Source of the DNA: Geosiphon pyriformis uo1
Taxonomy: Eukaryota; Fungi; Glomeromycota
Direction of reading: 5' to 3'
DNA length: 64,000 nucleotides
Assembly: GCA_016748015.1 (NCBI GenBank)
Contig: JAAOMT010000316.1
Span: 33,886-97,885, forward strand
Shown here: piece by piece, positions 1-64,000 of the stretch
Layout: each line of letters starts with the position of its first letter
Position numbering within the stretch: position 1 is the first letter of the stretch
Notes under the pieces: generated by a model
The model's input: only the letters and a program-made list of their open reading frames with translations
Database searches by the model: none
Told to the model about the DNA's origin: nothing
Position numbers and translations under genes: made by a program

Positions 1-1999
1 AAAAAGACTTTATTTGACTTATATTGTTTTTAGGTGCTTTTCATAAAGAGATAAATATGCTAAAAGCATTTGTTGAACTGAATTGGAATATTAATATAAA
101 ATACTTTGCACAATGTTAGATATATCAGAGTAAAAGTCAATTGTAGTTTTTTAAAAAATGTCCTAATTATCATAAGTCATAAGATTTAATATGTAATATA
201 TATAAACATATAATGGCTTCTAAATTAAAATGGCTATATGTTGTTTCTAAGAAAAATCTATTTGTTGAAGATTACTTAAAATGGGCCCAAAATAAAACAA
301 ATTTCACATTTAGATTAAAGTATAAACAAGTCTTTTTTTATTTATAAGCAATTATTAACTTTTGCACTGGAGTTTATTTCAATAGATCTTTATTAAAACT
401 CACAACTAGACAAATGTTTGCACCAATTTGGTCTGCTCAGTGCCATTCTATTTACCAATTAATTAAAATTGTTAATAAAGAACAATAACTACAATTGAAA
501 CCTGAAGTTTGCAAGCTAATTCAAAAAAAAATTGTAATTTTTTGATCTAAACTTTCAAATTAATATCAAGACTATAATGCAATACTTAAAGAAATTAACA
601 AAACACTCAAATTATTGATTTTTTTTACACTTTTTACAATGGCATTGGGAAATTGTAGCACATAACTGTATCAGATTTAAGAGATTGTGTACTAACTTTT
701 TTAATGTTATTGGATATTCTAAAAGTAAAATATACAGATTTCATATATGTCTTAGCTTTATTGCTAAATCAAATTAATTTCAAGTTCAAATAAAAAAGAC
801 ACAGTTTGTAAATTCAAATGCTCTAATTGTGTTTTTTGTAATATTGGCCATAAATGAATATTAATTAAAGAAATAAAAAAATTCAGTAAAATTGCACAAA
901 TGAAAAAAATAAACTTTTTTAAAGCAAGATAAATTAAAAAAACATTATTAAATATTCGGAAACCAATTCTAATAACAAGTGAAGAAACAGATTATCAAAA
1001 AATATAAATTTATTAATAAAATCACAACTATTATTTATTATTAACTCTCTAATATTTCTTTTAAATAATCATATTTTCAAAGCTTATCAAGTTAATCATG
1101 TAACAGCCTAATAAATATCTTTCAAGAAGTTAGAAATATATTGTATTGTGTACAGTTTTGTTTATATTGGGTTGGGTATATTACCATTTATAATTGGCAT
1201 TTTTAAAACATAATATGTTGAGTCTAAGTCCGAATTTCTATTCTGCATAATTATGTTTAGATTATGAAAAGCATTCAACACAAATTTATTTGTCCCAAAA
1301 AAGTTGATTTTTAATATATCTTTAAAACTATCAGTCAAACTTTTGCTCGCTAATACTAAATATTAGTCAAATAATAAATATGATTGTTAGTATGAAGCTC
1401 TTTTTTAATCATAAATGTCAAAGTTGGTGTAAAAATGTATTTATTGGGTATATATTAGAATTTTTATGCTCTGAGTTTTATTACTGATCACATTTTTCTT
1501 TCTAAGAAAAAGTAAATTCAAACTCTGTTCTTAGTTAATTTGCTTAAGCAATGTTCTATTAATAAACTTGTTCTCAGAGGATCCTATTGGGCCATTATTC
1601 TCACTTGTAGGTCTATTAATTTCTTCTTCTAATATGGAGAAAAAGTAATCTTGTTAGCTAAAATTTGATTCAAAGTAACTTTATCAATACCCACAGCAAC
1701 AGTTTCCAAAGCACTATCAGCCTCTAAAGCACTACTAGTCTTTAAAACACTAAGAGCAACAATACTGTATTATATATTAACTATTATTAAAACTTTCATA
1801 ATACCCACAAACAACAAGTCAGATATAATAGTTCTATTATTGTCTTTTAATAGTAGTGGTGACTTATAAAGAAGAAAAGTAATTGAATATTGTAATATTT
1901 CAGAAATTTTGTTTAATATTTTATGATTATTTTCAGAAATTTCTCTAATTTTTTTTACTATCATAAAAAAAATGATTTCTATTGACAAATTGGGAAATC

Positions 2000-4557
2000 T
2001 CTCTGACTGTAGTTAGTTTATAAATTGTTGTGTCATAATACTGTTTACTAACTTACTATTAAGAATTAGCTTAATAAATTGGCCATTAATATTGGTATCT
2101 ATGTGCATTACAGTGATTAGTTTAGTATTAAGAACAACTTTACTAAATAAAAGTGTTGTTGCTGATTCTTCTAATTTGAAAAAAAAATGACTACAAGTAA
2201 TTTGTTTTTAGTAATTATTGCTGGTAAAATATTGTTGGTAAATAGTGTTAAATTGGTTTTTAAGTTGTTGGATAAATTGTTTTTTAAAGTAACTAAAAGA
2301 CTTAAATAGTTTTGCAAATTCAGATTTTGGGTGTACCTACTTTTTAAATTTTTTAAATGCAATTTTGATGTCTAATTTAAAGAACTAAAAATTGGTTGAT
2401 ACATAATTATTGCCAATTTTTAGGCTTGTTAGATATGTATAATTTTCAGTTTTTGGTTTCTGATTAACATTTGAGCTTAGTTTTGTGATAATGTTTAAAT
2501 TTGTTAAGGTTGATAAATAATTTGTGACTGCAGCTAATATATTATCAGTACTGGAATCTAATATATTAAAAGTGAATATATTAGTTGTTGTATTATTTAA
2601 GAATAATATAACTAATATAGATATAATCTTAATGACAAATTGTTAGTATAGTTCTAATTTGAAACCTGTGATCAAAGTTTTAATATTGATTTTCTGATTG
2701 TTAGTTATTAAATCTAGAACAGCAATTTGCTTTTGGATGGCTTTGTTTACCATAATAGTAACAATTATGCATTTTTTGTTGTTATAGTTAATTTGATGAT
2801 AATGAACATAATGGATTTTGGAAGTAATTAAAGTTTTCTGAATTGTTAAAATTTTAAGAAAACTAATAAATTGCTTAATTGTTAACTAAGTATCTCTTTA
2901 ATTTTTGATTAATAAAGTCACTGAATTGTTTCAATTTAGAATTCAATTCAGATAATCTATTCATTACTAGATTTATAACTTGGGCATAATTGGTTTTGAG
3001 TTTAGCCAATTCAAAATTTCTGGGATGTGTAACTGTATTTTAGAAAGTATTTGAGTATATTAGACATAATTATTATAAAAAATTACTGCATAATTCACAA
3101 ATAAATTGATTCAGAATTTGTGATACTGTAAAATAGTTGGTATTAATTGCTTGAATTTGGCACAAATTTTTGTGGAAACATTCCAAGTAAATAGTAACTG
3201 CTTTAATATTATTTTGTTTAATTGTAGTAAAACTAGTTAATAAGTGATTAATACTATTATTATTGCTAAAATATTATAGAAATATGGTTTTGAATATGTT
3301 AAAATTTTGGGATTTGTTTACAAAATTTTAATATCATAAGTTAATAGTATCTTGTAAAAAGTAGAAAATTGTTTAAAAAACTTTGGTGTTATTTTATCTG
3401 TTGACTGTAATGGCTTTTGTTATATTGTTTAGTTATGCTTGAACATTGTTTTCTTTGTCAGTAAATTTCTTGAATTTAACAATAGATATATATGTTATTA
3501 GTGCAAATTATTGTTATTATTGTTGTTATTGTGTGGTAATTGATACAATTGGTGGATTAATTATAATAATTAAAGGTAAATTTTACTGAAAAATAAGAGT
3601 AAAATTTGGATTGTTCAGGTTTTATGGAGTTTGAGCAATTAGAGTTTGTATTTTTAGATTATTTAAAATTGGATTTTAATTATTATTTCCCTAATTACTG
3701 TCTTTTTTTTTCTGATTTAGTATCTTCTTAATAACTAGTAAATCTGAAATTTGGTTAAGATATTAGTAATTAAAGTTTTAATAGTATTGTTGATTACAAT
3801 TTAAATCCTTTAAAGAAATTATTATAAGTTCTTAATAATTTGGCTTTTTTTGATTATTTTGAAATAGTACTTTAGATAATGGTGTTTTTGCCATTAATAT
3901 TGATATAGATTCAGATAATATGTGTTTTTACTTTTTGGTATATGATAATATAACAAGTAAATAGATAAAATAACTCTTGGTTTTTTTCAAATAAACAGTT
4001 GTATTTTCTTTAATAAATTCTGCTGGAGTTTGTAATTTCTCTTTATCTGTGAAGATAATAGGAAATTTCTGCTGGGTGTACTTTTTAATTTTTCAATTTA
4101 TCTTTGTAATTAGTGGGACAAACAGATAGTTTAGTGGAAAAATAGTGATTTGTAATAATTTATTATAGAAATTTTTGAGAACAACTTTTAGATCTTTTTG
4201 GTTTCTTAAGTAAGATTTAATTTTTTTATTAATGTAAAAATTAAAAGCTAATTTTGCTGGCCAATAGTTATTTGTTAGTTCAAGATGAGTTTAGTAATGT
4301 TAAAATAAGAATTTTGCAAATTTTAAATGATTTTTTCTTATGATTTTTTGGTCTGCCACTTTTTTAAATAGTCAATATTAGTGCTAGTTTTCTGTTGAAT
4401 TATATTTTACAAGAAGCAACAAATATTACAAGTGATTATTTGGGGTGTTAAAACAAATAACAAATCTGTAACTTGATGCTCAATAGCTAATAATATAAAT
4501 AATTTCTAAAAATTTTGGTTGAGTTCTTTGTATTATAAATAAAAATTTAATTGATAG
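2000..4557 (-). mobile_element. Degenerate Ty3/Gypsy retrotransposon relic (gag + truncated aspartic protease), interrupted by the element at 4558-15141; probably continues at 15142-~15300
   Basis: Minus-strand translation of ~3070-3480 reads as decayed Retrotrans_gag (KFT.KENNVQA*LN..KAITVN..YFLQDT..FKT.FL*YFSNNNSIN..FTTIKQ..AVT.YL..FH..L.QIQAI..ILNQFI). ~2020-2130 reads ITVMHIDTNINGQFIKLILNS, a protease lead-in with the D-S-G motif mutated. Many stops; left boundary uncertain. Confidence 0.75.
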
Positions 4558-5519
4558 TGTTATTAGTAGAATTTTAGCTATTAATTAACATGAAATTACT
4601 CTTCTAATCTTTAGTATTAATTAGTATATATTATTATTATTTCAATTATTACTTATTAGTTAATTAAATTATCAAATATTATCATTTAATTAATAACCTG
4701 ATTTGTATTATAGAAATTAAGATGATTAAATTACACAATACTCTAAACTATTTAACATAGTCAAATTCGCCAAAATTAATAAAAATTAGCCGAAATAATC
4801 AATAGTTCATAGAAATAATTTGTAGTTCACTGAAATGTATTTTTAGTTTGCCAAAATTATAGCAAAGAGAAAAATACAAATTCAAAGACTAGTATTATAA
4901 CAAATTGTATAAAAAAAGAGCTTTTTTCTTCAAAAAAATATATCTTATCATAGTATTTTACTTTAGATATTTTATTTAGAACAAATCATTTCTTATATAT
5001 TCTTACAAAATCAAATAAAAATTAAATATTTAAAAACCAAATTCTTAATTATTATACTTGAAATTCACAAAAACCCAACTAACATTTTAAAATTAATTAG
5101 CTACTAATTTCAATAATCTGTTAGTGACTTCAGGTTTGAATAGAAAATATTTCTCTTAATAGAACTTTATTTCTTTTATATTTTTTTATTTTTTTATTTT
5201 TTTTTATTATAATTATTAGGAAGCCTACAAACAAGATTTCTGTAGAAAAATTGACTTTTACAGCAAAGTAACTGCAGATTTAGTAAGCTTTCAGATAAGC
5301 AATTCCTAGGAAAGAGTTGACATTTACTACAACATAATTATATAAAGTTATTGACATGGAATTGGTTATTCTATTTATAAACTCAGCAGTTCAAATTATA
5401 GAAGACAATTTGAAGATAAATTCAGTTATTAAAGGTCCAACTACTTCCAAAAAATGTAGATTCATAACCAACAGGCATTAACAACATTTAAGAAAAGAGA
5501 CCAAAAACCTTTGGTAACA
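4558..5519 (+). repeat. 5' LTR (~962 bp)
   Basis: Starts TGTTATTAGTAGAATTTTAGC, ends GGTAACA; colinear with 14200-15141. Confidence 0.92.
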
Positions 5520-5537
5520 TTTGGTGCTCTTCCACAG
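5520..5537 (+). promoter_or_regulatory. Putative primer-binding site
   Basis: TTTGGTGCTCTTCCACAG directly after the LTR end. TGG pairs with tRNA 3' CCA (a tRNA ending ...GAGCACCA); tRNA identity not determined. Confidence 0.6.
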
Positions 5538-6269
5538 AAACAACACAACAACAACAAAATTTAAAATGACAACTACAGCAGACACAATAACTCTAGAGTA
5601 TTATCAGTCAATTTACACTTACTCAAGCAAAGATTTAACATTCAAGACAGAATTGAAGTTTTCAAGAAATCACTATACTAATATATTGAAAACTGTATCA
5701 ACAATTATTTTTTTAGAAATTACAACATTTCAGAAGTTAAAAGCAATCTCTACAATAATTTATTGCATTATTTACAATTGGAAACTGAAGACCTTAACAA
5801 TGAAACACTTGACATCTACTTCCAAGAACTCAACTTTAATATTATTCAGTATTATAAAAAAAAATACCCAGTACAATTTAAATACTCTATTGACTTTGAA
5901 TTAGAACCAAAAAACAGCAACAACAGAAAACAGAAGGAGAAACTTTGAGTTAGTTATACAATTCACAATACACAAAAAACAACTACCAAACACTTGTAAA
6001 CATTTAAACAAGAAATTAGTATTAAATTACCACTTTTTATTACACTATTTTCAATTTTATTTGCTTAATTACAAACACCAAATTTACTACATATCTATTT
6101 CTCAAAATTAGAAGATTTTTAGTCACTTAAAAGTCCTATTTAACAGCAGAAATCAATATTAACCAGCACCAATCTTCTTAATTACTTAAAAAAAATCAAA
6201 GAGAATCTAAAAAGTGAAAAAACCAATACAGAACAAGAAAAAACCACTGAAAATAAAGAAGAAATAACA

Positions 6270-7030
6270 ACTGCTTATATTGCAAAGATTTCAGAATTCA
6301 CTGGTAAAAATAATAGTACCAGCCCTCAAAAATGGTTTAACAAAGTTTCAAAAACAGAAGATGCAAATGGATAAAACATAGTAAGAATGCTCAAAGCAAT
6401 CTCATATTTTCTCTAAAGAATAACCAAAAAATGGTTTAAAAACTTAGAGGAACCTTTTAAAAACTGGTAAGCATTCAAAAATGCTTTCTTATAATAATTT
6501 ACTGACAACAACACATCTATTACACTCTAAAACTATTTCTAAAACATTAAGCAAAAACCATCTAAATCTGTTATAACCTATCTTAAAAAATTCAACAAAC
6601 TTTTTTAATGAATTTAACAATTTAAAACCAATGACTATTATTTCAATGCTCAGATTCTAGATCAGTTTATTTTAGAATTAAAAAATAAACTAATCAAGAA
6701 AGTTTATCTACACGCCCCAGCAGACTTAGCAACAATTATTTGACATGTAAAGAACTATAAAATGGTAATAGAAAAAGCAAACCACACTAAGCTTATAAAT
6801 CTTGCTATTAGAAAAACCAGCTTAACAGTTAAAAAAAAAATTAACCAACTCACAAAGAAGGTCAAAAATTATTTTACCAATTAACAACAACAGCAACAAC
6901 CACAAAAATATTAGCCACTTCAATGACATAATCAAAATAACTATTCTTTATTATTTAACAATTAACCATAAAGCTGTTACTATTGTAAAATTCCAAGATA
7001 TTGAAAATGAGATTGTAGAAAATTACAACA
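6270..7030 (+). pseudogene. gag: gag (Retrotrans_gag + CCHC zinc knuckle), degenerate
   Basis: IAKISEFTG..SPQKWFNKVSK..DANG*..MLKAISYFL..WFKNLEEPF..FTDNNTSITL..ILDQFI; knuckle CYYCKIPRY*K*DCRK at ~6975-7020. Confidence 0.8.
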
Positions 7031-7579
7031 AGACAACAAAACAAGAGCAATTAACGTTATTCTTTACTACAGCAATCTTATTACCAACCTCCACTATTAA
7101 CTTATTACCCAACAAAATCACAAAATCAAAACAGTTACTATTAATCTGCTTTACAACCAATGCAATAACAATATTAACAACTTTTACCAGTTCAGCAATA
7201 TCAATCACCATCCACTCAACAATATCAAATATCTGCTTAAAGATTAGTTTATCAAAACCAACTCACATCTTAAAATCAATTTCAGAATAATAACAACAGA
7301 ATCAATTCAAACAACTAATTAGTTCTCCGAAATTCTGGTCAGCAAAGACCCAATTACTACTACACTCAATCCAGTTATTTCACAATATCTGAAGAATTGA
7401 ATTTTCAACAGACTACACTTTTTGAAAATAAAACTACAGTACCAAAACAAAACCCTTCTAATAATACAATTTTACCAACCCAAATTGCCTAAAATGCCAA
7501 CTTTTCAGATATATTTCTATTCAAATTTGAAATCAATGAATTACCATCTCTATTTAGCAATACAGCAATTAATAAACAA

Positions 7580-7965
7580 AAAGCAATTACAGCAATGTAT
7601 ACTAAAGCTGAAGTAGAAAAAAAATCAATTTGATTGATTTTAAACAATAGATCTGCTGGTAGTATTATTACCTACCAACTAATACAACAACTTCAATAAA
7701 CTGTTGACAGATCTGTTCAAATAGTTATTGTTACAGCAGATGGCATAAAAAAAACTTTATAAAAAAAATTGTCAATTTTTTTTTTACAATTAATGAAATC
7801 ACTATTCCAATTAAAGTTCTTGTTATAGATGCACCCCAATATTAAGCTTTTGTTAGAAATAATTGGCTTCTCAAAGCCAATACAAATCTAGATTGAGAAA
7901 CCCAAGAACTAAAAATTTCATACCAAGAACAATACACTAGAGTATTTGCCATCTGTAGTATTTTC
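7580..7965 (+). pseudogene. Retropepsin-like aspartic protease, degenerate
   Basis: AITAMYTKAEV..LILNNRSAGSIITYQL (decayed LDSGSAGS), ..IPIKVLVIDAPQY*AFVRNNWL. Confidence 0.75.
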
Positions 7966-8879
7966 AATAAACAATCTAAAAAAGCCCCAGTATTCAAATT
8001 TGAAGAGAAAAATGAAATACCAATTACTAAAACCTTTATGGTTCTTGAATCAATATCCAATTGGGTTAAGGAAACAGAACAAAAAATCTTTAAAGAAACT
8101 AGAGGATAAAATGTAGTTAAATACTTTACACCAGAATTACAAAAACAACCACTCTATATTCTACTCAAATACAAAAATTGCAAGAAAAAACTTTTATCAA
8201 TAAGAGCGTACATATTCTCAAAAGAAAAATATGAAACACACACTTGTTACTTTTGTAAAGCATGTTATAAAAAATAATTTGAATACCTCAAACAAAATAA
8301 AAAATAGAACAACACTTCTTGTTTTACATGTGAAGATATGTTATTAGAAGAATACAATTAGATTGATATTGCTATAAGAAGAAGAGTATGTAATCAAACC
8401 TGCCAATATGCTCTATTAATTTCGAAAAAAGTCAGAAGAAAAACACTTTTTGATGCAGTATATAATAGTGTTTTCAACAAACTCTATTACTACCTTCATA
8501 ATGCTAAAATGATTTTTGACTTAACAATAGCTTTAATCAATAAAGCCATACAAAAAAATGTTTGCCAAATGAAAAAAGCTGAATATATTAAATACACTAT
8601 GTAATTAACTGGATTCAACTATAAAAATGAAGTAAAAACATACCAACAAATTACAAGTCACACTTATTCAATCCAAAAAGCTCAAATTCAATGATTAAAA
8701 CAAATAAATATTTAATTGTGTGAAGAATGTATCATGTCTTGTAATGACAAATGATGTCTGGAATGCTATGCTTTTAGCATTTTCTTGTCTAGTAAAAATA
8801 ACCAGAAGAAAATTAAGTTTGGAGAATCTAAGCCAGAAAAAAAAATTGCAACAACTCCAATTTATCTTACTGAAAATTA

Positions 8880-9325
8880 ACCAGCTCTATAACTTAAATA
8901 TTTTGACAACAATAGTCAAAGAATTAAGCCTGAAAAAGCTCATAAAATTGATGCAGAATATGACTTACAATATTTCGGCAAGAATATCTTGGTTTTTTAA
9001 CCAAAATCTCTTACTAAAATCAATCTTAGAATTGCTCTTGAAATACTACCAGAAGCAATGGTACAAATTGCTTTCCAATTATTATTGGCAAGCAAAAAAA
9101 TCAATATTAGAAAAGGAGTTATAGATGCAGAATACACTAAAAACATTACCATTATGCTACAGAATAAAACTAAAAAACTATTTAAAATAGAACATATTAA
9201 AAAGATTGCTTAAGCAATTTATTTACTTTTAATCAACATTTCAGAGTTACAATTAGTTAATAACAGAGAACAATTAGGCAAAAATAAAAGAAGAATACAA
9301 AGTTTTGGTTCAACTAAACAATTCA
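8880..9325 (+). pseudogene. dut: Trimeric dUTPase domain within pol, degenerate
   Basis: PEKAHKIDAEYDL (motif 1, DAGYDL), QIAS.LLLASK (motif 2), KGVIDAEYT (motif 3, GVIDxDY), KIA*AI (motif 4, RIAQ), RRIQSFGST (motif 5, RGxxGFGSTG), in correct order and spacing. Confidence 0.85.
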
Positions 9326-9616
9326 CAGTTTCAGTAAATATAGTCCTTAATGCATAGATTAAATCTTACCAGATTTTTTAACTTTTCCAACCAATTATCA
9401 TATTACTTTTTGGAGAATATCACGAGATCTACACTTGCTTAAAACCTACTACCACTCAACAAATCTTTGAATCTAATAAACAAATCTGTTTAAAGTATGA
9501 AATCTTAATTTCAAATGTCTATATACCAAAAAAAATAAAAAAATTTTGAGTCACTTTCTACAACCCCAACAATTACCCCATTATTTTATTAAACAAATTA
9601 AAAATTGGAATTATAC

Positions 9617-10285
9617 TATTATGGATTGGAGCAATAAGCTAATAGATAGCAAAAAAAAATAAGGTTGTAAGGTAATAAAAGGAATTAAAGAGAGAATTAG
9701 AATAAAAGAGCAAATTGAATAAGTAAGAATTCAATGTGCATAATCAGTCTCATAAAAATTACAGTTGCAAATTTTTTCTGGAAATCTGAAAGTAGAAAAA
9801 TAATTCATAATTGTCAACAAAATAACACTGCTGCTATTATTCTATGTCTTAACTTGGCAATTTTTAAAATCAATAACAGGTGTTATTGTGCTTTTCAATT
9901 ATTTTTTATTTAATAAATCACAAAAGCAAGTAATTGCTTCTTAGACTAATTCTAACAAATACAAATCAAGAAAAGAAAAAATAAAATATGTAAATACCAA
10001 AAAGTAATTTTTTATTCTAAGATGTTCAGATACTTGGATGTAAGAAAAAGAAAATAAGCAATATAAGAAAAAGTAATTGATAGTAAGTTTTATTTTGTTA
10101 CTTTAATTATGTTTTTTACAGCCAAGAGACTTATTGCTTATATAGTTATTGAAAGTGGTTAATGATAAGGTTAATAACTAGGTCAATAATCAAATTAATA
10201 ATTAGGTTAATAATCAAGTCAATAGTCAAGTCATTGATTAGATTAATAATTACTATCTAAAAATAAAATAACTAATTATATAACA
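9617..10285. mobile_element. Candidate ~670 bp insertion (solo-LTR-like) inside pol between dUTPase and RT
   Basis: Abrupt compositional change and loss of coding pattern. Ends T(A/G)TTAT...ATAACA; internal ~12-bp tandem repeat GGTYAATAATCA at ~10157-10250. No clean TSD seen. Confidence 0.35.
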
Positions 10286-10529
10286 TCAATGGCTAATACA
10301 TATAATAACTAATAAAAAGTATGAGTTCTAACTATAACAATACATAGCAATATCTTTCAAGATGAAAACTTTTAAATTGTTTCTAATTTCATTAAAATTA
10401 TAAGACATATCCTACTTTCTAACCAAAATACTATTTCTACTACTAAAAACTACTATTTTTTGGAGAAAAAACTCTCTTGAATCAATATAGATTTCTTAAA
10501 ACAATTATAATAAAAACAATAAAAACAGC

Positions 10530-11420
10530 TAATTGTTAAATACGCTGATATATTTGTCAAAAATAACAATAATTTTGGAAAAACTAATATTATTTAACAT
10601 CAGATCTACACAAATGATGCTCTACTAAAATGTTAACAAGCTTATTAAGTGCTATCTGCCAACCACCAATTCATTAAAAAAGAAGTTCAAAGAATGTTCA
10701 ATAATAGATTGATTCAACTATTAAGAAGTTTTTGGGCCTTACCAGTAGTTCTAATTAAAATAAAAAATGAAAAAATCAGATTTTGTGTCAACTATTACTA
10801 ATTAAACAGTGTGATAATTAAAAATGTTTACTCTCTTTCAAAAATTGATGACATGCTAAATGCTTTAAGAAAAGCCAAGTTTTTTTCAACTTTAGACTAA
10901 AAAAATAAATATTAGCAAGTCGAAATAGACCCAAAAGATTGCTCCAAAACAGCATTTACTATTCAAGAAAAAAACTATGAATTTAACATTATGTTTTTTA
11001 GACTTTGCAATGCATTAGCAACATTTTAGTAACTTATAGATGTTGTATATAAAAGACTCTTATGGCAATTAGTAATTGTTAATTTTAATGATACTGATGT
11101 ATATTCATCAAGCTTTAAAGCTCATCTTATTTATCTGTGAAAAGTTTTTCAATAATTATAAAAAGCAGAATTGAAGTTGAACATTAAGAAATGTTACTTT
11201 AAAAAAACAAGTTTAATTTTTCTTGAACATATTGTTAGCAAAGATAGAATTAAACCAAATTCAGGAACAATTAGTGCTGTTAAAAACTTTCAAACTCTCC
11301 AAAATACCACAAATTATAAAAATTTGTAGGATTAGTCTTCTATTATCAAATATTTATCAAAAAAATTTCAGAAATTGCCAAACCACTCAATTATTTTACC
11401 AACAAAAATGTGTTATATTA
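10530..11420 (+). pseudogene. Reverse transcriptase, degenerate
   Basis: W.LPVVLIK..KIRFCVNYY*LN (~10780), FSTLD (~10885), KTAFTIQ, YEFNIMFFRLCNALATF, VNFNDT (decayed YxDD, ~11080), LKLNIKKCYF, FLEHIVS. Confidence 0.88.
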
Positions 11421-11469
11421 ATGGACTGAAAAACAACAGAAAGTCTTTGAAACTCTTAAAACAAAATTG

Positions 11470-11880
11470 ATAACAGCCCCAGTTTTTATTTACCCAAACT
11501 TTAACAAATAATTCTAACTAGGCACTGATGTTTTACACATAGCATTTGGTGCTATCTTATCACAATTGGATAAAAATAGCCAAAAAAAAGTCATTGTCTA
11601 TGCCAATAAAACACTTAAATTAACAAAACTCAAATATGGCTTGACAGAATTAAAAGCTGCCACAGTCATTTGGGCTCTTAAACACTTTCAACAATATCTA
11701 AAGAATAGAAAAAAATTTGACATTATAATTAATAATATTGGTCTCAAATGGCTCAATAAAAAAAAACTGAACAAAATACCAAACAGTTTCAATAGAATAA
11801 TTTCTAGCAGATTATAAATATATTATATATCACAAACCAGAAAAACTACATACCAATATTAATAGTCTGTTAAGAATAAA
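11470..11880 (+). pseudogene. RNase H (Ty3/Gypsy type), degenerate
   Basis: APVFIYPNF..TDV.HIAFGAILSQL..VIVYANKTL..YGLTELKAATVIWALKHFQQYL; overlaps ORF 11566-11817. Confidence 0.85.
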
Positions 11881-12149
11881 ACAAGATTAATATTAACAGC
11901 AATCCCATCACAACTTAACAATCTATCAACAAATAATAATCAAACAATAATAAATAACAGAAATTACAACAATATTAAAAACTACTTGAAGACTCTTATC
12001 ATGCCAGAAAATTAATCTCCAAGTAAAAAAAATCGATTATAACATCAATTAAAACAATATTTCATATACCACAACAAAATTTATTATAAAAATCACAAAA
12101 ATTCAAACCAATCATTCAAATTAATACAAAAAAATAAAAAAAAAACAAT

Positions 12150-13200
12150 TTTATACAACATGTACACAGATTTTTTATCAGCACACTTGGAAAGAAATGG
12201 AACAATTCAAAGAATACTTGAACATTATTTTTGGTTCTTATACAAAAAAATATTTGATAATATGTAGAATCTTGTAATAACTGTTAAAAAAGAGGAGAAA
12301 TTTGCTCTACTGAACCACTAAATCCAATCAAAATTGGACAATCTTTTGACAGAATAGAAATTAATTTAGTCAGACCACTACCCATTACAATCCAAAAAAT
12401 TATTATATTATAGTTGTAGTAAATTATCTTACCAAATGGTTTGAAGTTAGAGCCATTCAAAAAGTAGATACAAAATTAATAGCAAATTTCATCTACAAAG
12501 ACATTATTTGTAGACATAGATATCCAATTAAACTTTTATCAAACCAAAAAACACACTTTGTGAACAATTTGATACAAGAAATTTGTGAATGATTCAATGT
12601 TAAAAGACCTCTATCATTATTTTATTACTCATAAACAAATAGACTTATAGAACATTTCAACAGAACATTATGTGAATTATTAGCCAAAGTCTCAACTGAT
12701 TTTGAGCAGAAATTAGATATCTTTATTCCATTAATATTACTAACATACAAAACACTAAAACAAGATATCATAAAACACATATCATTTAATCTTACTTATA
12801 AGAAAATAACAATACTACCAATAAATTTTACAGTAAAAACATATTCAGTACAACTTATTACTGAAGAAAACTTCCAAGAGACACTTTAACAAAGAGTTTA
12901 TATCCTGTTTAGCACTTTAAAAAAAAACAACAGATAGCAGCAACTCATATTAAACATTTTCAAACTCAACAAAAAAAATAGCACAATAACAAACTGCTAC
13001 CAGTCCCCAATGAATTTAAAGTTGGAAATAAAGTTTTCTTACACAGAATTAAGGCTGAAAAACAATAGAGTAGAAAATTTGAACATAAATAGGATGGACC
13101 ATTTTATATTCATAAAATCTTAGACAATAAATTATACAAGTTAAGACTTAATGACAAAGTATTCACAAAAGTTGCATATGGAGATTAATTAAAACATTAT
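12150..13200 (+). pseudogene. Integrase (HHCC zinc domain, catalytic core, GPF motif), degenerate
   Basis: AHLG..YFW..CNNC; SFDRIEINLVRPLP; YIIVVVNYLTKWFE; YYS*TNRLIEHFNRTL; FKVGNKVFL..*DGPF at ~13095. Confidence 0.85.
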
Positions 13201-13554
13201 CATTTCAAAAACAATTCTGAACCATTAATTCTACAATTTGGTATACATTTATCTTTAATTAATCTTGAAGATATTCTTTGAAATTTAGAACCAATAATTA
13301 TAATAGAATAACAACCAAACTTGAACACTTAATTTAATATTTTTACAATATTTCTTTAATAAAACACGAACATAAAACAAAAATAGTAAATAATTACAAG
13401 AAATATCCAAACCCAAAAACACATAAAATCTCTATACTCAAAAATAATTTTTTTATTCTTTTTAAATTCTTTTCAAATTTTTATTTATTCTTAAATTAGT
13501 TCTTTTTTTATCATAATTATTTTCCGAAATATTTAACAAATATTCCAAAAATTA

Positions 13555-14165
13555 ATGTTAGTCTTAAAAACACTTTATGACTTATCCATAACAATTAATA
13601 AAAGTCAAATTAATTACATCCAAAAGAAAATAACAACACCAGTAGTAAATAATTCTCAGAATTATTATCTTTATAAAAAAAAAGCAAGAAGTTATTCTGG
13701 AAATCAATTACCAGAACTTTTAAAGCAAGCTTTAAAAAAAACATTTTATTTGCCCCTATTGACATTTTACTGAATGCCACAATTCAACAAAAACTTCTGC
13801 TATTTTTCAATAAACAAAACAATAAATATACTCTTATCTATAGATATTTTTATATTAAAAAAACATTTTCTGAACAAAAACTAGAACTTGAAATAACAAA
13901 TCTTACTTCTGAAGCTATACAAAAACAAATTCACAATGAATTCAAGATAGCAGTCGGATCAACAAATACTCACTACAAACTTAAAGCTGCTCTTAGACTT
14001 TATAACTTATTTAATACTTGCAAAAATGTTTTACAAAATCCAATACTCCAACCAATGAAAATACAATACATTGGCAAATTCACAAAACTGAAATTTCAAC
14101 AATTTTCAGACCAGATTATTTCAATTATTTTGGATTATTATTTTAATATTACAGATAGTGCTTGA
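13555..14165 (+). pseudogene. Additional ORF between pol and 3' LTR, degenerate, unknown function
   Basis: ORF 13555-13773 continues after a stop/frameshift as ..EAIQKQIHNEFKIAVGSTNTHYKLKAALRLY.LFNTCK..YIGKFTK..FNITDSA*, ending just before the PPT. Confidence 0.5.
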
Positions 14166-14185
14166 ATTTTAATAGAGCTTAATCT

Positions 14186-14199
14186 TAAGAAGGAAATTA
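14186..14199 (+). promoter_or_regulatory. Polypurine tract (decayed)
   Basis: TAAGAAGGAAATTA immediately 5' of the 3' LTR TG. Confidence 0.55.
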
Positions 14200-15141
14200 T
14201 GTTACCAATAAAATTTTAGCTATTAATTAGCATAAAATTACTCTTCTAATCTTTAGTATTAATTATTATATATTATTATTATTTCAATTATTACTTATTA
14301 GTTAATCAAATTATCAAATATTATTATTCAATTAATAACCTGATTTGTATCATAGAAATTAAGATGATCAAATTAAACAATACTCTAAACTATTTAACAT
14401 AGTCAAATTCGCCAAAATTAATGAAAATTGGCCGAAATAATTAATAGTTTATAGAAATAACTTGTAGTTTGCCGAAATTATAACAAAGAGAAAAGTACAA
14501 GTTCAAAGACTAGTACTACAACAAATTGTATAAAAGAAAAGCTTCTTTCTTCAAGAAAATGTATCTTACCATAGTATTTTACTTTAGATATTTTAATTAA
14601 AACAAATTATCTCTCACACATCCTTACAAAATCAAATAAAAATTAAATATTCAAAAACCAAATTTTTAATTATTATATTTGAAATTCACAAAAACCCAAC
14701 TAATATTTTGAAATTGATTAGCTACCAATTTCAATAATCTGTTAGTGACTCCAGGTCTGAATAGAAAACGTTTCTCTTAATAGAACACTATTTTTTTTAC
14801 ATTTTTTTATTTTTTTTTATTTTTTTATTATAATTATTAAAGTAGTCTACAGATAAGATTCCTGTAGAAAAATTGACTTTTACAGCAAAATAACTACACA
14901 TTTGGTAAGCTTCCAGATAAGCAATTCCTGGAAAAGAGTTGATGTTTACTACAATGTAACTACACAAAGTAACTGGCATAGAATTGGCCATTTCACTTAT
15001 AAGTTTAGCAGTTTAAATTATAAGAGATAATTTAAAGATAAATTCAGTTATTGAAGATCCAACTACTTTCAGAAAACATGGATTCATAACCAACATGCAT
15101 TAATAACATTTAAAAAAAGAGACCAAAAAACTCTAATAACA
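14200..15141 (+). repeat. 3' LTR (~942 bp)
   Basis: Starts TGTTACCAATAAAATTTTAGC, ends AATAACA; colinear with 4558-5519, differing mostly by C/T and G/A. Confidence 0.92.
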
Positions 15142-15329
15142 ATGGTTTCTTTTGTGAATTTTTTTTTTTAGCATGGTGGTCAATTTATTTTGGCAGTTGT
15201 ATTCTTCTGATAAGCTATTTTTAAGTTTTCTATTTTTGTTTCCAGGTCTTTTACCAAGCTATCCTTAATGTTAAATACTTAATGCTTAATCTCTTTAATC
15301 AATTAGTAAACAACAAAGAAACAAAAAAA

Positions 15330-17289
15330 TAATAAAAAAAAATAATAAAAAAAATAAAAAATTAGTATTCCATCAATAGTCATAATTAAAAGCTATTGTT
15401 TCAGTGTAATTAAATATTAAATTCTATCAATCTAGAGTGTTGATAGTTTAAAAATGATTAATATTTCTTTAATCAAGTAATGATAACATGGATTGGATAA
15501 TAATAAATAATTTTATTAATATAAAAATAATTTCATTTTAAGTTATAAGAAACTATCTTTTAAAAGAAAAAATATTGTTGATTAAATTAATCTGAACTCT
15601 ATTAAATTTTTTGGAATTTTTTCATATTTTTTCTGCTTTTAATACTCTCATTATATATATATAATTTATGTTATACAAGATTTCTTAAAATTTTTCAATT
15701 TTTTGAAAAAAATTCTGGAATTCTGAAATTCTAAAATCCTGTAATTCTGGAATTTTTTTTTTACTATATCTATTTCTGATTGGCTATTTTACCTATTATT
15801 ATAATTTCTAATTTCTATAAGTAATAACGACTATTAAAATTAGTTTTTTACTACTACTATTTAAAAAAAAACATTTTGTCTAGTTGCTTTTAAAATAAAG
15901 AAAACTTCTCTAATTAAAACTTTATTAGATATTTTAGAAAAGATATTAAGTACACCTTTTTTATTTTTTATTTTGATTATAGTCATAAAGACAAAAACTT
16001 TTAGATATTAAGTACTTTAATTATTATAAAATTATTAATTTTATACAAAAATAGCTTAATATATATATTTAGTTGTTTTAAATTTTGTTTATTATTTTAA
16101 CTTTAATTTTTAAATTAATAATATATAAAACTATAGTTTTTTTACTTGTTAAATTATTAAACTATTTGAATAAAAATAAATATTAAATTAACTAATTAGA
16201 TATTAATATTTTAAATAATATAATATCAAAAAAAATTCTAAAAATATTAAAAAAATTCTAAAATACTAAAAATATTAATTTCTTAGTTTTTTTTGTTTTA
16301 TTTTCTATTTTATTGTTATTATTAAAAAAAATAGTATATTAAAATTATATTATTATAAATAGTCTTATAAAAAACACATATTATAAACATAAAATTAATT
16401 TTTTAAAGTTAAATAACTTAATATTTGATTTTTTTTGTGTATTTTAACAAATTTATTAATAAGTTTTAAAAATTATTAAATTATTAATTCTCTGTTTTTT
16501 ATACAAAATCAAACTAATACTCTTTATATTAACAAAACTTTTAAATATAACCAATATATTATAAAATTTTAAATTATAATATAGTATTTCTAGTTTATTT
16601 TAGTTTTAAATCTTAAATTTAATTTTATGTAATTTATAAGACTTTTATTTAGTATATAATACTGCACTAAAAACTTTTATAATATTTTCTAATATTGTAT
16701 AATATTAAGATATTAAATAACAAAATATTATTATTTTTAATTATATTTGCCAAATTATTGTTTTTTTATTTTTAAAATTGCTTAATTTTAATTTATGTTT
16801 TAAAAAATTTTTATTTTTTATTTAATAATATTTATAAAAATGTAATTTTTTAAAATCAACTTTAATTAACAGAATCTAATTGTAAAATTGTAATTAATAA
16901 ATATTTTTATAATTTTAATCTTAATTAATATTAATAATATTATTTTATAAACATACTTATTTAAAACATTAAAATAAGTTATAATACAAAATTTATATCA
17001 AAATTTTTGATTAATTTATTTATGTAAACACTTTTTTTATTAATTAATAATTTTTAAATTTTTATTGTTTTTAAAACTGTTAAAAATTTTAAAACTTGTT
17101 ATTAAAGAATCTGAAAGCTAACCTAATTACAACTTTTTAATATTTTTAATATTAAATCTGTACAAAATATAAGTCGAATATTTATAATTAAATAATTTAA
17201 TAAATTAATAAATCAAAATTGTAAATAAAAATGTAATTGTTTTTGTTTTTAAAATTGGTAAAAATTAATTAAAATTTACTGTATTAAAT
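15330..17289. other. Extremely AT-rich non-coding block (probable terminally mutated repeat relic)
   Basis: Very few G/C, no ORF in the track; continues at 18944-~19990 beyond the LINE insertion. Confidence 0.55.
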
Positions 17290-17300
17290 AATTTAACTAT

Positions 17301-18932
17301 TTTTTTATTTTATTTTATTTAACGAGTGAGGTCCAAACGCGACCTAGTGCTATACATCATACAAATGATCTAAACTAGGAGCAAATCATGTGCTTTCTAC
17401 ACATGACCAGTTACTTTGGTCAGTCAGGACTACACTATATACCTATATGCACAGACACCAAATCTTTAATATCCAAAAAAAATGGACAAAACTTATGAAA
17501 CCCGAAACCAACTCCAAAAGCCTTAGCCACACCCAGCAACCTAACTACACCAGCCAAAAACACCATAGGCAAACCAGAAACAAAAGCAGGAGTGGAGCCA
17601 TTACGCGGAATCAAACCACACTTTTCCATGAATGTTCAGTGTCTGGCACAGACCAACCAAATGTCATCCCGAAAAGCTAAACAGAGCCCACGAACAAAAT
17701 CCACAATCTTTCTAGCCCCAACTTTAGGATTCTTAAAAACTGAGACAGATTCATGATACCAATTATTGAAAACAAAGCCCTTAAACAGAGTGACACCAAC
17801 TTCAAATTTGGAACCACAAGTGGCCAACAGCTGTGAGACATCTGAAGAAGACTGGGACAGACCAAAAAGATCCTTCTAAGCCAAAACATGAAAGTCCAGC
17901 AATTGGGCATGACTGGTGACATCATGAGAACAATAAAAAACATGATCCAAAAACTCGACATCAGCACAATAAAAACACATAACACTGGGGTATCTCCTAT
18001 CATACAAGCGCTTTCGCACAGCAACCAGAAGCCGACAATAGAGGGCCTTTATGAAATAAGTTTGATAGCCAGCTGTACGCATACTAGTGGAGCCAGCAGC
18101 CAAGTGAGAATTGGGGTGCCACACCAGAAAAGACTTAAACCAATTAATATCAGCATGCAAACCATCTGTCACAACCTGAGAGCCAGACCCAACCTCCCAG
18201 CGAGCATGATGAACCAAACAGAAAACATCATAAACAAAGCGTCTAGGATTACCAGAAACCGCAGCACTACCCGCCTTCAGAAAACGTTCACCGACCAAAT
18301 GAGGCATGCGCCAAGTAGAAAAAGCAGTTTTCTTGGCAAGTGCATCAGCACGTTCATTGCCTGAGATGCCTGAATGACTCCTAATCTTAATCCAATTCAC
18401 TCCTAAATTCTTGTGACAAATGACATTAGCTATGTGATGGCACTCAATCCAACAACGGTTTCTAAAATCCGGATGGACCAACAAAGACTCCAACTTGTAC
18501 ACATCCAAAACAGCCTAACTGTCCAAAAACAAGTCAACCAAACAAAAAGAGAGAACAAACTCAAGAGCCAAAGCAATTGCCTGCAATTCCGTCAGAGTAG
18601 AAAAAACCAAACCAAACACCCCAACACCCAAACCTGAGTCAATGTCTTCAAAGAAAATGGCAGCATCCACCTTCACATCAACAGTGCCCAGACCACTCAA
18701 AGACCTGTCCATATACACAGACAGGTGAACAGCATCGACGGTCAGCAAAGCATTGCAAACCACACCAAAATCATGAGACCGACGAACATCAGAATTAGCA
18801 CAATCTTCCACAAGGGAAGGACAAATAGAAGGAGGAACAGCACCACCAAGAAAGTGAACTGAGAGATCAAACCACAGGGGGACTGGGCCACGAGGGTCCA
18901 GCCTCTTCCAACGCTTGAAAGTTCCCCAACTA
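17301..18932 (-). mobile_element. 5'-truncated non-LTR retrotransposon (LINE) fragment with RNase H and C-terminal CCHC finger
   Basis: Minus ORF pieces: VYMDRSL..TELQAIALAL..LFLDS and WIKIRSHSGISGNERADALAK (RNase H), CFYCADVEFLDHVFYC (zinc finger); ORF ends at 17435. (TAAAA)n/A tail at 17301-17321; 11-bp TSD AATTTAACTAT (17290-17300) / AATTTAGCTAT (18933-18943); sharp GC-rich island. Confidence 0.88.
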
Positions 18933-20044
18933 AATTTAGCTATATGTTAATTTAAATTAGGTTTAATAAATATATTGCTATTATTATTATTAAAAACAAA
19001 AAAAACCATTTTTTACAACTAAATTATAATTAAAATCATAATTAGTACAGTATAATAAAATTAATAAAAATACTAAAAAAACCCAATATTTTATTTTTTA
19101 AAAAAAAAAACAGATTTAAATTAAAAGTATTATTAATACCAATTATAGTATTCAAATTTTTTTGGCTATAAATAATAATTTTTTTTATTTTAAACAATAA
19201 TATTAATAGCATATTTGTTAAAATTAGATGAAATTAATATATCACAATATTGTTTAATATATTAAATTTAATTTATAATAAAATATTAATATTAAGTTTA
19301 ATATTTAACAAAATTACAAAATATATATGTAAGTTAATTTCTTATAGCAAAAATTTAAGTTATATATTTGTAAAATATGTGTTTTTTGTTTTTTAATTAA
19401 TATAACATTATTTTAATATAAGTCTAAATAACTAATTATATATTAAATCTACATAATTTACATTTATAGTTATAATAATTTGGTAAATTAAAATAAACAA
19501 TAAAAGAATTATACTTTGTTGAGACATAATAAATAATTTTAATAATAATAAAGTTTAAATACTAAAAAACACAGCAATAAAAACATAAATTTATTAAATT
19601 TTAAGTATTTTAACATATTGTTTAAAATTAATAAATTAGTTTATAATTATATGCTTAAATTAATATTATTAAATTTAAAATTTTATGCAAAAAAATAATA
19701 TAAAATTTTTTTTTAAAAATTTATTTATTATGTTAAAAACTAATAAATTAATTAATTTATTAAAATTTTGTAAAAAAAAATTAATATTATTATAAAACAA
19801 TTTATATATTACAATAACTTAAAAATAAAAATTAGTTATTTATATATATTTTAATTAAAAAATAAAATTGACATTTTTACAATTAAATCAAAAAACAAAA
19901 AGCCCGGTTTGTTTTTTGTTTATAACTTTACATTAATAAAGTTGCTAATAGCACAAGTTTTTATAATGAAAGATTAAAATAAATATATTGCTTATATATA
20001 AAAATACATTATTGTAAAAGTCTTGAGTAGTCCAAATGTTTAGT

Positions 20045-21230
20045 TATGTAAAAAAATTCCTGATCAATCGAAAAGTCGAATGCCTTTTCCAAATCGTAAT
20101 CGTAACGCTCGAGTGCATCCACCGACTGCTCTCGGGTAAATCCCATTGATTTCTACGCCCTTCACTATCACTATCCTCGCCTATTTTACTGGATGTCACC
20201 CCTAAATCCCTAGGAGGTAATTTTAGTACTGTTCTAAATGATGATAGTTATTAATGGTGTTTTATTTCTTTTTGGTGGCTTATAAAATTTAGAAAAGGTA
20301 TCGTCAAATCCAAATGAATCAGTGGTTTCGGTTTTATTGGAAGCTAGTGGTGAAAAACTGGCCTTAAAAGCTAAATTAGGCTTTGAGGATTTAGATGTTG
20401 GGGGTATATTTGTAGTCGGAATATTGGTAGAAAATTTAGGCAAAAGACTTGCTAGTTGCTTTTTATTATTGCCAATAAGCCTTTCTGATGTCTGAAATCA
20501 TTTTTCAATTTCTCAATCTTGCCTCGATGGCAACTATTTCTTAATCATTAAATTGCCTCGTTTTCATTGGAGCCTGCATTTCTTTAAAGTTCTTCAAAAT
20601 TCCAGAATTTAACTGTTCTTTTTCCAGTTATAGACTTGCCAAGGAATGTTCAACCAGGGAAAACTTAGCTCTTAACTTTTCAACTTCTTCGCGCTCTTTT
20701 CTAGTTAACCTCGATCTTTTGCATTACCTTGATCTTAGCATATAGATCCCATAATTGTGTGATGTGCAATGTTATATCTTGTTTTTGGGTCTTTAATGAT
20801 GCCAGATTATTTTCCAACTGGATTCTTTTCGTTTTTAAATCGGATGTGGGGCTATTCAGGTTTATAGCCTAGGTTTCAAGCCTTCGAATTTCACCATTCT
20901 CAATAGCTATCTGGGTATCAATATCGGGATCACCAAAGAAATCAAGCTCATTTGACTCTGATTCTTTAGTAATTCAAAAGAATCAAACTTTTAGTCTATT
21001 AAAAAAGCAATGTTCTAAAGCCTATATTCTGTACATACTTTAAATCTTATTGATCGCAGTCAACGAAAACGAAGGAGGAGAGAAAACAACGTGTATTGAA
21101 CCAAAAAAAAGATCACTCGAGCTATACAGGTGACTTGAAGACGTTCGGAATTGAAGTCATCCCGATCTAGTGCTGTGATTAGTTACTTTGTGGACCTTTG
21201 CAATTTAGGAAAACTGCTCGCTATAGCTTC
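20045..21230 (-). pseudogene. EDE1: Ede1/Eps15-like endocytic adaptor pseudogene fragment (coiled coil + C-terminal UBA; EH domains not seen)
   Basis: LDFFGDPDIDTQIAIENGEIRRLET*AINLNS..KRIQLENNLASLKTQKQDI resembles the Ede1 coiled-coil start. SMGFTREQSVDALERYDYDLEKAFDF at ~20070-20150 is a UBA domain. In-frame stops and frameshifts; a GTATGT..TAG intron at ~20997-21038. Confidence 0.7.
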
Positions 21231-21982
21231 GTAATGATAAAATAGTCCAAATATTAAGTTTAATATTTTATGTCAGAGGAATTTCCGCTAATTTATTGAT
21301 GTATAAAGATTTTTGTAGTTAAAGGTAAATTTCGGAATGAGAATATTTTAGCCAATTTAACATATTTAAAATTTTAATAAGGCTATTAGAAAACCATTTT
21401 TGCTCTTTGTTGTAATAATCAAAATTGTAAATTAAGATAATATACTAAAACTGCATAGATGATTATTCATTCTTCAACTTACCAATTCTTTTATAAACAT
21501 ATTTATATAAAATGAAAGTCTGACACTTTATTAATAAAACAATATTTAAAATTCATTAATGATTTCTATTCTTTAAATAATTGCTAATTATTAATTTAAT
21601 AAAACTATTTTTTATTTTGACAAATCCAATATTTTCGCTTTGGCAAATTAATTTATTAGCCGTTATTAATATATTTTTTACTGTATTATATGTATATATA
21701 ATATTATTTAAAGAGCTATAAATAGAAATAGATTATTTTAATCAAAATCATGAAATTTTTGACATTAAATACAAAATAATTTCTAAATGTGAATTATATT
21801 ATTTAAATTAAACTTGTTATTTATGATATACTTTAAGAAATATTATACTTGGTATTAAATAAAATCTCTGTTGGGAACGATGTGTCAAAATAAGGTAGCT
21901 TGTGCTACCAAATTTAAATTGTTGATCCTTAATCATTTTTATACATGATCAAAAAGTCCCTGTTACATTTTCTTCCCTAACA

Positions 21983-23287
21983 ATGATTATCTTCAAAACA
22001 TTAATTTATCTGCATAATGTTTGCACGAACGGTTACAACCCTTTCGCGAGAAATCTAAATCATCGACGCTTTATGGCCTCTATAGTATCCTTACCGCTGA
22101 CAAACTCAAAAAGCAAGAACTGTAGAAACATTAATGAGGTTTATACAAAACTAGAAGAAAACGGTAAAAGGTGATATATAATATCTTGCTTAGGTTTGAG
22201 TAAAATTTTTCACCTTTTGAATCCTATTAACTAGAAGAGATCTCTAAAAATTTAAATGATAGCAAGGAACAAAATAAAGAAAAAAATACACTTGAACGAA
22301 CCTCACTTTTAATCAAAGAAGAAATTGATACCCTTTTCATTGCTATTGAGATGGGTGTATTGAACTATATTCCCAAAGAAAAACTCCTTTCAAATCCATT
22401 GAGAGGAAAACAAATAGGGCAAAGGCAATGAACTATAATAGAAGATGAAATATTACGACTAAGCATCAAAGAACTTGGGACTTGCGATTCGAGAAAAATT
22501 TCAAATCTTCTTTTAACAAGGAGCCCAAATAGGGTGGCTACTCGATGGAAAAAAATTGCATATAGCAAAAAACATGGCAAATGGAGTAAGGAAGAGGATT
22601 TGGCTCTTCGAGAATTGTTAAAAAAAAGAAAGTCCGAATTGGGTAAATTTTTCAAAGGTCCTCTACCGAAGTCCCAAAAGTATTTCGAAACATTCATGAA
22701 TTTTAGCATTTTTATATCCTGAATCTACTGGAAATAAAAGACAAAATATTGTCAAAAGAGAAAATGAAACGAATGATATGAGGAAAAATCATCGATCCGG
22801 GGACAACATTAGAAATCTTGCGACACAGAAGGGTATCAAACTACCACGGATACACTGGAGTCATCAAGAGAAGGAAGCTTTGCGCAAAGCATATCTTAAA
22901 TTTGGCAAAAATTGGCAGAATATTTCAAATGCTCTTGTGACCAGAACCCCCGCAAGTTGCTATCTGTTTTACTATGTACATTTTTCAGGTAAAATAATTG
23001 TACCAAAAATTTGATATTCTTGTTCTAAGATTTTTTTGTTTAGGTTGCTCAAGCGAAATGTGAAGACACGCATTTGGAGTGATGAAGAAATTTATAAACT
23101 AAAAGCCTTGCTTAAACCTGGCCGAAATAAATGGATACAAATTTCTAAAGCGATCGGCTCTAAAAGTCCCCGACAATGTTTTTCTTTTTATAAAAGACTT
23201 ATGAAAACGAAACTTAATAAAGTTTGTTTAATTAGTGACATACATAAAGCATTATCAGTATTAATAAAAAAAATACACTTCTTATAA
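21983..23287 (+). pseudogene. Multi-repeat Myb/SANT gene, disrupted
   Basis: Repeats Q*TIIEDEIL..TRSPNRVATRW, GKWSKEEDLAL, HWSHQEKEALRKAYLKFGKNWQNIS, WSDEEIYKL..WIQISKAIGSKSPRQC. TGA replaces the Myb Trp at 22429; frameshift in the A-run at ~22620-22630. Confidence 0.8.
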
Positions 23288-24789
23288 TCAATATAAAATA
23301 ATTGAAGCTGTATCACTTTGAAATTATATGAAAGAATGGGATCAGAATTGAATTCAATATTTAAAACATATTTATTTAGATCAAGGTTTAAGCTTGAGGA
23401 AATCAAATCCAGGTGAACTTTATTTTTTGGAAATGTAATTGGTATTAATTAATAGAATAATAAAATATTTTAAGAATAAGACAATAAAAAATGATGACGA
23501 ATTATTCAATTAGCAGAAAAGCTAATTTATCAACGGAAGGTAAACTATTGATTTCATTTGTTAATTGTGCTGGTTTTAGATTTTGAGTTAATTATTAAAG
23601 CCATTTGGAATGAAGCAATGAAAGAATTTGGTTTTCTTATTCACCTTATATCTCTCAATTGTTGAAATCTGATAAAATATATGATCAAAATAACTTTACT
23701 GTTTTGAGAATTCTCATTTCACATCAGTGGCAATTTCAATACTTTCCTCAAATTCCGTCGGTCATAATGTATATATAGCAGTCCCTTATGTAAACAGGTA
23801 GGTTTTAAATTAAGCTGAACGAATAGAATCAACTCCGAATCTATCCTCGAAACATATTCTACACTTTTCCTGTCAACTCATTCTTGAAATTTCCGCTCTT
23901 TTGTTTTTTCATCTATTCGTATGACCCAATTAGCGTTTTTTTTATACTTTAAATCTGATTCTATGAAATATTTACTAAAACATTGCTCATTTGATAAGAA
24001 AATTTAAGAAATTTCTTTATTCACCTTTTAGATAGATAATTTCGATTTAAAAATTGAAAGTAGCATTTTCAGACTCATTTCCTTTTTTATAATCAATTTT
24101 AACTATGTTGTGTACAACTCTTATAAAAAAATTAAGAAAAACATTTATAAAATATACTAATTAATTTAAATAGTTAAAACTATAAAAAACAAACCATGTT
24201 TTAGATTGGTTAATTTTTTTCTTTTTTCTGCAAGTTGTTTCGATAATTTTTTTGAATATGATCATAGTGAGTTCAAAATACCAGCTTTTTCATTTACTTA
24301 TTCTTAAAATGTAAACGTGAATAGTTAAAACTAACTAATTCTTGATGAATTTTACAATTCATCGCTTATATCAAATTTTTTAGCACTTTATATGGAAAAT
24401 CTATTTTTGAGTATACAATACGTGGTAATCTTGGAGCTTGTATTCCATAGTATGAACTTGCAATGATAAAAGATATCGTAAAAAACGACTCGAATGGGCT
24501 AAAATTGGACATCAAAAATTGAAGAAAAGTTTTCTTTTGCAACGAGAGCATTTTCAACAAGAATTAATAGAAAGATGTGGCCCACAATATTTACAAAACA
24601 GATTAAAAAAATTCAACGAAAAACTTTTGGTATTCTTCTCAAAGCAAAAGTTGGCAACTACTATAAGACAAGTCAAATGTTTTTACCTATTCCAATTTAC
24701 TTTGGGGAACTTATTTGGTGATTTGTGTGCTTATATGATGCGCGAGATAGTTATAAATTATGAAAATTATTATAAGTAATATAAACCTT

Positions 24790-25740
24790 GATGTTTAAGA
24801 ATGTCAATATTACATCGGAAAGAATGAAGAATCATTGTAGTGCATGCTAATTTTTACAAAGAATTTTCAAGCGGCAATAAAGTAGTTGATGAATCCAATA
24901 TTACTGAACATTCAATTTTAAAAGTTAAATATACAAAAGTCTATGTTTATTCCAAGGATTGTTTCAATAAAGTAATGATTGCACGGGATATAGCTGATGA
25001 TCTTTCCGAAATTCATTCAGCGGGTATGGTTCATTGTGACCTACATCCTACAATACGAAGAAAGCTTTATAAGTATTAGAGACCTCGGATTATGTCAATC
25101 TATAAACGATGAAATAACAGAAGGGAAAAAAACAATATATAGAGTTTATTCCATACATTCCACCAGAAGTTTTAAGATTAGAAAAGTTAACAACGGCTGG
25201 TAATATTTATAGTTTAGGAATGGTATTATAGAAATTGACAATAGGAAAGACTCCCTTTCATGATTATTTTATTATAACCTTCTTGTGATAAACATTTTAA
25301 ATGAGAAAGACCTGAAATTACCTTCCCACTTATCCCACCCTGTTACGCTGAACTCCTTGAAAAGTGTTGGAACGCTAATCCTGAGGATCATCTTACTGCA
25401 TTAGAGGTTTACAATAGAGAGTTCTGAGAAGTTATAGTTTTAGAAATCGGATAAACTTGTAGAGGAAATTTTGAAAAACAATGAGGCAACAAAATTTTCG
25501 GAATATATTCAACTCCTTGAAAAACTATAAACACAATGAAGTGATAAATTCCTTAGCAAAATCCTCGATAAATATTCATTCAAGAGCAGTTTATACAAGC
25601 CGACTTTTAACTGCTCAAAAGGTTAAATTTTTCAACATGTTTGTTAATTTATTTTATAGTGTTAAATTTCAAAGATTGTTTTTTAGTTTAACTAATATTT
25701 TAAATTTTATCCTAACTTTATGAATTCCTAATTTTAAAGA
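24790..25740 (+). pseudogene. Tyrosine-kinase-like protein kinase pseudogene
   Basis: IARDIADDLSEIHSAGMVHCDLH, DLGLCQ, IPYIPPEV, AGNIYSLGMV, KCWNANPED, HSRAVYTSRLL; multiple frameshifts and stops. Confidence 0.85.
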
Positions 25741-25974
25741 CTTAATCTTTCTCCCTGAAGGTAAAATTTAAATATACTCTATTTATGGTTAACGGTTTTT
25801 TACTATATATAATATTTGGAAAACTGAAATGACACTCAATAGATCTAATCATTATCGGGGATCTTGTATTCTCACTTTATATCACAATCTTAAAATGCTT
25901 TATTAGGTTGATTCTTTAATATACTTTATATTTCAAATTTAACCCAATAATCAAAGAAGTTTTTTAATATTATA

Positions 25975-26260
25975 CAAAGACCTTGTAGTAAAATTTTCTC
26001 CTCTTAAAACTTCTGGCGGTATATATGGACCACTTCAAAGTACTCCTTTTTTTTGGTGTTTCCTTGTTCGCAAGTTAACTCAATCCAAGGTCGCCAATTA
26101 GTGTAGTATCTTTATTAAGTTGTAGAATGCTGCCCGAGTGTAGCTCACGATGAACGATACTAGCAGAATGAATTGTATCAAGTCCAGAAGCGATATTTTT
26201 TTACTAAACATAATTTAGCATGCCAACGAAGAGAATGATAAATATTTCTGCAATAATGAG
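25975..26260 (-). pseudogene. Tyrosine-kinase-like kinase fragment
   Basis: NIASGLDTIHSASIVHRELHSGSILQ..IGDLGLS*..PYIPPEVLRGE on the minus strand. Confidence 0.8.
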
Positions 26261-27764
26261 CTTTTGAACGAGTTCTTTTATTCTTAAAGTTTTTCAAAGT
26301 GTAGATAAAATTGAAAAATATGATATAATGAGAATTTTAATAAAATAATATCTCTCTGAACTTTAATAAAGTAAATATTTTTAAGTCATAATTATTAAAG
26401 GCATTATAATTAGAGAAATTCATATAGGAATTATGATCATTGATTCTCAAAAGGTTGTTGATTTTCGACAAAGTTAAGATTATTAGAAACTTGCTCTTCC
26501 ATGGCTAGGTTTAATATAATAAATTCTATAATTATTAATAAATAAATAAATATCGTTCTATATTATTATTGTTCAAAAGGGTGTTTTAAAGTTGTTTTCG
26601 AATTTATTTTTCGCTTTACGTTTTAAATAATAGATATGGTTTCACAGCCAGATAATTTAAAGAATCATTAATGAAAACCATTATATGGCAATGATAATCA
26701 GTTGTTTTTTATTTTCATCTCACAGTTTCTTTGCATTGAAATAAACAAGAGACCAATGAAAATCAACTTATGTTTACATTTAACATTCTTCACCTCCTTA
26801 AAAGGCAACACAGGTTTAATAAGCGAAGAAGCTTTCTGTGGCATAAACAAGAAAATTTAAAAATGCTCTATTGAAACTTTTTACATACGGTGCAATTATG
26901 AGCTGCTGAGTGAGTTCTTTTAATTTCAAGGTTTTCCATTGATTGAAAATTATTATTTTATTATTATTATTATTATTACTATTATTATTAATATTTAGTA
27001 TTTTTAAAGTAATACTTTAAAAGGCGGAGTTCTCATTGTGATGACCGTTGTCCCAGAAGTACTTAACGACGTCACAGCTTGATTTTACACTAGATATAAA
27101 AGTACGAGTGGTAATGCAAATAAATAGAAGATTGTACGACATCAGGAGTAAAAAAAAATTTACTCGTAGGCTTTATTTACTTTTCGCCAGGACTGTAAAA
27201 AAAATTCTCAGAAAATGAAAGAAAAAGATTCCAAAGTGCGAAATTAGAAAATAGTTACGCTAATATTATGTTTCTAAAATGAATAAATAGAATTTAAAAT
27301 TTTTTGAGAATGAAAACTTTAGGATAATTTTTACCGTATTTTTGATTGCTTGAATCTAGACTAATATTTCTAATGGTTTTCTTAAATAATTTTATAACAA
27401 CTTAAACAGTCGATTGCAATTTTTTATCCTCTTCAGGGTTTATCCCTTTGTATATAAGTAGATTTTTTTACTTGCAATAGCTCCACTTAATTTTAGGTCA
27501 ATAGATAGCACTTTATCACTAAATAAATTTCTATTAGAATCTAGTCTTTAAATTAATTATTCATTTTATTACTTTTGTGTTCTCAATTATTATCGGGTAT
27601 AAAAATTTTGTGATTTCCTATGTAGTGAGCTTCCGCTTCCCAATAAAATGAACATAAAAATAAGAAGTTTCATCTAACATTATTTCCGAGACTTTTAGTG
27701 TCAAGTCTTAAGATTTTTACACTAAAATGTGATAACTAATTATAATATTGGGCTCTAATTTAAG

Positions 27765-28400
27765 TTACATCAAGTAACCAAAATAATTTCGCATACTTTC
27801 TTCCCAAAGTGTGAGTTTCATACAACCTCTGACTAGTATCAATTCTTCAAGAAAATTATAAAATTTCAAAGGCTGCATGATTAAAATTTAATTTCCTCCT
27901 TGGGGATGTTCATATTTACCACCCAATAAAAAATGTCCAGTGGTATAATTTGGGAATATTGATACTTTGTGTATATCCAAGCAATCTCCTCTGTGTGAAT
28001 GAAAACAAGCTAATTTTATTTCTTTTCCCACTGAATCCTACAAAAGTGTATCGCTGTTTCTATGAAATGTAGTCATAGCTTTTGGCGATATACGCTAATT
28101 TAAAAAAATAAAAGATTCAGAATAATAAAGATTTTGTAGTTTCTGAATTATTAGTCATTGCGTAGTATTAATCTTTGACTTAAATTTGAGGTGGAATCGC
28201 TAATAAACCGTGTTGTTTCATAAATTGAATTATTTATCATATCCGTTTAGTTTGATTGAATGTTTTTGCCTTAGAAAGAATATTTGATAAAACAGTTTCA
28301 AGGATTTGAGTATTAAAAAAGTCGCCATTTTTCTAGATTTTACTAGTGTCTTTCAGCTGTCTCCATAATTGGCACTCTATTTTAGAAAGATTTCTATTTT
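27765..28400 (-). pseudogene. Degraded lipase-class-3-like paralogue
   Basis: Minus strand ends ..WEESMRNYFGYLM*, matching the C-termini of the neighbouring paralogues (SLRNYFGNWM*, SIRNYFGNWL*). Upstream part disrupted; 5' limit uncertain. Confidence 0.45.
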
Positions 28401-29577
28401 CGAAGTTGTCTAATTCGAAACGCAAAGATTTCATACAACTTGAGAAAAAATTCTGATTTAAAACCACCAAAAAAGTACTAAATAAAGCGAATAGCAGTTG
28501 AATTGAACATATTGATAATAAGTGGCGAAATGAGCCCTAGCTCTTCCACACTTTTTTTAAATGGACATTTAAATATTTCTAATTTAGAGTTTTAAATGTT
28601 CTTGTAGCTTAAATGTCCCAGATGATGGTAATTATTTGAAGCAAATTTTTGGATTTTATATCATAATCTTTAAAATCATACACTTGGACAAGTGATTTTT
28701 CCATCTCACCTTATGTTATAGTATTTCACATTGTTTTTTTGGCTTAATTTCGCGAGCATCCTAAAATTATGAATATTCTATGTGCGTTTTTCATGTGAAA
28801 TAGAGTCAATTTAATTTTATGCCATTATTGCATTATTCAAAAAAGTTATTTGCAATGCAAATGAAATTACAGTATCTCTTGGCTTAGTTGTGTAAAGAAA
28901 TGAACCTTGAAGAATGTGTTAACCGCAGTTTTTAAAGCGATAAGTATATCAAATTTCAAATTACAGATATTCTTACTCAGGGTGGGTATAGGGGGGACAA
29001 GGAAAAAGAATAAAATTAATGGCAATGGCAGGAGTTACTATTACACCAGCTTCATCCGGTTCACTTTGAAACAATTAAATGAGAAGACAACCAATATTAT
29101 TGTGAATGAAAAAGTTTGTGAAATAATCATTTAAAATGTATATTGACAACCGAAAGTATAAAGATCTCACTTCTGTGTATCATGATAAAAGATGTTACTT
29201 GAAATAAACTTTCTTAATTATCCGGCTTAATTTCAAGAATAAAAAACTCGAAGATCAATTTTGCACAATGGTTAGTTAGTAATAAAAGGGTTTTTAATAG
29301 GGACTAAGAGGAACTTGATATTTTCAAATTTATTCATTGAAACTATAACTGCGTTCATGACAACAGGTAAAAGAACCAAAACTAAGCTGTAATTAGTGTA
29401 ATTATTAATCAATTTGACATTCGAAAACAATAAACCGAAAACTAAACTAAAAACTATAGACCGAAGAGTGTGTATAAACACATAATTAAATTTTGTCCGG
29501 TAGATATTTTGCTTTAATTGTGAATTTCCAAGAAGATATATATATCCTTAGTGAAAGTTTTAGGATTCGAAAACAAT

Positions 29578-30121
29578 ATGCTCAAAAAAAAGATAAAGAA
29601 CCTGAACTTAGTTCACTACCAATTGTCAATACGTCTAATCACAACGCTATATATTTCATTGAGCACACTTCTAATTCTTTCAAGTTGGGAAACTGTAAAT
29701 TTCTCAAAAAAAGTACAAAAATTATGGCAACAGCTGAAAGTATTAGTAAATCTTATGTACAGCTTTTGATTCACTCAACTTTCTAAATTAAAAATCGAAT
29801 ATTTTTTCAAATGAACCAATCGACCGAAATGTGGAAACAACAGAACCCTATAATAAATTATAGAATTTGGAAGCAAGACAAGACATCCAAGCAAAATAAT
29901 TCAATTAATCTTGATAATTTTCTAGCTCCTCGCTCGATAACTAAAGGTGATTCCAACAGAAGATTTAATCGAAGAGAGTTGCAACTTGATGATCCAATAG
30001 TTTTGAAATTGCATCAAGCCGCAAACTATGCAGCATTGGGCAGAGAGCGAGATACATGTAAATTTATTTAATTTTACAGAATAAAGTTTTTCATTTAATT
30101 TCATATTTCTTATACTCTTTC

Positions 30122-30158
<37 letters not shown>

Positions 30159-31113
30159 TGGCGCAAAATTCTGCTGATTTTCGTGAACCATCACTTGACG
30201 GTCGAGGGGGCACAACTCTGTTTTTAGCAATTGGAGGAAGACAATTAGCAATAGCATGGAGCTCTGCCCCCAAGAATTTAGTAGAATATTCTAAAGCAAC
30301 TAATGCAAAAGTTGATCAAACTATTTTTTGGCACTTTCAGAGAGTGAAAAAAGATGTCACTAATCGTATTCAAACGGTTTTAGACGAAGATCAAACAATT
30401 AATAAAATTGTATTTACTGGGCACTTTCTTCGGGGAGGTGTGAATTTAACCTCAATTATGCATACTTGCTTTTTATTGAAATTTCTGCTATTTCGTCTTA
30501 TTAAAAATAATATACTAATAGAATTCCCTTAAACGAATTCAGCATTGGCTATTCTTTTTGCGCTCGATACAAAAAATTACTTAATTAGCAAAAATCTCGT
30601 CTCAAAGTACGAAATCGAGGTTATGACATTTGGAACCCCAAGAATTGGGAACTTTCAATTTGCTCAATATGTAAACTCAAAGCTGCAAGAGCCACCATTT
30701 AGTGAAAGTAGCAATGAGATTGCAACAACAGTCTTTGACAAAGTTTTTCGCGTCACACATGGAGAGAGTGGGTTCTCCCAAGAGCCATTGAATATCGGTG
30801 ACAAAGCTGGGTATTTTCATCATGAAAGAGAGTATTGGATTAACCCTGTTATATCTTGCGATTGTGGGAAAGAAAAGGTTACAGGTTATGTGATTTTTGT
30901 ATGTTTTGGGGCTCTAAATGGTAATGAAAAGTATTTTGAGGAGCCTGAGGTCAGTATTTCAAATAATTTGTTTCTCAGAAAGCTTAGAATTGACTATAAA
31001 TTTTGTTTCCCCAATTTTATTAGGATTGTAATAAAATGGCGAATCAAGTAGCTTCAAAAGACCCCAAATATCGAGAAAAAAGCCTACGAAATTATTTTGG
31101 CAACTGGATGTAA
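29578..31113 (+). pseudogene. Lipase class 3-like gene L1 (5 exons; damaged splice acceptors, possibly non-functional)
   Basis: IVFTGHFLRG|ALAILFALD, VMTFGTPRIGN.QFAQYVN, RVTH, YFHHEREYWI. Exons ~29578-29739, ~29811-30057, ~30159-30437, 30543-30949, 31024-31113. The intron 2 acceptor is TAC where paralogue L2 has TAG, and there is no clear intron 1 acceptor. Confidence 0.7.
30124..30157. repeat. (TA)n microsatellite in intron
   Basis: Perfect AT dinucleotide run directly before the exon 3 boundary of L1. Confidence 0.95.
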
Positions 31114-32279
31114 CCTCAATAATAACTTAATTCTTGGAATAATTATTTGTTTTCAACTCATTGAATTGAGAGTAAAGTAACACATTAACAAATAGCAAAA
31201 AATAAGTAAGCAAAATTAATTGTGTTTCAAAACCTGTGAAATGTTGCACGTTTTCAATTTTTTTAGAGTTAAATTGCCAACAAATATAGATTTTTATATA
31301 TTTTAAAACATTTAAAAATTTAATATAATTTAAATTTTTTGTAAAATTGATATTTTTATAGTAGGATTATTAAATTTTTTTATTTTTTATTATAATAAAC
31401 ATCAATTTTACATTATTATATAATTTAAACTATTAATTAAAAAATTTGTTGGTAATATTAAGTACAAACAAATTTCTGTATTTCTTGCTAATTTTTTTAA
31501 TTAATTTAAAGTTTTTCATTTTAGTAATTAATAATTGAACATAAAATGTTTCATTATATTACAAATACATTAGCAACAAAAAAATGATTTTTGAAATTTC
31601 TTTAAGTTTATTATTATTACCTTATTATTAATATTTAAACAAAAGTTTATAAAGTAAAATTTTATTCAAATAAACTGAGAGAATTTTAATTAATAGCAAA
31701 AATGAATATGTTTAAAAATAAATAGAAAAATATATTGATAATATAATTAATGATAATAAAAAGATATAAAAAAAAATGATTAAATAGAAAATTAATTAGA
31801 ACTTAAAAACTGGTAACAATAAGTTACATCTCATTTTTTTTAAAAATCTATTTTAAAATTTTGATTCTTGAGCCAATAATTTTTTACTTTGAAAAATACT
31901 ATTGGAAATAAGCAGTTTTTCTTATAGATTGTTACCATATTTTATATTTGTAAAAGAATAGAATCATTTGCCATTGGAAATCTTAATGGTCATCATTACA
32001 GTGTTTCAACAGAAACATTATGTCTCTGATTGTGCTCATGCTTATATAAATTGTGCTATATGTCAATAAAAAATTTATTAAAGAAAGTGTAGAATTGATA
32101 GATGCAGTGTATTACCTTCATAGGATTTATGTATGTTAGATATATCATTTTTATTTTTTCTGAAATGTTTGAAAACACTAATGGTTTGAATGCATCTTTA
32201 TTCCCAATGATTTTAAATGAAATTTAGTTAAATTGCTTATTCCCTTGAAATGGCATATAACACTGAATTAGGAAATCAA

Positions 32280-33806
32280 CTATATCAAGCTACCAAAATA
32301 ATCTCGTACCCATCCTGCTCGAGTTAACAATCGTGATGCTTCAGAACTTGCTATTTTATTACAATCCTGATTGATTGTTAAAAAAGAAAACTTGTCTTTA
32401 ATTTACCGTTTTAAAATATTCAACTGATGGAATTTAGAACACTTACTTCAGGCTCTTCAACATAATTTTCATTATGATTCCGGACTCCGAAACATACATA
32501 AAGCTCATACCCAATAATCGTCGCTTTCTCAGGAGGACAATCACAAGACTTCACCGGCTTGATCCAATATTCTTTTTCAAAGTGAAAGTAACCAGCATTT
32601 CCATTGGTTTGAATTGGGATTTGTGGTAAATAGCTATCTCCATGGGTGACACGAAAAACCTGCAACCTCGAGTTTACATATTGAGCAAATTGAAGGTTGC
32701 CCATTCTTGGTGATCCAAATGTTATAACCTCGATTTGGTATTTTGGCATTAAATTTTTTTCAATGAGCCATTTTTTTGTGTCAAGTGCGAAAAGAACAGC
32801 TAAGGCTAGATTAAATTTTAGTATCTATTTATTAAGAATTCTTGTGTATTCATCAAAATTAACTCTCTACGAATGAGGTCAACACATACCACCACGTATA
32901 AAACTTCCAGTAAATATAATTTTTTTGACCGTTGGGTGAGTATTCAAAATTACTTCAATACGGCTAGCGACATCTGATTTTACTGCCTGAAAATGCTTTA
33001 AAACAGTTTCTTCAACTTTCCCACCACTAAAATCTTGTGGATATTTAACCAAATTCATGGGTGAAAGAGCCCACTCTCGTGCTAGATCATTATTATGAAA
33101 TGGTAAAAACAGAATTTTATTGTCTTGATCGTCAAGTTCTGGTTCATGAAAATTAGCTAAATTTTGCGGCACTATATTTTAGAAATATATTTGATAGATA
33201 AAATAATATGAGATATAAAGTAAAAATATAAAAATTTTATCGACAAAAGTTAAAACTCTTACTTTGACCTCTCCATTTGCTTCCCGCTGTATAGTATGCA
33301 GCTTTTTTAAATTTCTGTATTATTGGATTATCGAGTGGTATCAATCTTCGATTTAATATTTGCCTAGAACCGCCTTCCGTCATCGATCCGGAAACCAAAA
33401 AATTATGTGATTTCTTTTCTTGAATTTTAGAATGAATTGAATTATGATGCCTGGATAAAATAGTCCGTTTCCAAATGAATTCATTGCTTAAATCGCGTTG
33501 TTGTTGGGAAACCTTGCTTGATTCATTTGTTTTTATATTTTGTACTTAAAAAGAAGATTTGACATTTCATTTATACATAATTTAGACTGTGAAATTAAAG
33601 CTTTTATAAATACCTTTCAGCTGCCATAAGTCTCGTTTTTTTTTAGAAACATTTCTATGGTCAATGTTTTCTAGCTCGAGCCCAGAGGATATATTAGAAT
33701 TTGAGAGAAACAAAAATACGCAAAGCGCCGTTATCAATCCTATCGGTATTGGGTAGCGAAATAAGTTCAGTTTTGTACAAATTTTTTTGACCATGTTCGT
33801 TTTCAT
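32280..33806 (-). CDS. Lipase class 3-like protein L2 (alpha/beta hydrolase fold, catalytic residues absent), N-terminal hydrophobic segment
   Basis: Five exons splice in frame with GT-AG introns: 33806-33614, 33544-33263, 33171-32890, 32805-32447, 32366-32280. Motifs IIFTGSFIRGALAVLFAL, ITFGSPRMGN, RVTHGDSYLPQIP, YFHFEKEYWI, WVRDYFG. Confidence 0.85.
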
Positions 33807-35891
33807 GGTTCACATTTTTACTTGATGATTTTATAGATTTGAATGTATAGATAAAGATAAATATTTTAATGATTCCACACAGATTACCAACTCCTATCTT
33901 GGAAATTTCGCCAATCTATTTTGGTCGTCTTATGTGCTATAGATTTTTTAGGCTAGATCATAAATAAAAGCTTCTTAATATCTAAATTGGGTTATGCGTT
34001 CAAAAAAATGCTGGAATACTTATTTATTTCACAATCAGAGGTCTTTTTTTCACTAATTAGGAAAATTTGTTCATCTTATTTATAGCTATAAAATCAATTT
34101 CCTTTGTTCCAAGTTTCATTTTGAATTATAACAGTATTTTTTATGAAAAACACTATCCAAAAAATTTTCATGATGTTTAGATAATTGGTAATTAAAAATC
34201 TTATATATTGGCATAGAAATATTTTTACAATAAAAAGATTAATAATTTCAGCAATTTCTTGCGTAAATTCCCATCTCCATTTGTTGAATAGTCGGTAACT
34301 CGGATAATATGAGTGCATGAGTGATATAAAACTGTTTTTCGTTTAGCTAGTTCTCATATACCAGGAGAAGGTAAGATAAGCTACTAAATATTTGTTAAAA
34401 ATTTCGGATACAAATCTAAAAATATTTGTTCAAATTAACTTTTTTATTGTAAACTTTTGCTATTCTCTGTTATTAAAACCCTATTTAATTAACTATTTAA
34501 CTTTCAAATAAAAATTTGGAAAAATGTTACAAAACAAATATTATGCAACAAACATAAAAATCTTGATAACATAAAAATATATATATGAAATTGTCAAAAT
34601 TTAATTGCAAATAATTATATATTTGTACAATACAGGAAAAAATAGCAAAAAAAACAAACTTTTTATCGCAAATATTTAGCTGGTTTTCAAACAAGATAAA
34701 ACAATCATTTATGGCTGCATGTAATAAAATATGAATATCTTTAGTTTTTACTTATATTATACACTTAAAAGTTTCATTATTATTAACCGAAAATGGATAT
34801 CAAGTTCTAATTCTTATGCAATTTTTGATTTTTAGAAAGTTCCAAGTCTTAATCAAATCTATTTGATTGTTTGCCAAGTAATAATGGTTTATTTTAAATT
34901 AGAATTCGATCCGTCTGAAAATCTTGAGTTGAAATTTTATTAAAGTAAAATTTAATTTTGTAATTAAGATGACGTTTTTTTCGAAGATAAAGTATTTTTT
35001 AATAATTTCTATATTTTTTTACTTAAACTTGGAAACAAATTCATTCTTTTTAACAGCAAATAAAGGGTTTGAAAAAAGAATAGGTTTAAATTTCAAAGGG
35101 TTTCCAGAGGAATCTTCTCAAACTCGGTTGCTTTTTAAAATTCAAATAAATTAAAATAAATGTGATATTTACAATGCTTTAATATGGATCTGAACAAAAA
35201 TAACACTATTATTCCTGATATAATTCTTAATAATGAAATATTTGGAAAATTAAATAATATTAATTAAATAGCCGAAAATCAATTTAATAAGATAGTATTT
35301 TTTATAAAAGCTTTTAATTTTATCAAACCAAAATTAATTCTACTAAATGGTGGATGCATTGAAGTTTTAATTAGTATTATTAATTACTGTTTATTCACAA
35401 ATTATCTCATTTTGAGTGTGGAATTAATTTTCCAACTTACGTATATTGAGAATATGATTATTTTGGTACAAAGTTGAAATAAAATATCCAATATATTTGA
35501 AAAAATCTCGGATTAAATTTTCAGGCATCCATTTAACATTCAAAATCTTATAATCCTAGTCTTTTTAAAGTTATCATTATTAATTTTTTTGTTTCTAGAT
35601 AAATAAGGGTCATAAAAGAAATATACCGAATTTTTAGAAAGCTAGACGAGAGTTTAAGATAAGTATTGAAAGATTTAGCAATTTAAAATGAAGCTTAAAG
35701 TTGTCGGGAAAAAGTTAGAAGGGAAAGAAAGGAAGAACTTGAGATTCAGAATGAAATGATATTAATTGGTAGATCAGATTTGAACTCTATAAACAAATCT
35801 CATCAAACATCATAATATTTATTATGATATTGATATCATTTATATTTCTTCGTGCAGAATTTTTTAATCGTGAGAAACACATTTTAAAAAA

Positions 35892-37315
35892 ATGTTAATG
35901 AGCTCGATTACGGCGGCATCTGTTTCGCTAGGCATCTTTTTGGCACTTTCGAATTGTCAGAGATCATTTTGTTATGAGCTAAAAAACGTAGAAAATAACA
36001 ATCTCTTTTTAATAGGAAGGCAAAAATTGAAAGGTATTGGCAAATTCGATACATAGTTTTCTGTTCTACCGATATTGGGACCTAAAAATCAGATGTTCTT
36101 TTCAAAACCAAGATAGCAAAATGAAACAATCCAACAAATTTTCGGAACAAGAAGATCGGACAATTAAATTTGAGGTCGATAGAAATTTACGACCAAGTTT
36201 AATGGCTTCCGACTCGATAACGGGAGGCGATTCCAGCCAAAGCTTAACCCAGATGTTATCCTCTAATGATCCAATAATTAAAAAATTAACTAATGCCGCA
36301 CGCTATGCAGCCATAAAAAATGGACGACCTATAGGTATTAAAGCCTTGGACTTCTTGCAAATAAAAATTTTATTTCCATTATTCTGATCCAATATTGGCT
36401 CAATTAGTTAGTTTTACTGAAAGATCGTCTCTTGATAGAACTCTGTTCATAAGATTTTTTATGGAAAATATAGCGCTAGATTGGGCCCTTTCTCGAAGAC
36501 GTTTAGCTAACTATCCACAAGGCGTTTCTGGTGAAAAAATTGATAGGGTTATTTTGTCATATTATCAAGAAATGCAGTCAGGTTTTGTTCGTCAGATGGA
36601 AGCACGTTTTAGTATCAGCGAAAAGATTGATAAAATTGTATTTACTGGATTTTTTGTGAGTGGTGGTATGTGTAGATTTTATTCATGCAGATTTAATTTT
36701 GATTGCAATTTAAAAACTTTTTGGGGAAGTCTATAATAATGCAACTCAACTTCATATTACTTTAGCTTTGGCTGTTCTTTTCGCACTGGACATGAAAAAT
36801 GACCTGATTAGAAAAAAAGTCGCTTCGATGTACGAAATTGAAGTTGTAACATTTGGGACACCAAGATTTGGGAATTTTCAATTTGCTCAATATGTAAACT
36901 CAAAATTGCAAGGGCCATCTAGTACTGTTGGATTAGTTATTGATAAAGTTTTTCGTGTTACGCACGGAGATGATATTTTTTCTCAAGAGCCATGGAACAC
37001 TATTGGCAAAACTGGATATTTTCATCATGAACGAGAGTATTGGATTAATCCTGTGAACTCCTGTGATTGTATTACTAAGAAAGAGACAAATGAGGCGCAT
37101 CAAATTTTTCGATGTTTTGGGGCTTTTAATGCTGATGAAGAATATTTTGAGGAGCCTCAGGTTTATTATAAGTTATTTTATTGTTTGGAATCAAAAAGAA
37201 TTTATGAAATAACAAAATATCTTTTCCCAACTATCAGGAATGCAATAGAAGAGCAAGTCTTGCGTCTCCGCGAATCTATAAAAGTATACGCAATTATTTT
37301 GGCAATTGGCTATAG
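35892..37315 (+). CDS. Lipase class 3-like protein L3 (catalytic Ser/His absent), predicted signal peptide
   Basis: Exons 35892-36033, ~36113-36334, 36408-36665, 36766-37160, 37238-37315 splice in frame (first acceptor least certain). N-terminus MLMSSITAASVSLGIFLALSNC; motifs IVFTGFFVSGALAVLFAL, VTFGTPRFGN, RVTHGDDIFSQEP, SIRNYFG. Confidence 0.82.
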
Positions 37316-37849
37316 TTAAACGAGAAACCCAATTATATATGAAGTATAATTAAGCAAGCGAAATTCTAAAATTAATTGGATCAACTCTGTTTTAGAATTG
37401 AACCGAGTTACAGACCCTATTGAAAATATCGGTTTGAAATGTTATTCACAAAACTCTGCTTTAATATTCTAAATGAAGAATTCAAATCAAATTTCCAGTC
37501 GGACTTTTGAAGATCGATTAAAAATGTGTTTGGCATATTCATAAAACATTTTATCGACCATAAGGGTAACAAAATGAAAGTTTAGATTGAAAATTTGATG
37601 TCAAGTTTGGAAACATATTTCGTGTGTTTCCTTATTTTACTTATTAATGAAAAAGGAGTCTTAATTATTCAGATTTTATCCACATTATGGAAAGCCTTAA
37701 ATTTTATTTGGAAACTTATAATTGCAACGAAATGAAACCTCATTGAAATAACCAATTGAATGATTTTTTATGGATCACAAAAAAATATTTTAAACTGAGA
37801 ATTCAAAATATGAAATGCAATGAGGATTTTTTTAGTTCTGATCTTCCCT

Positions 37850-37895
37850 AACTTGATCGACATAATGGTCACCTATATATAAATAAAGAATTTTG
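37850..37895 (+). promoter_or_regulatory. Conserved upstream block of Myb family A genes (TATA-like)
   Basis: AACTTGATCGACAT..TGGTCA.CT.TAT(A)TAAA recurs upstream of the paralogues (~54530-54570 +; ~43915-43952, ~50790-50820, ~60780-60810 -), and homology stops just beyond it. Confidence 0.45.
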
Positions 37896-37938
37896 CACTC
37901 AAAACATTTGTTTATCACTTATTTTTTCAATCTAAGTC

Positions 37939-38948
37939 ATGATCAAATTACATTCTAACTATACCACAGGCTTTACGATTTGTATTTGGTCAAATTTAAT
38001 GAAACTAAATTTAAGTAAAAAGGAGGTAAGCTACTGCAAATAATCCGCATTCAATAAATAGAAAAGTTTTCTTATTCACCTATGAATTAGCTGATGGTTA
38101 CTAGCCAAAAGGATCATAAAATTCCTGGCCTAAGATATCATTGGACTTCGGAAGAAAAACAAAATCTCATTGAGCTACAAAAGAAGTACAGTTCAAATTG
38201 GAAGTTGATTTCTCACAAATATTTTCCTTCAAAAACAATCTCAGCTCTGAAAAATAAATTTTTAAGCTTAAGCACTGGCGAAAGTATTATTGATGATAGA
38301 TTAACCAAAAAGGTGCAGAAATGGACACTTGAAGAGGATGAGGAGCTACAATTGGCTGTCAAAAAACATTTGATCCATGGTAAAATCAATTGGAAAGCTA
38401 TATTTTTAACAGGCTGTTTTCCTAAAAGAAGTGTTAAAAGTTTAACAAGTCGATATTACGATTATTTAACGGAACCGAAACGTGGGCCATGGACTAAAAA
38501 TGAAGATGAACAACTGCGCAATTTAGTTCAGACACATGGCAAAAAATGGTCAAAAATAAGTCGTACTCTTCAAAGGCCCCCTAAGCACATACGATACCGC
38601 TATACCCACTTTTTGTCACCAGGGAGTAAGATTGGTTGTTGGACGCCTGAAGAATTCAAAATATTGGCCGAGGAAGCAGGAAAGTTCAATGAAAATTGGG
38701 AAGAAATCCAGCAATTAATACCCGGGCGACCTTTAAATTACATTAAAAAACTTTATTTTAATTCCCCAAAAGTTCAAAGGAAGTTCAATAGTGGAAAATG
38801 GAATGATATAGAAATACATAACTTAAATGAAGCATTAAAAGGCTTTGGTAAAAATTTTCAAAAGCTTTCAGAGGCTGTAGCTACGAGAAGCCCCGAACAA
38901 TGTTATCAAAGGACTTATTTCTGTGCTGAGAAAAAACAAAGAGTTTAA
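37939..38948 (+). CDS. Five-repeat Myb/SANT DNA-binding protein, family A copy A1
   Basis: Exon 1 37939-38025, 65-nt GTAAGC..TTAG intron, exon 2 38091-38948 in frame. Five W-T/N-x-x-E repeats (WTSEE, WTLEED, WTKNED, WTPEE, WNDIE). Confidence 0.9.
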
Positions 38949-39454
38949 TGAACTTGTTGCTTGCCAAAAAAAATCTCGCAAGATTATTATACGAGATTGT
39001 TTTTTTATATCGATAAAATTCTAAAATTAAAGCAAAAAAGGAATATATTAGCTTTGAACTTTCCAACCAAGTCCAAAATTTTAAGAAACTACTACCTTGA
39101 TAATTGAGATTTTTAATTTCAAAGATTTGATTGAATTGGACTGGATTTTTTTAAAGATATTTTGTAACAGCAGACCTGAAATTAAATTATAGATATATTT
39201 TCTTTATACTTATATAATTGCATTAATTATCATGAGTTCTTGGGAAAAACTGTTGAAACCCGGCTGATTTTCGGCACAATATGTTTGATTGTGAAGCTTG
39301 CTTATTGTGAACATTTTTCGGCTTAAAATGGAAATCTTTTATTTTAAGTTTAATCTTTAATAATGAGATTAAGGATTAAACGTTTATATTAATCATTTTT
39401 TTAGTTAGATTAATAAATTTAAATTCTCATAATAGTCACTCTGATTTTATCTGC

Positions 39455-39931
39455 ATCATGAAAAATCTTTTAAATAAAAGAACTCGTCCAGAAACTCATG
39501 ATTGCAACTAGTGTGAAATATGTCAAAAGAGCATTAGGAATAATGATTTAAGTAATAAGTGTAGAGCATGCCAATTCATATTTTTTAAAAATTTTACAAG
39601 GACTTTTCAAGCGAAAATAAATTAGTTGATGAAACCATTAAGAATCCAATTTATATTCCACCTATTGATAAAAAAAGATCAGTATGGTAGAGTTAATTAC
39701 TATAATTGGATTCCATGGGATCGTTTAAAGAATATCAAAAAAAATTGGTGAAGGAGGGTTCGCAATTTATAAAACAACATGAATTGATGGAAGAATTGAT
39801 TCAACTAGTATAAAACATCATGATACAATGAAATATAAAAGAATTAAATATAGAGACAGCAAGGAAGTAGCAATAAAATTTGTGAAGACGTCTTTACAGA
39901 ATGATGAAGAAGTATTCAAAGAGGCAATCAA

Positions 39932-39982
<51 letters not shown>

Positions 39983-40745
39983 ATTTATTCATCTGAAAGT
40001 TCAATTCTTATTTGGATTTTATTTATTTCATTTAATTAACGGTTAAAAATTGAAATAACTATGATTGGCATATATATCTCATCTAATAGGAAACCTGCGA
40101 AAATATTTAACAAAAAATTTTCATTCTACGAGTTGGGATGACTTAAAGAAATGCATTCCATTGGTATGATTCATTGTGACCTACACTCGGGCAACATCCT
40201 ACAGTATGATCAATCGTAATCATCGACTACAGCAATTGAAAAACTTAGGGTTATGTCAAACTACAAATTAAAGAAATAATAAATTTCGGAACAAAAACAG
40301 CAATACCAACAGCAGAAAATGAAACATTAAACTCAAAAACAACAACAGACGAGAAAAAAATGAATATTTAGAGTGATTCCATACATTCCCACCAGAAGTT
40401 TTTAAGAGGAGAAAAGTTCACAAAAAGGGGTGATATTTATAGTTTTTCCATGTAATTATGGGAATTACCAACCCTTTGATGATCACCCTCTCATAATGGA
40501 TATTCTAGACTTTCCCCTTATTACCTTGCTCTTCCGAAATAATTATAAAGTGTTGGCATGTTAATCTTGAAAATCTTCCTACTACCAAGAAAGTTGAAAA
40601 GAAGTTGAAGGGCCTTATTAAGATGTATAACTGCGTGAAGCTGACGCCCCTGAAATGGAACAGTATAAAGAATTAAATAAATAAGTAAAAGAAATGTTGA
40701 AAAACGATGCGACAACAAATTATTCAAACGAGAACGAGCATTTAT
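39455..40745 (+). pseudogene. Tyrosine-kinase-like kinase pseudogene
   Basis: NWIPWDRLKNIKKIGEGGF, EVAIKFV, MIHCDLHSGNILQ, IPYIPPEVLRGEKFTKRGDIYSF, KCWHVN; frameshifts and deletions. Confidence 0.85.
39932..39981. repeat. (TTA)n microsatellite (counterpart (TAA)n at ~41550-41598)
   Basis: Trinucleotide run visible directly. Confidence 0.95.
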
Positions 40746-40907
40746 CTAGGACCAGTTGATAAAAGTCGTCTCTTTAGATTTGCAAATAATCGATATTTAA
40801 AAACAGAATTTATTTACCTTCCAGAATTTTCAGAGAATTTTACATTTTAATAAATATAATTCACTCATAACAACAAAGTGTATTATAGCTATATTTTAAA
40901 AATCACT

Positions 40908-40927
40908 NNNNNNNNNNNNNNNNNNNN
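40908..40927. other. Assembly gap (20 N)
   Basis: Run of n characters. Confidence 1.
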
Positions 40928-41199
40928 ATTTTAATATCCGAAATTAATTATTGTCTTTGTTAATATTAAATAAAGAAATCAAAAAGTTAAATTCCAAAAA
41001 AAGAGATTAAAATTATAGGATTTTAAAAATATTAAAATCTTAAATAAATTTATTAAGTTTTTAATGTTATAATTTATTTTAAAATTTACTAGTTCATTAA
41101 ATTCTTATTCAATATAATTTTACTTATAATATGATTTTAAAAATAAAGAATATTTATTTTATTTATATTTTATCAAATGGCCAAACAAAAAATTTACTC

Positions 41200-41550
41200 G
41201 TTTAATGTTTCATTTTCTGCTGTTGGTATTGCTGTTTTTGTTCCGAAATTTATTATTTCTTTAATTTGTAGTTTGACATAATCCTAAGTTTTTCAATTGC
41301 TGTAGTCGATGATTACGATTGATCATACTGTAGGATGTTGCCCGAGTGTAGGTCACAATGAATCATACCAATGGAATGCATTTCTTTAAGTCATCCCAAC
41401 TCGTAGAATGAAAATTTTTTGTTAAATATTTTCGCAGGTTTCCTATTAGATGAGATATATATGCCAATCATAGTTATCTCAATTTTTAACCGTTAATTAA
41501 ATGAAATAAATAAAATCCAAATAAGAATTGAACTTTCAGATGAATAAATT

Positions 41551-41581
<31 letters not shown>

Positions 41582-42080
41582 TAATAATAATAATAATTTG
41601 ATTGCCTCTTTGAATACTTCTTCATCATTCTGTAAAGACGTCTTCACAAATTTTATTGCTACTTCCTTGCCGTCTCTATATTTTATTCTTTTATATTTCA
41701 TTGCACCATGATGTTTTATACTAGTTGAATCAATTCTTCCATCAATTCATGTTGCTTTATAAATTGTGCCGAACCCTCCTTCACCAATTTTTTTTGATAT
41801 TTTTTAAACGATCCCATGGAATCCAATTATAATAATTAACTCTACCATACTGATCTTTTTTTTATGAATAGGTGGAATATAAATTGGATTCTTAATGGTT
41901 TCATCAACTAATTTATTTTCGCTTGAAAAGTCCTTGTAAAATTTTTAAAAGATATTAATTGGCATGCTCTACACTTATTACTTAAATCATTATTCCTAAT
42001 GCTCTTTTGAAATATTTCACACTCGTTGCAATCATGAGTTTCTGGACGAGTTCTTTTATTTAAAAGATTTTTCATGATGC
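41200..42080 (-). pseudogene. Tyrosine-kinase-like kinase pseudogene (inverted copy, 3'-truncated)
   Basis: Reverse complement of 39455-40332, including the GEGGFG and HCDLHSGNIL motifs. Confidence 0.85.
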
Positions 42081-42843
42081 AGATAAAATCAGAGTGACTA
42101 TTATGAGAATTTAAATTTATTAATCTAACTAAAAAAATGATTAATAGAACCGTTTAATCCTTAATCTCATTATTAAAGATTAAACTTAAAATAAAAGATT
42201 TCAATTTTAAGCCGAAAAAAGTTCACAATTAGCAAGCTTCACAATCAAACATATTGTGCCGAAAATCAGCCGGGTTTCAACAGTTATTCCCAAGAACTCA
42301 TGATAATTCATGCAATTATATAAGTATAAAGAAAATATATCTATAATTTAATTTCAAGTCTGCTGTTACAAAATATCTTTAAAACAATCCAGTCCAATTC
42401 AATCAAATCTTTGAAATTAAAAATCTCAATTATCAAAGTAGTAGTTTCTTAAAATTTTGGACTTGGTTGGAAAGTTCAAAGCTAATAAATTCCTTTTTTT
42501 GCTTTAATTTTAGAATTTTATCGATAAAAAAACAATCTCGTATAATAATCTTGCGAGATTTTTTTTGGCAAGCAACAAGTTCACTAAACTCTTTGTTTTC
42601 TCTCAGCATAGAAATAAGTATCACAAAATACTAAAGAGTATTGCAATTTTTATTGAACAATGTTAATATTTGATCAATTCCTTTACTTTTATGTTTTTTG
42701 TGACTTGTTGGGCTGTTATCATTTACTTCTTTCAATATTTTTTTCAGGCAAGAGAAAAGACCGCCAATGCAATCTACACCACACATCTATATAAGTTTAA
42801 TGCATGTATATACACATTTTCTCATAGTGCAAGGAATACAAAT

Positions 42844-43865
42844 TCACAGCGGTATTTCAACTTGTTTCCTTCGCATCCTTTCATAACATTGTTTAGGACT
42901 TCTCGTAGTTACAGCCTCTGAAAGCTTATGAAAATTTGTACCAAAGCTTTTTAATGCTTCATTTAAGTTATGTATTTCTATATCATTCCATTTTCCACTA
43001 TTGAAATTCCTTTGAACTTTTGGGGAATTATAATAATGACTTTTAATATCCTTCAAAGGTCGCCCGGGTATTAATAGCTGGATTTCTTCCCAATTTTCAT
43101 TGAACTTTTCCGCTTCCTCGGCCAATATTTTGAATTCTTCAGGCTTCCAACAACCAATTTTACTCCCTGGTGCTAAGTAGTGGATATAATGGGCTTGTAT
43201 GAGCGCAGAGGGCCTTTGAAGAATATGACTTATTTTTGTCCAATTTTCACCATGTGTTTGAACTAAATCGCGCAGTTGTTCATTTTCATTTTTAGTCCAT
43301 GAACCACGCTTTGGTTTTCTCAAGACAAAGTGATACCGAGTCTTTAAACTCTTGGCACTTTTTTTGGGGAAACAGCCTGCTAAAAATATAGCTTTCCAAT
43401 TGATTTTACCATGGATCAAATGTTTTTTGACAGCCAATTGTAGCTTCTCATCCTCTTCAAATGTCCATTTCTGTGCCTTTCTAGTTAATCTATCATCAAC
43501 AATACTTTCGCCAGTGCTTAAACTATAAAATTTACTTCGCAGAGCTTGGATCGTTCTTGATTGAAAATATTTCTGAGAAATCAGCTTCCAATTTGAACCG
43601 TACTTCTTTTGACACTCAATGAGGGTTTGTTTTTCTTCCGGAGTCCAGTTACGACGATATCTTAGGCCAGGAATTTTATGATCCTTTTGGCCGATAACCA
43701 TCAGCTAATTCATAGGGGAATAAGAAAACTTTTCTATTTATTGAATGCGGATTATTTGCAGTAGCTTACCTCCTTTTTACTTAAATTTAGTTTCATTAAA
43801 TTTAACCAAATACAAAGGGTAAAACCTGTGATATAATTAGAACGCAATTTAATCGTGACTTGCAT
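42844..43865 (-). CDS. Five-repeat Myb/SANT protein, copy A2
   Basis: Exon 1 43865-43770 (MQVTIKLRSNY..SKKE), intron 43769-43705, exon 2 43704-42844 open (285-aa ORF). Confidence 0.9.
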
Positions 43866-45750
43866 AGTTTTGTGTTTGAAAAAAAATAAGTGATAAACCA
43901 ACGTTTTGAGTGCGAAATTCTTTATATAGATGATCAATATGTAGATCAAGTTAGAGATGGAAACTGATATGCTAAAACATTACTTATATATTAAATGTAT
44001 TGTACTTAGTTTAAAATATTGTTTTGTAATTCACTGCCAAATAAAAATATCATTCTAAGCTTTTTAATGGGTTAAACCATTTCAATTCGTCTCATTTCGT
44101 TTGTATGTTCTTGTAATTTGATACAGTAATTTTAATATTGTGAATTAAAAATTGTCACATCAAAACATCATCTTGTAAATTATTTAACTTTCATTATAAA
44201 TAAAAAGCAGAAGTAAAGAATTCGGGTTTATACTACCAATATGAAATTTTATTGCCCTTTATATTTCAAAAAAAACAAATACTGCCGCAAAGAGACTACT
44301 GAGTAATAATATCTCTATGTTTTTAGTTCAAAATTAATTACAACAAATTTGCATAAAATCCAGAGCTCATTTTATATAGTTGATATTTAGTGTTTTTAGA
44401 CTTAATTTTTCTCTTAATTAATCGAAACTAGCCTTTTCAAAGATTATTGATTGGTTAAAATAATGCAAGAATTAACAATTTAATTTTTTCAGTTTTAAAA
44501 GGATATGTCTCAAACATCATCTCGGCTTAAAATAATACCAGCATGAAATTGCTGGCATTTTTTAAGTATCAAAGATAAGAGTTTTAAGACATATTGTAGT
44601 CATAATAATAGATTTCGATTTCACAAATTTCGTGCATGCAAGAATGTCCCCTATTGTTCCCGTGTCCGAAAGCCCAATTAACTGCAATAGTAGCATTTTT
44701 ATAGCCTTAAAAACAATGGAAAACATCGTATATGAGAAAACTAAATGCACTTTTGAATTTCAAGAGCATCGATCCTTCAATCCTTCAATCCTATTTTGAA
44801 CTGATCCTACTAATAAATACACCATTTGAGCTGGAGATTTTTCAATGGAGTTATAATTTATTTAGTATGGAATTAACCTTTTAAGCATTAGGTTCCGAAT
44901 TTTCAGTTATTTAAAATAAATTTTCGGCACTATGACGGCCTAATCCTCGGCCTTGACAACTGGATGTTGCCGGAAACAGTAATAGGCTAAGAACATTTTC
45001 TGAAAAGTTTTTATATAATCTTTTTCTCTTATCATTGGTCATATCTGATATCTAAAACGGTTGGATGACGATTAAATCAAACTCACAAGTAAAAATAGGA
45101 TTGCATTTCTGTGGATTTCACTTTGCAGACGCAGAATCCTTCGTAGTATATGTGAGAGTCGCTGAGAAAAATTTTAGGTGCTTTGGAGTTTATAATCGAG
45201 AATTGCTTCACTAACTGCTATTTTCGATGGAGAATAATTTTGAACATGAGAATTTAATTACTTTAACTTCCTTTCAGGATGATTAGGCAAGAAGCTTTGC
45301 TATACTTTAAATAGAGATTTTTGATTCCCAAATATTTTTATAGCAATAGGCTGTTCTATTACCTAGCTTTAATCAGCTAATATCTTCATTATTAATATTT
45401 AAGTCTATGGTGGTTCCAAACTTTAGCTTTAAAATTAATTATTTAACAAATTCTTTAATAAATTTGTTGTTTGTTAGATAGAATTGAGATTTTTAGAAAT
45501 TTTTTATTAAAGTAAAAAAAAGGGTTCTGAATCTATATTTAGGTTTTCTCTTCAATAAAAAGATAAAAGTACTTTGCGAAGCCTGCCTTTTCAGAATTTG
45601 TCATTAATTACTGGCAATGAGATAAAAACTTGAAACATTTATGTTATGGATCTAAATCAGCTGGCTATGAAGAGCTTAGAATGAATTTTGAATATGAACA
45701 GATAAGTCTATATATTATTAAGAGTATTTGAAAAAAAAGACACATTCCTA

Positions 45751-46645
45751 TTAAATTTTAGAAAATTTATTGATCAAATCAGAGTCTTTTATCTCTACTG
45801 AATTCCATTTTCCCCTTATTTGAATTTTGGGTGAATGACGACAATAGTATCTTATACGATCTGAGGATCTTCCTGGGAGTAATCGCTGTATTTGTTCCCA
45901 ATTCTCACCATGAACTTGAAAAGCCTTAGCTAATTGATGAAACTCTTCGTTTGTCCATCGACTCCTTTTAATCCCAGATGCCAAGTAGTTATTGTAATGT
46001 GATTGAATTGAGTGAGTGGGCCTTTGAATAATATGACTTATTTCTTTCCAGTTTTTTCCATGGCTCTGCACTAAATTCAAAAGTTTTTCATCTTCTTCCT
46101 TGGTCCATGGACCACGTTTTGGTTGCGCTAAAACATGGTGATATCGATTGAATAAGTCTATAGTACTCCTTCCAGGAAAACGGCAAGTTAATAAAATAGC
46201 TTTCCAATCAACTTTTTATTGAATGAATGTTGTATTATAGCTATATACAGCTCTTTATCCTCTTCCAGCGTCCACTTTATTGAATTTAGGGTAAGTTTCT
46301 GATTGATATTTCCTCCATTAGCTCTTAAGTGATACCATTTATTTTTGACAGAATTAGCTGTTTTTAATGGAAATTGCTTTTGTGAAATTAATTCCCATTT
46401 TGAACAAAAAACATTATATGCCTCAAGAAGGGCTTTACTTTCTTCAAGGCTCCATCTTTGATTAACTATTGATAAAATAGTGTTTATATTTTCTAGTATT
46501 TCGGGATATTGTTAGCTAATTGTAAAGATAAAATCAGATGAATTCGAAATTGGTTAAGATTTTTAGCGACTTACTTTAGTTTCCTTAAAGTCAACCATAC
46601 CAAAAGGACGAGGCCTACTGTATTACTGGTTTGCGGTTTTAACAT
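45751..46645 (-). pseudogene. Four-repeat Myb gene, family B copy B1 (disrupted)
   Basis: WSLEE..KWELIS, WTLEED, GPWTKEED, RWTNEEF repeats. A one-base loss in an A-run at ~46215 relative to B2, and a stop just after the predicted splice junction. Confidence 0.8.
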
Positions 46646-47429
46646 AAGATTATTGCAACTTAAGAGATTGGAGACTAATTTTTTTTTCTAATCTCTGCTT
46701 ATATCTGTAACCATAAGGCCGATCATCTTGCTTTGCTAAAAACAAATAAATTCTTTGTTCTCTATTAAAACTTTCCTAAGTTAATAGTTAACCATCTTGA
46801 TGCTTTTCATAATTCAGTAAATAAGAACATAAAAAATTTTAGCTGCTTTTAATCAATTCATTTATGATTCGACAGTTTATTTCAGCCCCACTCTATTCAA
46901 AATAAATGGATAAATTTTATTGTGCAAAAAAATTTTATATTAGACTTTAAAGAATAACCTTCTGCTGGCAGTTTAGCACTTACAGAATAGACACTTTAAT
47001 GAAGAATAATGAAAAATTTTAATAATAAGTAACACTCGAAAATAAGAAACTTTTAGTTTTTATAAGTTTGAAAAATAAGAACCTTTAATTTTTTAGAAAA
47101 AAATTATAATTTATTATCCTATTAAATTTAGGGTATTGCTAAATCGACCCACCTGCAACACGTGATATTAATATATATAGAATTTTAATATTTATTTATT
47201 AGTAATTCTAATAAATATTAGTTTAATTAAAATAAAAAATAACTTTTTCTTATATAAAATTTTTAATTGGAAAATAATTTTATTAGGTGGCAGTTTCCTG
47301 AAAAAGGTAATAGAAATTTATCATGCGGTATTAACTATCATGGACCGACAGCAAAGAAAAACTTAGACCCGTGGCAAAAAAATGAGCTATATCCTTAAGC
47401 AGTATCTAAAAAAGTATTTGTTGTAGTTC

Positions 47430-49080
47430 TAAAATGGTTACACTATTACCAACTTGTTTTATCATTGTTAGAATTTGTGTCGTTGTGTCTTTAAAAGCTT
47501 TAATATAATTAATAGATGACTTACCTTGTGACTTTTCAACAGAATTGAAAAATTTTTTATAAAAGGATTAAAATATTCTACAAATGCCAACAAACTTTGC
47601 CCTTGAGTTTCCAAAGCAGCAATCTTTTTAATTAGATTTGCAAAAGTGACTACTGGTAGTAGAGCAAATTAGCTAACACTTTGAAATATGACACAAAACC
47701 AATTAATTGATTTAAAACAATATTTTCTAAACCAGGTAGTTTAATAAATTTTTAATACAGCTGAAAAAAGCAGCTTTATAGACAAAAGCCAAGTAATTTG
47801 AACTTTAAATTATCTTATCAAATCCAGTGTTTCTAATATACTCATTTATATAATTGCTTTTTAGATTTCAAAAGTTACAATTGCATATCTTTTAACAACT
47901 ATAAAATCAGTTAATCAAGAAATAAAACAGATTTAACTATAAAGTGACCAATTATATTACTACTTTTATAAGCTATATAGCTAAAAAAATTGAATAATAT
48001 GGTTTAAAAGCTTTGAAACAAAATTGATTAAGAAAATAAATAATAAAATATTATCACAAATTAGCAAGTTTAATATAATAACAAAACTTTTACCAAATCC
48101 TTTAAGAACATTTTGATATTGTCAAAAATATACTAAGGAAAACATTAGAAAGTGTAACAACAGCAAAATTTAATTCTAAAGCCATAACAGACTTTGCAAT
48201 TTTGAACATAATAAAAAAGAATAATTCAACAAAATCAATCTTAATAACAGCATTCAAGTATTCTTGAAAATATAAACTTTATACAAACTAACTTTAACAA
48301 TTAGGTTAATAATTCAAACATAAACATAGATTTAAATTTTTTTTGTGTACGATAATTTCTCAATTATTAGTTGTATATTAAAAAATACAACAATATTAAA
48401 AAAGAAAATATCTTTTTAATAAGTAATAATTAATTAAAAGCAGTCATATTAAACAATATAACCAATTTTAATCTGTATCTATTTTAATAAATGTACTATT
48501 ACTGTTGTTGTTTATAGCTAAATTAAGCTAACTGGTTTTTTTAGAATTAATGAAACAAACTTAGTAGAAAAACCAAAAGTAAACAAAAAAAAGCTGGTTT
48601 AAAAACAATAGTAGTATTTTAAAGTTTTCAAAAACACAAAACCAGTGCTTCAGAAGATGTCAAAAGAAAACATTCCTCTAGAATCTCCAAAATTTTTGCT
48701 GTTAATTAGTTTTTAGCTATTTTATTTTTCAAGCCATTTAAGAAATGGAGTGGTGACAAAAGCTAAGAAAAAGAAAAATTCTAATACAACCTTATTTTCA
48801 AAATTCTTAGGATTTTTGCTAATAGAAAAAACAATGCTAAAATTGTTTTTAGTGTTTATTTTCAAAGAAACTTTGACTAAAGAGAAACTTCCAGTCAAAA
48901 AAAAAGATGATTCTAAAACAACCAAAAATTGCTTAAGATTTGCTTTATTAGGGAAAACATTCTTACAGCATTTTTGTTTCGCTGTTATTATACTAAGAGA
49001 ACTTTATTGGTTGATGCTTTTTCAGTTATTTTAGCAAAAATAGTAATTGCTTTTTTTCTTTTGCTCTGGTTGTGAACATA
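47430..49080 (-). mobile_element. Possible heavily decayed transposon relic separating B1 from A3
   Basis: Absent from the duplicated A4-B2 block. Stop-riddled, with G/C-depleted coding-like texture like the other mutated elements; no unambiguous domain recognised. Confidence 0.3.
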
Positions 49081-49853
49081 AAATTTTAAAAAATTAATTT
49101 TCTTTCTTAATATAAAAATATATAAAGATTTTAAAATTTATCCTTTTGAACCGAATATTTTAGAAATCCCAAAAACAAATAATAATTTTAAAGAAAATAA
49201 TATAGAAATAATAAAAACCCGCTGAAAATTTCAGAAAAGGAGTTAAAAAAAAATTTTCGAGATGAATTTTATAATTTATGCATATTTAAAATCCTGAAAT
49301 TTATTTTTCAAACCTTCATTTTATTTAGCCAAAATTTGGAGCTCAATATCTAAAAGTTTTGGCATTTCTCAAATTTTAATTTTTACTTAAAGTTAATTTA
49401 AATGAAGTTTAACTTGAAAAAGACCTTGTACTTGAATGCTTTTAATAAAAACAACAATTTTTTCCAGAATTAAAATAACATTCATTTGCAAAGATATAAA
49501 AGTAGCAAAACACTTGAAAAGCTATTAAAATTCTATGGTTCTTTTGAAAAATATTTAAATTTAGATTCTTTTAAAAATTCTCTGAAACTTTTAGAGAATT
49601 AGTAAGTTAAGTAAGATTTAAAACTAACTTTATTCAAGTCTAGCAATATATTTCAAGAAATTTCTCACAAAAATATCTTTCAGAAAATTCAGGTTCAAAT
49701 TAATTATTTATATTGGATTTATTTATTTAAAGATGTTTTAACTAAACTCCGTAATTATTAGAAAGAGTTGCTTTATCTTTCATTCTATCCCAATTTAATT
49801 CTATCTATCTCCATTATAAAAAATCAGAATCAGAGCCAAGAAAAGCTCATATT

Positions 49854-50760
49854 TTATTGGAATTTCCACTTGTTTCCCTTTCCATTGTTGGGAACCTCTC
49901 GTAGTTACAGCTTCTGAAACCTTTTGAAAATTTCTACCAAATTTTTCGAATGCTTCTTTTAAGTAATGTATTTCTATAACATTTCATTTTCTACTATTGA
50001 AATTCCTTTGAACTTTTGGGGAATTATAAGAAGTTCTTTTAATCTCACTTAAAGTTCGCCCGCTCCCTGGTGCCAAAAAGCGGGCATAGTGCTGTTGTAT
50101 GAGCTTAGGCCGCCTTTGAAGAATATGGCTTATTTTTTTATATCTTTTGCCATATGTCTGAACTAAATTGCGTAGTTTTTCATCTTCATTTTTAGTCCAT
50201 GGCCCACGTTTTGTTTCTGTTAAATAATAGTAATACCGATTCGCTAAACTTTTAGCACTTCTTTTAGGGAAACAGCCAGTTAAATATATGGATTTCCGAT
50301 TTTACTATGAATTAAATATTTCTTGGCAGCCAATTGTAGCTCCTCATCCTCTTTAAGTGTCCATTTCTGCACCTTTCTGGTTAATCTATCATCAATAATA
50401 CTTTCGCCAGTGCTTAAGTTTAAAAATTTACTTCGCAGAGCTTGGATCGTTCTTGATTGAAAGTATTTCTGAGAAATCAGCTTCCAATTTGAACCGTACT
50501 TCTTTTGACACTCAATGAGCATTTGTTTTTCTTCCGAAGTCCAGTTCTGACGAGTCTTAACCTAGAAATTTTATGACCACCTTGGCTAGTAACCACCAGC
50601 TAATTCATAAGTGAATGAGAGAACTTTTTTATTGATTGAATGCGGATTATTTGCAGTAGCTTACCTCCTTTTTACTTGACTTCAGTTTCATAAAATTTAA
50701 CCAAATACAAATAGTAAAACCTGTGGTATAATTAGAACGCAATTTGATCGTGACTTGCAT
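49854..50760 (-). pseudogene. Five-repeat Myb family A copy A3 (pseudogene)
   Basis: Same exon 1 and intron. Frameshifts at ~50550 and ~50290; most of repeat 4 deleted at ~50062 (..LAPGS|GRTLSEIK..). Confidence 0.88.
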
Positions 50761-51329
50761 AGTTTTGTGATTGAAAAAAAAAAAATTATTTATATAGATG
50801 ATCAACGTGTCGATCAAGTTAGGAAGGTCAGAAGGTCATGCATGACAAAACAACTAATAAAGAAAAAATCCTCAGAGATGTAAAGTTTTAAAAATACATA
50901 TCGATCAAAAACTTAATGGCTTAGATTGTTAAAATATTTACCTATTTAATTGCAAATGTAAAATATAGATCTGCATTCAAACTGTTTTCTTGATTCCCCC
51001 AATTTCACCAATCTATAATAAATAAAATGGCATTATGGCAACATGATATAAAAAATACCAAATTATTCTGCTATGCTCTTTATTATTTTAGATTCCTTGC
51101 AGTATAAAATAGAAAAGAAGCTTAAAGAAGATTTATTACTGCATTCATCTTAATTCTTTGGCAAAACGTATTCGCAAAGAAGTACCTAGTAGATAAACAG
51201 AATCTTGTGAATTAGAATTAGTAGGATAAAATTAAATGGCTAAATATAACTATAATCCAGTGAATTAATCGAATTGAAGATACTTTTTATTAATTAGTTA
51301 AACTGATTTATTGAAAAATCAACCAGTTC

Positions 51330-52500
51330 AGCAGTTAAAAGATGACATGTATAAACTGCGCCTGGATGAATTAATACCCTTGAAAATTTTGTTTCCGAGG
51401 TTTTTGTTACCGAATCGTTTTCTTCCCATTCCAACTGTTTATAAACTTCTTCGGCAGTAGAAAGATTCTTAAAATTAGCATCTCAGCATTTAGCGATTTA
51501 AGGTAAAACAAGGGGGAGGTATTGTTAGGACTTTGACCATTTAAAATTGTCATTATAGATATTAGTCATAGTAACCTTTTCTCCTCTTAAAATTTCTGGT
51601 AGAAGGTATGAAAATTACTACATATATATTCCTTTTTTCTCTCTTATTGTTGCTGTTGTCGTTTTTGAGCTTGATGATTGACTCAATCTGAGGTCTTCAA
51701 TACCTACATCATTATAGGATGTTGCCCAAGTGTAGGTCACGAAGAACCATACCAGAATTAATTGTATTAAGTCCATCAGCATTTTGCAGCGCGATTAGTA
51801 TTTTACAAGGCTAACTCGTAGAATAAATATTCGTTGTTAAATATTTTTGCATGTTCATGTCTGGCAAAATCCATCACAATCCCATACTTGAATGTTTCAG
51901 CGTTTAGATAAAGAATGTGCATCCATAGTGCTTTGAAATTTATATCAAGACTGAATCTTTAGATGAATATAATCTAATAATAGTAATTTGATTACCTCTT
52001 TGGAGACTTTTTCACTATTCCGCAAAGATATCTTTATAAATTTTCTTGCGACTTCCATCTCTTTCATCTTCTCTCGTCCTAGCTATTAACTATTCCTCTT
52101 GTTATATTCCATTGCTATGATGTTTACATCAATCAATCTATCTATCTATCAATTAGTGTTGTTTTATAAACTATACCAAACCTCCCTCGTTGATATTCGA
52201 TAGATCATCCTATGAAATTATTTCATAAAATCTTAAAGACTATTAATTTTTAAATTTCTTCTGCTATAGATAATAAGATTTTTGATAAACGAATCTATGT
52301 AATATATCTCTAGAACATTAATTGGATTTAAACAAAGCATGGCTTAGACCCGAACTTTTGGGTGGATGGAAGTATTTCATTACAGTAAGCAAAATGATTT
52401 TGAATTTTTACAAAGCATGATAATTCACGATAAGCTCATATTACCTCTTGAAATTTAGAAAATAGCATCACCACAGGTATTCGTTCCTAAAGAGATATTT
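51330..52500 (-). pseudogene. Tyrosine-kinase-like kinase pseudogene
   Basis: EGGLV, YGIVMDFARHEH, IADGLNTINSGMVLRDLHLGNIL, PEILRGEK motifs, with disruptions. Confidence 0.8.
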
Positions 52501-54605
52501 GTCATCGTAATAGCTCAATCCAAACATAAAAAGTTTGGTGTTTAGGATTAAAAAGTTCATTAAGAATTCAATATTTCATGGATTGGGAAATCATGAAAAA
52601 TTTGGAAGGGGATACAAATCAGCATTTAAAAAAATGGAGATTTCTCTTGTTTGTAATATTTTACAAATAAATACAAATCACTTGATTTAGTTATCATATA
52701 AGAGAAAGATTGTTCCATCTTTTAAAATTCATAGAGGATCTTAGTATAGTTATTTCAGAAATTTGAACTATTTCATAGCTTTAATATACATAACTGAAAT
52801 ATATCTTGCTTAACGTCCAAACATTCAATGCTTAATAAAAAATTGATTATTTAAAAGGTATAGACATAAATCTTTTAGTTTTTTACACATTTAGCTTTTT
52901 AGATGATGTTTAATGACTTAAAAACTGAAACTCAATCATCTTAATTGATAATAAAATTAAAAAGTATTTCAGCACATAATTTTTAAACTCTATATTCTAA
53001 TATTAAGCGTGGTATAAAAAATAACTGGCAGAAATAGATTCGGTGTCTGTTTTTGTTTTCATAATCTTATTATTTACTTTTGATTGCTTTCTTGGCAAAC
53101 AATTCTGATAGCACTACATTTAATTTACTATTTCATATATAAAACATATAATCTAATCCCCATTCGAAACTGAATTTAATAATAATTTCAAATGGTTTGA
53201 AAAAAATTCATAAAACATCTAAACGTAATTTTTCAATGACATATAAAAATGAAAGAATGACAAGCTGTAAACTGAGAAATTGTTATATTAAAAAAACTTT
53301 GACGCAATCTTTCATAGCATCTTCGAAAAGGTCTAAATTCTATCCCTAAAGTTTATATGATTTGAGTTTTAGTGAATTGCAAATTTGCATGTTTTTTAGT
53401 GTAAGTTTTTGGCCGATTGGTTAAAACTGCTACTGTCGCAACTTACTTTTAATAAAAGAAAACTTGCTAATTTCATACAAGTTCAAATTTATCTTTTTAT
53501 TTATATTCAATTAATAAACCTTATTTTCGGATTATTTTTAAAAACTTTTGATAGTAGTCCGTTTTTTATTTTTCCAATATAAATAGGTTACAGAAATTAT
53601 ATTTCAAGATATGTTAAACTTTGATGTCTTAACAAATTAATAATTGGATAAAGATTTTTGCGAAATTTTTATTGCACATTACTGTTTCTTTAAATGGGAC
53701 ATTAAACTCTCCGCAAAATTATCCTCTTTGTCACTCTAAGATTTCTCCTAACACGATTACTAGTCAATTTCATTCAGGTACAAATTTAACTAGCTCCAGA
53801 ATTTACTTTAAAAAAAACACTGAATTATTCTAATCCTAATTCATGAATAAATTTCTGTGTCAGAAAATGGGTTTTTAATTATTGCGATCGAGGTGTAGTT
53901 CAACCACTAACTATTTCGCACAAGACAATTGTCATGAATTAGATGTGGATCGTACGTTAATTATAAAGAGTCCTAATAATAAAAAATTCATTTATTGATG
54001 TGATTTATTTCTTGCCTTGGTTTTAGTATAATAAGTTAAATCGAGTTAACTTTAAAACTTTATGTGTCATATTATTCCTTAAAAAGATTTTCCTTCAAAA
54101 AGCATCCCTAAAATCTATAAAAATTAGACTATTTGACAGTTTTACTTAGCAGCTCTTTTCGCAGGAAGGAACTCTTTTGAGCAGTTTATTTTTTTGAAAC
54201 AGAAAAGTTAAAAAATTTCAGATGGGCAATTTAACCCTGAATTCTTAACTTCTGCTTTTGATTCATATTGAAAATTGAATAATTTGTGAGATTATATGAT
54301 AATTTTTATTAAAATTCATATATCGAATCACAAGAGCATACAAACAAAATGGGACGAATTTAAACCTCATTGAAAATATTTTAACGTATTCAAAAATTAA
54401 GTTCTTTTAATTAAATAGGTTTTTTATTTGATGATAGATCACAAACAATATTTCAAGCTGAGAATTCAAAATATACGAAATAAAGTACTATAAATGTTTT
54501 TGCGTAACCTTCTTTTTCTGATCTTTCTAACTTGATCGACATACTGGTCATCTGTATAAATAAAGAATTTCCCATTCAAAACATTTATTTTTTCAATCAC
54601 GAACT

Positions 54606-55609
54606 ATGAAAGTCACGATCAAATTGCATTCTAATTATACCACAGGTTTTACAATTTGTATTTGGTTAAATTTAATGAAACTAAATTTAGGTAAAAAGGA
54701 GGTAAGCTACTGCAAATAATCCGCTTTCAATAAATAGAAAAATTTTCTTATTCACCTATGAACTAGCTGATGGTTACTAGCCAAGAGTATCATAAAATTC
54801 CTAGCCTAAGATATCATTGGACTTCGGAAGAAAAACAAACCCTCATTGAGCTATATAAGAAGTACGGTTCAAATTGGAAGCTGATTTCTCAGAAATATTT
54901 TCAATCAAGAACGATCCAAGCTCTGCGAAGTAAATTTTATAGTTTAAGTACTGGCGAAAGTATTGTTGATGATAGATTAACTAAAAAGGCACAGAAATGG
55001 ACACTTAGAGAGGATGAGGAGCTACAATTGGCTGCCAAGAAATATTTAATTCATGGTAAAATCAATTGGAGATCCATATTTTTAACTGGCTGTTTCCCTA
55101 AAAGAAGTGCTAAAAGTTTAGCGAATCGGTATCACGGTGTTTTAACGAAACCAAAACGTGGCCCATGGTCTAGAAATGAAGATGAACAACTGCGCAATTT
55201 AGTTCAGACACACGGTGAAAAATGGACAAAAATAAGTCATATTCTTCAAAGGCCTCCTAAGCTCATACGACAGAAATATATCCGCTACTTTGCACCGGGG
55301 ATTAAAATTGGTCGTTGGACACCTGAAGAATTCAAAATATTGGCTGAGGAGGTGGGAAATTTAAATGAAAATTGGAACGAAATTCAGGAATTAATACCCG
55401 GGCGACCTTTAAGTGATATCAAAAGAACTTATTATAACTCCCCAAAAGTTCAAAGGAAGTTCAATAGTGGAAAATGGAATGATATAGAAATAAATACCTT
55501 AAATGAAGCATTCAAAAGATTTGGTAAAAATCTTCATAAGCTTTCAGAGGCTGTAATTACGAGAAGTCCCAAACAATGTTATGAAAGGATGCAAAAGAAA
55601 ACAATTTGA
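54606..55609 (+). CDS. Five-repeat Myb/SANT protein, copy A4
   Basis: Exon 1 54606-54701, intron 54702-54766, exon 2 54767-55609 open (279-aa ORF). Confidence 0.9.
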
Positions 55610-56878
55610 AATGTGGGCTTTTTTTGGCTCTGATTCGAATTTTTTATAACGAAGATGAGTTAGAATTAAATTTGGATAGAAGATTCCAGATACATTTTTA
55701 TAAAAGCAAATATTGATAAACCACCATATTATAGTTTGAATTAACAATTTTTTTTGAAGAAAAAATAAAATAATTATAGTATAATAATCACTAAGAATGT
55801 TCCTTAACATCGAAACTTTTTTATTTGATAATTAGAAGTAACCGTGATTTCTTATTTTATATTAAAAGATAATAAATATTTTATTCACCATAAGCGTTCT
55901 ACGCATAAAAACCATTATGCCTTCCGCAATTCCTTTAAATAAATAATCGCCCACAAAAAGATTTAACACAAAAAAATTCAAAATATTTTTACTCAAAGAG
56001 CTCTACACAAAAAAAGAGACTTATTTAATTATCTAAACCCAAAAGTAAATGGTTTAATACAGCCAATAATATTTAAAAAAAAAATGTGCTATAGAAAACA
56101 TCATCAGATTTCTATTGATTCAAAACTTATTTTTAAAGTTTCTTTGTACAATTAGGTACCAAGTGATTATTGGAGTGTGATTGAAAGCTGGGCCTTTTAA
56201 GAACATCGCTTATTTTTGCTGTTTATTCTTTGCTTGCGTCGATATATTTTTATTACCTCTTCCGCCTTATAAATTCTTTTCTAATTAAAAAAATAACAAA
56301 GCGAAGATTTTAGACAAGTTCTAGATTTTTCCAGCAGCGCACTTGCTATTAGGTGAGTGACCCCTCAGGAAGTATTTGTGATAGTGAAAAAAAATTTTGC
56401 GTTAATGTTATTTATAAAATCCCAATCGAAGTTTGTTAGAGGTGTGACTTTAAATGATTGAGCCCTTGAGTAAAGAGAAAATAACTTTCAAACTTGAGAT
56501 TAAAGGGGAAATATTATTCCTCATTAAAGTGTCTATTCTATAAGTGCTAAACTGTCAGCAGAAAGTTTTATTTAAAGTTCAATATAAAAAATTTTTGCTC
56601 AATAAAAATTTATTCATTTATTTTGAGTAGAGTGGGGCTCAAAATAACTAATCTTAATCATATATAAATTGATTAAAATCAGCTAATACTTTTCATAACC
56701 TAATTCACCGAATTATGAAAGCATCAAGTTTTTTTGAAGATGGTTGATTATTAGCCTTGAAAAGTTTTAAGTATCACTGCAGGTGGCGTTTATAGAGAAC
56801 AAAGAATTTATTTGTTTTTAGCAATGATCGGCCATATGTTTACAGATATAAACAGAGATTAAAAAAAACAATAATCTT

Positions 56879-57722
56879 ATGTTAAAATCGCAAACCAGTA
56901 ATAAAATAGGTCACGCCCTTTAGGTATGGTTGACTTTAAGGAAACTAAAGTAAGTCACTAAAAATCTTAACTAATTTTTAATTCATCTGATTTAATCTTT
57001 AATATTTAGCCGGCGATTCCCCCGAAATACTAGGAAATAGAAACAATGCTTTTTCAAGAGTTAATCAAAGATGGAGTCTTGAAGAAATTAAAGTCCTTTT
57101 TGAGGCATATAAAGTTTTTGGTCCAAAATGGGAATTAATTTCACAAAAGCAATTTCCATTAAGAATAGCTGGATCTCTCAAAGATAAATGGTATGACTTA
57201 AGAGCTAATGGAGGAATTATCAATCAGAAATTTATTCTAACTTGGGCGCCGGAAGAGGATAAAGAGCTTTATATAGCTGTCATACAACATTCATTCAATA
57301 AAAAAGTCGATTGGAAGGCTATTTTATTCACTGGCCGTTTTCCTGGAAGAAGTAATCAAGACTTATGCAATCGATATTACAATGTTTTAGCGCAATCAAA
57401 ACGTGGTCCATGGACCAAGGAAGAAGATGAAAAACTTTTGAGTTTAGCGCAGAGCCATGGAAAAAGATGGACAGAAATAAGTCATAGCCTTCAAAGGCCC
57501 GCTTGCTCAATTCAATCACATTACAATAACTTTTTGGCACCTGGGATTAAAAAGAGTCGATGGACAAACGAAGAGTTTCATCAATTAGCTAAGGCTTTTC
57601 AAGTTCATGGTGAGAATTGGGAACAAATACAGCAATTACTCCCAGGAAGATCCTTACATCAGATAAGATGCTATTGTCGTCGTTCACCTAAGATTCAGAT
57701 CAAGGGGAAACAAACTCAGTAA
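56879..57722 (+). pseudogene. Four-repeat Myb gene, family B copy B2 (exon 2 open, 5' exon damaged)
   Basis: Open frame 57012-57722 with four Myb repeats. Predicted exon 1 has an in-frame TAG (~56921), and its phase does not match exon 2. Confidence 0.72.
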
Positions 57723-59712
57723 AGATAAGTTTGACCCAACAATTTATAATATATAGAAAGATTTCATGGGCGGAAAATACGCGCAATTAATAAAAAAATT
57801 TGATTCGACCCAAAATTCATAGCAGTACTTTAGGAAGGGGTCTTTTTTCTCAAATACTCACAATTATATATGCATTTATCAGTTCACATTCAAAATTCAC
57901 AACTTGTTGTAAGCTTTTTTTAGCTACTTAGATCCGCAACATAAAATTATTAATTTTTTTATCTTATTGTCAGTAAATTATTGACAAAGTTTCCAAAAGA
58001 TAATAACAGTATTTTTCTAATCATTGAAGCAAAATAATTTTTGGAGGCTTTACAAAGTAGTTTTATTTATTATAAAAAATTTTTAAAGAAAATAAATTAA
58101 ATATATATCGAGTACCCTTTAGTTAAAGAGTCCTAAAAATTTAAGACATGTTTCAAGGTTTTTATTTTTAATATATTAAAAATATTTATTATTATGAATT
58201 CACTTAGGGTTTTGAATTTTTAATCGTTTCTAAAAATTATATCCATCTATTTTTAAAATTATCAAATATAAAAACTTAAAAATTAACTTACCCTCAAGTA
58301 TTTTGAAATTAGCGATAGCAGTATTAATCTTAATATCTAGAGTCCTGGAGTCCTGGTATATATTTTTTTTTGGTTTAAGTATTTATCAATAATTTATTGC
58401 TTTATATTTTATTTGCACAATCAAAATAGCAAATGCGTCAATTAAATGAAAGAAATTATGTGAATACAAAAATTAGTCTTTTTAATTGAAGATCGGTCAA
58501 GCCCATGAACAAAAAATTTAAAAAAAGTTAAATAGCTTGATTATATTAAAAATATCAAATAAGCAAAATTTTGTGATAAAAATGCTATTGAAATAAATTT
58601 TATATAAATATCTAATCAAGTTAAATTAATAATTTTTTATCATCATTACCATTTTACTAATTTTTAAAAACATCAACAATTTTTCATATTATAATATTAA
58701 GTAATTTTAATAAAAATCAATATAAATTTATATGGATACTATTTTTACCTTGCCACACAAATCATCATGACTATTAATATTACCAGAAAATTATCGCAAA
58801 CAATAACTTGTGATGGATATTCTAAAAAAAGTGAAGCACCTGAAATCATCTTTCCTTATTTCACCTTGTTGAGCTGACTAGTTGTTTGTCAATCTTTCGA
58901 ATCTCTCTACCGTTAAAGAAGTTGAACAGAAGTCAAAGAAAACTTGTTTTGGTTGGTTCATTGAGAATTCATTTGATGGCTACGATAAATTGTGACTAAG
59001 ATTTCATCATATTGAAAATATTTAAACATTTTTTATAAAAATTGTCAACGTTAATATTTATGCAATAGTACTTTTGGATATAAATCAAGCTTGCTTATAA
59101 AAAGTTTTTAAAAACCCTCCGATTAATTAAACCACTCTCATTAAACAAGATTTTTATAATCAAGTATTTATATATTGTATAAAAAAAATTAAAATTCCAC
59201 AAATGTCTAAACTCGAATCAAAGCTACATTTAATCCACTATTATACATTTTTAGTTCCAAAAAAAATTTTTCACGACACGTATTTCCCTGTGAAATTTTT
59301 CAAAAACTTTTTCTTGGGATTGTCATTAAAAATATATGTAAGTGAGTTTGAAAGAATAAATTTATTTAATAGTTTGTTGTATTTTATTATTGGTCATTTT
59401 TTGTTAATTCTTTATAACTATAATATCGATGGACTTGCTTGAGAAAAGTAAGGTTAAAAATTTTTGGAGCATTAAAATATAAATCTTTTTTTTGACATTG
59501 AAATAACAACAATTTAATGTAAAGTTTTTCTCTTGCTTGATATTTGTGAATAGTTTGTATCGCAAAAAACTATAAATACCCAATTCTATCAGATGAGAAA
59601 TCACTAAATTAAAAATATCTAATATCTTGTTACTAAAATAAAAAACTAATAGGAGACACAGTTGATATCTGTTATTCAGAATTTTTTTTGTTGTCTATTA
59701 TTTTATTCAAGT

Positions 59713-60731
59713 CTAACTGTTTATCTTTGTTTTCTTTTGCATCTTTTTCCAACATTGTAGGTAACTTCTCGTAGTTACAGCCTCTGAAAGCTTCTGAGGA
59801 TTTTTACCAAATTTTTTGATTGCTTCATTTAAGATATGTATTTCTATATCATTCCATTTTCCACTATTGAAATTCCTTTGAACTTTTGGGGAATTATAAT
59901 AATTGCTTTTAATATCCTGCAAAGGTCGCCTGGGTATTAATTTCTGAATTTCTTCCCAATTCTCATTAAACTTTCCCGCCTCTACAGCCAATATTTCAAA
60001 TTCCTCAGGTGTCCAACAACCAATTTTATTCCCTGGTGACAAAACGCGGTTATAGTGGTTTCGTATGAGCCCAGGAGGTCTTTGAAGAATATGACTTATT
60101 TTTGTCCATTTTTTGCCATGTGTCTGAACTAAATTGTGCAGTTGTTCATCTTCATTTTTAGTCCATGGGCCACGATTTGGTTTCGCTAAAAATTCGTGAT
60201 ACCGATTCACCAAACTTTTAACACTTCTTTTAGGGAAACAGCCAGTTAAAAATATAGATTTCCAATTGATTTTACTATGGATCAAATATTTCTTGGCAGC
60301 CAATTGTAGCTCCTCATCCTCTTTAAGTGTCCATTTCTGCGCCTTTCTAGTTAATCTATCATCAACAATACTCCCACCAGTTCTTAATCTATATAATTTA
60401 CTTCGCAGAGCTTGGATCGTTCTTGATTGAAAATATTTCTGAGAAATCAGCTTCCAATTTGAACCGTACTTCTTTCGTAGCTCAATGAGGTTTTGTTTTT
60501 CTTCCGGAGTCCAGTTACGACGATATCTTAGGCCAGGAATTTTATGATCCTTTTGGCCATTAACCATCACCTAATTCATAGGTGAATAAGAAAACTTTTC
60601 TATTTATTGAAAGCGGATTATTTGCAGTAGCTTACCTCATTTTTACTTAAATTCAGTTTCATTAAATTTGACCAAATACATATTGTAAAACCTGTGGTAT
60701 AATTAGAATGCAATTTGATCGTAGCTTTCAT
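59713..60731 (-). CDS. Five-repeat Myb/SANT protein, copy A5
   Basis: Exon 1 60731-60636, intron 60635-60571, exon 2 60570-59713 open (285-aa ORF). Confidence 0.9.
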
Positions 60732-61649
60732 AGTTTGTGATTGAAAAAAAATAAGTGATAAACATATGTTTCAGTTATTTAATATAGATGACCAATGTGT
60801 CAATCAAACTAAAATAAGAATCCTCAGATATCTGCTAAAACATTTTTTTTAAATCTCAGTTTAAATCATTCAAGTTTATCATATTGAATATGATTGTTGT
60901 AACTTATTTATATTGGAAAATTAGTAAAAAGTTTTACAATTTAATTTTAGCACAATGAATAAAAATCCTAATAAAATACAATAGATAAACAGTTGAAATC
61001 AAAATTTTTTGGGAAATAAGCTTCATTAATTAACTTTTATTGAAAATGACTAAAAAGAAAATTTAATCTTGAATGAATTAGAAAGTTTTTTTTATTAAAG
61101 TAAGCTGCAACAGCAGTTTTTAACCAATCGGCCAAAAACTTACGTCTGCAAATTGCAATTCACTAAAATTCAAATCATTTAATTTGGTGATAGAATTTTA
61201 TTGTAATGATGTTTTAATGTATTTTTATCAGGATGCTTCGAAGATGCTATGAAAGACTGCCTCAGGAGAACTTTTTAATTTCTTTCATTTTTATATGTCA
61301 TTAAAAGATAACGTTTTAATGTTTTATTATACATCTTTTTTATGTTGGAAATCATTATTGAATTCGATTTCGAATATGATTGAATAATATGTTTTTTATA
61401 TGAAATAGTAGTGCTATCAAGATTGTGTGCCATGAAACCTAAATTATAACATTGCCAATTTTAAAATATTATCCCAACTTGCTAACAAACAAGAAAATCT
61501 CCATTTTTTTAAATGCTGATTTGCATTCCCCTCCAAAATTTTCATATACTTTTCCCACTTGCATGAAACACTGGATTCTCAGTGACCTTTTTAATCTTAA
61601 ACACCAGTTTTTTTATGTTTGGATTGAGCTAATATAATAATAAAAATTT

Positions 61650-63040
61650 CTTCAAGAACGAAGACCTGTAGTAATATTATTTTCTAATTTGCAATATATT
61701 TCAAGAGGTAATATAAATTTTTCGTGAATTATCATACTTTGTAACAAGTAAGAAAATTTAAAACCATTGCTTACTATAGTTGAAATACTTCCACCCATTA
61801 AAAAGTTCGAGTCAAAGCCATACTTATGTTTAAATTCTATTAATGTTCTAAAGCTATATTACATAGATTTATTTATGAAAATTTCATTGATTTATTGCAG
61901 AAAAAAATATTCTTTAAAAAAATTAATTGTATATCATTTATAAGCAATCGATTTAATAACCATATTGAGACTTTGATACTTTTTGCTGAGTAGAAATATT
62001 TTAAATTATACATTAGAATACAATCTTAATAAATATAGCTTTCATGAGCAACTTTATTTTGAAAAGAAATGTAGTAAATTAATTTCTAAATAATAGATTA
62101 AGCCTAATTAATTTTTTTTGATTCAGACTGGTTAGTATTAATGTTTTTATCTTGTATTTTATGTATTGTAAAAGCCTGCGGCTTTTATAACTATAATTTC
62201 TGTTTTTGACACACTGATTCATTGTAAAGTTATTTACAGCAATAAAATAGTTAATGAAATAATTAAGAATCCAACTTATATTCTATATAAGAATAATAAT
62301 GATGAAATAATTTAATAGGATGGTCTATCGAATATCAACAAAAATTGGCGAGGGAGGGTTTGGTATAATTTAGCAAACAACATTAATGGATAGATTGATT
62401 GATTGATGATAATTATGTAAAATATCATAGTAAAATGGAATAGAACAAGAATATAAGTTAATAGCTAGGACGAAAGAGATGGAAGTTTCAATAAAATTTA
62501 TGAAGATATCTTTGCAGAATGATGAAAAAGTCTTCAAAGAGATAATCATATTGCTATTATTATTATTGATTAACATAATTAATGACCTATTATTATTCTT
62601 TCAGTTTGATATAAATTTCAAAGAACTATGTTTATTAATATTGTGTGCATATTATTTATCAAAACGCTGAAACACTCTAGTATGGTATTTGCCAGATATG
62701 GACATGTAAAAATATATAACAACAAACATTTATTTGACTAGTTAGCCAGATAAGTTAATAATCGCGCAGCAGGTAGCTTATGGACTTAATATAATTAATT
62801 CTGGTATGGTCAATCGTTATATACCCTCGGAAAACATCCTATAATATGATTATAATAATGTAGGAAGTGGAGACCTCGGATTGAATCAACCATCAAACTC
62901 AGAAACGATAACAGCAACAACATTGGAGAAAAAAAAATATATGGAGTAATTTCATATATTCTACCAGAAATCTTAAGAGGAGAAAAGTTTCTATGGCTAA
63001 TATTCATAATGGCTATTTTAATTGGTCAAATATCTATCAT
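61650..63040 (+). pseudogene. Tyrosine-kinase-like kinase pseudogene
   Basis: KIGEG.GFGII, EVSIKFMK, IAQQVAYGLNIINSGMV, YGVISYILPEILRGEKF; disrupted. Confidence 0.8.
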
Positions 63041-64000
63041 TACCTCAATTTTTTAAAAAAAGTTTAATTAACTCAAAAGTTTATTAATTAAAACTCAATA
63101 GCTTATTAATTTAAACTCAATAGCTTAGAGTCTCTGAAAAATACATTGTAAAAATATTTCTTATTGATCTAGTACCAAAAGCAATTTATTATATAAATTC
63201 TTATTAAATTTCGGTCTTTATAAAAAGACTCTCGCCATTATTTCTTTTCTTAAATAATGTAACGCAAGAACATTTTCAAAATAAGCAAATAAAGACTAAA
63301 AATTGTGGTAAAAATAAATTAAACTCTAAAAGCAAAATCATTTTAATTATTTACTATTTAATAAAATTTTGAATTAATTCAAAATCATGATTTGAAAGGA
63401 TGGCATAGTATCAATATTTAAACAAGCCACTCTTGATTTAAATATTTCTTAAAAGCTTTACCTGAAATCAATATTGCTTATTTTCGCAACAGAAATTTTG
63501 GGCTTCCCATATATAGAACTAACTTTGAAAGTATAGAAAAGAATATGAATTAAAAATTACTTATCCAAATTCTAAAAAAAATTGAATAGCTGAGAAAGCG
63601 CTAGGAAAAATTTACAGTTTCTTAAATTATATTCTATCTTGCTCTTATAACTACGAATTAAGCTTATTATTCATCCCCCTATAGTCAAATTTATTATATA
63701 AAAACATAGCCACAATAAATTATTAAGATAGATTGTTTGTATCGTATGAAAAACTAAAAGAAAAGGTAAATTCTTATCTGAAAGATAAAGGTGTATCCAT
63801 TTTGATTTGAGCTTCTTAGTATTTATACTTAATTCAAATCTCATTATTTTAAACACTATGCAAAAAATCAAAAAACATTTATAAATATAATATTATGCTA
63901 CCATGATAAAAGCTTTTTATGCTATTTTACAAAAAAGAACTTCCATCAACCATCAAATAAAAACGCCATCATAAAGGATGAAAATTATTTAAGCAGCATT

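Follow-up and report, generated by a model that had tools for sequence, protein, structure and literature searches.

Diversification of predicted DNA-contact positions in a clustered family of five-repeat Myb genes from Geosiphon pyriformis

Why do the Myb genes clustered on one contig of the glomeromycotan fungus Geosiphon pyriformis differ so strongly in the helices through which Myb repeats read DNA? Helix 3 of a Myb repeat is the base-contacting helix, and in c-Myb-type binders conserved Lys, Asn, and Glu residues within it make these contacts from set positions. Conservation in c-Myb and the plant R2R3 proteins is highest in the recognition helices, whereas in the family described here these helices are the most variable part. 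C2H2 zinc fingers are a well-known case of positive selection on the residues with which a modular reader contacts bases; to our knowledge, neither Myb arrays nor any family of fungal transcription factors has been described as under selection focused on such residues. A full-text literature search returned no account of contact-residue positive selection in either group, and a literature search found no paper describing the five-Myb family.

If the paralogues bind different sites, they would form a natural series from which the recognition code of Myb could be deciphered over five linked repeats, and would indicate that the arbuscular-mycorrhizal lineage has an unrecognised system of genome conflict or regulatory innovation. 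Because the proteins are small and intact, with their variation concentrated in the recognition helices, the idea is open to direct test.

A cluster of intact and broken Myb genes

The window, a 64,000-nt stretch of a G. pyriformis contig, contains four intact two-exon genes (A1, A2, A4, and A5) that encode proteins of 312–318 amino acids with a pI of ~10. It also holds A3, a pseudogene that belongs to their subfamily, and B1 and B2, the two broken copies of a related Myb type. The features discussed below are as follows.

37845–37938, plus strand: conserved block upstream of A1 with a TATA-like element
37939–38948, plus strand: A1, intact five-Myb gene; exon 1 37939–38025, 65-nt intron 38026–38090, exon 2 38091–38948; 314 amino acids
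38913–42619, no strand: inverted duplication behind A1 and A2, with 97.3% identity between its 3′ flank arms (38913–40332 and 41200–42619)
42844–43865, minus strand: A2, intact five-Myb gene; exon 1 43770–43865, intron 43705–43769, exon 2 42844–43704; 318 amino acids
43516–43551, 43321–43356, 43174–43209, 43027–43056, and 42856–42897, minus strand: third (recognition) helices of A2 repeats 1–5, from a predicted model
45754–46553, minus strand: B1, second Myb type, probably a pseudogene; ~47% identical to A, four repeats and a stub
about 49870–50790, minus strand: A3, pseudogene of the A1/A2/A4/A5 subfamily; deletions of 1, 4, 96, and 12 nt and an in-frame stop
54606–55609, plus strand: A4, intact five-Myb gene; exon 1 54606–54701, intron 54702–54766, exon 2 54767–55609; 312 amino acids
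57021–57722, plus strand: B2, second B-type copy, probably a pseudogene; its 410-nt match to B1 has 90% identity and is interrupted by stop codons
59713–60731, minus strand: A5, intact five-Myb gene; exon 1 60636–60731, intron 60571–60635, exon 2 59713–60570; 317 amino acids

The original prediction had called the same four genes intact and A3 a pseudogene; open reading frames, Pfam matches, and the deletions and stop in A3 confirmed these calls, and its observations as a whole were upheld, all of the peptide strings that it quoted being found in the sequence. Its interpretation as a whole is partly supported. A3 retains its promoter, exon 1, and intron, and its frameshifts, 96-nt deletion, and in-frame stop all lie in the body of the gene. 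The C-terminus of A1 has been changed by a 257-nt deletion, with A2 as the reference. B1 was classed as a probable pseudogene because its match spans two frames.

The proteins had been described as nearly pure Myb arrays, and five repeats with little else were found in each intact gene. Each of the four intact ORFs had five stretches that matched the Pfam Myb_DNA-binding family (E-values of 1e-38 to 1e-45), at 131–151 bits per ORF against the cut-off of 24.4 for Myb/SANT (PF00249). Above the Pfam gathering cut-offs the ORFs matched Myb/SANT families alone, with no recognisable effector domain; weak non-Myb hits (TPR_HPS5_insect, Rap1_C) fell below the cut-off. An AlphaFold model contained five three-helix bundles with a mean pLDDT of 88.6, and ~50 residues lie ahead of repeat 1 and fewer than 15 beyond repeat 5. 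The spliced proteins carry a net charge of +26 to +34; the joined two-exon models were used for length and pI only, the exon 2 ORFs having served for the searches and the fold model.

Comparison with c-Myb and SNAPC4

Repeats 2–4 align by HMMER in register to R1R2R3 of c-Myb (E-value of 6e-14), with ~31% identity and an equal three-helix fold and spacing. This register allowed the contact positions to be fixed ahead of any test. They comprise 23 codons for solvent-facing residues of the third helices, at W−6, W−3, W−2, W+1, and W+2 relative to the third aromatic residue, chosen by homology to the base-contact residues of c-Myb; the assignment rests on this homology and on helical periodicity rather than on a DNA complex. 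The family differs from c-Myb in the replacement of the third Trp by Tyr, Phe, or Met, in two extra repeats, and in having no transactivation domain.

The helix 3 face could instead vary because its ligand is not double-stranded DNA but, for example, RNA, histone tails, or a partner protein; SANT-type Myb folds bind ligands of this kind, and selection would in that case act on the contact with the ligand. Such a partner would fit the loss of the third Trp, the score of the Pfam SANT_DAMP1_like profile on repeat 1, and the presence of selected sites also in helices 1–2 of repeats 1 and 5 (see below). Against it, sequence and fold searches both led to DNA-bound Myb domains as the top matches (c-Myb, SNAPC4, Trichomonas Myb proteins, and Reb1), the proteins are strongly basic, and the variable positions coincide with the base-contact register of c-Myb; in repeat 4, Lys at W−3 and Asn at W+2 are kept in all nine intact paralogues while the remaining contact positions vary. 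We regard a non-DNA partner as unlikely.

The original prediction had implied that five repeats are unusual; they are not in themselves, since the array is collinear with the five consecutive Myb repeats of SNAPC4 (SNAP190; Rh-Ra-Rb-Rc-Rd; plant 4R-MYB). Positions 52–326 of the family profile matched residues 224–499 of human SNAPC4 in a single stretch covering all five repeats, with E-values of 3e-41 to 5e-42, and the top full-length Foldseek match was SNAPC4 in mini-SNAPc (7xur_A). Together with the presence of SNAPC3 and SNAPC1 genes in Geosiphon, these matches raise the idea that the proteins are alternative SNAPC4 subunits that redirect the snRNA-activating complex to other promoter elements. 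However, c-Myb scores about as high from three repeats only, and the match begins at residue 224, leaving the complex-assembling N-terminal region (residues 1–223) and the long C-terminus of SNAPC4 without counterpart. Repeat 1 is a full three-helix repeat in the family and a half repeat in SNAPC4. SNAPC4 is low-copy, with conserved helices that read promoter elements, whereas the family has dozens of clustered copies with hypervariable recognition positions (75 genome matches; ω of 2.5 at contact codons), which sits poorly with the conservation of snRNA promoter elements. A role as SNAPC4 subunits is thus very improbable.

Selection at the predicted contact codons

The helices 1–2 and linkers had been described as almost invariant and the third helices as divergent. 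The divergence stands: the four genes of the window have an amino acid identity of 38% at the canonical contact positions and of 58% across helix 3. Invariance of the scaffold was an overstatement, since identity outside helix 3 is only 83%.

In a fixed-sites codon model of the nine intact paralogues, ω was 2.49 at the contact codons, compared with 0.88 at the remaining codons of helix 3 and 0.45 elsewhere, and ω = 1 at the contact codons was rejected (likelihood-ratio test 33.95, p = 6e-9); in such a comparison of paralogues, an ongoing arms race and past post-duplication divergence are inseparable. All codon models were our own implementation rather than PAML or HyPhy. Site models, whose tests can be inflated by recombination and multi-nucleotide changes, placed 14% of sites at ω = 3.9 (M1a/M2a, 2ΔlnL = 58.7, p = 2e-13; M7/M8, 2ΔlnL = 77.0; M8a/M8, 2ΔlnL = 55.3), and the sites with a posterior above 0.9 were enriched in the contact set (odds ratio of 6, p = 0.006). 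Several sites outside helix 3 also scored as positively selected, chiefly in repeat 5, with some in helices 1–2 of repeats 1 and 5. When each repeat was given its own tree, the summed test was 43.9 (df 10, p = 3e-6); repeats 2 and 4 were non-significant when tested singly.

The signal was also seen without a tree. The ratio of contact pN to gene-wide pS was 1.62 (bootstrap interval of 1.23–2.11) and ranged from 1.42 to 2.40 across all six pairs of window genes, and a pN as high as that of the contact set did not occur in any of 10,000 randomly drawn 23-codon sets. In the closest pair of a second subfamily, on another contig, contact pN was 0.27 and pS 0.11–0.15. Differential homogenisation, by which conversion would have erased differences everywhere except in helix 3, was rejected: pS is equal at contact codons (0.22) and elsewhere (0.205), and uneven gene conversion therefore does not explain the contact signal. 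These comparisons support positive diversifying selection at the positions homologous to the c-Myb base-contact residues, as had been proposed for helix 3, and the signal survives recombination controls. At the codon level, the scaffold of helices 1–2, hydrophobic core, and linkers is shown to be under purifying selection.

Relaxed constraint in a decaying birth-and-death family, with helix 3 as the least constrained part of genes of little or no function, would account for some of these features. Five of 14 subfamily members and both B copies of the window are broken or truncated, and the ω of 0.45 outside helix 3 is moderate. Repeat 5 itself looks partly like a case of relaxed constraint, since its elevation (overall ω of 0.9) is spread across the entire repeat. 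Relaxation, however, pushes ω to 1 and not beyond, as it goes at the contact codons, and M8a, which allows a neutral class, was rejected (p = 1e-13). In addition, 63% of sites fall in a class with ω = 0.09, and nine intact ORFs of ~280 codons persist in a genome with a GC content of 27%. Decay of this kind is, in our judgment, quite improbable as the explanation.

Gene conversion and conserved noncoding segments

Something that the original prediction did not include is gene conversion among the paralogues. Conversion tracts carry segments of the repeats, among them recognition helices, from one paralogue to another on a different contig; significant tracts were found for A1–C520a, A4–C520a, and A2–A4, where C520a is a paralogue outside the window, and the A4–C520a tract covers helix 3 of repeat 3.

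Blocks equivalent to the conserved block upstream of A1 precede A2, A3, A4, A5, and paralogues on other contigs. The intron had been said to be more conserved than the helix 3 codons; the 65-nt intron proved more conserved than silent sites as well, with a pairwise distance of 0.05, compared with 0.154 at third codon positions and 0.316 at contact codons, and with 14 of its 65 columns variable versus 21 of 35 fourfold sites (p = 2e-4). Neither this intron nor the cluster matched Rfam at E-values up to 1.

A putative repertoire of DNA readers

We consider it probable that the cluster represents a lineage-expanded five-Myb family in which contact positions have been diversified, segments have been moved by conversion, and new specificities have been favored. 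The genes of the window would be one part of this family of small, very basic proteins. Helix 3 of each repeat would read a few base pairs, so that each paralogue would have its own site of roughly 15–20 bp, and through their near-identical promoters and introns the paralogues would be expressed together, as a repertoire. New specificities may have been favored either in tracking fast-changing genomic targets or in taking on new targets after duplication. The naming of transposon, symbiont, or organelle nucleic acid as the targets is pure conjecture.

KRAB zinc-finger clusters, PRDM9, and insect ZAD genes share with the family clustered recent duplicates, a modular array that reads DNA or, in this family, is predicted to do so, contact-residue selection, and module exchange. 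The analogy to KRAB zinc fingers and PRDM9 originally drawn thus holds for the evolutionary mode but not for the molecules: the fold is Myb and not C2H2, KRAB, SET, and ZAD effectors are absent, and the modules are fixed at five. By extension of this analogy, a Myb-based equivalent of the KRAB zinc-finger system of animals might operate in glomeromycotan fungi: co-regulated five-module readers, their recognition helices diversified by selection and reshuffled by conversion, would follow fast-evolving parasites of the genome (transposons, satellites) or foreign DNA within a coenocytic, endosymbiont-bearing cell, with the unusually conserved 65-nt intron as a shared control element; we hold this extension to be doubtful. 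The restorer-of-fertility-like PPR genes of plants are likewise clustered helical-repeat readers of nucleic acid with diversifying selection confined to specificity positions; PPR proteins have targeting peptides and recognise organellar RNA, and the likeness is one of evolutionary pattern.

Genomic setting and distribution of the family

The arms of the inverted duplication are separated by a spacer of 867 nt that contains an assembly gap, a run of N at 40908–40927 in AT-rich intergenic DNA, 1960 nt past the stop of A1 and 1917 nt past that of A2. The gap touches no gene, and no reading frame crosses it. An assembly artefact is an unlikely source of the A1/A2 palindrome because 29 mismatches and 5 gaps separate the arms and identity between the two genes is only 87%; the gene-bearing arm parts (37845–38913 and 42876–43957) share only 86.6% identity.

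Carriage of the genes by a transposon, for instance as a PIF/Harbinger accessory Myb-like protein, was rejected: the units lack terminal repeats and sharp ends, and no transposase ORF was found in the cluster. Homology covers promoter, exon 1, intron, and ORF only, and fades unevenly downstream. In a check for subtelomeric location, the ends of three contigs (C507, C520, and C788) carried no telomere-type repeats.

The family occurs across Glomeromycota, and its contact positions are the most variable family-wide: among 32 members from at least eight glomeromycotan genera, contact columns had an entropy of 3.1 bits, compared with 1.9 elsewhere (p ~1e-11). About 36 of the 75 matches in the Geosiphon genome span at least 200 query residues. 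In a search of 5.8 billion proteins, the Geosiphon members came from NCBI and nr records only, and in a second, word-indexed profile search nearly all matches were Geosiphon proteins.

Organization of the Myb gene cluster

The intact genes of the Myb cluster combine a scaffold (helices 1 and 2, hydrophobic core and linkers) under purifying selection with positively selected faces of helix 3, the recognition helix; segments of the repeats have been exchanged between paralogues, and an upstream block and an intron are shared. The cluster occupies 37.9-60.8 kb of the window, where GC content is 27%, in a Geosiphon pyriformis genome of 128 Mb, and comprises four intact genes, one pseudogene and two apparently broken genes of a second Myb type. 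All of the peptide strings quoted in the original prediction are present in the window sequence.

Features of the Myb cluster in the window
A1, + strand, intact five-repeat Myb gene
A2, - strand, intact five-repeat Myb gene
A3, - strand, pseudogene of the same subfamily
A4, + strand, intact five-repeat Myb gene
A5, - strand, intact five-repeat Myb gene
B1, 45754-46553, - strand, second Myb type, appears broken
B2, 57021-57722, + strand, second Myb type, appears broken
38026-38090, conserved 65-nt intron
43705-43769, conserved 65-nt intron
about 50600-50665, A3 copy of the intron
54702-54766, conserved 65-nt intron
60571-60635, conserved 65-nt intron

Each intact A gene consists of exon 1 (29-32 codons), a 65-nt intron of the form GTAAGC...YAG and a long exon (279-285 codons), a splice that the NCBI paralogue models share. 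After splicing, the proteins have 312-318 aa and a pI of ~10. Pfam identified five Myb repeats per intact gene and no non-Myb family above its gathering cut-off in the four, and the AlphaFold2 model contains five three-helix bundles with a mean pLDDT of 88.6; the searches were run on the exon 2 ORFs, and the spliced models served only for length and pI. The first exons (37939-38025 in A1) code for a conserved basic, Ser/Thr-rich peptide that contains a hydrophobic stretch and matches no family. In A6, the sixth copy on this contig, located just past the window, a stop follows the first ATG of exon 1, and loss of 1 nt breaks the exon 1/exon 2 frame; translation of exon 1 in every copy is therefore not certain. 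B1 and B2, interleaved with the A genes, have four repeats plus a stub and are ~47% identical to the A type; their relatives on contigs C520, C788 and C692 are intact, whereas the two window copies appear broken.

Positive selection at predicted base-contact codons

Repeats 2-4 align in register with c-Myb R1R2R3 (HMMER), whose base contacts in the published c-Myb-DNA complex are Lys128, Glu132 and Asn136 (R2) and Asn179, Lys182, Asn183, Asn186 and Ser187 (R3). From this homology, contact positions, counted from the third aromatic residue, were set at W-6, W-3, W-2, W+1 and W+2, a set of 25 codons (23 alignable) fixed before any rate was inspected. Across the nine intact paralogues (272 codons), pooled Nei-Gojobori pN/pS was 1.66 for contact codons, 0.55 for other helix 3 codons and 0.39 outside helix 3. 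Fixed-sites maximum likelihood, run like the site models below in our own implementation of codon models, which models single-nucleotide changes only, gave omega values of 2.49, 0.88 and 0.45, respectively, and omega = 1 was rejected for contact codons (2dlnL = 33.95, p = 6 × 10^-9). The original prediction of diversifying recognition helices, for which a codon alignment of paralogues and an M7/M8 comparison had been proposed, is supported, with a contact-codon omega above 1 and test statistics of 77.0 for M7/M8, 58.7 for M1a/M2a and 55.3 for M8a/M8; being read from paralogue comparisons, this selection cannot be dated by them. M2a placed 13.9% of sites at omega 3.9, and of the 16 sites with posterior >0.9, nine lie in helix 3 and five are contact codons (odds ratio 6, p = 0.006). 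Elevated omega in repeat 5 is spread across the entire repeat.

Tree-free estimates agree: contact pN over gene-wide pS was 1.62 (bootstrap interval 1.23-2.11), and 1.42-2.40 across all six pairs of window genes alone, and none of 10,000 random 23-codon sets matched the contact-set pN. Silent divergence is similar in contact (0.22) and other codons (0.205), so the excess is specifically non-synonymous, which rules out uneven homogenisation as its source. The closest pair of a second subfamily, on contig C669, has the same contact excess, and in an alignment of 32 family members, which represent several genera, variability is highest in the contact columns (3.1 vs 1.9 bits, p about 10^-11).

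Each Myb repeat would read a few base pairs, and five repeats would therefore specify a long site; the paralogues may constitute a co-regulated repertoire with different specificities, in which selection would reward new ones. Conceivable targets are transposons, satellites, lineage-specific promoters and foreign DNA; the transposon or symbiont targets named in the original prediction are conjecture.

Recombination between paralogues

The tree of the nine paralogues is star-like and their distances are mosaic; A1 and the paralogue C788a, for example, differ by 1.3% in repeat 4 and by 11-12% in repeats 1 and 5. Conversion tracts between A1 and C520a (a paralogue on C520), A4 and C520a, and A2 and A4 were significant after Bonferroni correction in a run-length permutation test, and the A4-C520a tract takes in the recognition helix of repeat 3. 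Since site-model tests can be inflated by recombination, we reran M1a/M2a per repeat on separate trees: the statistics summed to 43.9 (df 10, p = 3 × 10^-6), with repeats 1, 3 and 5 individually significant and repeats 2 and 4 not.

The two arms of an inverted duplication (37845-43957) carry A1 and A2; the 3' flanks are 97.3% identical vs only 86.6% for the genes. Identity switches at a 257-nt deletion in A1 (sequence kept at 42620-42875 on the A2 side) that rewrote its C-terminus, replacing the end of repeat 5. This arrangement is consistent with a recent inverted duplication after which the A1 body underwent ectopic conversion from a C788a-like donor. The assembly gap, an N run at 40908-40927, falls within the 867-nt central spacer, in AT-rich intergenic DNA ~1.9 kb past the A1 and A2 stop codons, and no reading frame runs across it.

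Shared intron and upstream block

The intron has diverged less than silent sites, with 14 of 65 columns varying vs 21 of 35 fourfold sites (p = 2 × 10^-4) and a pairwise distance of 0.05 vs 0.154 at third codon positions; its flanks are less conserved (exon 1, 0.10; promoter, 0.165). It has no Rfam match and may be a regulatory element. The upstream block (37845-37938 at A1, with equivalents at A2, A4 and A5) is common to all nine intact paralogues, which suggests, from sequence, common regulation of the whole subfamily. A TATA-like element in the block is preceded by two TTGATC-like half-sites ~8 nt apart.

Family range and relation to SNAPC4

The Geosiphon genome contains at least 75 stretches matching the family, ~36 of them covering at least 200 residues of the query, with clusters on contigs C507 (that of the window), C310, C520, C788, C669, C596 and C692. 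The window genes' subfamily numbers 14 copies, which hold all 14 genomic copies of the common intron; nine are intact, with 74-82% protein identity to A2. An exhaustive profile search found compact relatives with five repeats in Ambispora, Acaulospora, Diversispora, Funneliformis, Paraglomus, Entrophospora and Rhizophagus, and the five-repeat type is therefore present across Glomeromycota. No publication describing the family was found in the literature searched.

The family profile aligns to human SNAPC4 in a single run through all five repeats (residues 224-499, E = 5 × 10^-42). Its match to c-Myb R1R2R3 spans three repeats and scores similarly. Foldseek with the whole predicted model ranked SNAPC4 in mini-SNAPc first and c-Myb second; the layout is thus SNAPC4-type. 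Unlike SNAPC4, the family is multi-copy, has hypervariable recognition positions and lacks a counterpart of residues 1-223, which include the complex-assembly region. SNAPC3 and SNAPC1 have one locus each in Geosiphon, so a canonical SNAPC complex probably exists separately.

A transposon-borne origin was rejected: homology runs through promoter, exon 1, intron and ORF and then fades irregularly, with no transposase nearby. A single transposon-like coding trace was seen in the window, an ORF at 17876-18508 (- strand) whose match to RNase H is weak (E = 3 × 10^-5, just below the Pfam cut-off); it is probably the remnant of a retroelement. Two ORFs that match class-3 lipases, at 30545-31051 and 36037-37319 (+ strand; Pfam Lipase_3, E = 2 × 10^-6 and 7 × 10^-9), are located immediately upstream of the Myb cluster.
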